Part shown: positions 1 to 33,442 of the stretch, piece by piece
Position numbering within the stretch: position 1 is the stretch's first letter
How the letters are laid out: each line of letters opens with the position of its first letter
From: an uncultured Eubacteriales bacterium
GTDB taxonomy: Bacteria > Bacillota > Clostridia > Oscillospirales > Acutalibacteraceae
Direction: 5' to 3'
Length of the DNA: 33,442 nt
Assembly: GCA_934630995.1 (NCBI GenBank)
Contig: CAKTXU010000001.1
Location: 1 to 33,442 of the forward strand
Translations under genes and position numbers: made by a program
The notes under the pieces: model-generated
Database searches by the model: none
What the model saw: only the letters and a program-made list of their open reading frames with translations
What the model was told of the DNA's origin: nothing

Positions 1-34
1 CGTCAAAAGTGGGGAGTATTCCTTACTTTTGTTT

Positions 35-81
35 CAGCTTGTCAAAGAAGTCCGGCCTTGCCGGACTTCTTTGACAAGCTG
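35..81. repeat. Perfect inverted repeat forming a long hairpin (21-bp stem, 5-nt loop)
   Basis: Read directly: cagcttgtcaaagaagtccgg (35-55) is the exact reverse complement of ccggacttctttgacaagctg (61-81). There is no adjacent T-tract, so it is not called a classical terminator. Confidence 0.8.
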
Positions 82-112
82 AAAGGCCCCCGAACATCGG
101 GGGCCTTTTGTT
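82..112. terminator. Rho-independent terminator-like hairpin, possibly bidirectional
   Basis: aaaggcccccga (82-93) pairs with tcgggggccttt (97-108) around a 3-nt loop. The GC-rich core is followed by ttttgttg on the + strand. It lies about 20 nt beyond the stop of the minus-strand gene ending at 131. Confidence 0.6.
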
Positions 113-130
113 GCCGCAAAGGCGCGGGAC

Positions 131-649
131 TCATTTCACATAGTGGCCGATATCGAGAATAACGTGGCCGTTCTCATCGGGGGTGGTGAAACGGGGACAG
201 CCGTACCGCTCAAAAAACCACCAGGAACCGTCCTCCTCAGGCGGAATTTGCCAGCCCTTTTCTTCCAGGGCCGCGGCGCAGCGATGCTCCTGTCCGTACA
301 GCTCTCCCTCCGGCCCCTTGAGCCAGCACACCCCCAGGGTGGAGGCGGGGAAATCGACGGAGCCGAATCCTTCCGGAACCGCCGCCCCCTCCGGGTAGAA
401 CATGCCGATCCAATATTCGAAGGGCTCCCCCTCCTTGTAGCGCATCATGCCCAGATAGGCGTCCCCATCCTCATAGACCGCTTTGCCGCTGCCGAGCGCC
501 TTCTCCAGCGCGTCGAACCAGCCGTTTTGGAACCATTGGCCCCACTGGACGCCGAAGCCGCCGTTCACCCGGTCGCCGTCCCCGTACTTTTTGCCGATAA
601 AGCGCAGCGCCGGCACCTCCTGCCGATAGACCTTCACAATGTCCGCCAT
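131..649 (-). CDS. GyrI-like / AraC-effector-binding-domain small-molecule binding protein (172 aa)
   Basis: ORF 131..706 was trimmed to the ATG at 649 (MADIVKVYRQEVPALRFIGKKY...), which is preceded by GGAAAGGGG. The sequence pattern (RFIGKKY..., YWIGMFYPEG, VCWLKGPEGELYG) is typical of GyrI-like/Cass2 effector-binding domains. Confidence 0.7.
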   Translation of the reverse strand: MADIVKVYRQEVPALRFIGKKYGDGDRVNGGFGVQWGQWFQNGWFDALEKALGSGKAVYEDGDAYLGMMRYKEGEPFEYWIGMFYPEGAAVPEGFGSVDFPASTLGVCWLKGPEGELYGQEHRCAAALEEKGWQIPPEEDGSWWFFERYGCPRFTTPDENGHVILDIGHYVK

Positions 650-718
650 GTTTTTCGCCCCTTTCCGTTTATTCTCCGGTCTGCCTGTGAATCCCCAGGG
701 GGCCACAGGGTGTTATTC

Positions 719-747
719 AGTATAGCATGGGCGGCGGTCGGATGCAA
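719..747 (-). promoter_or_regulatory. Putative sigma70-type promoter for the GyrI-like gene
   Basis: On the minus strand: TTGCAT (747-742), a 17-nt spacer, then TATACT (724-719), about 70 nt upstream of the ATG at 649. Confidence 0.45.
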
Positions 748-967
748 GGGGAAAGTGAACGTTTGTTCAAAAAACTGCCTCGCCGTCGGCCCTATCCGAC
801 AGCCGGACATCGGTGGACGGCCCGGCCGGTATCGGCCGTATATACGGTCGAGCTTGTTTTCCGGCGGAGATTGCTCCACCCGTCCCCAAATGACGTTTAC
901 CCGTCTGCCCGCCGGCCCGGTCAAGATGCAGGGGCGATATCGATTTTGTACGAATGGGAACCATTGT

Positions 968-2830
968 TCAAAACAGAGGGTAGCGCTCCACCCGGATATC
1001 CTCCGTCTCTGTTTCCGGGAGCAGATAAGCCTCGAAGCGGCGGATGCCCGGCTCCGAAAAACCGACGGGGCTTTCCCGTGTGTCCCAAATGGTCAGCCGG
1101 ACGGCCTTGGCGGTGACGACGGGGAAATGATGAACCACGATCTCCTCGTCCAGTCCCCAGCGGATCCGCCCGATATCCCGCCAATCCCCTTCTCTGTCGG
1201 CATACGACAAGCTGTATTCCAGGATCCGCGCCTCCAGCCGCTCCTGAATCAGAAGGCAGTTGAGCGCGGTGGGCTCCCGGAAGGAAACCTCCAGATATTC
1301 CCCGGGCTGCCAGTCCTTCCGTGCGTTCCAGAAGGTATCCGGCTTTCCATCCGTGGCCGACGGGGGCATAAGAGCCGGCACCGGTCTGCCGTCCTCCAGC
1401 CAGCTGCTGGAGGCGGAGACTGTCTGCCCGCAGAACAGATCGGCCTCGCAGACGATGAGGGACGAGGGCTCCTCCACGGGGGTATGGCGTTCGGTTTCCA
1501 CCGTCAGGCCGGCGGTGGAAACATGCGGGAGCTGGAGGATCTTGACATCGGCCCAAAGCTCGTCTCCGGCGCCGCAGGTCGCGAAGGGCTCCCCCTCCGG
1601 TATGTCCGATAACCATATCTTGGTGGACAGACCGGGCCGGAAAGCCAGCATGGAGAGGACGCGGGGCGAGTCCCAGGTGTAGACGGCCGTCTGACGGTAG
1701 CGCACATAGGCCTGTCCCGTCTCCTCCAGCTTCAGCAGGCACTGCGCCTGTTCGCCGATTTGGCCCGGAAGAAAGGCGCGCTCGGGATAGCGGAGGCGGT
1801 CATACAGCCTGTCGAGAATGGGATCCAGCGCGGCCTCCTCCTCCGGCAAGACCTCCTCCAGGCCCAGAATGACCTTTTCCCGTATCCGGTCGAGCCGATC
1901 CTTCATATCGTCGCGGGCGGCCATCTGGCGCATGGTATCGTATTTCAGCATCAGGTTGCGCAGGAATCCAACCTTTTCCGTGATCCGCTCCCAGGCGGGA
2001 AGGCAGTCCGCGAGTCCCGGCACCCCAAACCGCTCGTCGAGATAGCGGAACCGGTTTAACAACCCCTTTTTGTGTTCATGGAGAAAATGCATGGAACGGA
2101 ATTCAAAGAAACCGAGAGTATCCGTTGCCTGGAGGTGCCGGAGAAAGCAGCGGGCGGCGTCCAGCCCGTATGGACCCGGCTGAACGTTTCCCAGAGTGAA
2201 ATACCCCTCCCCCCGTTTTCCGACGCTTTGCCGATATTCCTGTAGCCGGCGGGTGAACCGCCGCAGGGAGAAGGGGTAAGGCCTCGGGCTTTCAAGGGGC
2301 CGCAGCCGGAAAAAGATAGGCGGCTCGTGGTAAAAGTTGTGGTCGAACAGGCGTTCATAGCCTTCCCTGACCTCCTCAAAGGAATAGCGGAGCTTCGCAA
2401 GCTGGCCGCGCTTGTCCATCGCCACGGCCAGAAAGGTTTCGGTTTCCCTATCATAGCCATACAGCAGGGAATCATGTTCATAATGCCGGGTTTGATAGGA
2501 AGTGCTTGTGGAGAGATAGAACTCGTTCAGAAACAGATAGGCGTACCGTCCGTCCTGCAGCTGGGCGGTCAGCTCTTCAATGATGTCCCGTATCCGGTGG
2601 TGATTGACGGTGCTGCGATCCAATACATCGTGAATCGGAAGGGCGCCGGTAAGCCCCTCATAGCCGAAATGGACGTCCCAGTAAAGGTAGATGTTGACGA
2701 AATTTTCATAATACCAGCCCTCCAGCGCAGGCGAGGTGCGCAGCGCGCACAGAGGCAGGGCCAGATACAGATAGGTTTTGATATCCTGTTGGAGAACCAG
2801 CGGCAGCTCAACCCGGTCATCCGCTCTCAT
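968..2830 (-). CDS. Hypothetical 620-aa protein with a C-terminal discoidin (F5/8 type C)-like domain and an uncharacterised N-terminal two-thirds
   Basis: Long ORF with coding-like composition and an AAGGA about 11 nt upstream of the ATG. The C-terminal segment FWNARKDWQPGEYLEVSFREPTALNCLLIQER...YSLSYADREGDWRDIG...AVRLTIWDT matches the discoidin/galactose-binding-like pattern. No N-terminal signal peptide is visible. Confidence 0.75.
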   Translation of the reverse strand: MRADDRVELPLVLQQDIKTYLYLALPLCALRTSPALEGWYYENFVNIYLYWDVHFGYEGLTGALPIHDVLDRSTVNHHRIRDIIEELTAQLQDGRYAYLFLNEFYLSTSTSYQTRHYEHDSLLYGYDRETETFLAVAMDKRGQLAKLRYSFEEVREGYERLFDHNFYHEPPIFFRLRPLESPRPYPFSLRRFTRRLQEYRQSVGKRGEGYFTLGNVQPGPYGLDAARCFLRHLQATDTLGFFEFRSMHFLHEHKKGLLNRFRYLDERFGVPGLADCLPAWERITEKVGFLRNLMLKYDTMRQMAARDDMKDRLDRIREKVILGLEEVLPEEEAALDPILDRLYDRLRYPERAFLPGQIGEQAQCLLKLEETGQAYVRYRQTAVYTWDSPRVLSMLAFRPGLSTKIWLSDIPEGEPFATCGAGDELWADVKILQLPHVSTAGLTVETERHTPVEEPSSLIVCEADLFCGQTVSASSSWLEDGRPVPALMPPSATDGKPDTFWNARKDWQPGEYLEVSFREPTALNCLLIQERLEARILEYSLSYADREGDWRDIGRIRWGLDEEIVVHHFPVVTAKAVRLTIWDTRESPVGFSEPGIRRFEAYLLPETETEDIRVERYPLF

Positions 2831-2979
2831 GTATATTCACATCCTTTTTCTTCATTGTTCAATTCCACTATACAAGTGATTTTTCCACCCGTCAATGATT
2901 TTGCCGGTAAATGAAGAGGTTTGAAACGGATTTATCCGATGGGAAACGGTTGAACGCATCATGAAGCAGCTTAAGGATA

Positions 2980-3013
2980 GAAAAACGCGGCCGGACTGTC
3001 GGTCCGGCCGCGT
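2980..3013 (-). terminator. Rho-independent terminator downstream of the UDP-GlcNAc 2-epimerase gene
   Basis: acgcggccggac (2985-2996) pairs with gtccggccgcgt (3002-3013). On the minus-strand transcript the stem is followed by TTTTTC (complement of 2980-2985). It lies about 40 nt past the stop at 3051. Confidence 0.75.
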
Positions 3014-3050
3014 GAGGCTGTCGAAAAACCCGGACGGTGGCCAGGCTTTT

Positions 3051-4148
3051 TCACAGGGTTTTCTCCAAAATATCCGCAATCCTCCGGCAGGCGAAGCCGT
3101 CGCCATAGGGGTTGGAGGCGCGGCTCATCCGGGCATACTCCGTTTCATCCTCCAGCAGGCGGCGGAAGGTTTCGTAAATGGTCTGTTCCTCCGTTCCCAC
3201 CAGCTTGAGTGTTCCGGCCTCGATGCCCTCCGGACGCTCCGTAGTGTCCCGCATCACCAGGACAGGCTTTCCCAGGGAGGGCGCTTCCTCCTGAATGCCG
3301 CCGCTGTCGGTCAGCACCAGATAGCTGCGGGCCAGGAAATTGTGGAAGTCCAGGACATCCAACGGCTCGATGATCCGGATCCGGCCGTCATTGCCCAGTA
3401 TTTCCGCTGCCGCCTCCCGGACCACGGGATTCATATGAATGGGATAGACCGCCTTGGTATCGGGATGCTCGTCTATGATACGGCGAATCGCCCGGAACAT
3501 CTGGCGCATCGGCTCTCCGAGATTTTCCCGCCGGTGGGCGGTGATGAGGATGAGGCGGCTGTCCGCCGCCCAGGTAAGCTGCTCGTGGGTATAATCGGAG
3601 CGGACGGTGGTTTTCAGCGCGTCGATGGCCGTGTTGCCCGTGACGTAAATGGTGTCGGGATTCTTCCCTTCCCGGACGAGGTTTTCCCGGGACAGGGCGG
3701 TGGGGGCGAAATGATAGCGGGCGATGATGCCCACCGCCTGACGGTTGAATTCCTCCGGATAAGGGGAATAGATGTCATAGGTGCGCAGGCCCGCCTCAAC
3801 GTGCCCCACCGGTATCTGCAGATAATAGCAGGCCAGGGCGGTCACAAAAGTGGTGGAGGTATCTCCGTGAACGAGCACCACATCGGGCATTTCCGCCGCG
3901 AGAACCTCCCGAATTCGATTAAGTATGCCAGTGGTCACGTCAAACAGGGTCTGCTTGTCCTTCCTGATGGACAGGTCGTAATCCGGCGTCACCCCGAAAG
4001 CCTCCAGCACCTGATCCAGCATCTGCCGGTGCTGTCCCGTGACGCACACAACGGTCTGCAGGGAAGGGCGGCCTTGCAGCTCCTTCACCAACGGACACAT
4101 TTTGATGGCCTCGGGGCGTGTCCCAAAGACCAGCATGACTTTTTTCAT
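3051..4148 (-). CDS. wecB: UDP-N-acetylglucosamine 2-epimerase, non-hydrolysing (WecB/MnaA family)
   Basis: MKKVMLVFGTRPEAIKMCPLV..., HGDTSTTF, DSGGIQEEAPSLGKPVLVMRDTTERPEG are hallmark WecB motifs. GGAGCGGAGG lies just upstream of the ATG. Confidence 0.95.
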   Translation of the reverse strand: MKKVMLVFGTRPEAIKMCPLVKELQGRPSLQTVVCVTGQHRQMLDQVLEAFGVTPDYDLSIRKDKQTLFDVTTGILNRIREVLAAEMPDVVLVHGDTSTTFVTALACYYLQIPVGHVEAGLRTYDIYSPYPEEFNRQAVGIIARYHFAPTALSRENLVREGKNPDTIYVTGNTAIDALKTTVRSDYTHEQLTWAADSRLILITAHRRENLGEPMRQMFRAIRRIIDEHPDTKAVYPIHMNPVVREAAAEILGNDGRIRIIEPLDVLDFHNFLARSYLVLTDSGGIQEEAPSLGKPVLVMRDTTERPEGIEAGTLKLVGTEEQTIYETFRRLLEDETEYARMSRASNPYGDGFACRRIADILEKTL

Positions 4149-4194
4149 AGACCTCCGCTCCTTTGCTCACCCGCGTCTGCCGGGCGTCCGCGCC

Positions 4195-4223
4195 ATTATA
4201 GCACAGATGCGGCGGAAAAACAA
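4195..4223 (-). promoter_or_regulatory. Putative promoter for wecB (extended -10)
   Basis: On the minus strand: TTGTTT (4223-4218), a 17-nt spacer, then TGcTATAAT (4203-4195), about 45 nt upstream of the wecB ATG. Confidence 0.55.
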
Positions 4224-4251
4224 GGATCCCCTGCCGCCGCATACCGGCGGC

Positions 4252-4289
4252 AAAAAAAGACGCCCGCTTGATTGCCGGGCGTCTTTTTC
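4252..4289. terminator. Bidirectional rho-independent terminator (ends the TetR transcript)
   Basis: aaaaaagacgcccg (4253-4266) pairs with cgggcgtctttttc (4276-4289). There are A/T tracts on both sides. It lies about 35 nt past the TetR stop at 4323. Confidence 0.75.
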
Positions 4290-4322
4290 GGGCATACTTT
4301 TCACAGTCGACCGTGATACGGC

Positions 4323-4910
4323 TCAGGCGGGAGATATGGCGATCATGGACTGGAGAACACCCTCCAGCAGTGCCTGCGACTCCTCCCGGATGCGTGCGAG
4401 GCTGTAATTTTCCTCATAGCATTTATCGATATACGCCCACAGGCCGTTGCAGATAAAAGCGGCAAACTGCTTGCTGCCGAATCGCTGTACCAGCTTGCGT
4501 CCCGTCCGCTCCACCAGCTGTTCCACCTTCTGAAAAACATAATTATAGAAGGAGTAATACAGGTACGGATTGCGCCGCTGGGACATCTGCCGCAGGAACC
4601 GGGTATTGCTTTCAAACAGATTGAGGATACAGTCCAGGAGATTGCAGTATCCCTTCCGGGCGTCGTCCTCCGGATTGTTCTCCCTTTGCAGCCGGTTGAA
4701 ATCCTCCACAGCCACCCGCAGCAAATCCTGAAACAGGTCCTCCGCCAGCTCATATTTGTCCCCGTAATGGGTGTAAAAGGTGATGCGGCTGATATCCGCC
4801 GCATCACACAATGTGGTGACGGTGATCTGATCGAAGGTCTTTTCCCCCAGCAGGCGGACAAGAGCCTGCTTGACGGCTGTTTTCGTTTTCCGGATCCGCC
4901 TGTCTTCCAT
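4323..4910 (-). CDS. TetR/AcrR family transcriptional regulator (195 aa)
   Basis: ORF 4323..5141 was trimmed to the ATG at 4910 (MEDRRIRKTKTAVKQALVRLLGEKTFDQITVTTLCDAADISRITFYTHYGDKYEL), the canonical TetR N-terminal HTH. No good RBS is seen, so the start is uncertain (alternatives 4970, 4994, 5030). Confidence 0.85.
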   Translation of the reverse strand: MEDRRIRKTKTAVKQALVRLLGEKTFDQITVTTLCDAADISRITFYTHYGDKYELAEDLFQDLLRVAVEDFNRLQRENNPEDDARKGYCNLLDCILNLFESNTRFLRQMSQRRNPYLYYSFYNYVFQKVEQLVERTGRKLVQRFGSKQFAAFICNGLWAYIDKCYEENYSLARIREESQALLEGVLQSMIAISPA

Positions 4911-5055
4911 TTCAATTAACCGTTTCTTTCTCAAAGGCCGGGTGATGCATACAGCGCCCCATCCCGGCATGGAAAAACGTTCCAGCTTATACATTTTCCA
5001 AATTTTGTATGGGTAATTTACATTTTCCATCCTGCTGTCGTAGCAGCGTCCACGC

Positions 5056-5083
5056 TTGTATATTACTATAATCCATGTATAAA
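5056..5083 (+). promoter_or_regulatory. Putative promoter for the DegV gene
   Basis: TTGTAT (5056-5061), a 16-nt spacer, then TATAAA (5078-5083), about 50 nt upstream of the ATG at 5132. Confidence 0.4.
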
Positions 5084-5131
5084 TATCTGTCAACCCGCCG
5101 GAGCGGGCACAGCGAAAAAGGAGCGAAATCG

Positions 5132-6019
5132 ATGAATCCATTTGTACTCAGCTGCTGTTCCACGGCGGATCTGACGGAGGAGCATTTCTGCCGGAGGAAC
5201 ATCCGCACCATCTGCTTTCATTTCTCCCTGAACGGCAAGCAATATCCCGACGATTTCGGAAAATCCATATCCTTTGATGATTTCTACAAGGCCATGGCCG
5301 ACGGTGCCGAGACCAAAACCTCCCAGGTGAATGTCGAGGAGTTTATCGCCTACTTCACCCCGTTTCTCCAGGAGGGGAAGGATATCCTTCACGTGTCCCT
5401 GTCCTCAGGGCTCTCCGGGGTGTACAGCGCGGCGAACACGGCCAAAATTGAGCTGGAAACAAAGTTCCCCGGCAGAAAGATTTATATCGTGGATTCCCTG
5501 GGCGCGTCGTCCGGCTATGGACTGTTCATGGATAAGCTGGCCGATCTGCGGGATGCGGGCATGGGCATAGAGGGTTTGTACGAGTGGGCGGAGGAAAACC
5601 GGCTGCGGCTTCATCATTGGTTTTTCTCCACCGATCTGTCCTATTATGTCAAGGGCGGCCGGATATCCAAGGCTTCCGGCTGGTTCGGCACCATTCTCAA
5701 AATTTGTCCCCTGCTGAACATGGACGACAAGGGACATCTGATTCCCCGGCACAAGGTGAGGGGCAAGAAGGCCGTCATCCGCGAAATCGTCGAAAAGATG
5801 GCGGAATACGCCGACGGCGGTACGGATTACGACGAGAAATGCTATATCTCCAACGCCGCCTGTTATGAGGATGCCCGCGCCGTCGCGGAACTGGTGGAGG
5901 CCCGGTTCCCCAAGCTGAACGGCCGTGTGGAAATCTATTCGGTCGGCACCACCATCGGCAGTCATACCGGTCCCGGTACCGTGGCACTCTTTTTCTGGGG
6001 AAATGAGCGGCATGGGTAA
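5132..6019 (+). CDS. DegV family fatty-acid-binding protein
   Basis: ORF trimmed to the ATG at 5132, preceded by AAAGGAG (5116-5122). MNPFVLSCCSTADL..., SSGLSGVYSAA, YIVDSLGASSGYG and GTTIGSHTGPGTVALFF are DegV signatures. Confidence 0.9.
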   Translation: MNPFVLSCCSTADLTEEHFCRRNIRTICFHFSLNGKQYPDDFGKSISFDDFYKAMADGAETKTSQVNVEEFIAYFTPFLQEGKDILHVSLSSGLSGVYSAANTAKIELETKFPGRKIYIVDSLGASSGYGLFMDKLADLRDAGMGIEGLYEWAEENRLRLHHWFFSTDLSYYVKGGRISKASGWFGTILKICPLLNMDDKGHLIPRHKVRGKKAVIREIVEKMAEYADGGTDYDEKCYISNAACYEDARAVAELVEARFPKLNGRVEIYSVGTTIGSHTGPGTVALFFWGNERHG

Positions 6020-6602
6020 GGAAAAGCTCGCCAAGGCCGTTCGGGTGATCACGGTGCCTCCCCTGCTGGTCTGTCTCCTGCTTATCCTGCTGTACGGTAC
6101 CCGTCCGGGCCTGTTTTCAGGTCCCTTTCAGCTGGCGCTGTCCCTGCTGTTCCTGATGGGGATTCCCTTGCTGGCCTATCCGCTGGCCGCCCTTCTGCCC
6201 TTTACCCGGGGTAAGGGGCGGGAGGGACAGCGAAACCTGGCCTTTGTGCTGAATCTGGCGGGCTATACGGCGGCGGTGGTTTACGGCCTTGTCCTCCGGG
6301 CCTCCCGGGGCCTGCTGCTGGTTTACGGGACCTACTTCCTATCGGTGACCGTCCTGCTCCTCCTCAACAAGGGCCTGCATATCCGGGCCAGCGGTCATGC
6401 CTGCAGTGTGGCCGGGCCGCTTATCCTTGCCAGCTATTTTCTCGGCTGGTTCGCCGTTCTGCCCTGCGCCGCGGTGTTTGCCGCCGTGGCGTGGGCGTCC
6501 CTCGCGCTCGGCAGGCACAGCTGGAAGGAGCTTGTCGCCGGTGCCTTGACCGCCGTGGCGTCCTTCGGCGTCAGCCTGCTCCTTCTCTCATTTGCGGGCT
6601 GA
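6003..6602 (+). CDS. Small polytopic membrane protein, possibly PAP2-like (function uncertain)
   Basis: The protein is strongly hydrophobic with about 5-6 predicted helices. The start (6003 or 6012) overlaps the DegV stop, suggesting coupling. ASGHA and GRHSWKE faintly resemble PAP2 motifs, which is weak evidence. Confidence 0.6.
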   Translation: MSGMGKEKLAKAVRVITVPPLLVCLLLILLYGTRPGLFSGPFQLALSLLFLMGIPLLAYPLAALLPFTRGKGREGQRNLAFVLNLAGYTAAVVYGLVLRASRGLLLVYGTYFLSVTVLLLLNKGLHIRASGHACSVAGPLILASYFLGWFAVLPCAAVFAAVAWASLALGRHSWKELVAGALTAVASFGVSLLLLSFAG

Positions 6603-6612
6603 AACGCGCGGC

Positions 6613-7485
6613 TCAGGTGAGCCCGGCTATCTCCGGATAGGCGGCCAGCAGCTTTTCATTGGCGGCTTCCATCTGCCGGATATAGGCGGCATAGGAGGGG
6701 CTCAGCCGCTTCATCGCCGGAATGAAGATATCGTAATAGCCGCTGGCGCTGTTGAACTCCTTGAGAAGGGTCTGAAGCCTGTACGGCGGCGTCTGCTTGT
6801 ATTCCTCCGATTGCTTGATGGCCAGATACTGCGTCAGCATTTCCTTGTTTTCCGCCAGAAATTGCTCCGGATTTTCCAGGGACCGCTTTGTATCTTCCAG
6901 CATCGTGTTTATGGCGTCGATGCCGAGATGGCTCGTGTTTTCCACCAGATATGCCTGCAGATCCGCGGGGAAGCGCAGCGGCGGCATGGTGTCGAGGAAC
7001 GTGAGGATGTCGTCATAGGCCGCCCTTTGTTCGGCGGTTGTGATAGGCTCGCCCAGAAAACGGGCGAAATGAAGACAGATGAACCGTCCGTAATAGCCCG
7101 GGAAAGCGGTCAGCAGCCTCTCCGCCACCGTCTCCCCCTGTTCGAGCGCCGTCAGAGCCTCCTTGATCCGGGTATAGTCCTCCCCGGCGCCGAGCTTGCC
7201 GAGGAGCTCCTTCTTCGACTGTTCCTGCCGGATATGCAGCGTCAGCCGCACCGCCAGTGCCTGCAGCGCGGTTTCCGTTTCGTCGGTCAGCACGGCTTTG
7301 ATATCCTCAGTCCCGAGTCCCAGCCGGCGTAAAACCGCGGCTTTATACAGCCTGCTCACGTCCTCTTCGCCGAAATCCCTGTATCCATTGTCCAAAACTG
7401 CCGGTTGAACCAGGTTTTGTGCGATATAATAATCGATGGCTTTTCTCGTCAGACCGGTTTCTCTCATGGTTTCCTTCAGCAGCAT
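6613..7485 (-). CDS. MerR family transcriptional regulator with a long C-terminal domain
   Basis: MLLKETMRETGLTRKAIDYYIAQNLVQP...GYRDFGEEDVSRLYKAAVLRRLGLGTEDIK is a MerR HTH. The ATG at 7485 is preceded by GAGGTG with 6-nt spacing. The ORF-track start at 7494 is a GTG inside that RBS. Confidence 0.88.
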   Translation of the reverse strand: MLLKETMRETGLTRKAIDYYIAQNLVQPAVLDNGYRDFGEEDVSRLYKAAVLRRLGLGTEDIKAVLTDETETALQALAVRLTLHIRQEQSKKELLGKLGAGEDYTRIKEALTALEQGETVAERLLTAFPGYYGRFICLHFARFLGEPITTAEQRAAYDDILTFLDTMPPLRFPADLQAYLVENTSHLGIDAINTMLEDTKRSLENPEQFLAENKEMLTQYLAIKQSEEYKQTPPYRLQTLLKEFNSASGYYDIFIPAMKRLSPSYAAYIRQMEAANEKLLAAYPEIAGLT

Positions 7486-7596
7486 GCTTATCACCTCATT
7501 TCTATCATAAACCGATCCGCAGGGGGCGGGTCAAGCGTAATTTTAGATAGACCGGTAGGCAGCCGTCCGGCATATTTTGTCCGGCCGCCTGCCTTT

Positions 7597-7625
7597 TTTA
7601 CCGGTTTTTGGGTATACGGTATAAT
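7597..7625 (+). promoter_or_regulatory. Putative sigma70 promoter for the sugar-phosphate isomerase gene
   Basis: TTTACC (7597-7602), a 17-nt spacer, then TATAAT (7620-7625), about 78 nt upstream of the ATG at 7703. Confidence 0.5.
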
Positions 7626-7702
7626 GCGGTTGATTTCCCCGGGGGTTTGTGCTATGTTGAAGAAAAACCGCCGCAATGGCGACGGATAAAGGAGAAGCCG
7701 GT

Positions 7703-8575
7703 ATGAAAATAGCCGTCAGTACATACAGCTTTCAAAGCCTGATTCAAGCGGGTGAAACCAATCAGCTCGAGTGTCTCCGTCTGGCCAAGGATATGGGCTT
7801 CGAGGGGGTGGAAATAGCGGGGTTGTATCCGCATGACGGCTCCGGCTTGGAGGAGTATGCGGGACGGATCGCCTCCCAGTGTGAGGCGCTGGATTTGCCT
7901 GTGATCAATTACACCATTGCCGCCGATTTTTTATCCGGATCGGGCGGCAGCCTGGACGCAGAGGTGGAAAGGCTGAAAGGGGAAGTGGAAATTGCCCGCA
8001 TTCTAGGAGCCGCGGGAATGCGACACGACGCCGCCTGGGGATTCCCCGCGGGGAACCGGAGTCAGCGCGGATTTCAAAACATACTCCCCACCCTGCTTGA
8101 CGGCTGCCGGCGGGTGACGGAATATGCCGCCGCCAGGGGTATCAAAACCATGGTGGAGAATCACGGCACCTTCTGCCAGGACAGTGACAGGATGGAACAG
8201 CTTGTCAACGGGGTGGCCCATCCCAATTTCGGCCTCCTGGTGGATATGGGAAATTTCCTTTGTGCCGACGAAGCGCCGGAAAAGGCGGTGGGCCGCCTGG
8301 CTCCCTATGCGTTTTATGTGCATGCCAAGGATTTCCTGCTTAAAAGCGGCGCGGCATTTTCACCCGGCTCCGGCTTTTTCCGTACCCGTGCCGGGAATTA
8401 TCTGCGCGGCACCGTCATAGGCCACGGCGTGGTGCCGGTGCCGCAGTGTCTGTCCATTCTGAAATCCGTCGGCTACGACGGCTTCATAGGGGTGGAGTTT
8501 GAGGGGATGGAGCCCCCCGGGATGGCCGTCGAATACGGCCTCCAGAATCTCCGCCGCTTTCTCGATATCCTCTGA
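7703..8575 (+). CDS. Sugar phosphate isomerase/epimerase (xylose-isomerase-like TIM barrel)
   Basis: The ATG at 7703 is preceded by AAAGGAGAA. MKIAVSTYSF..., GFEGVEI, VENHG, LVDMGNF and GYDGFIGVEFEG fit the AP-endonuclease 2 / xylose isomerase-like TIM-barrel family. Confidence 0.88.
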   Translation: MKIAVSTYSFQSLIQAGETNQLECLRLAKDMGFEGVEIAGLYPHDGSGLEEYAGRIASQCEALDLPVINYTIAADFLSGSGGSLDAEVERLKGEVEIARILGAAGMRHDAAWGFPAGNRSQRGFQNILPTLLDGCRRVTEYAAARGIKTMVENHGTFCQDSDRMEQLVNGVAHPNFGLLVDMGNFLCADEAPEKAVGRLAPYAFYVHAKDFLLKSGAAFSPGSGFFRTRAGNYLRGTVIGHGVVPVPQCLSILKSVGYDGFIGVEFEGMEPPGMAVEYGLQNLRRFLDIL

Positions 8576-8599
8576 TGACAGGCCCCCGCTCTCTCCAAG

Positions 8600-8625
8600 G
8601 CCGCCGGAAACTCCGGCGGCTTTTT
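8600..8625 (+). terminator. Rho-independent terminator
   Basis: gccgccgga (8600-8608) pairs with tccggcggc (8612-8620) around a 3-nt loop, followed by TTTTT (8621-8625). It lies 25 nt after the stop at 8575. Confidence 0.8.
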
Positions 8626-8679
8626 CGCCTGTAAACTGAGGAACCATGCCGGTCGGGGCCACGGCCTTTAAAGCCCCTG

Positions 8680-8726
8680 AAAAACCACCTGTGAGCCATG
8701 CTGTATGGCCCGCAGGTGGTTTTTTG
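8680..8726 (+). terminator. Second terminator-like hairpin
   Basis: aaaaaccacctg (8680-8691) pairs with caggtggttttt (8713-8724). An inner stem gccat/atggc is present and the hairpin ends in a T-tract. Confidence 0.55.
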
Positions 8727-8823
8727 CTGTATATCCTTTCCTTGTGTTGTCTGGCTAAAATCTCAAAATATGTATGGAAAAAGCCGGATAATTGAAATGA
8801 GTCGATTTTTATCGAGTAATATG

Positions 8824-8852
8824 TTGACGAAAACATAATAAAATGATAAACT
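8824..8852 (+). promoter_or_regulatory. Putative sigma70 promoter of the polysaccharide locus
   Basis: TTGACG (8824-8829), a 17-nt spacer, then TAAACT (8847-8852), inside a markedly AT-rich region about 70 nt upstream of the GTG at 8925. Confidence 0.5.
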
Positions 8853-8924
8853 GTACCCTGCAAAACATGCTGATATTGTTTTTGTATATCGAGTGCTTCC
8901 AGAAATTCGGACAGGAGAGGGACC

Positions 8925-10415
8925 GTGACAGCGAAGAAGATCCAGAGAGATATGACTGTTGATGAAGCGATAGGCGAATGGCTGCTGATGTGCAATGACC
9001 ACTACGACGACAGGACGCTGCGCATCTACGGTCAGGCTGCTGAGCTGATCCAATCGTATATCGGCAATATTTTTTTGAATGAGCTCAATGACGAGATTCT
9101 CAGTCAATATTTTGATAAACTGCATCATCTCACTATCGGCGACACCGGCGTCAAAAACGTATATACCGTGCTCAACGGTGCCTGCAAATACGCCGTGTCT
9201 CAGGGCTTTCTTCCCGTTAACCCGCTGACAGCCTTCCGGCGTAAGGACTTGCTGCAGCTCGGTGAGCGCAAAGAGCGCCGCAGGAAGGAGGAGTTCTTCC
9301 TCAGCCATGAACAGGCCGCCGGGGCCGAAAGACTGTTCCTCAGTATGGCCGACCCGGAGAACACCGCCCTGTATCTCTGTCTCAAGCTGGGCTTCACCCT
9401 GAAAATCATCTCCGCTCTTCGCTGGGGGGATATCGACCTGTCAAAAGCGCGGGTCACGGTGTCCCGCAGCATCGTGCGGGCGGAGAGCAGGAACGCCAAA
9501 GGCGCCGAACGGTTTTCCATGCAGGACATCACGCCTTACACGGCGCCGATTCCCCGGGACGTTTTAACCCGCATTGAGGAACGGGCGGGGCTGTATCCCT
9601 CCGGCAGCTGTTATGTCGCAACCGGCACGGAGGAGTATGCAGCTGCCTTCAACCGGCTGCAGGTACTGCTCCGGTCCTACAACCAGCGGCACAATATCGC
9701 GCCGACCCTGACGGTGGAAACCCTCAGCAGCTTCTATGTGCGCCGGTGTCTGGAATGCGGGATTTCAGCGGAAACGGTGTGCGCCTGGACGGGACGGCGT
9801 TTCCCCAATCAACTCAAAGCGCGGTTTGCGGATTTCATCCCCGACGATGTCGAATTGGCGAACCACCTGCTGGGGCCTGTATATGAATTTATTCCTGCCG
9901 ATACGGTGCGCCGGATGAATCTGCTGATACTGGGGGCGGGCGACCACGGCCACGCGGTGCTGGAGACGGCGCAGGCCAAGGAGATATTCGACAGCATCCG
10001 TTTTCTGGATGACGACCCGCGGAAAACGGAGGCCATCGGCGCGTGTGCGGATTACCGGCAGTATTTGAACGAATACCCGATGGCGTTTCCGGCGTTCGGG
10101 GACAACGAGCTGCGGCGGGAATGGCTGACGCTGCTGGAGGAGGCGGGGTATATCGTGCCGAACCTGATAAGCCCGTCGGCCTATATCAGCCCGTCGGTGA
10201 GCATAGGAGGGGCGTCGATAATCGAGGCGCGTGCGACCGTGGGAACGGGCGTCCACATCGGGCGGGGGGCTATTGTTTCCTCGAATGTGACGCTGGATGT
10301 CGGCGCGGTGGTGGGGGACATGTGCTATATCGCGCCGGGCCTCACCATCCCCAAACGCTGTGTCCTTCCCCACGGCGCCCACGTGGATGCGGAATCCATT
10401 CCTCAGTTTATTTGA
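8925..10415 (+). CDS. Fusion protein: N-terminal tyrosine-recombinase-like fold (SAM-like core-binding plus degenerate catalytic domain, about aa 10-305) joined to a C-terminal NeuD/PglD-like Rossmann plus hexapeptide domain (about aa 330-496)
   Basis: GTG start preceded by GGAGAGGG. The N-terminal part matches integrase patterns (TLRIYGQAAELI..., NVYTVLNGACKYAVSQGFLPVNP, ALRWGDIDL). The C-terminal part (MNLLILGAGDHGHAVLE..., FGDNELRRE..., hexapeptide turns) aligns by eye with the stand-alone acetyltransferase at 12347..12943. No stop codon separates the two parts. Confidence 0.8.
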   Translation: MTAKKIQRDMTVDEAIGEWLLMCNDHYDDRTLRIYGQAAELIQSYIGNIFLNELNDEILSQYFDKLHHLTIGDTGVKNVYTVLNGACKYAVSQGFLPVNPLTAFRRKDLLQLGERKERRRKEEFFLSHEQAAGAERLFLSMADPENTALYLCLKLGFTLKIISALRWGDIDLSKARVTVSRSIVRAESRNAKGAERFSMQDITPYTAPIPRDVLTRIEERAGLYPSGSCYVATGTEEYAAAFNRLQVLLRSYNQRHNIAPTLTVETLSSFYVRRCLECGISAETVCAWTGRRFPNQLKARFADFIPDDVELANHLLGPVYEFIPADTVRRMNLLILGAGDHGHAVLETAQAKEIFDSIRFLDDDPRKTEAIGACADYRQYLNEYPMAFPAFGDNELRREWLTLLEEAGYIVPNLISPSAYISPSVSIGGASIIEARATVGTGVHIGRGAIVSSNVTLDVGAVVGDMCYIAPGLTIPKRCVLPHGAHVDAESIPQFI

Positions 10416-10491
10416 TGGAATATGGAGAGCTTCGTCTGATAAATGGATTTGCCCATAAGGTAATAAACCTGCGAAAACTTAGAGGTACGAA

Positions 10492-11685
10492 ATGAAATTG
10501 AGAGCGTTTGAGAAAAGACTATATCTGTCCTCACCGACGATGCATGGGGATGAACTTATCTATATGACAGAGGCGTATAAGACAAACTGGATGTCCACGA
10601 TAGGGGCGAATATTGATGAGGTGGAACGGTTTGTTGGTGAGAAGTTGGGAGGCCAATATGCCCTCGCGCTCTCCTGTGGCACTGCTGCTTTGCACCTTGC
10701 GGTGAAACTCGCAGGAGTAAAGCCGGGGGACTACGTTTTTTGTTCTGATATGACCTTCGCGGCCACGGTAAATCCTGTCGTTTATGAGGGCGGCATACCT
10801 ATTTTTATCGATACTGAACGAGATACGTGGAATATGGATCCGGTGGCGTTGAAGAAAGCGTTTGTCCTCTATCCCCACGCAAAAGTCGTTATTGCAGCCA
10901 ACCTGTATGGAACACCCGCTAAACTCGACGTGATAAAAGCTGTTTGCGACGAATTCGGCGCCGTCTTGATTGAGGACGCCGCCGAATCTCTAGGAGCCAT
11001 CTTCAAAGGGAAACAAACCGGTACTTTCGGCAAGTACAACGCCATTTCCTTTAATGGAAACAAAATCATCACCGGCTCTGCCGGCGGTATGCTTTTGACC
11101 GATGATAGAGAGGCGGCCGACCATGCCCGCAAAATTTCAACGCAAGCAAGAGACGCCGCCCCTTGGTATCAACACAGTGAAATCGGCCATAATTACCGCA
11201 TGTCAAACGTGACCGCGGGAGTTGTAAGAGGACAGTTGCCCCATCTGGAAGAGCATATTGCGCAGAAGAAAGCGATTTATGAAAGATACAGGGAGGGCTT
11301 CAGGAATCTTCCGGTTATCATGAATCCCTTCGATGCCGAAAACGCCGAGCCGAATTACTGGCTGTCTTGTCTACTTATCGGCAAAGAAGCCATGTGTGAG
11401 CAGCGCAGAACGCATTGCCAGGCAAGCTATGAACCGGAACAAGGGAAATCCTGTCCTGCGGAAATTCTCGAAGCACTGGATAAGCAGAATGCGGAGGGCC
11501 GCCCTATTTGGAAGCCCATGCATATGCAGCCAGTTTATAAAGATAACATTTTCATCCCTGCAAATACCGGCGATGATGTCGGCGCGGATATTTTCAATCG
11601 CGGTCTGTGTCTGCCGAGCGATATCAAAATGACGCCTGAAGAGCAGGATATCGTCATGGAGGTCGTCAAATCCTGCTTTGAGTAA
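10492..11685 (+). CDS. DegT/DnrJ/EryC1/StrS family PLP-dependent sugar aminotransferase (PglE/EpsN-like)
   Basis: YLSSPTMHGDE..., ALSCGTAALHLA, IEDAAESLGA, SFNGNKIITGSAGGMLL (PLP lysine) and HNYRMSNV are present. AGAGGT RBS. Confidence 0.93.
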   Translation: MKLRAFEKRLYLSSPTMHGDELIYMTEAYKTNWMSTIGANIDEVERFVGEKLGGQYALALSCGTAALHLAVKLAGVKPGDYVFCSDMTFAATVNPVVYEGGIPIFIDTERDTWNMDPVALKKAFVLYPHAKVVIAANLYGTPAKLDVIKAVCDEFGAVLIEDAAESLGAIFKGKQTGTFGKYNAISFNGNKIITGSAGGMLLTDDREAADHARKISTQARDAAPWYQHSEIGHNYRMSNVTAGVVRGQLPHLEEHIAQKKAIYERYREGFRNLPVIMNPFDAENAEPNYWLSCLLIGKEAMCEQRRTHCQASYEPEQGKSCPAEILEALDKQNAEGRPIWKPMHMQPVYKDNIFIPANTGDDVGADIFNRGLCLPSDIKMTPEEQDIVMEVVKSCFE

Positions 11686-11705
11686 ATACATAAGTTGGAG
11701 ATAGT

Positions 11706-12350
11706 ATGTACGCAAAATTTTTTAAAAGATTTATCGATTTTTGGCTGTCGTTGACGGCACTCATCGTGCTGTTGCCGCTGCTGTTATTTCTGATAATAGC
11801 CGGAGCAATCGCCATGCGCGGCAACCCGTTCTTTGTGCAGCCAAGACCGGGTAAGAAGGGAAAAGACGGCCGGGAAAAGATATTTTGTCTGATCAAATTC
11901 CGCACCATGAGCAATAAGAGGCGTCCGGATGGAGGTCTCCTGCCGGATGAGCAAAGGCTTACATCATACGGCAGAATGCTGCGGAACACATCGCTCGACG
12001 AGCTTCCCGAACTGTGGAACATCCTAAGGGGAGATATGGCTTTGGTCGGTCCCAGGCCGCTGTTGGTCCAATATTTGCCCTTGTATTCGGAAGAACAGCG
12101 CCGCCGCCACGATATCCGCCCCGGCCTCACCGGCTATGCACAGGTGCATGGACGCAATACGCTTTCCTGGGATGAGAGATTCCGACTGGATGTCGCCTAT
12201 ATAGAGAAAATCTCTTTACGCGGTGATATGAGAATTCTTTTTGATACGATCAGAATCGTGCTGAAACGAGAGGGTATCTCTTCCGATGTTTCGGCGACGA
12301 TGGAAGTATTTCAGGGAGCACCTGTGAACAGTGAGGAAATCCACGTATGA
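11706..12350 (+). CDS. Small initiating phosphoglycosyl transferase ('bacterial sugar transferase', PglC/EpsL-like)
   Basis: FKRFIDFWLSLTALIVLLPLLL..., FVQPRPGKKGK.F.LIKFRTM, LDELPELWNILRGDMALVGPRPLL and KPGLTGYAQV-type motifs. GGAG RBS. Confidence 0.93.
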   Translation: MYAKFFKRFIDFWLSLTALIVLLPLLLFLIIAGAIAMRGNPFFVQPRPGKKGKDGREKIFCLIKFRTMSNKRRPDGGLLPDEQRLTSYGRMLRNTSLDELPELWNILRGDMALVGPRPLLVQYLPLYSEEQRRRHDIRPGLTGYAQVHGRNTLSWDERFRLDVAYIEKISLRGDMRILFDTIRIVLKREGISSDVSATMEVFQGAPVNSEEIHV

Positions 12351-12943
12351 ATAGGCGGCGGTTGATCATTATAGGCGCCGGCGGCCATGGCAGGGTCATG
12401 GAAGATGTCGCAGGATTGTCAGGTTACACCGATATAGCCTTCCTCGACGATAAACTACCCGTGCTCGGAAAGGTAAAGGATTTTGTCCGCTATGTGACTG
12501 CTTCAGACTTTTTTGTGGCGATTGGGGACAATGCCGTTCGTGAACGAATTTTCACGGAGTTATCCGAACATCATGCAACGATAGTGAAGTTGCTTCATCC
12601 CAAAGCTGTGATTGCGGATGGTGTCACCATAGGCGCCGGCACGGCAGTCATGGCGGGTGCCGTCATCAATCCCGGAGTCCGAGTAGGCGACGGGGTGATT
12701 GTCAATACCTGCAGCTCCATCGATCATGACTGCACCATCGAGGCGTTCACCCACATCTCCGTCGGAGCGCATCTTGCAGGGACTGTTCATACAGGCAGGC
12801 GTACTTTCGTGGGAATGGGTGCCAACATCATCCATCAAGTGACCATATGCGCTGATTGCGTGATAGGAGCTGGAACAGCCGTGGTGAAGGATATCGATGA
12901 ACGCGGCACATATGTCGGAGTGCCCGCCAAACGGATAGATTAG
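12347..12943 (+). CDS. NeuD/PglD/EpsM-type sugar N-acetyltransferase (left-handed beta-helix)
   Basis: ATGA overlap with the upstream gene. RLIIIGAGGHGRVMEDVA, AIGDNAVRERI, SSIDHDCTIEAFTHISVGAHLAG and the terminal YVGVPAKRID closely resemble PglD-type enzymes, including the catalytic His context. Confidence 0.9.
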   Translation: MNRRRLIIIGAGGHGRVMEDVAGLSGYTDIAFLDDKLPVLGKVKDFVRYVTASDFFVAIGDNAVRERIFTELSEHHATIVKLLHPKAVIADGVTIGAGTAVMAGAVINPGVRVGDGVIVNTCSSIDHDCTIEAFTHISVGAHLAGTVHTGRRTFVGMGANIIHQVTICADCVIGAGTAVVKDIDERGTYVGVPAKRID

Positions 12944-12987
12944 GAATATAAGCCGCCTCATACTCGTTCCATACATAGGAGGACGTT

Positions 12988-14265
12988 TTGAAAATTGCCA
13001 TCATTGCGCAATATCTGGGAGATATTGCGCATCCCGAAACCTTCAACAGCCGGTTTCTGACCCTGGCGGACATGCTTACCGCACGGCAGCACAGCGTGGA
13101 AATTATCACAAGCGATTTTATTCACAGCATAAAACGGCATGTTTTCGATGTATCCACCTATAAAGAGTGTAAACTGACAACGCTGCATGAGCCCGGCTAT
13201 GCAAAAAATATTTGTATGAAACGGTTTTTTAGCCATTATATCCTTTCCAGAAATCTGCGAAAGCGGCTGAAGCAAACGGAAAAGCCGGATGTCATCTATT
13301 GCGCCGTCCCCTCCCTGGATTTTGCATTCGAAGCGGCAAAATTCGCACGGAAACATCGCATTCCTTTAATTATCGATATACAGGATTTATGGCCGGAAGC
13401 CTTTGAGATGGTGGCTAAAATTCCCGTGGCCGGAAAAATGATGTTTTATCCCTTCCGGCGGCGGGCCAATGCCGTATACGCGGCGGCGGACGAAATCATA
13501 GCGGTTTCTGAGACATATGCACGGCGGGCTTTGCAGGTGAATAAAAAATGTGAAAAAGCGGGTGTCGTGTTTCTGGGAACAGAATTATCGAAGTTTGACC
13601 GATTTAAAACCACGGTATCTCCTATTCATAAACCCGCGGAAGAAATCTGGCTGGGCTATGCCGGGACACTCGGGCACAGCTATGATTTAAAGACGGTTTT
13701 TAACTGTCTTAGCCGGTTAAAGGACAAACCTTTTTACAAACGGCTGAAACTGGTCGTTATCGGTGACGGACCTCTGCGGCGGGAGTTAGAGGACTACGCG
13801 AACGTACTCGCGTTAAATGTCCTGTTTACGGGAATGCTGCCTTACGAACAGATGGTGTCCGTGCTCTGCAGGTGTGATGTGGCGGTCAATCCTATCAAAA
13901 AGAATTCTGCTGCTTCTATTATCAACAAACACGCTGATTACGCCGGCGCAGGGCTCCCGGTATTGAACAGCCAGGAAAATGTCGAGTACAGAAACCTGAT
14001 TGACGAGTATGATATGGGGTTGAGCTGCACATGTGAATGTGCCAAAGATATGGCTGAAAAGCTGACGGTCCTTATCAGCAGCCGTGAAATGAGATTGCGA
14101 ATGGGCGTGCGGGCAAGAAAATGCGCGGAAGAGAAGTTCGACAGAAAAAACACCTACAGCTTGATTGTCGAAACAATTGAAAAATTTAACCAAGAGGGAA
14201 AGAGACGTATTGGCAACGATAAAAGAACATCAGCAGGTTTTGCTGGAGCTCTTAACGGAGTTTGA
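12988..14265 (+). CDS. Glycosyltransferase, GT4 (GT-B, group 1)
   Basis: TTG start 4 nt after AGGAGGA. MKIAIIAQYLG..., GTLGHSYDL, VIGDGPLR... and the NPIKKNSAASIINKHADYAGAGLPVL (E/N-x7-E-like) region. The last ~33 codons overlap the next gene. Confidence 0.85.
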   Translation: MKIAIIAQYLGDIAHPETFNSRFLTLADMLTARQHSVEIITSDFIHSIKRHVFDVSTYKECKLTTLHEPGYAKNICMKRFFSHYILSRNLRKRLKQTEKPDVIYCAVPSLDFAFEAAKFARKHRIPLIIDIQDLWPEAFEMVAKIPVAGKMMFYPFRRRANAVYAAADEIIAVSETYARRALQVNKKCEKAGVVFLGTELSKFDRFKTTVSPIHKPAEEIWLGYAGTLGHSYDLKTVFNCLSRLKDKPFYKRLKLVVIGDGPLRRELEDYANVLALNVLFTGMLPYEQMVSVLCRCDVAVNPIKKNSAASIINKHADYAGAGLPVLNSQENVEYRNLIDEYDMGLSCTCECAKDMAEKLTVLISSREMRLRMGVRARKCAEEKFDRKNTYSLIVETIEKFNQEGKRRIGNDKRTSAGFAGALNGV

Positions 14266-15058
14266 CAGAGTCTGTAAAAAGCACGACATTCCCTATATGC
14301 TGTTTGCCGGAAGCGCTTTGGGTGCCGTTAGGCATCAGGGCTTTATTCCATGGGATGACGATTTGGATATCGTTATGCTGCGGCCTGCTTACAATCGCTT
14401 TCTTGCGGTGGCGTCGGATGAGTTATCTGCGAACAAGTATTTTGTTCAGGCGGAGTTCTCTTCCCATTGGCCGATGTACTTTTCAAAATTACGAAAAAAC
14501 CATACCGCCTGTCTTGAAAAGTATCATCCGAAGGACAGTGAGACACATCAGGGAATATATATCGACATCTTTCCCTGCGACAATGCGTCCGAATGCGCAT
14601 TTATCAGGAGGCTGCAATATTATTGCTCCCGGATTGTCATTGCGAAATCCATGCTGAAGCGCGGGTATGATACAAACAGTCATTTCAAAAAGCTGGCGGT
14701 ATCCGTATCCCGGTTTTTTCCTATGAACCCTTTTTACAACATAGTGGTAAGGCGCACAAAGAAGGATTCCGAGCTGGTGCATACGTTTTTCGGCGGTACC
14801 TCCCGATACCAAAAAGGCGTGTATCCGAGGGCCTGGTTTGAGGATGTGAAGGAAACCCGCTTTGAGAACTTAACGGTTCCCATTTCCGCCCATTATGACC
14901 TGTTATTGCGCACCTTGTATGGAGACTATATGACCATTCCGCCGGAGGAAGATCGAACGGTCCATGCCATTCTGGTGGATACGGAGCGTTCCTATACGGC
15001 ATACGCGCATTACCGCGACGATATGGAATTTGAAGTGTATACGAGAAGCATACGTTAA
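14165..15058 (+). CDS. licD: LicD family phosphotransferase (cholinephosphotransferase / polyol-phosphate transferase family)
   Basis: LLELLTEFDRVCKKHDIPYMLFAGSALGAVRHQGFIPWDDDLDIVM, IDIFPCD and LYGDYMTIPPEE are the LicD signature. The start is uncertain: TTG at 14165 or TTG at 14210, with no upstream ATG. Confidence 0.88.
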   Translation: MSKQLKNLTKRERDVLATIKEHQQVLLELLTEFDRVCKKHDIPYMLFAGSALGAVRHQGFIPWDDDLDIVMLRPAYNRFLAVASDELSANKYFVQAEFSSHWPMYFSKLRKNHTACLEKYHPKDSETHQGIYIDIFPCDNASECAFIRRLQYYCSRIVIAKSMLKRGYDTNSHFKKLAVSVSRFFPMNPFYNIVVRRTKKDSELVHTFFGGTSRYQKGVYPRAWFEDVKETRFENLTVPISAHYDLLLRTLYGDYMTIPPEEDRTVHAILVDTERSYTAYAHYRDDMEFEVYTRSIR

Positions 15059-15111
15059 CAAGGAAGTAATGCCGAAAGGCTTACTATAATACGCTTAAAG
15101 GAGAGGAACCC

Positions 15112-18100
15112 ATGAAACACAGCAAAGCATACCGCGCGCTATCCATCGTTTTGTGTCTGCTCATGCTGCTTAGTGCGATGCCGCTTGCGGTATTTGCAAC
15201 GGGTGCAGAAACATCCCTGACCATTGCCTCGACCAAGACCTCAGCTCTGGCGCCGGGCGTACAGGAGCAGGAGATAGTGGCATATGATGCGCAGGGCAAA
15301 CGCATCGTCTACTATGCAATTTCGGCAGATATCGCGACAAACAGCGACGTCCTTGTCAAGGCCAACTACCATGACAACGACAATACAGGCGTTTGGGGCA
15401 AGGCGACCGTTATGGAGCAGGCGTCGGCCGCAAAAGAAAAACGCGGGTACAATGTCGTCGCGTCCACTAACGCCTCCTATTACAATGTATCAACAGGCCA
15501 GCCCACCGGCGCTTTCGTCATGGAAGGCGTCAATATCAACGGCAACAGTATGGGGAACAGCTATGAGTTCTTCGCCGTCATGAAAGACGGCACCGCTATG
15601 ATTGGGAAAAGAGGGACGTTCAGTCAGTATGCGGACAATGTCCAGGAAGCGGTCGGCGGTTACCGTATGCTGGTCTGGGACGGTCAGATAGTTTCCGGAC
15701 TTGATACGACGAACAAATATCCCCGCTCGACTGTCGGCATCAAGGCGGACGGCAATGTGGTGCTGATGGTGGCTGACGGCAACCAGAGCCCTTACTCCGT
15801 CGGCCTCAACTATCAGGAGCAGGCGGAAATCATGCTGAGCCTGGGCTGCGTCGCGGCCATTGAGCTCGACGGCGGCGGATCCGCCACCTATGCGGCAAAG
15901 CTGGAGGGTACGGATGAGGTTGTCGTCAGAAACAGCTGTTGTGACGGCACCGTGCGTTCCGTTTCCAATACGATTATGGTCATTTCCACGGCTGCTGCGG
16001 ACGGGACATTTGACCATGCCAACCTCAGCACGGAATATGCGTTCCATGCGCCGCACTCCCAGGTAAGGATTGCCGCCACAGGTGCGGACAAGGGCGGACA
16101 CAGCGCTGAAATCCCCCCCGATGTGACCTGGACGCTGTCCAACGACTCCTACGGAACCATCGCCGACGGGGTTTTCAGCTCCAACGGAAAAACCGGTACG
16201 GTTACGGCGCAAATGCTGCACGGGGGCAAGGTGGTCGGTGAGCTGGATATCACCCTTGTCAATCCCACCTCCATCGCCTTCTCCTCCTCCGCCAAGACCG
16301 TTCCCTACGGTAAGTCCTCGGACATGACCATAACGGCCATGTACAATGGCGCGGAGGTGTATGCGACGGCCGACGCCTACGCCTTTACCCTGTCCGACAC
16401 GGCGGCGGGAAACATGAACGGCTTTACCTTTACCGCTGCCGAAGACGAGTCGATTGGCGGCGCGACCCTGACGGCCGCCTACCGGTACGCCGACGCCCTG
16501 GACCCGATAGCGGTTACTATCACCTTCGGCAAGGGCTCCGATATTCTGTTCGACTTTGAGAACGCGGACATCTCCGACTGGACCGATTATTACGGCATGG
16601 TGAACTCCGGGTACACCGGCGGATATACCAACATCTATTCGACCACTGAGTCTGGAAACTACTCGTCCAATGTAAATATGGATACCTTTCTGGCTACCAG
16701 GGAAAACGGCGGCCAGGTCAAAAACGGCCAATATTCCTTGGGCGTTACGATGGATTATCTGCAGAGTACGGAGCACGGAGAATGGCAGTACGCCTATCTG
16801 TACTATCTGGGCGATTTGCTGACCTACCGCGATGTGAAGAACGGCGTAAACGGCACCCGCCTCGGCATGTGGATGTACATACCGCAGGAGGCGGTCGGCA
16901 GTTGCGCCAGGCTCGCCTATACCTATGAGACTGCCGACGGAAAGCTCAACACCGCTTACCTCTATTTCACCTACCAGTATGTCGACAAGGGCTTTTCCAA
17001 ACTAACCTCAGAAAACATCCCCGAGGCCGGATGGGCTTATGTCTACTGCGATTTGGACGCCATATCCAAGACTTATGTGACCAGCAGCGTCTATGGGGCG
17101 CGGCAGGACGGCGCCAGGACAGATTATGCCCCGGCCTTCATCCAGTTCATCGTCTCCTCTTCCGCCTACGGAGCGGAAAGATGCACCTTCTATATCGACG
17201 ACATCACTCTGGATTACAGTGACGTTGTCGACGACCGGGACGCACCGCTTGTGAGCAACCCGCTGGTGTTGGACGACCTTAACAGCTATGCGCTGGACGG
17301 CCGTACCATCGGCTTCAACACTATCAGCGTAACAGCGGATGTCGCGGAAGATATGTCCCATGGAGACAACTTCACGGGACTAAATCCGACAACCGCGCAG
17401 ATTTATGTAGACGGTCAGGCTGTCACGACGAATTACGCCGCGGGCAAAATTTCCGCGGCCGGCATCGTTCTTCCCGACGGCACGCATGATATTGCCTTTG
17501 AGATCGCCGATAACCAGGGCAATTATACAAGAGTTACAAGGCAGATCGTCATTGCCGCCGGCAGCAGCTATCCCGTCGTCTCCCTTGAGGGTCAGGCTCT
17601 TGAGGCAGGATTACTGAAAACAGGCGCGCAGTATAACCTTCTCCTCAAGACGTCGGATGTATCCAAAATACAGAGCATCACCACCACCATCTGGCTGAAC
17701 AGCTCCTCCACCTGGGAGCTGGAGCACATGACCGTGCTGAACGGTTTCACCTCAACCTATACCGTCGATAGGAATGCTTGCACCGCGACCATCACTCTGA
17801 CCAGAACCGGTAGCAGCGCCGCAACGGGCGAGGCAGTGTTAGCGACCATCCCCGTGCGCAACTGGTACTGGAACGGCAGTGCCGGCGTGGACGCGGCGAC
17901 ACAGTGGAATTCCAAAAACCATGCACCGCAAATCATCCTGAGCTATAAGGTCAAATCCGGTGCGGTGGCCTATATTGACGGATATACCGTCGACGCGAAC
18001 AATTACGTGGCCGGCTTCTCCAATACGAAAACAGATGTGGAAACCGAATTGAACAGCAGTATCGCCAACCTGAAAAACACCATTGGTACTTGGCATACCC

Positions 18101-20334
18101 ATACCGCGGCTGCGATTGCCGATAAGGCGGCGACCTGCACCGAGGTAGGCTATATCGGGCGCACGGTTTGCTCCGTGTGCAACTCGGTTGTCGACTGGGG
18201 CGAAACGCTTCCCGCCACAGGCCACAACTATATTGTCATCGACAACAAATTGACCTGTGCCAACTGTCATGAAGTCATGAACGGCGAGTACGAAGGCAAA
18301 ATTTACATCGACGGCGTTATTGCCGAGGGCTGGGTCAACGGCAATACCTATTATGCCGACGGCGTCATGGTAACCGGCGCCTATGTCATCGGCGGCGTTG
18401 CCTATGTATTCGATGATAACGGTATTTATCAGCCCGACGCGCTTTTCTCCGGATTCATCGATACACCCCGGGGACGGATGTATTTTCTCTCCAACGACAG
18501 CTATATCACAGGATACAGCTATATCTCCAACACCCCGTACTATTTCGATGGGAAAGGGCTTGCCTATGACGGTGAATATGTCATAGGCGGAGAAACCTGC
18601 CTTTTCGAAAAGGGCGTATTCGTCAGCGCAGCATCCTCCGACGTCGTTCTCGCAGGCTGGGCGGGGGTTGAGGCCCATTTTGTCCTTTATGCAAACGGCA
18701 CCTTGAAATTCAGCGGCAGCGGCGATATGTACTACCATCAGTCCAACGCGACCATTCCCTGGGCCAAGCTGAGAGAGTCCATCACCCGGGTGGAAATCGG
18801 TAAGGACATCACCTCCATCGCTAGATTTGCGTTGGCTCATGCGTATTATGTCGAGGAAATTGTATTTGAAGAGGGCAGTAAACTGGAAACCATCGGTTAT
18901 CAGTCTTTCCACTATTTAAACCGAATCAAAGAATTGATTCTGCCCGATTACGTCAAGACGATTGAGTGGTGTGCTTTCGGCTACTGGACAAGCCTCAAGA
19001 GTATTTATTTGCCGGATAGCTTGGAAAGCATAAATGAAAAAGCTTTTGAAAAACATAACGCTGACCTGGTATTACAGGTTGCCGAAGGTACATATGCCGC
19101 GCAGTTCGCTGAAAAATATGGATTTAAAGTTCAGCTCCGTGAAAAAGTACCACAGGTAGTGGCTCAGGGCGCCTGCGGACAGACCGCCGTCTGGACGCTG
19201 TACGATAACGGAACGCTTGAAATTTCTGGCATGGGCGCGATTGCCGACTACGGCTATTCCAAATACGGCGCGAATGCGGCACCCTGGGCGTTGTACAGAG
19301 AAGAAATCAAGACGGTTGTGATAGGCAAGGACATCACGGTCATCGGTGAGTTCAGCTTCTATCAGTGCACGGCCCTCGCCTCTCTCATATTTGAAGAGGG
19401 CAGCAAGCTCGAGGTCATCGGCAAGGGCGCGGTCGGCTATTGCAGCAGTCTCGAAACGGTGACGCTTCCCGCGTCCTTGAGGGAAATTGCGGACAATGCG
19501 TTCTACTTCTCCGGCCTCAGGACGGTGGCGTTTGAGGAGAACAGCGTCCTTGCGATAATCGGCTCCTATGCGTTCAGAGACAACACGTCCTTAGTCAGCC
19601 TCTTTATTCCCGAAACCGTTGAGGAACTCGGGTCCAGCATCCTGTACAACAGCAATGAGGCGACCGTTCAGGTGGCGGATGACACATACTCCTATGACTA
19701 TGCGGTAAAAAATCGTTTCAAGATGGAGGTCAGACCGCATTCTCCGCGGGTAAAAGCAAGCGGCGCCTGCGGACAGACCGCCGTCTGGACGCTGTACGAT
19801 AACGGAACGCTTGAGATTTCTGGCATGGGCGCGATTGCCGACTACGGCTATTCCAAATACGGCGCGAATGCGGCACCCTGGGCGTTGTACAGAGAAGAAA
19901 TCAAGACGGTTGTGATAGGCAAGGACATCACGGTCATCGGTGAGTTCAGCTTCTATCAGTGCACGGCCCTCGCCTCTCTCATATTTGAAGAGGGCAGCAA
20001 GCTCGAGGTCATCGGCAAGGGCGCGGTCGGCTATTGCAGCAGTCTCGAAACGGTGACGCTTCCCGCGTCCTTGAGGGAAATTGCGGACAATGCGTTCTAC
20101 TTCTCCGGCCTCAGGACGGTGGCGTTTGAGGAGAACAGCGTCCTTGCGATAATCGGCTCCTATGCGTTCAGAGACAACACATCCCTAGAAACCGTTTATA
20201 TCCCTGACGGCGTCACCCATATCGGCTCTGCTATTTTCTATGTATGCGGTGAAAATGTTACCGTATATGTTGCGAATAACTCCTTAGCGCATCAGTACGC
20301 GGTAAAAAACGGCATTCATGCGGTTGTTCGTTGA
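15112..20334 (+). CDS. 1,740-aa secreted multidomain surface protein: signal peptide, phosphodiester glycosidase (NAGPA-like) domain, Ig-like/CBM-like regions, Cys4 motif, wall-binding repeats, three BspA-type LRR modules
   Basis: AAAGGAGAGG RBS. Signal peptide MKHSKAYRALSIVLCLLMLLSAMPLAVFA|TGAE. The span of about nt 15300-15990 (NASYYN...GAFVMEG...YPRSTVGIKADGNVVLMVADG...AAIELDGGGSATY) matches the phosphodiester glycosidase family. GWVNGNTYYADG... repeats lie at about 18300-18620. LRR_5/BspA-like modules (GKDITSIG..AF..C..L..I) run from about 18640 to 20331. Confidence 0.92.
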   Translation: MKHSKAYRALSIVLCLLMLLSAMPLAVFATGAETSLTIASTKTSALAPGVQEQEIVAYDAQGKRIVYYAISADIATNSDVLVKANYHDNDNTGVWGKATVMEQASAAKEKRGYNVVASTNASYYNVSTGQPTGAFVMEGVNINGNSMGNSYEFFAVMKDGTAMIGKRGTFSQYADNVQEAVGGYRMLVWDGQIVSGLDTTNKYPRSTVGIKADGNVVLMVADGNQSPYSVGLNYQEQAEIMLSLGCVAAIELDGGGSATYAAKLEGTDEVVVRNSCCDGTVRSVSNTIMVISTAAADGTFDHANLSTEYAFHAPHSQVRIAATGADKGGHSAEIPPDVTWTLSNDSYGTIADGVFSSNGKTGTVTAQMLHGGKVVGELDITLVNPTSIAFSSSAKTVPYGKSSDMTITAMYNGAEVYATADAYAFTLSDTAAGNMNGFTFTAAEDESIGGATLTAAYRYADALDPIAVTITFGKGSDILFDFENADISDWTDYYGMVNSGYTGGYTNIYSTTESGNYSSNVNMDTFLATRENGGQVKNGQYSLGVTMDYLQSTEHGEWQYAYLYYLGDLLTYRDVKNGVNGTRLGMWMYIPQEAVGSCARLAYTYETADGKLNTAYLYFTYQYVDKGFSKLTSENIPEAGWAYVYCDLDAISKTYVTSSVYGARQDGARTDYAPAFIQFIVSSSAYGAERCTFYIDDITLDYSDVVDDRDAPLVSNPLVLDDLNSYALDGRTIGFNTISVTADVAEDMSHGDNFTGLNPTTAQIYVDGQAVTTNYAAGKISAAGIVLPDGTHDIAFEIADNQGNYTRVTRQIVIAAGSSYPVVSLEGQALEAGLLKTGAQYNLLLKTSDVSKIQSITTTIWLNSSSTWELEHMTVLNGFTSTYTVDRNACTATITLTRTGSSAATGEAVLATIPVRNWYWNGSAGVDAATQWNSKNHAPQIILSYKVKSGAVAYIDGYTVDANNYVAGFSNTKTDVETELNSSIANLKNTIGTWHTHTAAAIADKAATCTEVGYIGRTVCSVCNSVVDWGETLPATGHNYIVIDNKLTCANCHEVMNGEYEGKIYIDGVIAEGWVNGNTYYADGVMVTGAYVIGGVAYVFDDNGIYQPDALFSGFIDTPRGRMYFLSNDSYITGYSYISNTPYYFDGKGLAYDGEYVIGGETCLFEKGVFVSAASSDVVLAGWAGVEAHFVLYANGTLKFSGSGDMYYHQSNATIPWAKLRESITRVEIGKDITSIARFALAHAYYVEEIVFEEGSKLETIGYQSFHYLNRIKELILPDYVKTIEWCAFGYWTSLKSIYLPDSLESINEKAFEKHNADLVLQVAEGTYAAQFAEKYGFKVQLREKVPQVVAQGACGQTAVWTLYDNGTLEISGMGAIADYGYSKYGANAAPWALYREEIKTVVIGKDITVIGEFSFYQCTALASLIFEEGSKLEVIGKGAVGYCSSLETVTLPASLREIADNAFYFSGLRTVAFEENSVLAIIGSYAFRDNTSLVSLFIPETVEELGSSILYNSNEATVQVADDTYSYDYAVKNRFKMEVRPHSPRVKASGACGQTAVWTLYDNGTLEISGMGAIADYGYSKYGANAAPWALYREEIKTVVIGKDITVIGEFSFYQCTALASLIFEEGSKLEVIGKGAVGYCSSLETVTLPASLREIADNAFYFSGLRTVAFEENSVLAIIGSYAFRDNTSLETVYIPDGVTHIGSAIFYVCGENVTVYVANNSLAHQYAVKNGIHAVVR
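19168..19586 (+). repeat. Direct repeat copy 1 (419 bp) inside the surface-protein gene
   Basis: Base-by-base comparison with 19762..20180 (offset 594 nt, in frame) shows identity except A19221 versus G19815, which is synonymous (GAA/GAG). Confidence 0.95.
19762..20180 (+). repeat. Direct repeat copy 2 (419 bp) inside the surface-protein gene
   Basis: See copy 1. Identity collapses abruptly outside these bounds (first mismatches at 19167/19761 and 19587/20181). Confidence 0.95.
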
Positions 20335-20366
20335 CGAATTAGTAATTCCATAAACCTTTCATGTTT

Positions 20367-20406
20367 TAATATGCGGCACAGCGGAGAAACGCTGTGTCGC
20401 ATATTA
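20367..20406 (+). terminator. 17-bp stem-loop after the surface-protein gene (terminator/attenuator candidate, no U-tract)
   Basis: taatatgcggcacagcg (20367-20383) pairs with cgctgtgtcgcatatta (20390-20406) with one G-U pair and a 6-nt loop. It is followed by cacatg rather than a T-run. Confidence 0.45.
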
Positions 20407-20439
20407 CACATGATATATGCATGAAACAGGAGCGTTTCC

Positions 20440-21219
20440 ATGAATATACAGACGTTGGTGGTGACCACCGACCAAAAGGATTATTCCCTGTTGAAAAAAA
20501 TGAATATACAGACGCCGGCCATTGTCGGTAACCAGTGTGACCGCGATGAAATCGAGGAATTTTCCTATGGCGGTAATCCCGTAAAATGGCTTTCTCTCCA
20601 TGAACGAGGCGTGGGGCTGAATAGAAATACCGTATTAATGCGCAGCGAGGCGGATGTGTGTGTGCTGGCGGATGACGACATGGTTTTCATCGACGGTTAT
20701 GAAAAAGTAGTCTCCGATTTGTTCGACCGGTATCCCCACACCGATGTCCTGATTTTCAATCTAAACCAAAAGAGCCCCACCATCTATAAAAACAGCAACG
20801 TAAAAAAAATCCACAGATTCAATTATGGCAAATACGGCGCAGCAAGACTTGCCTTCCGGCGCGAAAGCGTACAATTCAACAATATCTGTTTTCATCTCCT
20901 ATTCGGCGGGGGAGCGAAATACAGCAGCGGAGAAGACAGTATTTTTTTGTACGAATGTCTAAAAAGAAAGCTGCGAGTACTAGCTGTTCCGGTTGCTATC
21001 GCCGAATTGACCAGCGATAGGGAATCGACTTGGTTTCAAGGCTATACGGACGACTTCTTTTTTGATAAAGGTGTATTTTACTATGCGCTAGACAGAAACA
21101 TGGGGAGATTTATTGCACTGTACAATTGCTTTAAGCACCGAAACAGCCGCTATAAACAGTATGGCTGGAAAAAAGCTTATCGGCAGATGCTCCGCGGCAT
21201 ACACAGCGTGAAAAAATAG
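20440..21219 (+). CDS. Putative GT-A fold glycosyltransferase (DxD-type)
   Basis: AGGAG RBS 7 nt upstream. LVVTTDQKDYSLLKKMNIQTPAIVGNQCDR... and VLADDDMVFIDGY (DXD) resemble small EPS-locus GT-A transferases. Confidence 0.7.
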   Translation: MNIQTLVVTTDQKDYSLLKKMNIQTPAIVGNQCDRDEIEEFSYGGNPVKWLSLHERGVGLNRNTVLMRSEADVCVLADDDMVFIDGYEKVVSDLFDRYPHTDVLIFNLNQKSPTIYKNSNVKKIHRFNYGKYGAARLAFRRESVQFNNICFHLLFGGGAKYSSGEDSIFLYECLKRKLRVLAVPVAIAELTSDRESTWFQGYTDDFFFDKGVFYYALDRNMGRFIALYNCFKHRNSRYKQYGWKKAYRQMLRGIHSVKK

Positions 21220-21280
21220 CCGTTTCACCCTCCCCCTGCATTTCCCTTACAATCTCTAATACTAACAAGGAACGTAAACT

Positions 21281-22483
21281 ATGAGATACGCCATGCTGTC
21301 CACCCTGATTCCTCCGGAGATGGAAGAAGACTTCCTTAAAAATTCCAGCCATACCATGCAGGATGCCGCCAATGTGCTGCAATGGCATCTTTATGAAGGA
21401 TTCTGTTCAAATATCGGAGAAGATATCCCGCTGTTTAACGTCATGCCGGCGGGGAGCTTCCCACAATATTACAGGCGCCCGCTTATTTTCCAATCCAAAT
21501 TCGGTAAAAACGGCGTCAATATAGGCTTTTGTAATATAAAGCTCATCCGAAATGCCTGTAAGTCTAAGAGAATATACAGCGCTTTAAAGAAATGGTGCAA
21601 ATCGGTTGACGATATAAAAATTCTGTTTGTTTACACGATAGCCTCTCCCTTTCTCAAAGCGGTTACCAAGATAAAGCAGGACTTCCCAACGGTGAAGATT
21701 TGCGCGATTGTTGCCGACCTGCCGGACATGACCTGCCTGTCGGATAAAAAGAGCCTATTGCAGAGCCTTTTTTCAAAGCGCCAATCGGAAGAGGCCTACG
21801 GGCTTTTATCCTGTATTGACGCATTCGTTTTGCTGACAAAATATATGGCCGATTATATGCATATCGAGCAGCCCTATTGCGTCGTGGAGGGTATCGCCTC
21901 AGTTGCAGAAAGAGAGGTGCCCGTGAGGGAGATCTATAAAGAAGAAAAAATTGTGTTGTATGCGGGAACTTTACATAGAAAATTTGGTGTTTTGCATTTG
22001 TTGGAGGCATTTCGTCAGTTACGCGATGATAATTTCAGATTATGGATATGCGGGGTGGGAGACAGCGAATCCGCGATTAAAGCTGCGGCCGGTGAAGATA
22101 CCCGTATCGTCTTTATGGGGCAGCTTCCCCGCTCGGAAGTTCTGCAATTGCAGAAAAAAGCAACGTTGTTGGTGAACCCGAGACAAAATAACGAAGAATT
22201 TACCAAATACAGCTTTCCCTCAAAAAATATGGAATATCTGTCTTCCGGTAAACCGCTTATTGCCTATAAGCTCGACGGCATACCCGACGAATACGACCCT
22301 TATATATTTTATCCTGCGGATAATTCCGCGGCTTCCTTGGCAGAAAAAATTTTAGAGGTTGCTGCTATGCCCGAAGATATGCTGATACGACATTGTCGCA
22401 AGGCCTACGATTTTGTTTTATCGTCAAAGAATCACATAGTTCAAACAAAAAAGATATTAGAGCTGATAGGAAGAATCGTTTAA
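21281..22483 (+). CDS. Glycosyltransferase, GT-B (group 1 / GT4-like)
   Basis: The C-terminal half (VLYAGTLHRKFGV..., CGVGD, LVNPRQNNEEFTKYSFPSKNMEYLSSGKPLIAY) fits the GT1/GT4 nucleotide-sugar-binding domain. Confidence 0.8.
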   Translation: MRYAMLSTLIPPEMEEDFLKNSSHTMQDAANVLQWHLYEGFCSNIGEDIPLFNVMPAGSFPQYYRRPLIFQSKFGKNGVNIGFCNIKLIRNACKSKRIYSALKKWCKSVDDIKILFVYTIASPFLKAVTKIKQDFPTVKICAIVADLPDMTCLSDKKSLLQSLFSKRQSEEAYGLLSCIDAFVLLTKYMADYMHIEQPYCVVEGIASVAEREVPVREIYKEEKIVLYAGTLHRKFGVLHLLEAFRQLRDDNFRLWICGVGDSESAIKAAAGEDTRIVFMGQLPRSEVLQLQKKATLLVNPRQNNEEFTKYSFPSKNMEYLSSGKPLIAYKLDGIPDEYDPYIFYPADNSAASLAEKILEVAAMPEDMLIRHCRKAYDFVLSSKNHIVQTKKILELIGRIV

Positions 22484-22511
22484 CTACGCAGTGGAACTGA
22501 GGTGAGAAGAT

Positions 22512-23828
22512 ATGGGCTTACAAGTTGGGAAGACACTATCCAGGGTGAATAGCATACAGCCTGCTCAAAATGACATCTGGTTTATAGGGCTGTTTGTTTG
22601 CCTGTGGAGTAGAACGATTTTATTGCAGTTCTTCAAGGCAGTTTTGCTGCGTGTTCCTATCGTGCGTTATGCCGCAGATTTTGTTTTAACGGCGCTTATT
22701 CTCTTTTTTCTTACAATGGCTCTCCCCTACCTGCTGAAAAAGATAAAGCCGTCGGATATATGCCTATATATGCTGTTGATTTTGTTGTTTCTGTGTCACT
22801 ATTTTTTTTATCCATCCAATAGAGCCGATATCTTCGACATCGGCGTTCCCTTTATTTTCATCGTTTTCCCCTATTATTTTGTCGGATTAGGTTTCAACTA
22901 TGAAAGAATGTACCCGCTGTTATACGGCGTTTCCTGTGTAACTATTTTTGCGCAGTTTTTTTATTCCGTTGTTTTAGGGGAAACCATGGACTCGACGACT
23001 TCGGTCTATGTCGGTAACATGACCGCCTCCTACAATTTATTGCCCCATGTATGTGTATTGTTTTTAGATACGGATAAAAGAAAGCCCATTATAAAGATTA
23101 CGGCCGTCATATTAGGCAGCATATTAATAATCGCTTACGGCAGCCGTGGACCTATCGTTTGTCTGGCTTCCTTTGTTTTGCTGTATATCATCTTTTTCAA
23201 AAAACAAAAAAGAAGCTTTCGATACCTTTTGCTCGTGCTGTGTGCGGCTTTAATTATCTGGTTTTCACTTGATTATATACTTGATTTTCTAAATACGGTC
23301 TCCTCAGCGTTAGGATTGAGCACCCGTATCTTTTCAAAAATATCCAGCAATCAGTTTTTCGTTTCTAGCGATCGCGACATAATACGTACCACACTTTACG
23401 GCTATATTGCCGACAAACCGATGGTCGGCTACGGTTTATGCGGAGATCGGGTTATAACCGGCACCTATGCCCACCATCTTGCCATTGAGTTGTGGATATC
23501 CTTTGGCGTTGTGTTGGGCTCCGCCCTTTTGCTGGCCGTTTTCCTCATCATTTTAAAGGGCGTCAGATACAGCGATTTCGGAAGAGAAAAAGGATTCATT
23601 CTGCTGCTCTTCTGTTGCAGCGTAATCAAATTGTTTTTATCGGGTTCTTTTTTGAATGAAAATCTCCTCTTTCTCCTGCTGGGAATCTGTGTCGGTGTAA
23701 TGAGGAAAAAAGCTTGTGAATGCGATTGCTTTAAACAAGTCTTCCATTGCCACAATGCAGTCCTATATAGCCAATATATCCGTACACCATTTGTCCGGCC
23801 GAAAATACGGAAAGGATACCACAAATGA
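22512..23828 (+). CDS. wzy: Wzy-type polysaccharide polymerase / O-antigen ligase-like membrane protein
   Basis: GAGGTGA RBS. The protein has about 10-12 hydrophobic segments, is AT-rich with low conservation, and sits among glycosyltransferases and next to Wzx. This is a family assignment by topology and context. Confidence 0.7.
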   Translation: MGLQVGKTLSRVNSIQPAQNDIWFIGLFVCLWSRTILLQFFKAVLLRVPIVRYAADFVLTALILFFLTMALPYLLKKIKPSDICLYMLLILLFLCHYFFYPSNRADIFDIGVPFIFIVFPYYFVGLGFNYERMYPLLYGVSCVTIFAQFFYSVVLGETMDSTTSVYVGNMTASYNLLPHVCVLFLDTDKRKPIIKITAVILGSILIIAYGSRGPIVCLASFVLLYIIFFKKQKRSFRYLLLVLCAALIIWFSLDYILDFLNTVSSALGLSTRIFSKISSNQFFVSSDRDIIRTTLYGYIADKPMVGYGLCGDRVITGTYAHHLAIELWISFGVVLGSALLLAVFLIILKGVRYSDFGREKGFILLLFCCSVIKLFLSGSFLNENLLFLLLGICVGVMRKKACECDCFKQVFHCHNAVLYSQYIRTPFVRPKIRKGYHK

Positions 23829-25045
23829 TAGTTGCTGAGATAAACATGTGCGAAAACGGGAGTACGGGAAGGATAATGCTGCAGCTTGCAGAGGTTGCGC
23901 GACTGAGGGGAATCCTTGCCGCAACGTATTCAACGCATCTGTTTTCAGTAAAATACCGAAAGCTCCCCCAGGCCCCGATGGGGCATGAATACTATGGGTC
24001 TTTTCTGGATAACGGGTTGCATTACATACTCCATTTGCTGACGGGTTTGAATGGGTGCTTCTCTTATCTCGGGACGTTACAGTTGATAAGAAAATTGAAA
24101 AAGCTCCGTCCTGATATCATACACCTGCACAATCTGCACGGCTGTTGTTTTTGCTTTCCTGCATTCATGAGATACGCTAAAAGGTATCGCATCCCTTTGG
24201 TCTGGACCCTTCATGATTGCTGGGCCTTTACAGGCGGGTGCCCTCATTTCGCTATGATTGGCTGTGAAAAATGGAAAACCGGGTGTCATCATTGTCCGCA
24301 ATACAAGGCGTATCCTAAGAGTTATGTGGACCAAAGCAAACTGATGTTTACTCTCAAAAAAAAGTGGTTCACAGGACTTGATGACTTGACCCTTGTCACA
24401 CCATCGCAGTGGCTAGCGGATTTGGTGAAGCAGTCCTTCCTGAAGGCTTATCCCGTTAGGGTAATCCATAATGGAATCGACTTGAGTGTATTCAAACAGA
24501 TCACAGGTAATTTTAAAGATAAGCATTTGATTCCACAAGGAAAACATATTGTCCTCGGCGTTTCATTATCCTGGAGCAATCGTAAAGGGCTGGATGTCTT
24601 CATTGAACTGTCCAGGCGTTTAGATTCGGAAAAATATCAGATTGTTCTTGTCGGTATTGGTAAGGAGCTGGCTCACGGCCTGCCTGACAATATCATTTCC
24701 ATAGACCACACACAAAATCAGGCAGAGCTTGCTGAAATATATAGTACTTCCGATGTATTTGTCAATCCTACAAGAGAGGATACCTTTCCGACGGTCAATT
24801 TGGAAGCCTTGGCCTGCGGAACACCTGTGGTCACATTTCAAACGGGGGGAAGTCCTGAATGCATCGACCCCTCCTCCGGCTCTGTTGTGGCATACGACGA
24901 CATAGATGCATTGCTGGCAGAGATTATTCATGTGTGCGGGGATAAGCCATATTCCTCTGCGTCCTGTGTTGAACGCGCTTCCAGGTTTGATAAAAATCAA
25001 AAACACCAAGAATACATGGCTGTTTACAAAAATCTGTTAAGATAA
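23825..25045 (+). CDS. Glycosyltransferase, GT4, with a Cys-rich N-domain insert
   Basis: ATGA overlap with wzy. NGSTGRIM, HLHNLHG, HDCWAFTGGCPHFAMIGCEKWKTGCHHCPQY and NPTREDTFPTVNLEALACGTPVV (EX7E) are present. Confidence 0.88.
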   Translation: MIVAEINMCENGSTGRIMLQLAEVARLRGILAATYSTHLFSVKYRKLPQAPMGHEYYGSFLDNGLHYILHLLTGLNGCFSYLGTLQLIRKLKKLRPDIIHLHNLHGCCFCFPAFMRYAKRYRIPLVWTLHDCWAFTGGCPHFAMIGCEKWKTGCHHCPQYKAYPKSYVDQSKLMFTLKKKWFTGLDDLTLVTPSQWLADLVKQSFLKAYPVRVIHNGIDLSVFKQITGNFKDKHLIPQGKHIVLGVSLSWSNRKGLDVFIELSRRLDSEKYQIVLVGIGKELAHGLPDNIISIDHTQNQAELAEIYSTSDVFVNPTREDTFPTVNLEALACGTPVVTFQTGGSPECIDPSSGSVVAYDDIDALLAEIIHVCGDKPYSSASCVERASRFDKNQKHQEYMAVYKNLLR

Positions 25046-25134
25046 ATCGCTATTTTGCATCATAGGAAATAATATCCTATAACGGGAATCATATTATGTG
25101 CAGCAAAAATCTATTGAGCAGAAAGATGAGTCGT

Positions 25135-26313
25135 ATGAAGATTCTTCATATTTGCCTTCAAGCGCCGTATAACGATAATTGGGGATATCAGGATAATCTG
25201 ATTCCAAAATATCATAGAAAGGCCGGCCATGACGTAACCGTAATAACGACGAACACGACGCAGACCGGGAATAGAATCTCTATAGTCGAGACAGGCGATT
25301 ATTTTCTTCCGGACGGCGTCCACATTATCAGACTGGATTATGTACGCTTTTTTCCCCGGAAAATAGCAGCGGTGCTGAAATACTATCGAATCCATGAGCT
25401 TTTAGAGGAACTGAAGCCGGATTTTATAATGGTACACGGCTTGGGAAATATTTCAGTCCTGCAGGTATATCGTTATGTGAAAAGGTGCAACCCAAAGTGT
25501 GTTGTAATCGCAGATAATCATCTTGATGAGTATAATGCCAATTTTCCACCCGGCCGAAAGGGAAGTCTGCTGATTTTCTTTTATAGACTACTGAATAAAA
25601 AAATGCAGAAGGTATATTCCAAAGTATTTGGCGTCACCCCCTGTAGGGTTTCCTATCAGGAAAGGATTTTTGGAATTCGTCCGTCAAAATCAGGTGTCCT
25701 GGTTATGGGTGGGGACGACGACAAAATTCATTTTGGCAGAAAAACTGAAATAAGCGAGGATATCCGCAAAAGATATACTATTGCTGAAGACGATTTTCTG
25801 ATAATCACAGGCGGAAAAATCGATGAGGCAAAGAATATCCATCTTTTGATGCAGGCTGTAAACGAGCTAGATAATGCTAAGGTGAAGTTGCTGGTATTTG
25901 GCCAGGCGAACGAGAGCTTCTCCGCTACTATCGGGGAGCTAGCAGCGGGGAAAAACATACGTTATATCGGATGGATCGATGCCGAACAGGTCTATGACTA
26001 CTTTTTAGCAGCCAATCTGGCGGTATTCCCGGGCACACACTCCGTTCTCTGGGAGCAGGCCTGCGCTTGCGGCATCCCTGCTGTTTTTAAAAAATGGGAA
26101 GGAATGGACCATGTAGACGTGGGCGGGAATTGTCTGTTCCTGTATCAGAACAGCAGTGACGAAATTAAACAGGTAATTGACAAAATTTATCGTCATAAAA
26201 AGCTGTATCAGGATATGCAGGCGGTATCCATTTCTAAGGGGAGAAAAACATTTTCCTATCGCGATATAGCGAAGAGAGCGATTGAATGGAATTATGATGA
26301 AAATTTTGAATAA
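25135..26313 (+). CDS. Glycosyltransferase, GT4
   Basis: MKILHICLQAPY..., HGLGN, LVFGQ and PGTHSVLWEQACACGIPAV. The start is uncertain (25096, 25126 or 25135). Confidence 0.8.
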   Translation: MKILHICLQAPYNDNWGYQDNLIPKYHRKAGHDVTVITTNTTQTGNRISIVETGDYFLPDGVHIIRLDYVRFFPRKIAAVLKYYRIHELLEELKPDFIMVHGLGNISVLQVYRYVKRCNPKCVVIADNHLDEYNANFPPGRKGSLLIFFYRLLNKKMQKVYSKVFGVTPCRVSYQERIFGIRPSKSGVLVMGGDDDKIHFGRKTEISEDIRKRYTIAEDDFLIITGGKIDEAKNIHLLMQAVNELDNAKVKLLVFGQANESFSATIGELAAGKNIRYIGWIDAEQVYDYFLAANLAVFPGTHSVLWEQACACGIPAVFKKWEGMDHVDVGGNCLFLYQNSSDEIKQVIDKIYRHKKLYQDMQAVSISKGRKTFSYRDIAKRAIEWNYDENFE

Positions 26314-27613
26314 AGAAGTAAAAAATGCGGGCTGGCTGATTGGCGGCAAGATTGCGCAGATGGTTTTGAGCCTGCTTGTCGGCCTGCTGACCGCCAGATA
26401 TTTGGGCCCGGGTAATTACGGCACAATAAACTACATAGCCGCTTATGTATCGTTTTTCACCTCATTCTGTACTTTAGGGATTAACTCTATAATAATTAAG
26501 GACTTTGTGGATCATCCGGATGAACAGGGAGAGGCCATAGGCTCCTCGATTTTGCTGAGATTGCTGTCCAGCCTCTGCTCCATCGTCATGATCCTATCAA
26601 TCGTTTCGATTGCGGACGCCGGCGACCGGCTGTTGTTTACTGTCGCCGTCCTCTGCAGTGTGGCGTTGATTTTTCAGACATTCGATACGATAAATTATTG
26701 GTTTCAGTCTCGCTATCAGTCCAAAATCACTTCGATTGCCTCCCTGATAGCATATGCGTCGGTATCGGTGTATAAAATTATTCTTCTGATTCTGCAAAAG
26801 GATATCTACTGGTTTGCTTTTTCGACTTCCGTCGATTACATAGTAGTAGCCGTTGTTCTGTTGATTGCTTATAGGAAAAACAATGGCCCTCAATTGAAAT
26901 TTTCATTCAAAAAATCCAGGGAATTGCTTGCAAGAAGCTATCATTACATATTATCCGGTATGATGGTGGCTATTTACGGCCAAACAGACAAGCTGATGCT
27001 GAAGCATATATTAAACGAGACAGAGGTTGGATATTATTCCACTGCGACCCATATATGCACCTTATGGGTTTTTGTGCTGGCCGCCATCATAGATTCGATG
27101 TATCCGACCATTTTGAATTTATATAAATCGGATAAACTCCAATTTGAAAGAAAGAATCGCCAGCTCTATGCCATCGTTTTCTATGTCTCCGTATTTGTTT
27201 CCTTATGTTTTGTTGTCTTTGGGAAACTGATTGTCAGTATACTATATGGCAAGGCTTATCTGCCGGCTGTCGGCCCGCTAAAAATTATTACCTGGTATAC
27301 GGCCTTTTCTTATCTTGGTGTGGCGCGAAACGCCTGGCTGGTCTGTGAGAATAAACAGAAATACCTGAAATTTCTCTATGCAGCGGCGGCAGTTATGAAC
27401 ATCGGACTGAATCTGCTATTTATTCCCTTATGGGGGGCTTCCGGCGCGGCCTTTGCTTCCTTACTGACGCAGATTCTTTCTTCCATTGTGTTCCCTGCCC
27501 TGCTTCCCGCCATGCGTCCCAATACAAAACTTATGCTCTCGGCAGTCATGCTGCGTGATGTATTCCCAAAAAAGAAGCATCCTGCATCAAAACCGGACGA
27601 CAGCGGACGTTGA
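26282..27613 (+). CDS. wzx: Wzx-type flippase (MOP/polysaccharide biosynthesis protein family)
   Basis: About 12-14 TM segments, with the typical N-terminus ...NAGWLIGGKIAQMVLSLLVGLLTARYLGPGNYG. It overlaps the upstream GT stop. The start could be 26282, 26294 or 26297. Confidence 0.85.
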   Translation: MNGIMMKILNKEVKNAGWLIGGKIAQMVLSLLVGLLTARYLGPGNYGTINYIAAYVSFFTSFCTLGINSIIIKDFVDHPDEQGEAIGSSILLRLLSSLCSIVMILSIVSIADAGDRLLFTVAVLCSVALIFQTFDTINYWFQSRYQSKITSIASLIAYASVSVYKIILLILQKDIYWFAFSTSVDYIVVAVVLLIAYRKNNGPQLKFSFKKSRELLARSYHYILSGMMVAIYGQTDKLMLKHILNETEVGYYSTATHICTLWVFVLAAIIDSMYPTILNLYKSDKLQFERKNRQLYAIVFYVSVFVSLCFVVFGKLIVSILYGKAYLPAVGPLKIITWYTAFSYLGVARNAWLVCENKQKYLKFLYAAAAVMNIGLNLLFIPLWGASGAAFASLLTQILSSIVFPALLPAMRPNTKLMLSAVMLRDVFPKKKHPASKPDDSGR

Positions 27614-27644
27614 AGATTACCAATTAAAAATAAGGAGAACGATT

Positions 27645-28964
27645 ATGTCTTTATACGATGCCCTTTTAAGTAAAAAAGAAAAATTATCCCTGATAGGTCT
27701 CGGATATGTCGGTATGCCTATTGCCGTCGCATTTGCGGAAAAGGTGGATGTAATCGGCTTTGATTTAAACGTAGCGAAAATCGAGCTTTATAAACAAGGC
27801 ATGGACCCGACCCATGAAGTGGGCGACGAAACCGTTAGAAATACAACAGTAGAATTTACCGCAGATGAGCATAGGCTTCAGGACGCCAGGTTTCATATTG
27901 TGGCGGTACCTACCCCTGTCAATCTGGATCATACACCCGATTTATCTCCTGTCGAAGGGGCCAGCCGGATACTGGGGCGGAACCTGACAAAAGGGTCTAT
28001 TGTCGTTTTCGAATCCACTGTATATCCCGGTGTTACAGAGGATGTCTGCGTGCCTATATTGGAAAAGGAATCGGGCATGAAATGCGGTGTAGATTTCAAG
28101 GTCGGATACTCGCCCGAGCGCATCAACCCGGGGGACAAGGTACACCGGCTCCAAAATATTCGCAAAATCGTTTCCGGTATGGATGTGGAATCCCTAACGG
28201 AAATAAAAAAGGTATATGAATTGGTTATTGAAGCGGGGACATATCCTGTCAGCAGTATCAAAACCGCCGAGGCAATAAAGGTGGTGGAAAACAGTCAGCG
28301 GGATATCAATATTGCATTTATGAATGAGCTTGCCATGGTGTTTAACCGGATGGGCATAGATACCAATGAGGTCGTGGACGGTATGAATACCAAGTGGAAC
28401 GCATTGGGTTTCAGGCCCGGACTGGTCGGCGGACACTGTATTGGCGTTGATCCGTACTATTTTACATACGAGGCTGAAAAGCTGGGATACCACAGCCAAA
28501 TAATCCTCAACGGGCGTATTGTGAATGACGGGATGGGGAAGTTCGTTGCGGACGCTGCCATTCAACAGATGATAGCGGCGGGACAAGCCCCTAGAAAGTC
28601 GCGTGTGGTGATTCTCGGCCTGACATTTAAAGAGAATTGTCCCGACACCAGAAACAGCAAGGTCAATGATATTATAAAACGTTTACATGAATTCGAAGTC
28701 TCTCCGATGGTTGTCGATATGTGGGCAAACCAAGCAGATGCTTTCAGTGAATACGGCGTGAGGCTGTCCAATATGGAGGATATACATGACGCGGATTGCA
28801 TCATTGTTGCCGTTGCCCACGATGAATTCAAGGCGCTTCCGCTCGACAGAATAAAGGCTTTTTATAAAGCCGGCAGCGATAATGAGAAAGTGCTGATTGA
28901 TGTAAAGGGAGTATATACAATAGAGGCTTTAAAGGCTTCCGGGTTGAGGTTTTGGAGGTTATAA
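27645..28964 (+). CDS. Nucleotide-sugar 6-dehydrogenase, TviB/WbpO/CapL-like (UDP-GlcNAc or UDP-ManNAc dehydrogenase)
   Basis: ORF trimmed to the ATG at 27645, preceded by AAGGAGA. LSLIGLGYVGMPIAVAFA (Rossmann), GYSPERINPGD and GGHCIGVDPYY (catalytic Cys). Confidence 0.92.
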   Translation: MSLYDALLSKKEKLSLIGLGYVGMPIAVAFAEKVDVIGFDLNVAKIELYKQGMDPTHEVGDETVRNTTVEFTADEHRLQDARFHIVAVPTPVNLDHTPDLSPVEGASRILGRNLTKGSIVVFESTVYPGVTEDVCVPILEKESGMKCGVDFKVGYSPERINPGDKVHRLQNIRKIVSGMDVESLTEIKKVYELVIEAGTYPVSSIKTAEAIKVVENSQRDINIAFMNELAMVFNRMGIDTNEVVDGMNTKWNALGFRPGLVGGHCIGVDPYYFTYEAEKLGYHSQIILNGRIVNDGMGKFVADAAIQQMIAAGQAPRKSRVVILGLTFKENCPDTRNSKVNDIIKRLHEFEVSPMVVDMWANQADAFSEYGVRLSNMEDIHDADCIIVAVAHDEFKALPLDRIKAFYKAGSDNEKVLIDVKGVYTIEALKASGLRFWRL

Positions 28965-28966
28965 AT

Positions 28967-30019
28967 ATGTCACTTTTCAAGGACAAGAGCCTATTAATCA
29001 CAGGTGGGACAGGGAGCTTCGGCAATGCCGTATTGAACCGTTTTCTGAAAACGGATATCGGGGAAATCCGGATAATATCGCGTGACGAGAAGAAGCAGGA
29101 CGATATGCGTCACGAGTTCCAGTCGCGGGAGCCGGAGGCGGCGGAGAAGATACGGTTCCACATCGGGGATGTGAGGGACTTGGCGAGCGTAAAGAACGCG
29201 ATGCACGGAGTGGATTACATCTTCCACGCGGCGGCGCTCAAGCAGGTGCCGTCCTGCGAGTTTTTCCCGCTGGAGGCGGTGAAGACCAATGTGCTTGGCA
29301 CGGACAACGTGCTGACGGCGGCAATAGAGGCGGGCGTGAAATCGGTGATCTGCCTGTCCACCGACAAGGCGGCGTATCCGGTCAACGCCATGGGCACCAG
29401 CAAGGCGATGATGGAAAAGGTGATCGTGGCCAAATCCCGCACGGTAGCGCCCGAAAAGACGAAAATCTGCTGCACGCGCTACGGAAATGTGATGTGCAGC
29501 CGTGGCAGCGTGATTCCGCTGTGGATTGAGCAGCTCAAGGCGGGAAAGCCGATCACCATCACCGAGCCGTCGATGACCCGCTTCATCATGTCGCTTGACG
29601 AGGCCGTGGACCTGGTGCTGTTCGCGTTCGAGAACGGTGTATCGGGGGACATTATGGTGCAGAAGGCGCCGGCATGCACGATAGAGGTGCTGGCACAGGC
29701 GGTGAAGGAGCTGTTTCATGCGGACGGGGAAATCAAGGTGATCGGTATCCGGCACGGCGAAAAAATGTACGAAACCCTGCTGACCAATGAGGAATGCGCG
29801 AACGCGTTCGATCTGGGCGACTTCTACCGCGTGCCCTGCGACAAGCGCGACCTGAATTATGACAAGTATTTCAAGGAGGGCGACGTCGAACGCAATCCGC
29901 TGACCGAGTTCAACTCCAACAACACGAACTTGCTGGATGTGGAGCAGGTGAAGGAAAAGCTGCTGACGCTTTCGTACATCCGGGAGGAAGTCGCCGCCTG
30001 GGAAAAGGAGAAACAATAA
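28967..30019 (+). CDS. capE: UDP-GlcNAc 4,6-dehydratase/5-epimerase (inverting), CapE/FnlA/WbjB family
   Basis: The ATG at 28967 follows GGAGG and the upstream stop. MSLFKDKSLLITGGTGSFGNAV, STDKAAYPVNAMGTSKAMMEK and RYGNVMCSRGSVIPL are CapE/FnlA hallmarks. Confidence 0.93.
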   Translation: MSLFKDKSLLITGGTGSFGNAVLNRFLKTDIGEIRIISRDEKKQDDMRHEFQSREPEAAEKIRFHIGDVRDLASVKNAMHGVDYIFHAAALKQVPSCEFFPLEAVKTNVLGTDNVLTAAIEAGVKSVICLSTDKAAYPVNAMGTSKAMMEKVIVAKSRTVAPEKTKICCTRYGNVMCSRGSVIPLWIEQLKAGKPITITEPSMTRFIMSLDEAVDLVLFAFENGVSGDIMVQKAPACTIEVLAQAVKELFHADGEIKVIGIRHGEKMYETLLTNEECANAFDLGDFYRVPCDKRDLNYDKYFKEGDVERNPLTEFNSNNTNLLDVEQVKEKLLTLSYIREEVAAWEKEKQ

Positions 30020-30022
30020 GCG

Positions 30023-30691
30023 TTGAAAAAGCATTTATTGGAATTTTTAGAAAAAAAGCCCTCCATATTTAGATTGTGTGTTTTCATTTATAATATTATT
30101 TTTTCTGGAAACTGGGGGCTATTCAAGAAAATCACTGCTCCATATGCCATTTTTAAGAAAATCAATTTAACCGTTAAAGGAACAGGAAATACAATTATTA
30201 TTGACAAATGGTCACAATTGAACCGCTGCAAGATTGTGATTTACGGAAATAATAATGTGATCCATATAGGTCAAAATTGTAAATTGACAGAAACCTGCTT
30301 TTGGATAGAAGATGATAACAATGAGATATCAATCGCCGATAAAACATATTTATGCGGAAAAACACAACTTGCATGCATTGAAGGAACCCGAATATCCATT
30401 GGAGAAGGTTGCCTCTTCTCAAGCGATATTTTGTTTAGAACCGGTGACAGCCATTCTATAGTAGACATGGATGGGGAGCGTATAAATACATCAATGAATA
30501 TTACAATCGGAAATCATGTCTGGATTGGTGTAAGAGCATTTATAGGAAAAGGTGTTTTAATTTCCGACAACTCGATTGTTGGTGCATGTTCTTGTGTAAC
30601 CAGAAAATTTGAACAGTGTAACGTTGTTATTGCAGGAAATCCCGCAAAAATTGTTAAAGAAAACATCGATTGGAAAAATGAACGGCTATGA
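30023..30691 (+). CDS. Hexapeptide-repeat (LbH) O-acetyltransferase, AT-rich cassette
   Basis: TTG start 3 nt after the capE stop, and the stop overlaps the capF ATG (ATGA at 30688-30691). ISIGEGCLFSSDILFRTGDSHSI...ITIGNHVWIGVRAFIGKGVLISDNSIVGACSCV...VIAGNPAKIV is a typical polysaccharide O-acetyltransferase. Confidence 0.85.
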   Translation: MKKHLLEFLEKKPSIFRLCVFIYNIIFSGNWGLFKKITAPYAIFKKINLTVKGTGNTIIIDKWSQLNRCKIVIYGNNNVIHIGQNCKLTETCFWIEDDNNEISIADKTYLCGKTQLACIEGTRISIGEGCLFSSDILFRTGDSHSIVDMDGERINTSMNITIGNHVWIGVRAFIGKGVLISDNSIVGACSCVTRKFEQCNVVIAGNPAKIVKENIDWKNERL

Positions 30692-31830
30692 AAATACTGA
30701 TAACCGGGGCGAAGGGGTTCATCGGGAAGAATCTGGTGACGACGCTGGAGGCGGTGAGGGACGGGAAGGATAAAAGCCGTGGATTACCGCAGGAGCTGAC
30801 CATCCTGGCCTATGACCTGGACACGGAGCCGTCGCTGCTGGAGGAGTACTGCGGGGCGGCGGATTTCGTGTTTCATCTGGCGGGAGTGAACCGTCCGAAG
30901 GAGCAGCGGGAATTCATGGAGGGGAATTTTGGCTTCACCTCGGTGCTGCTGGAGACGCTGAAAAGGCAGGGGAACACCTGCCCGGTGATGCTGTCCAGCT
31001 CGACCCAGGCGGAACTGGACAACCCGTACGGTGAAAGCAAAAAAGCCGGGGAAGAGCTGCTGCTGACCTATGGGAGAGAGACGGGAGCGGCCGTCTATGT
31101 ATACCGGTTTGCGAATGTGTTCGGGAAGTGGTGCCGTCCGGGGTATAACAGCGCGGTGGCGACGTTCTGCCACAACATCGCGCGGGACCTGCCGATACAG
31201 GTGAACGACCGGAACACGGAGCTGACGCTGGTGTATATCGACGATGTGGTGGAAGAGCTGCTGCGGGCGCTGGCGGGCAATCCGACCCGGGAAGGGGATT
31301 ACTGCCGGGTGCCGGTGACGTATAAGGCGAGGCTGGGCCAGATTGTGGATATGCTGCATGGTTTTCGGGCAAGCCGGGAGGAACGGAGCGTACCGGATAT
31401 GTCGGACAGCCTGACGAAGAAGCTGTATGCGACGTATCTGAGCTATCTGCCGCCGGACGGCTTTGCGTATCCGCTGAAAATGAACGAGGACGCGCGGGGG
31501 AGCTTTACCGAGATTCTGCGTACAGCTGACCGCGGGCAGTTCAGCGTGAACATCTCCAAGCCCGGCATCACCAAGGGGAATCACTGGCACCATACCAAGA
31601 ACGAGAAGTTCCTGGTGGTGTCTGGAAAGGGAGTCATCCGGTTCCGCAAGCCGGGGGAGGAGACGGTGTACGAGTATCCGGTCAGCGGGGAGAAGCTCAC
31701 GGTGGTGGATATCCCAACCGGGTATACCCACCATATCGAAAATCTGGGTGACACGGATATGGTGACCTTCATGTGGTGCAATGAATGCTTCGACCCGGAG
31801 AAGCCGGACACCTATTATCTGGAGGTATGA
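30688..31830 (+). CDS. capF: CapF/FnlB-like bifunctional reductase/epimerase (SDR domain plus C-terminal cupin)
   Basis: MKILITGAKGFIGKNL..., YGESKKAGE, and the C-terminal cupin segment ARGSFTEIL...ITKGNHWHHTKNEKFLVVSGKG. Confidence 0.92.
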   Translation: MKILITGAKGFIGKNLVTTLEAVRDGKDKSRGLPQELTILAYDLDTEPSLLEEYCGAADFVFHLAGVNRPKEQREFMEGNFGFTSVLLETLKRQGNTCPVMLSSSTQAELDNPYGESKKAGEELLLTYGRETGAAVYVYRFANVFGKWCRPGYNSAVATFCHNIARDLPIQVNDRNTELTLVYIDDVVEELLRALAGNPTREGDYCRVPVTYKARLGQIVDMLHGFRASREERSVPDMSDSLTKKLYATYLSYLPPDGFAYPLKMNEDARGSFTEILRTADRGQFSVNISKPGITKGNHWHHTKNEKFLVVSGKGVIRFRKPGEETVYEYPVSGEKLTVVDIPTGYTHHIENLGDTDMVTFMWCNECFDPEKPDTYYLEV

Positions 31831-32378
31831 GGCGGCGTATGGTTCTGGCGGTGCTGGGTATGCTGAGCCTGGCGCTGACGGGGTTGATATGGGGGAATTC
31901 GCTGGAGGGAAGCCAAGCGTCGAATGAGAAGAGCGACGCGGTGACAGAGGTGATTCAGCAGGCGGTAGACCCAGGGCATAGCGGTGCGGGGATATCGGCG
32001 CGTGCGGTGAGGAAATGGGCGCATTTCGGGGAGTACATGGTGCTGGGAGGGTGCGTGTACGGGTGGACGGCGGTATACCGGAGGCGTGTGGCGGATGAGC
32101 TGGTGTTACTGCCGGTGTTCGAGGTGCTGCTGACAGGGGTGCTGGACGAATATATCCAGAGCTTCACGGGACGGACGAGCCAGGTATCGGATATACTCAT
32201 CGACTTCGGCGGAGGGGTGGCGGGGATTATGGTGGCCATGGGAATCGCGGCACTCGGCCTGTGGAGGAGAAAACGGAAAGCAAAGGAGAAGGCGGATGTC
32301 AAAGCTGAAGCTGATGACGATAGTGGGGACACGGCCGGAAATCATCCGGCTGTCGGAGGTCATCAAGAAATGCGATAG
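31827..32378 (+). CDS. VanZ-like family membrane protein
   Basis: ATGA overlap with the capF stop, preceded by GGAGG. WAHFGEYMVLGG... and DEYIQSFTGRTSQVSDILIDFGGGVAGI match VanZ-like motifs. The charged tail overlaps capG by 83 nt. Confidence 0.75.
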   Translation: MRRRMVLAVLGMLSLALTGLIWGNSLEGSQASNEKSDAVTEVIQQAVDPGHSGAGISARAVRKWAHFGEYMVLGGCVYGWTAVYRRRVADELVLLPVFEVLLTGVLDEYIQSFTGRTSQVSDILIDFGGGVAGIMVAMGIAALGLWRRKRKAKEKADVKAEADDDSGDTAGNHPAVGGHQEMR

Positions 32379-33438
32379 ATATTTTGAACAGATATTGGTG
32401 CACACGGGCCAGAACTACGACTATGAGCTGAATCAGATATTTTTCGAGGAGCTGGGTCTGCGTGAGCCGGATGCGTATCTGGAGGCGGTGGGAAGGGACC
32501 TGGGGGAAACCATCGGGAACATCATCGCGAAATCATACCGTCTGATGGAGGAGAGGAAGCCGGATGCGCTGCTGATATTGGGGGACACGAACTCGTGTCT
32601 GAGCGCGATAGGGGCAAAGCGTCTGCACATCCCGATATTCCATATGGAGGCTGGAAACCGCTGTTTTGACGAATGTCTGCCGGAGGAGACGAACCGCAGG
32701 ATAGTGGACCACATAGCGGATGTAAACCTGTGCTACAGCGAGCATGCCAGACGATATCTGAATGCGGAGGGGACGGCAAAAGAACGCACCTATGTGACGG
32801 GTTCGCCGATGGCAGAGGTGTTGCATGCCAATCTAGAGGCGATACGGCGTTCGGATATCCTGGAGCGCCTTGGTCTGGAAGTGGGGAAGTATATTCTGCT
32901 GTCGGCGCACCGGGAGGAAAATATCGATGAGGAGAAGAACTTTTTCAGCCTGATGGAGGCGGTGAACGCGCTGGCGGAGAGATACGACATGCCGGTGCTG
33001 TACTCGTGTCATCCGCGGAGTGCGAAATATATCGAGCAGCGTGGGTTTGTGTTTGACCGCCGTGTGAGGAGGCACAAGCCGCTGGGGTTTCATGACTACA
33101 ACCGGCTGCAGATGAAGGCATATGCGGTGGTGTCGGACAGCGGGACGCTGCCGGAAGAGTCGAGCTATTTTTTATCGGTGGGGAACCCGATAGCGGCGGT
33201 GTGTATCCGGACGTCGACGGAGAGGCCGGAGGCGCTGGACAAGGGGAACTTCATTTTGGCCGGGATAACGAAGGAGCAGGTGCTGCAGGGAGTGGAGACG
33301 GCGGTGGAGATGACCCGGAGAGGTGACAATGGGATACCGGTGCCGGACTATGAGGAAGAGAACGTGTCGGCAAAGGTGGTCAAGCTGATACAGTCCTACA
33401 CCGGCGTGGTCAACAGGATGGTGTGGAGAAAAGGGTGA
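32296..33438 (+). CDS. capG: UDP-N-acetylglucosamine 2-epimerase (non-hydrolysing), CapG/FnlC/WbjD type
   Basis: AAGGAGAAGG RBS. MSKLKLMTIVGTRPEIIRLS..., LGDTNSCL, HMEAGNRCFD and VSDSGTLPEES. Position after capE/capF supports the call. Confidence 0.93.
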   Translation: MSKLKLMTIVGTRPEIIRLSEVIKKCDRYFEQILVHTGQNYDYELNQIFFEELGLREPDAYLEAVGRDLGETIGNIIAKSYRLMEERKPDALLILGDTNSCLSAIGAKRLHIPIFHMEAGNRCFDECLPEETNRRIVDHIADVNLCYSEHARRYLNAEGTAKERTYVTGSPMAEVLHANLEAIRRSDILERLGLEVGKYILLSAHREENIDEEKNFFSLMEAVNALAERYDMPVLYSCHPRSAKYIEQRGFVFDRRVRRHKPLGFHDYNRLQMKAYAVVSDSGTLPEESSYFLSVGNPIAAVCIRTSTERPEALDKGNFILAGITKEQVLQGVETAVEMTRRGDNGIPVPDYEEENVSAKVVKLIQSYTGVVNRMVWRKG

Positions 33439-33442
33439 AATG

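Follow-up and report, generated by a model that had tools for sequence, protein, structure and literature searches.

A catalytically degenerate promoter-invertase homologue fused to a PglD-like module: a candidate regulator at the head of polysaccharide operons in Clostridia

Introduction

Tyrosine recombinases such as the integrases of Tn916 and Tn1549, XerA, XerC/D, and lambda Int combine a core-binding domain with a catalytic domain, and the same two folds occur in the protein described here. Functional counterparts among these enzymes are FimB/FimE, the Bacteroides Tsr recombinases, and C. difficile RecV. The present protein differs from tyrosine recombinases in lacking the catalytic set and in being joined to a PglD-like module; unlike promoter invertases, which are encoded by separate recombinase genes, it is the product of the gene that opens the operon, 3′ of the switch. 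In eukaryotic Crypton-derived genes, selection has maintained the tyrosine-recombinase fold although the active site was lost, presumably for DNA binding. These genes are unrelated in sequence to the fusion, which adds a sugar-enzyme module and a link to a switch run by a sister recombinase.

The Bacteroides proteins UpxY and UpxZ are locus-specific regulators whose genes stand first in phase-variable capsule loci; they act by transcription antitermination. The fusion gene resembles them in heading long, variable polysaccharide operons and in being the first gene behind an invertible promoter in five related loci (L001, L081, L099, L087, and L041); the promoter is fixed in the window, that is, the whole stretch of 33,442 nucleotides analyzed here. 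It differs in phylum and in its presumed mode of action, which is DNA binding rather than antitermination. Neither a NusG/KOW nor a UpxZ domain was found in the fusion protein using Pfam and NCBIfam; Pfam returned only recombinase and PglD domains.

The C-terminal half of the protein shares its two-lobed build and the GxxG, FLDD, and G(D/N)NxxR motifs with class I N-acetyltransferases (C. jejuni PglD, the Neisseria PglB domain, PerB, VioB, and the NeuD family TIGR03570), which also share its genomic neighborhood of a DegT aminotransferase and a Bac_transf protein. [quoted passage not shown] An initial sequence-only reading of the window had proposed that both halves of the fused protein are pseudoenzymes and was aware of no earlier regulator of this design. 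In agreement with the latter, no description of the fusion architecture was found in the literature searched.

Results

The fusion gene and its upstream region

The open reading frame at 8925..10415 (+ strand) is a single frame of 496 amino acids that begins with GTG and is uninterrupted by stops. A ribosome-binding site, AGGAGAGG, lies ahead of the GTG at 8913–8920, and the context of this start is kept in loci L082 and L099. Folding of the upstream region revealed two hairpins on the + strand, both of which are kept in L082. The first (8597..8623) follows an upstream AP_endonuc_2 (xylose-isomerase-like) gene and has a 12-bp GC-rich stem (−21.7 kcal/mol, z −4.07) followed by UUUUU. The second is a long hairpin (8679..8725; −31.1 kcal/mol, z −8.0) built from a 20-nt inverted repeat and followed by a U-run; with an A-run and a U-run on its two sides, it is possibly bidirectional. 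A terminator-scan program reported no terminators; folding nevertheless shows both hairpins clearly.

A consensus scan of positions 8400–10700 yielded only one σ70-like site on the + strand, the putative operon promoter TTGACG-17-(TG)ATAAACT with an extended TG (8824..8852), which is nearly invariant in L082. A repeat scan identified a direct repeat, TTTTT(..)ATCGAGT, with one copy just 5′ of the −35 element (8805..8819, + strand) and a second copy at 8876–8893. In L082, the two copies share one G-to-A change, an observation that, coming from two genomes only, is anecdotal, and we regard the repeat as a candidate operator and a lead only. The initial description of an intact single frame behind a promoter and two terminators was thus borne out by the ORF call, the consensus scan, and the folding. 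Pfam scans showed that the gene heads a 24-kb polysaccharide operon, whose remaining, co-directional genes (10492..33438, + strand) encode a DegT aminotransferase, a Bac_transf protein, an intact PglD (12347–12943), glycosyltransferases, LicD, a NAGPA/BspA-LRR protein, Wzy, Wzx, a UDP-Glc dehydrogenase, a CapD-like dehydratase, and epimerases.

A tyrosine-recombinase fold with a replaced catalytic set

Residues 1–110 (8925..9254, + strand) correspond to the SAM-like core-binding domain of tyrosine recombinases, with a match to Phage_int_SAM_5 (PF13102) at residues 28–102 that lies just above the Pfam cut-off (23.2 versus 22.3 bits) and a predicted helical bundle with pLDDT 76–91. Residues 127–305 (9303..9839, + strand) have the fold of the catalytic domain, as indicated by profiles, structure search, and alignment. 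The catalytic-domain profile PF00589 gave no match to the window protein itself at E ≤ 1 in Pfam, and it matched 9 of 15 family members (best E-value, 5e-10). A profile built from the N-terminal halves of the family matched XerA (3.4e-10) and Tn1549 Int (6.6e-7) in the PDB. The AF2 model of the 496-residue protein has a pLDDT of 81.5, and it retrieved Tn1549 Int (8.8e-9), as well as lambda Int, XerA, and Cre, in a Foldseek search.

Alignment to the intact invertases described later showed that every catalytic position is replaced: Arg-I by T158, His-I by E265, Arg-II by S268, His/Trp-III by R291, and the nucleophilic Tyr by F301, while the hairpin Lys is absent, there being no Lys in residues 201–210. 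All the substitutions noted by eye in the sequence-only reading (T158, the missing Lys, E265, S268, TGR, and Phe for Tyr) were confirmed in this alignment. With the entire set replaced, including Tyr by Phe, strand cleavage is predicted to be impossible. Reading the catalytic columns across the family gave the full R-K-H-R-H/W-Y set in none of its members; the distant members P0005, P0006, and P0014 retain the Tyr and one or two Arg. The profile and structure checks thus found the tyrosine-recombinase fold and did not find an intact catalytic set. The catalytic-domain fold is basic (pI 9.1) and the core-binding domain acidic (pI 5.5), and dN/dS is 0.14–0.20 for the recombinase-like catalytic domain. 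The following linker (residues 306–330; 9840..9914, + strand) is a mosaic segment with pLDDT < 50 for residues 317–328, and it ends in the junction RR-MNLLILGAG, which is invariant across the family.

The PglD-like C-terminal half

The nucleotide-binding subdomain of PglD is represented by residues 331–410 (9915..10154, + strand), with PglD_N (PF17836) spanning residues 332–401 (2e-10). This is the most conserved part of the family, in which MNLLILGAG..G..V.E.A..F..I.FLDD..G..LR is invariant and dN/dS is 0.05 (0.05–0.11 over the whole PglD-like half). The PglD positions A12, G16, D35, D36, G56, and R61 are retained in all 68 fused proteins. Residues 411–496 and the stop codon (10155..10415, + strand) make up a shortened left-handed β-helix, assigned from hexapeptide matches (PF00132, 3e-6) and TIGR03570; the latter profile is covered over positions 1–165 of 202 and scores 101.4 bits, below its cut-off of 160.8. 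The best structural match of the AF2 model in Foldseek was the acetyltransferase domain of Neisseria PglB (PDB 4m98/4m99; 4.6e-12).

Compared with class I N-acetyltransferases, the fusion has Val (V459) in the column of the catalytic His125 and Ser (S452) in that of the conserved Asn118, and its β-helix lacks both the final-turn Pro and some 33 residues, with 37 residues following the His column instead of the 70–71 found in real PglD. In the alignment to the window's own PglD (12347..12943; 32% identity, 3e-19), SSIDHDC is paired with VTLDVGA. TIGR03570 and this alignment confirmed the earlier account of the C-terminal half as PglD-like, with SIDHDC changed to TLDVGA and about 30 residues missing. 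Across the family, the His is retained in only 6 of 68 fused proteins, the column being occupied otherwise by R, F, V, K, P, T, M, L, or Y, and the Asn in none; stand-alone members of the clade keep the His in eight of eight cases. Some of the fused members with a His may, judging from this residue, still be enzymes. The shortening of the β-helix, which had been taken as a sign of inactivity, is real, but it is shared by the entire “MNLLILGAG” clade and is by itself no proof of inactivity, because the stand-alone, His-bearing members are equally short. The profile and structure-based alignments nevertheless uphold the claim that both halves of the window protein are pseudoenzymes.

Distribution and genomic position of the family

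The fused frame recurs in more than 60 genome loci, carried by Oscillospiraceae and other Clostridia, with an invariant junction and purifying selection on both halves (dN/dS well below 1), which establishes the fusion as real and conserved. The family is small, comprising approximately 30–50 clusters at 50% identity, with 31 clusters at E ≤ 1e-30 among 1.84 billion representatives. The exact sequence of the window protein had no record in a look-up among public assemblies. The PglD-like module is preceded by an arm domain alone, by the core-binding domain and catalytic fold, or by all three.

Position at the head of a polysaccharide locus, which the initial reading had suggested looking for in related genomes, was seen in nearly all relatives: Bac_transf or DegT lies downstream on the same strand in 54 of the 63 testable loci, meaning fused loci with enough sequence. 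The gene contexts of L001–L008 show the same arrangement, and the stand-alone, His-bearing clade members occupy the same locus position. The head gene is conserved and the downstream gene content variable across loci. Some relatives have mobile-element debris nearby: L001 an rve transposase, and L002 resolvase fragments. In Dysosmobacter sp. HCP28S3_G4 (L010), the only cultured carrier, no Pfam domains were found in the ORFs chosen downstream of the fusion gene.

An invertible promoter in close relatives

In relatives that are 82–88% identical, the gene lies directly behind a promoter cassette of 265–300 bp. In L001, L081, and L099, this cassette is flanked by perfect inverted repeats of 25–27 nt, TTCGTAGAG-N7-CTATACGAA, with the layout of recombinase core sites, in which a 7-bp spacer separates two inverted 9-bp elements. 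In L001 and L081, the cassette has its promoter end pointing away from the gene (OFF), and in L099 and L087 toward it (ON); positions 1–136 of L081 equal positions 346–210 of L099 in reverse (84.7%). The two states come from different strains and metagenomes rather than from read heterogeneity within one population. L041 has a second type of inverted-repeat site at its promoter.

The window's promoter and leader align directly to the L099 cassette, which is ON, and to that of L001, which is OFF, after reverse complementation of the latter. Based on these alignments, the window promoter (8824..8852) is a homologue of the invertible promoter that is locked in the ON direction. The same alignments place a decayed right-hand core site, TTTGTATAT-CGAGTGC-TTCCAGAAA, in the 5′ leader (8881..8905, + strand); it corresponds to the right inverted repeat of the relatives, TTCGTATAG-N7-CTCTACGAA, and keeps 12 of 18 specified positions. 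Inverted-repeat searches of the window's upstream region found no left-hand partner for this site, and the TTCGTAGAG-N7-CTATACGAA site had no match within three mismatches anywhere in the window. The best hit as inversion repeats, a 13-nt pair (8369–8381 and 8776–8788), was attributed to chance, one arm lying inside the upstream gene and the pair not being conserved in L082.

The N-terminus of the protein co-varies with the type of promoter. Between the window and L001 or L081, the region encoding residues 1–72 is saturated with changes, whereas the remainder is 87–97% identical at the DNA level. Allele A of this segment accompanies a fixed promoter (the window and L082), and allele B an invertible one (L001, L081, L099, and L087). 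The first 72 residues are thus, as far as this co-variation tells, an allelic cassette tied to the upstream region. Among the family loci searched, long inverted repeats were found upstream only in L001, L081, L099, L041, and possibly L013. Most loci, which belong to the class with an N-terminal half of about 200 residues, have none, and inversion control as a general function of the family was therefore rejected.

Relationship to intact invertases and arm-domain proteins

The same type of site occurs beside or around genes for intact tyrosine recombinases of 374–388 residues. These recombinases match the N-terminal halves of the fusions with E-values of 1e-8 to 1e-15, and their arm domains are 41–48% identical to those of fusion relatives. 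In L007, L008, L046, and L042, the fusion gene is immediately preceded by a gene for an intact invertase; more distant recombinase homologues (23–27% identical) are encoded upstream in L063, L064, and L066. By these criteria of site and similarity, the N-terminal half descends from a lineage of active promoter invertases carrying the same sites. The first description of this half as phage-integrase-like therefore holds for the fold; the half is not a generic phage-integrase relic, however, but appears to be a domesticated copy of a promoter invertase.

Proteins that combine an arm domain with the PglD-like module have TGACCA[CT] at 5.6 per kb in the 350 bp upstream of their genes, compared with 0.29 per kb elsewhere in the loci. 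TGACCA was the top 6-mer, with at least two copies in 11 of 15 non-redundant loci of arm-domain relatives (one or fewer in shuffles). Upstream of arm-less members, TGACCA[CT] had no matches in 12.6 kb, and TGACCA does not occur in the 350 bp upstream of the window gene. A search for an operator shared by the whole arm-less class returned none, the only palindrome being restricted to one subclade. The TGACCA repeats could serve the arm domain of the invertase rather than the fusion protein. The arm-domain profile gave nothing meaningful in the PDB and only a sub-threshold Pfam match to the Tn916 Integrase_DNA domain (E 0.068), so that its putative assignment as an arm domain is based on the 41–48% identity to the N-termini of intact invertases, the alignment, and a predicted fold of three strands plus a helix.

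Discussion

We give an even chance to the proposal that a promoter invertase has here been domesticated, lost its catalysis, and, in fusion with a PglD-like module, come to regulate the operon promoter or switch by binding DNA, possibly with nucleotide-sugar sensing. The core-binding and catalytic-domain folds, which form the DNA clamp of tyrosine recombinases, are kept and would serve for binding, and the PglD-like module keeps its nucleotide-binding subdomain and short β-helix (a trimer in real PglD) but would be unable to acetylate. The first product of the operon would then bind recombinase-type sites in its own promoter or leader and regulate the operon. Where sister strains carry an invertible cassette, its binding at the switch sites would bias the active invertase or block it; in the window, with the cassette locked ON, the protein would be an ordinary autoregulator or operon regulator. 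A nucleotide sugar in the PglD-like pocket may tune this regulation.

DNA binding is suggested by the descent from an invertase module, the TGACCA-bearing promoters of arm-domain-only relatives, and the invertible promoters with core sites. Ligand sensing is suggested by the complete conservation of the nucleotide-binding motifs alongside the loss of catalytic residues; sensing of acetyl-CoA is the less well-founded part, since roughly half of the CoA-binding helix has been lost. The DNA target, the direction of regulation, and the oligomeric state are likewise conjectural. In the window, the direct repeat is the sole lead to a target, since there is neither an intact recombinase site nor TGACCA. 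The acidity of the core-binding domain (pI 5.5) also speaks against the proposal, and a trimeric regulator on a DNA clamp of the dimer/tetramer type would be geometrically odd.

A more elaborate version of the regulator proposal, which we put forward as speculation and consider doubtful, is a self-reporting lock on phase variation. A dead invertase, made only in the ON state, would bind the core or arm sites of the active invertase with the DNA-binding modules it has kept, and the PglD-like helix would hold the oligomer together, so that re-inversion is blocked or biased. Occupancy by nucleotide sugar would set the strength of the lock, which would couple capsule switching to precursor supply. 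Arm-only and repeat-less members, including the window protein, would be derivatives that only bind an operator.

A role in glycan assembly rather than at DNA is the best-placed of the alternatives, although still unlikely. Here, the PglD-like pseudoenzyme would be a scaffold or allosteric partner of the neighboring bacillosamine-type enzymes DegT, Bac_transf, and PglD, through mixed PglD trimers or docking to the phosphoglycosyl transferase, and the recombinase-like half would be a structural or interaction domain. Bac_transf and/or DegT nearly always follow the gene directly, His-bearing stand-alone members take the same position, the nucleotide-sugar pocket motifs are fully conserved, and the top structural match, Neisseria PglB, is itself a transferase–acetyltransferase fusion. 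Such a role leaves unexplained that the N-terminal partners are, without exception, DNA-binding modules of an invertase, that arm-specific repeats stand in the promoters of arm-bearing members, and that N-terminal allele and promoter type go together.

It is less probable again that the protein is still an enzyme, with a PglD-like half that acylates a nucleotide sugar without the His and an accessory recombinase-like half. Base-independent mechanisms are known for left-handed β-helix N-acetyltransferases of the QdtC/WlbB type, and this possibility would fit with the intact substrate-pocket motifs, with the six fused members that keep the His, and with the short C-terminus of the His-bearing stand-alone proteins. 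Against it, the diversity of residues in the His column is that expected for a released constraint, at least 33 residues of the CoA-binding helix are missing, including the final-turn Pro, and the operon already has a complete PglD (12347–12943). Moreover, the class I Asn, whose role has been described (PMC9271549), is absent from all 68 fused proteins.

We consider it very improbable that the fusion protein is itself the invertase of the upstream promoter, working with an unorthodox active site, as its invertase ancestry, the invertible promoters adjoining it in allele-B relatives, and the Tyr and Arg residues left in P0005, P0006, and P0014 might suggest, given that Arg-I, Lys, His-I, Arg-II, His-III, and Tyr are all replaced in the window protein and its close relatives, that no family member has the full set, and that separate intact invertases exist, sometimes right beside the fusion gene. 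An artefact or decaying relic, that is, misjoined genes or a functionless integrase pseudogene fusion, could be read into the sub-threshold PF00589 score of the window protein and the mobile-element debris near L001 and L002, but scarcely merits belief and is already contradicted by the data: the same fused frame and junction in more than 60 independent assemblies, dN/dS well below 1 and a confident model for both halves, and no stop or frameshift in the window sequence, including the region near 9840–9915 where one had been envisaged.

The regulation of surface glycans has hardly been studied in Oscillospiraceae and related gut Clostridia, which are abundant and poorly cultivable. The regulator proposal offers a conserved candidate at the head of their polysaccharide loci, along with an invertible promoter defined down to its site sequence and the invertase lineage probably responsible for flipping it. 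The fusion gene could also be used as a marker for polysaccharide loci in metagenomes. We know of no other bacterial case in which a recombinase has been domesticated into a regulator of a switch run by its relatives and joined to a pseudoenzyme sensor; if the protein does bind the switch, it would, as far as we are aware, be the first, and a testable analogue, in another phylum, of the logic of UpxY/UpxZ in Bacteroides.

The fusion gene and its operon

The fusion gene (8925..10415, + strand) encodes 496 aa from a GTG start without internal stops, and the ribosome-binding site AGGAGAGG lies 5-12 nt upstream of that start. The preceding gene, which has an AP_endonuc_2 fold, ends at 8575, and folding calculations placed two strong hairpins with U-runs on its 3′ side, at 8597-8623 (−21.7 kcal/mol, z −4.1) and 8679-8725 (−31.1 kcal/mol, z −8.0). 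The only sigma-70-like site found on the + strand in a scan of 8400-10700 was TTGACG-17-TAAACT with an extended TG (8824-8852). From the fusion gene to the window end, all genes are co-directional and, by Pfam, belong to polysaccharide synthesis; they include DegT, Bac_transf, a complete PglD, glycosyltransferases, LicD, Wzy, Wzx, UDP-Glc dehydrogenase, a CapD-like dehydratase, and epimerases. The same ORF, two terminators, and promoter had been described in the sequence-only reading, whose layout of the locus was right.

Mid-operon, a 1740-aa protein (15112-20334, +) combining an NAGPA phosphodiester-glycosidase domain with BspA-type leucine-rich repeats is an unusual passenger in a capsule locus. 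A direct repeat, TTTTT(..)ATCGAGT, lies on either side of the promoter (8805-8819 and 8876-8893), and both copies have the same G-to-A change in the related locus L082, which could be coincidence as only two genomes are compared.

The fusion gene is first in the polysaccharide locus in all long contexts. Among the 63 fused loci in which 1.5 kb or more of sequence follows the gene, 54 have a co-directional Bac_transf or DegT gene no more than 5 kb downstream, often within 25 bp. This head gene is conserved and the cargo varies: L082 has the same upstream genes as the window and a different second gene, and in L001, 97% identity is confined to window positions 9138-10400, the upstream region, first 72 aa, and downstream genes being unrelated. 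In L002 (11174-14314) and L008 (2975-5482), a large helicase of the DEAD/ResIII kind that also has an HA (helicase-associated) domain lies between fusion and glycan genes. The locus of the only cultured carrier, Dysosmobacter sp. HCP28S3_G4 (L010; entry coordinates 3704-5284 (-) and 7190-12327), has a large serine recombinase upstream of the fusion gene, and since the downstream ORFs tested had no Pfam matches, this copy may occupy a different, possibly mobile, context.

Two folds without active sites

The SAM-like core-binding domain (aa 28-102) is the only Pfam recombinase domain that the window protein passes, and PF00589 is matched by 9 of 15 homologues (best 5e-10). A profile of the family's N-terminal halves matches solved XerA (3.4e-10) and Tn1549 Int, and the AF2 model (pLDDT 81.5) matches Tn1549 Int, lambda Int, XerA, and Cre. 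Catalytic columns were read from an alignment with the intact invertases found in this analysis. Arg-I, in TG(M/I)R of the invertases, is T158 in the window's LGFT; the hairpin Lys of PK(S/T) falls in a gap, with no Lys in 201-210; HxLRH, carrying His-I and Arg-II, is ETLSS (E265, S268); His/Trp-III of LGH is R291 in TGR; and the Tyr nucleophile of RYVH is F301 in RFAD. An active recombinase is hard to reconcile with these columns: a few distant members retain the Tyr or one Arg, and the full set is absent from every family member aligned.

The C-terminal half matches PglD_N and hexapeptide models in Pfam, and its best match by both sequence and structure is the acetyltransferase domain of Neisseria PglB. 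It aligns with positions 1-165 of 202 of TIGR03570, scoring 101 bits where the cut-off is 160.8, and is 32% identical to the window's own PglD (3e-19), with DHD aligned to DVG. Columns are numbered after what we take to be the PglD reference. Its motifs and the positions of His125 and Asn118 agree with PDB alignments and with PMC9271549. Class I enzymes are C3 trimers in which a conserved His acts as base, an Asn is strictly conserved, and a final-turn Pro responds to CoA (PMC9271549). In the window protein, V459 replaces the His and S452 the Asn, and ~33 residues are missing from the end. Among 68 fused relatives, the N-subdomain motif positions A12, G16, D35, D36, G56, and R61 are kept in all 68, Asn118 in none, and His125 in six. 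That some members are residual enzymes would fit these six, and the loss of the C-terminal residues alone is no proof of inactivity, because the stand-alone proteins of the “MNLLILGAG” clade, which bear the His in eight of eight cases, share the short helix; the missing Asn speaks against it. Four public proteins of this short clade (P0016-P0019) keep the His (VVDHDS) and carry a C-terminal APH-type kinase domain (PF01636).

Both halves had been read as pseudoenzymes, and both have lost their catalytic residues; lacking the defining catalytic features tested, the protein belongs to neither the recombinase nor the class I acetyltransferase family.

An artefact is dismissed by recurrence of the fusion in relatives' genomes, an RR-MNLLILGAG junction invariant across the family alignment, and selection on both halves, with dN/dS against L082 and L081 of 0.14-0.20 in the recombinase-like domain, 0.05-0.06 in PglD_N, and 0.11 in the helix; the fusion is real, as first reported. 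Homologues in a large protein collection are 82-88% identical, with a tail at 32-38%. Scanning a single genome for each species gave 72 loci, nearly all in Oscillospiraceae and other Clostridia, with one isolate, Dysosmobacter sp. A profile search of 1.84 billion representatives gave 31 clusters at E<=1e-30, beyond which the family merges into ordinary recombinases.

An invertible promoter in relatives and its probable invertase

In relatives with another N-terminal allele (L001, L081, L099, and L087), a 265-300-bp segment directly 5′ of the start codon is bounded by perfect 25-27-nt inverted repeats, each built like a core site for a tyrosine recombinase (TTCGTAGAG, a spacer of 7 nt, and CTATACGAA). 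A promoter, TTGACA-17-TGATAAACT, at one end of the segment points away from the gene (OFF) in L001 and L081 and into it (ON) in L099 and L087, the two orientations coming from different strains; L081 1-136 matches L099 346-210 reversed at 84.7%. A second site type occurs in L041, where the promoter is oriented toward the gene and the segment includes two repeats containing GACCA. Most arm-less loci, which lack the N-terminal DNA-binding (arm) domain of intact invertases, have no inverted repeats.

In alignments with relatives, the promoter and leader of the window correspond to the ON state, and 8881-8905 to a decayed right-hand core site with 12 of 18 specified positions kept. A repeat and site search of the window found no left partner and no core site within three mismatches. 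On these features, the window is a locked-ON derivative. The sequence-only reading had noted the promoter and had missed its invertible homologue in relatives and the invertase ancestry of the N-terminal half. In L103, a TTCGTAGAG-type site at 202-226 lies ~800 bp upstream of a DegT gene (1024-1551) that shares 70% identity with the DegT of the window; no fusion gene is detectable between them, and the same switch site may drive loci without a fusion gene.

Intact recombinase genes (374-388 aa) have this core-site type beside or around them; in L095, the site is 54 bp past the stop codon. In L094 (8700-10148) and L089 (1630-3064), two inverted TTCGTAGAG-N7-CTATACGAA sites ~1.4 kb apart enclose an intact arm-bearing recombinase gene, which thus sits on an invertible or otherwise site-bounded segment. 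Significant sequence similarity ties the N-terminal halves of the fusions to this lineage by descent (E 1e-8 to 1e-15; 41-48% identity between arm domains). An intact recombinase lies directly upstream of the fusion gene in L007, L008, L046, and L042, and remoter homologues (23-27% identity) in L063, L064, and L066; the window has neither kind.

Candidate operators

Across the family, the PglD-like module is joined to differing invertase parts: core-binding domain plus catalytic fold in the window protein, arm plus both in P0005, arm plus catalytic fold in P0014 (model pLDDT 83, with a three-strand-plus-helix N terminus), the catalytic fold only in the commonest form, and the arm only in ~210-aa proteins. 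All of these partners are tyrosine-recombinase modules. TGACCA[CT] occurs at 5.6 per kb in the 350 bp upstream of arm-only genes against 0.29 in the remainder of those loci, at 1.3 in the same interval of the arm-plus-catalytic class, and not at all upstream of arm-less fusions (12.6 kb) or stand-alone genes. TGACCA was the top 6-mer without prior choice, with at least two copies in 11 of 15 nonredundant loci and at most one in shuffles. Typically, two copies stand in tandem upstream of the −35, 11 bp from each other, and a further one immediately precedes the ribosome-binding site. These repeats are the strongest indirect evidence that the proteins may bind their own promoter regions. In the arm-less “CVLDREC” subclade, a palindrome, TTGTTGTTTTG-N5-CAAAACAACAA, lies ~30 bp upstream of the −35 of a TTGC(T/C)A-17-TATATT promoter (upstream regions of L004, L018, L020, L027, L029-L031, L033, L034, and L036) and is a candidate operator of that subclade.

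Proposed role

We give about even odds to the fusion protein being a DNA-binding regulator of its own locus. Without cutting, it would clamp or contact DNA sites of the recombinase type in the promoter or leader; the short helix would oligomerize it, and the conserved pocket would take a nucleotide sugar. As the first ON-state product of invertible loci, it could compete with or assist the invertase, and this specific inversion-lock version we consider rather unlikely; in locked loci, the window among them, its role would be that of an operon regulator. The main rival is a scaffold for glycan enzymes: the glycan genes behind the fusion gene suit it, and the arm-specific repeats favor the DNA-binding regulator.

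The Bacteroides UpxY/UpxZ genes are alike in position, but the fusion gene is unrelated to them in sequence. No description of the architecture was found in the literature searched, where absence is no proof of novelty; we rate it as a combination of known kinds (domesticated recombinase, pseudoenzyme regulator, and head-of-locus capsule regulator) in an architecture not described so far.

The gene itself is a recombination mosaic. Against L001, only 1 of 543 nt is changed in window aa 125-305, yet changes saturate aa 1-72 and the linker (306-330); the window's linker allele (9840-9914) is of the L081, not the L001, type. Exchange of promoters and glycan cargo may use the conserved gene body as an anchor for homologous recombination.

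Follow-up and report, generated by a model that had tools for sequence, protein, structure and literature searches.

What does a giant secreted protein with a phosphodiester-glycosidase (NAGPA) domain do inside a gene cluster for capsule synthesis, directly behind a LicD-family phosphotransferase gene? The question is raised by a gut Clostridia cluster of the Wzx/Wzy type, contained in a stretch of 33,442 nucleotides, referred to here as the window. A preliminary description of this DNA proposed that the two genes form a "write then uncover" module, in which LicD decorates the polymer with phosphodiesters that are trimmed outside the cell. Below, we argue for another reading, which we hold tentatively: the giant protein may work outside the cell as a hydrolase of a glycosyl-1-phosphate bond in the polymer of its own locus, most plausibly the bond at the reducing end, resulting in polymer release or turnover.

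Organization of the locus

The genes of the cluster are listed below; those from position 20440 onward were assigned with Pfam.

10492..11685, + strand: DegT/PglE-like sugar aminotransferase (PF01041, E 1.6e-81), opening the conserved 5' block
11706..12350, + strand: small PglC-type phosphoglycosyl transferase (PGT, Bac_transf; PF02397, E 9e-55), which makes Und-PP-sugar
12347..12943, + strand: PglD-like hexapeptide acetyltransferase (PglD_N E 7e-18, Hexapep E 8e-13)
12988..14265, + strand: GT4 glycosyltransferase, the first after the PGT (Glyco_trans_1_4, Glycos_transf_1 and Glyco_transf_4, E about 1e-12)
14165..15058, + strand: LicD-family phosphotransferase (PF04991), probable start TTG 14210
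15059..15111, + strand: 53-nt spacer with a ribosome-binding site, AAAGGAGAGG, read from the sequence
15112..20334, + strand: giant, predicted secreted multidomain protein of 1,740 aa (5,223 nt), a single ORF with a NAGPA domain and three LRR_5 modules
20440-21219, + strand: GT2-like gene, just under the cut-off
21281-22483, + strand: GT4
22512-23828, + strand: Wzy
23825-25045, + strand: GT4
25096-26313, + strand: GT4
26282-27613, + strand: Wzx
27486..33438, + strand: nucleotide-sugar genes, comprising the following six ORFs
within 27486..33438, + strand: UDP-sugar dehydrogenase
within 27486..33438, + strand: Polysacc_synt_2 gene with Polysacc_syn_2C, read as FnlA/CapE-like
within 27486..33438, + strand: hexapeptide acetyltransferase
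within 27486..33438, + strand: Epimerase gene with Polysacc_synt_C, read as FnlB/CapF-like
within 27486..33438, + strand: VanZ-like ORF
within 27486..33438, + strand: UDP-GlcNAc 2-epimerase, read as FnlC/CapG-like

The Fnl/Cap assignments are our reading of the domain combinations. The arrangement agrees with the preliminary description, which had placed a LicD gene 53 nt before a 5.2-kb gene (LicD stop at 15058, ATG at 15112) and glycosyltransferases on both sides within a Wzx/Wzy locus (GT4 upstream, GT2-like and GT4 downstream). The 5' gene order recurs in three related loci (L004, L168, and L170). A hairpin lies 3' of the giant gene (20372-20407), followed by a variable block of low GC content (20440..27613; GC 0.41-0.47, versus 0.51-0.57 in the giant gene). 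The Pfam search of the window found no LCP or CpsBCD genes upstream, no gene for synthesis of a CDP-alcohol donor, and no toxin or immunity partner.

The LicD gene

The matches to PF04991, PF09992, and LRR_5 are far beyond chance, and the HMM check bore out both domain calls of the preliminary description. The LicD ORF matches the full PF04991 profile (E 3.2e-40, 139 bits; cut-off 22.6), and all 20 aligned homologues keep its W-D-D-D-x-D (PWDDDxD) motif. Counted from its first start codon (TTG 14165), the ORF shares sequence with the GT4 gene that precedes it. A start at TTG 14210 is likelier: a ribosome-binding site, GAGGGAAAG, lies before it, and the resulting length of 282 aa agrees with the approximately 283 aa of the best 120 LicD homologues.

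The best-known reactions of the LicD family are transfers of phosphocholine or ribitol phosphate, and the resulting diesters lack an anomeric carbon on the side of the substituent, leaving nothing for a glycosidase to cut. Two LicD lineages with 59-61% identity to the window LicD adjoin a cassette of CTP_transf_like nucleotidyltransferase, pyrophosphatase-like, and His-phosphatase genes, a neighborhood that points to an unusual NDP-X as donor and away from the common NDP-sugars. Enzymes of the family can write sugar-1-phosphodiesters: the LicD-domain protein Mnn14 of yeast uses GDP-mannose in vitro to transfer Man-1-P (PMC9705852).

Architecture and predicted active site of the giant protein

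The giant protein can be divided as follows.

15112..15198, + strand: signal peptide, aa 1-29, with a basic n-region, then a hydrophobic helix, and predicted cleavage after VFA
15220..15996, + strand: NAGPA/DUF2233 phosphodiester-glycosidase domain, aa 37-295 (PF09992)
15862-15891, + strand: ELDGGGSATY loop of the NAGPA domain
15997..18093, + strand: middle region without domain assignment, aa 296-994 (about 700 aa)
18136..18267, + strand: Cys-rich CxxC...CxxC segment, aa 1009-1052 (Cys 1009, 1020, 1023, 1049, and 1052)
18295..18627, + strand: degenerate β-hairpin repeats of the cell-wall/choline-binding type, aa 1062-1172
18643..20331, + strand: three BspA-type LRR_5 modules (PF13306, E 1.9e-60, three stretches)

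The preliminary description had named a signal peptide, and the N-terminus reads as a Sec-type leader, MKHSKAYR-ALSIVLCLLMLLSAMPLAVFA, with TG following the cleavage site. A signal-like N-terminus is kept in 14 aligned homologues, in which A29 is invariant, and AF2 places a helix at aa 4-22; we infer that the protein is secreted. No LPXTG or SLH motif was found in it, and it is probably wall-associated. The β-hairpin repeats match Choline_bind_3 (E 8e-4, 19.7 bits, under the cut-off of 27) and glucan_65_rpt (E 5e-4), and the giant homologues encoded in two other loci (L002 and L164) give comparable faint matches. The last two LRR_5 modules contain a tandem duplication with a 594-nt period and 142 identical residues. 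The Cys-rich segment is possibly a zinc ribbon, the Pfam hint being weak. For aa 296-994, Pfam gave hints below threshold only (Big_2, ChitinaseA_N, and DUF4397), a sequence search of the PDB at E 0.1 came back empty, and no catalytic family was detected. By eye, this region resembles Ig-like, CBM-like, and cohesin-like binding modules.

The NAGPA domain matches PF09992 at aa 113-290 (E 3.5e-33, 115.6 bits; cut-off 25), and a profile built from 14 homologues finds 3ohg (E 1e-33) and 6pku (E 3e-20). The AF2 model of the domain (pLDDT 84.7) gives Foldseek TM-scores of 0.74/0.81 to 3OHG and 0.62/0.73 to 6PKU, a vertebrate NAGPA. Seven positions, N120, R205, D222, D253, G255, S257, and R282, do not vary among 76/76 homologous domains that average about 45% identity; the catalytic Asp and the Arg that binds phosphate are among them. 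This conservation, which the preliminary description had named as a check, argues that catalysis is retained, and the domain looks catalytically competent. The DGGGS loop, present here and critical for substrate recognition and catalysis (PMC13474241), is replaced by DGGNS or DGGAS in 10 of the 76. NAGPA enzymes cut the anomeric C1-O-P bond (PMC13474241); in the literature searched, we found no biochemical or genetic evidence for bacterial members of the family.

Distribution of NAGPA and LicD in related loci

At E ≤ 1e-30, the family comprises 1,366 clusters at 50% identity; among the 150 best-scoring ones, most proteins are 1,300-5,500 aa long. Their C-terminal architecture is highly variable (clusters c1, c6, and c35; 1,000-5,500 aa); one protein (L171) has NAGPA fused to a purple-acid-phosphatase-type metallophosphoesterase, a kind of fusion noted before (PMC11488536). 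We compared the 65 closest NAGPA-anchored loci, from Oscillospiraceae-type gut MAGs; 62 of the loci come from one-genome-per-species GTDB representatives and three from metagenome or MAG contigs. In nearly all of them, the giant gene is co-directional within a polysaccharide locus, often between polymerase and flippase, and the surrounding genes encode a small PGT, GT4/GT2, EpsG/Wzy, and Wzx, joined in some loci by CpsBCD and LCP. Among the NAGPA-anchored loci L001-L083, 28 have a homologous small PGT, and in many of the rest the contig ends before the upstream part of the locus.

The pairing of LicD with NAGPA, whose co-occurrence the preliminary description had proposed to measure, is real and recurs. 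LicD was found in 20/65 NAGPA-anchored loci versus 1/160 PGT-anchored controls, which were not taxon-matched (Fisher p 2e-11); when both sets are restricted to loci of 10 kb or more, again without taxon matching of the controls, the counts are 16/58 and 1/96 (p 5e-7). NAGPA occurred in 0/160 of these same, not taxon-matched, control loci. Within the LicD subfamily sharing 59-66% identity, a giant NAGPA gene lies downstream in 8/8 sampled homologues, usually adjacent, and in 13 loci with differing surroundings LicD is directly upstream of NAGPA. Stealth, a sugar-1-P transferase, occurs in 3/65 loci, all LicD-negative, and adjoins NAGPA in one (L049). Neither gene is present in about two thirds of the NAGPA loci. 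These include close relatives, with giant NAGPA proteins lacking LicD at 70-87% catalytic-domain identity; three of them (L001, L008, and L009), at 70-75% identity to the window protein, lack Stealth as well. Hence, NAGPA does not depend on LicD. Even at 84-87% identity of the NAGPA domains, LicD may be present in one locus and absent from another, and apparently complete loci, among them L011, L013, L022, L027, L031, L035, and L036, have no recognizable phosphotransferase besides the PGT. NAGPA-domain similarity does not co-vary with that of LicD (Spearman 0.01) or the PGT (Spearman 0.13) and is uncorrelated with Wzx similarity in the same locus. A crude count of wall-binding-like repeats showed no difference between LicD-positive and LicD-negative loci.

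Possible roles of the giant protein

From these data, we infer as follows that the giant protein is catalytically active, which bond it cleaves, and what it does for the cell. The PglC-type PGT would create a sugar-1-phosphate bond at the reducing end of each chain, present in Und-PP-sugar before transfer and in sugar-1-P-6-MurNAc after transfer by LCP enzymes, which make phosphodiester bonds to peptidoglycan (PMC12220298). The NAGPA domain would cut the anomeric C1-O bond of such a linkage in the Wzx/Wzy polymer, and the remaining approximately 1,450 residues (middle region, wall-binding-like repeats, and BspA LRRs) would place the enzyme on the cell surface or the polymer. Bound polymer may thereby become free, so that capsule is released or turned over, or the ends of chains may be trimmed; the step that frees Gram-positive capsule as EPS has been described as unknown (PMC12220298). 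We favor the reducing-end bond because it is the only sugar-1-phosphate common to all related loci, which makes release or turnover the most likely role; the metallophosphoesterase fusion fits action on phosphoester-containing surface polymers. Cytoplasmic LicD, third in the conserved order of PGT, first glycosyltransferase, and LicD, would be an optional module that decorates the lipid-linked repeat unit with a phospho-substituent, its product possibly being an extra substrate or a binding site for the giant protein. Several observations count against this reading. If the domain reads the sugar at the reducing end, NAGPA might be expected to co-vary with the PGT, which it does not; with a leader that looks cleavable, the enzyme would not be membrane-tethered beside Und-PP chains; the window lacks upstream LCP/CpsBCD genes; and the 8/8 subfamily members and 13 directly upstream LicD genes hint at a functional tie to which this reading gives second place.

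That tie is one argument for the "write then uncover" module, in which LicD would put sugar-1-phosphate from an NDP-sugar on the repeat unit and NAGPA would decap it after export, so that the capsule is left with a phosphomonoester. For the chemistry to fit, the window LicD would have to transfer sugar-1-phosphate, as Mnn14 does; the missing CDP-alcohol gene and the Stealth genes of LicD-negative loci are in line with this, and the enrichment of LicD is strong, albeit against controls that were not taxon-matched. The loci without LicD or Stealth, the lack of LicD-NAGPA co-variation, the nucleotidyltransferase cassette, and the non-anomeric diesters of the best-known LicD products speak against it, and the 8/8 count could simply mean that NAGPA belongs to the core genes of such loci. 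We consider the module unlikely as a general account, though next in rank to hydrolysis at the reducing end; it may hold only as a special case. Ranked after it, and improbable, is a BspA-type surface adhesin or capsule organizer, whose NAGPA domain would be a lectin-like sugar-phosphate binder and whose position would reflect co-expression with the polymer. More than 80% of the protein is unassigned binding-module-like sequence, wall-binding-like repeats, or LRR_5, and the variable C-termini and the altered DGGGS loops agree with such a role; seven invariant positions at this level of divergence would be unusual for a pure binding module, the metallophosphoesterase fusion points to catalysis, and repeat counts do not differ with LicD. 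The least probable reading is that NAGPA attacks foreign or host phosphodiester-linked glycans (competitors' teichoic-acid-like polymers, yeast phosphomannan, or host GlcNAc-P-Man glycans) for nutrition or antagonism, its position being incidental. Fusions of NAGPA to TelC-type toxin domains, within large and diversifying surface proteins of Bacillota, have been read as systems of inter-organismal conflict (bioRxiv 10.1101/2025.01.14.632903), and both the rapidly changing binding modules and the lack of correlation with PGT, Wzx, or LicD would fit; however, co-directional placement among biosynthetic genes in nearly all closest loci is hard to call incidental, and the window shows no toxin/immunity partner.

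Comparison with known systems

The module had been presented as a bacterial analogue of mannose-6-phosphate tagging, a parallel that is not supported as drawn: the writer of the mammalian pathway belongs to the Stealth family, not to LicD, and it is the Stealth genes of LicD-negative loci that are its true homologues. The accompanying remark that operons of this kind seldom include extracellular enzymes was overstated, as the alginate operon encodes post-polymerization enzymes including AlgL, AlgG, and AlgX (PMC4432689). On the side of the hydrolase, profile alignment equates D253 and R282 with human NAGPA D286 and R316. The vertebrate E226/T227 loop, which recognizes the N-acetyl group, lies in an insertion without bacterial counterpart, so that sugar specificity cannot be read across, a further point against the reducing-end reading. 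The proposed sugar-1-P-6-MurNAc linkage would be a close chemical analogue of GlcNAc-1-P-6-Man, the natural substrate of NAGPA.

Organization of the polysaccharide locus

The LicD gene and the giant gene directly downstream of it lie in a polysaccharide locus that keeps a single strand direction and spans approximately 8.9 kb to 33.4 kb of the window. As expected for a Wzx/Wzy-dependent locus, Pfam annotation placed on one strand a phosphoglycosyl transferase (PGT; Bac_transf, E = 9e-55), five or six glycosyltransferase genes, Wzy (Wzy_C, E = 5e-9), and Wzx (Polysacc_synt, E = 2e-26).

Features of the polysaccharide locus (window coordinates, strand, and assignment)
10492-11685, +, DegT/PglE-like aminotransferase, locus start
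11706-12350, +, small PglC-type phosphoglycosyl transferase (Bac_transf)
12347-12943, +, PglD-like acetyltransferase
12988-14265, +, GT4 glycosyltransferase
14165/14210-15058, +, LicD (PF04991)
15112-20334, +, giant gene of 5,223 nt (NAGPA and LRR_5)
20440-27613, +, low-GC block comprising a GT2-like gene, GT4, Wzy, GT4, GT4, and Wzx
Locus end, +, nucleotide-sugar genes: UDP-sugar dehydrogenase and FnlA/B/C-like genes (Pfam)

The terminal genes are read as FnlA/B/C-like from their combinations of Pfam domains. The GC content is 0.51–0.57 in the giant gene, 0.41–0.47 in the Wzy/Wzx block (20400-28900), and 0.54–0.59 in the flanking genes. The contrast between the giant gene and the Wzy/Wzx block marks the locus as a mosaic, with the structure that is typical of serotype-variable regions. 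A GC content of 0.42 was also found at 30023-30691, in the region of a gene for a hexapeptide acetyltransferase that is inserted between the fnlA-like and fnlB-like genes, and a VanZ-like ORF (31785-32378, +; PF04892, E = 5e-12) lies between the FnlB-like and FnlC-like genes, overlapping both.

At the other end, the product of a 496-aa ORF (8925-10415, +) has at its N terminus a phage-integrase SAM-like domain (PF13102), which continues in frame into a PglD_N and Hexapep acetyltransferase, the latter probably starting near 9912 (MNLLILGAG). The integrase-like remnant marks the 5′ edge of the locus and hints at its acquisition or rearrangement. A search for alternative loci at the same chromosomal site, made via the AP-endonuclease-family protein that flanks the locus in the window, yielded nothing beyond a contig of 2.9 kb. 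A perfect hairpin with a 16-bp stem (AATATGCGGCACAGCG...CGCTGTGTCGCATATT) occupies 20372-20407, in the gap that separates the giant gene from the glycosyltransferase gene after it; the hairpin lacks a T-run, and the terminator scan did not call it. The promoter/terminator scan of the window yielded no excess over shuffled expectation.

The LicD protein and its subfamily

The preliminary description had placed a LicD gene next to a giant phosphodiester-glycosidase gene, and this pairing was borne out, both PF04991 and PF09992 scoring above their cut-offs. The LicD protein matches PF04991 over the entire profile (positions 1-227 of 227; 139 bits, cut-off 22.6; E = 3.2e-40), and residues P47, W48, D49, D50, D51, and D53 of its PWDDDxD motif, which includes the acidic signature of the nucleotidyltransferase-fold active site, are invariant among 20 aligned homologues. 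Translation probably starts at the TTG at 14210, yielding 282 aa, because a ribosome-binding site (GAGGGAAAG) stands in front of this codon and the best 120 homologues are approximately 283 aa long. The giant gene follows after a spacer of 53 nt that contains a strong ribosome-binding site.

The window LicD belongs to a populous subfamily (6,627 matches at E ≤ 1e-20); the best 120 of these matches are 57–98% identical to it, all but one within 57–66%. The sole LicD match in NCBIfam is the Mf1 cholinephosphotransferase model, whose score of 96 is far below the cut-off of 225. Sequence searches detected no relative of the protein in the PDB, and Pfam annotation of the window revealed no gene for synthesis of a LicD donor.

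Domain architecture and active site of the giant protein

The giant protein starts with a predicted, typical Sec leader (residues 1–29), and a signal-like N terminus is kept in homologues. The NAGPA/DUF2233 domain that follows is matched by Pfam at residues 113–290 (E = 3.5e-33; 115.6 bits, cut-off 25) and extends over residues ~37–295 in structural and profile alignments. Approximately 700 residues after this domain have no domain assignment and appear, by eye, β-rich and similar to binding modules. Within the middle 887 residues, searches revealed no PDB sequence match, only subthreshold Pfam hints, and no hidden second catalytic domain. The protein further contains a Cys-rich segment, degenerate repeats of the cell-wall/choline-binding type (Choline_bind_3, 19.7 bits with a cut-off of 27, E = 8e-4 for the subsequence; glucan_65_rpt, E = 5e-4), and three BspA-type LRR_5 modules (202.8 bits, cut-off 27.7; E = 1.9e-60). 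NF047961 (adhesin_HupY) matches partially (E = 1e-25), far below its cut-off, and neither an LPXTG nor an SLH anchor is present. The last two LRR modules share a tandem duplication (residues 1353–1494 and 1551–1692; window 19165-20164) with a period of 594 nt, whose copies have ~370 nt at 100% identity and 142 residues in common; this reflects either a very recent event or collapse/expansion during assembly.

A structural study has shown that the DGGGS loop of NAGPA is invariant from bacteria to human, that D286 of the human enzyme is catalytic, and that R316 binds phosphate (PMC13474241). The giant protein has ELDGGGSAT at residues 251–259, and profile alignment to Protein Data Bank entries 3OHG and 6PKU equates D253 with human D286 and R282 with human R316. 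Nine residues (N120, R205, G209, D222, G223, D253, G255, S257, and R282) are invariant in 76/76 homologous domains; G256 is replaced by N or A in 10 of the 76. An AlphaFold2 model of residues 1–313 (pLDDT 84.7) was compared by Foldseek with 3OHG (E = 1e-22; TM-scores of 0.74/0.81) and with the vertebrate NAGPA 6PKU (TM-scores of 0.62/0.73). By sequence, fold, and active site, the domain is thus a bona fide member of PF09992. Loss of active-site residues, which would have spoken against the interpretation in the preliminary description, was checked for and is not the case: D253, R282, and the DGGGS loop are all present. The human residues E226 and T227, which recognize the N-acetyl group, belong to a vertebrate insertion for which the profile alignment has no bacterial positions. 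Their lack of a bacterial counterpart concerns sugar specificity and not family membership.

NAGPA genes in polysaccharide loci of other genomes

A 14-sequence alignment of the N-terminal region was used to scan one genome per GTDB species. The scan confirmed at least 546 loci, and 80 of these were retained; three further NAGPA loci were added from a protein collection. Loci were annotated by our own ORF calling, family assignment with jackhmmer, and clustering, and Pfam was run on cluster representatives. The family is large, with at least 1,366 clusters (50% identity, E ≤ 1e-30); among the best 150, lengths of 1,300–5,500 aa predominate. Among the matches listed, the proteins most similar to the giant protein are encoded in metagenome-assembled genomes from the gut that are labeled Ruminococcus sp., Faecousia sp., and Oscillospiraceae. 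Of the 65 closest loci among the matches listed, nearly all encode a giant NAGPA protein (1,000–3,000 aa), whose gene is codirectional with its neighbors and belongs to a polysaccharide locus that also has a small PGT, GT4/GT2 glycosyltransferases, EpsG or Wzy, and Wzx. The NAGPA gene is usually preceded by LicD, by a conserved GT4, or by a polymerase gene (for EpsG, Wzy_C, or a membrane protein resembling Wzy). Wzx frequently comes after it, and in some loci CpsB/C/D and LCP genes are found upstream.

Several NAGPA loci contain additional features. In L171, one of the contigs with a homologue of the window LicD, the giant gene (10990-17547) lies directly 3′ of the LicD gene and encodes a 2,185-aa protein that combines NAGPA with a purple-acid-phosphatase-type metallophosphoesterase (Pur_ac_phosph_N and Metallophos) and LRR_5. 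Fusions of NAGPA with metallophosphoesterase-type domains have been noted previously (PMC11488536), and the fusion in L171 fits action on phosphoester-bearing surface polymers. Directly after its giant gene, NAGPA locus L009 encodes a CotH-kinase-domain protein of 1,286 aa (14273-18133). A second family of proteins (cluster c13), ~1,230 aa long and weakly matched by Flg_new_2/InlB B-repeat, often adjoins NAGPA (L043, L046, L050, L051, L032, L037, L058, and L061; for example, L046 3918-7616), and in several such loci it sits between LicD and NAGPA. In several NAGPA loci without LicD (L001, L008, L009, L011, L024, L036, and L049), the PGT gene adjoins a pair of genes for an HpcH/HpaI-like aldolase and a D-2-hydroxyacid dehydrogenase (clusters c25 and c18), which may make an acidic nonsugar substituent.

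Association of NAGPA with LicD and Stealth genes

Among the 65 closest NAGPA loci listed, 20 contain LicD (20/65), three contain Stealth (3/65), and approximately two thirds contain neither. The mammalian GlcNAc-1-phosphotransferase is a member of the Stealth family. Pfam detected no Stealth domain among the ORFs of the window, and the family is absent from the 240 control or distant-LicD loci (0/240). The three Stealth genes, all in LicD-negative NAGPA loci, are located as follows.

Stealth genes in LicD-negative NAGPA loci (locus coordinates)
L007, 17864-18853
L034, 7127-8134
L049, 14652-15638, directly downstream of the NAGPA gene

In a number of apparently complete loci (for example, L011, L013, L022, L027, L031, L035, and L036), the PGT is the only recognizable phosphotransferase. 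Unannotated ORFs of LicD-negative loci, inspected for hidden phosphotransferases, encode acyltransferases, ATP-grasp ligases, Wzy, a PGA_cap protein, a β-lactamase-fold protein, an aldo-keto reductase, a CotH kinase, and, in L030, one NTP_transf_5 protein. Closely related catalytic domains occur in loci of different content: those of L042 (LicD) and L049 (Stealth) are 87% identical, those of L057 (LicD) and L036 (neither) are 84% identical, and the window clade (LicD) is ~70–75% identical to L001 and L008 (neither) and to L007 (Stealth). One whole clade of 13 NAGPA loci has neither LicD nor Stealth. From the NAGPA side, the link to LicD is loose.

From the LicD side, the link to NAGPA is tight. 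A giant NAGPA gene lies downstream of LicD in all of the LicD-subfamily contigs examined (8/8) and is directly adjacent in five of them, with PGT, first glycosyltransferase, LicD, and NAGPA as the recurrent order. In two nonadjacent lineages of the subfamily, NAGPA comes after a three-gene nucleotide-activation cassette or after GT4-GT4-Wzy-Wzx. That all eight have NAGPA could follow simply from its being a core gene of such loci. Near distant LicD genes (27–47% identity; 80 IMG/VR loci), NAGPA was not found (0/80). Many of these 80 loci (L256-L335) are phage-like contigs whose LicD is 27–35% identical, often lies near one contig end, and recurs in near-identical copies across samples.

Loci anchored on a PglC-type PGT, taken from metagenomes (L084-L163) and from IMG/VR (L176-L255), served as controls. 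They are of the polysaccharide type, with recurring PglD, PglE, GT4, and Wzx homologues, and contain LicD in 1/160 and NAGPA in 0/160 cases; drawn from mixed environments and not taxon-matched, they provide a crude background. Relative to these non-taxon-matched controls, LicD is enriched in NAGPA loci (Fisher p = 2e-11 with all loci included and 5e-7 when only those of 10 kb or more are compared), which may partly reflect lineage. The co-occurrence expected from the preliminary description was hence found in part: LicD is enriched (20/65 versus 1/160) and its subfamily is accompanied by NAGPA in all eight contigs examined, but approximately two thirds of the NAGPA loci lack a writer.

Pairwise-identity covariation of NAGPA with the PGT, Wzx, and LicD of the same locus gave Spearman coefficients of 0.13, 0.09, and 0.01, respectively, and no partner stands out. 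These low values indicate that the loci are heavily reshuffled; the adjacency of LicD and NAGPA nevertheless persists. We also considered whether wall-binding repeats track LicD, as they might if the protein were anchored to phosphocholine, and dropped this idea because the repeat counts showed no clear difference (median 3 versus 1). The regular-expression count is crude, and the LicD-negative set includes approximately ten short proteins from outside capsule loci with almost no repeats.

Chemistry and proposed role

The well-known reactions of LicD-family enzymes are the transfer of phosphocholine or ribitol phosphate, which creates diesters without an anomeric carbon on the substituent side. 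For this reason, a glycosidase could not “uncover” them. NAGPA cuts the anomeric C–O bond of GlcNAc-alpha-1-P-6-Man (PMC13474241), and the chemistry predicted for the bacterial domain is cleavage of the C1–O bond of a sugar-1-phosphodiester. Such bonds are within the reach of the LicD family, since the yeast LicD-domain protein Mnn14 transfers Man-1-P from GDP-mannose, after which an uncapping enzyme exposes Man-6-P (PMC9705852). In two lineages of the LicD subfamily (L167 and L172/L173), the cassette that accompanies LicD and NAGPA encodes a DHH/family-II-pyrophosphatase-like protein, a CTP_transf_like nucleotidyltransferase (NMNAT/cytidylyltransferase type), and a histidine phosphatase; from these domains, it probably makes an unusual NDP-activated donor.

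Nucleotide-activation cassettes by LicD and NAGPA (locus coordinates)
L167, 15903-18248
L172, 10881-13188
L173, 2107-4414

The Mnn14 case makes the originally suggested sequence of “write then uncover” chemically possible, but it is not the general role of NAGPA, most loci being without a writer. For the window pair itself, it remains unlikely that LicD adds a phosphodiester group that the extracellular NAGPA domain then uncovers, even with the tight link seen from the LicD side. A bolder version covers all loci with a writer, be it LicD as here or Stealth as in L007, L034, and L049: a capped sugar-1-phosphate would be added in the cytoplasm and uncapped by NAGPA to leave phosphomonoesters on the capsule, and Stealth plus NAGPA would be the prokaryotic counterpart, and possibly the evolutionary source, of the eukaryotic mannose-6-phosphate (M6P) machinery. 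We find this version doubtful. The LRR modules and the wall-binding-like repeats bring to mind an adhesin or anchor in which the NAGPA module is lectin-like; set beside the intact active site, this reading seems rather improbable. Lastly, the protein could be an outward-acting enzyme directed against glycans of other organisms or of the host, following the conflict interpretation of TelC-NAGPA proteins (bioRxiv 10.1101/2025.01.14.632903); with the gene built into polysaccharide loci, we consider this very unlikely.

Our proposal instead starts from the giant protein as an exported, catalytically intact glycosyl-phosphate hydrolase that is kept in capsule loci with or without a phosphodiester writer. 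Its most economical target would be the single sugar-1-phosphate bond expected from every one of these loci, the reducing-end linkage created by the PGT, either in the lipid-linked Und-PP-sugar or, after transfer by LCP enzymes, in sugar-1-P-6-MurNAc. The latter is a close analogue of the GlcNAc-1-P-6-Man cleaved by NAGPA. In this view, LicD would act in the cytoplasm as an optional addition, its product possibly serving the giant protein as one more substrate or as a binding site. We tentatively favor such a role in release, turnover, or trimming of the polymer, as a possibility that falls short of being probable, because LCP enzymes form phosphodiester bonds of this kind and the mechanism by which Gram-positive capsule is released as free exopolysaccharide has been described as unknown (PMC12220298). 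A related, bolder reading would make the NAGPA domain the missing enzyme that detaches Gram-positive capsule from its glycosyl-phosphate anchor. The weak points of the release reading are that NAGPA does not covary with the PGT, that the leader looks cleavable and not like a membrane tether, and that the adjacency of LicD is left unaccounted for.

Giant NAGPA-domain proteins form a large uncharacterized family that, in gut Clostridia, is built into capsule/exopolysaccharide loci; the literature searched contained no functional study or demonstrated substrate of any bacterial PF09992/DUF2233/COG4632 member. An exported enzyme that is encoded in the capsule locus and specific for glycosyl-phosphate bonds would be a testable candidate for capsule release or for phosphodiester remodeling after export. 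If either role is true, the surface charge, immune recognition, and phage/host interactions of abundant gut commensals would be affected. The colocation of Stealth and NAGPA homologues, both halves of the eukaryotic M6P system, in a few bacterial loci is of evolutionary interest.

Comparison with known systems

The catalytic fold is shared with vertebrate NAGPA and with the Bacteroides ovatus DUF2233 protein BACOVA_00430 (3OHG) (TM-scores of 0.62–0.81), as are the DGGGS loop, the catalytic Asp, and the phosphate-binding Arg. The giant protein differs in that it has no N-acetyl-recognition loop, EGF stalk, or membrane anchor; its domain is fused to ~1,450 residues (unassigned regions, wall-binding-like repeats, and LRR) and is encoded in a bacterial polysaccharide locus. 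With M6P tagging, in which a Stealth GlcNAc-1-phosphotransferase acts before NAGPA, the window shares genes for a phosphodiester-forming transferase and a NAGPA-type glycosidase in one locus, and L007, L034, and L049 encode a true homologue of Stealth as the transferase. The target, however, would be a polysaccharide and not an N-glycan. Since the writer in the window is LicD and not Stealth, and co-occurrence is not obligatory, the window locus is not a member of an M6P-type system so defined.

In the pneumococcal system of LicD1/LicD2 and Pce (CbpE), a LicD-installed phosphodiester is trimmed extracellularly by a secreted modular enzyme that is held at the wall by choline-binding repeats. 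To our knowledge, the pneumococcal licD and pce genes are not adjacent. Pce removes approximately 20% of the phosphocholine residues from teichoic acids (PMC4929436). The giant protein also has degenerate choline-binding-type repeats, which score below the Pfam cut-off; Pce is a metallo-β-lactamase-fold phosphodiesterase, whereas the domain described here is a predicted glycosidase.

Polymer-processing enzymes encoded in biosynthetic loci include PslG, BcsZ, and PelA, as well as CapD of the poly-gamma-glutamate capsule. The alginate operon likewise encodes AlgL, AlgG, and AlgX (PMC4432689), so an extracellular enzyme in such an operon is not unusual in itself, contrary to what had been assumed. 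Common to the AlgL/AlgG/AlgX type and the window is a gene for an exported enzyme, acting on nascent or finished polymer, among genes for cytoplasmic and membrane biosynthetic proteins. Here, the catalytic family is a different one, the presumed target is a glycosyl phosphate and not a glycosidic or amide bond of the backbone, the locus is a Gram-positive one of the Wzx/Wzy type, and the protein is far larger, with adhesin-type modules. Its three LRR_5 modules are shared with BspA-type LRR proteins, including the HupY/LrrG adhesin, but the described BspA/HupY adhesins have neither an N-terminal enzyme domain nor a capsule-locus context.

The nearest functional precedents are pneumococcal LicD with Pce and the polymer-processing enzymes within exopolysaccharide operons. 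A locus-encoded extracellular polysaccharide-processing enzyme is of an already known kind; new here are the catalytic family to which the enzyme belongs, how large the protein is and how it is built, and the fact that gut Clostridia systematically have it in their capsule loci.
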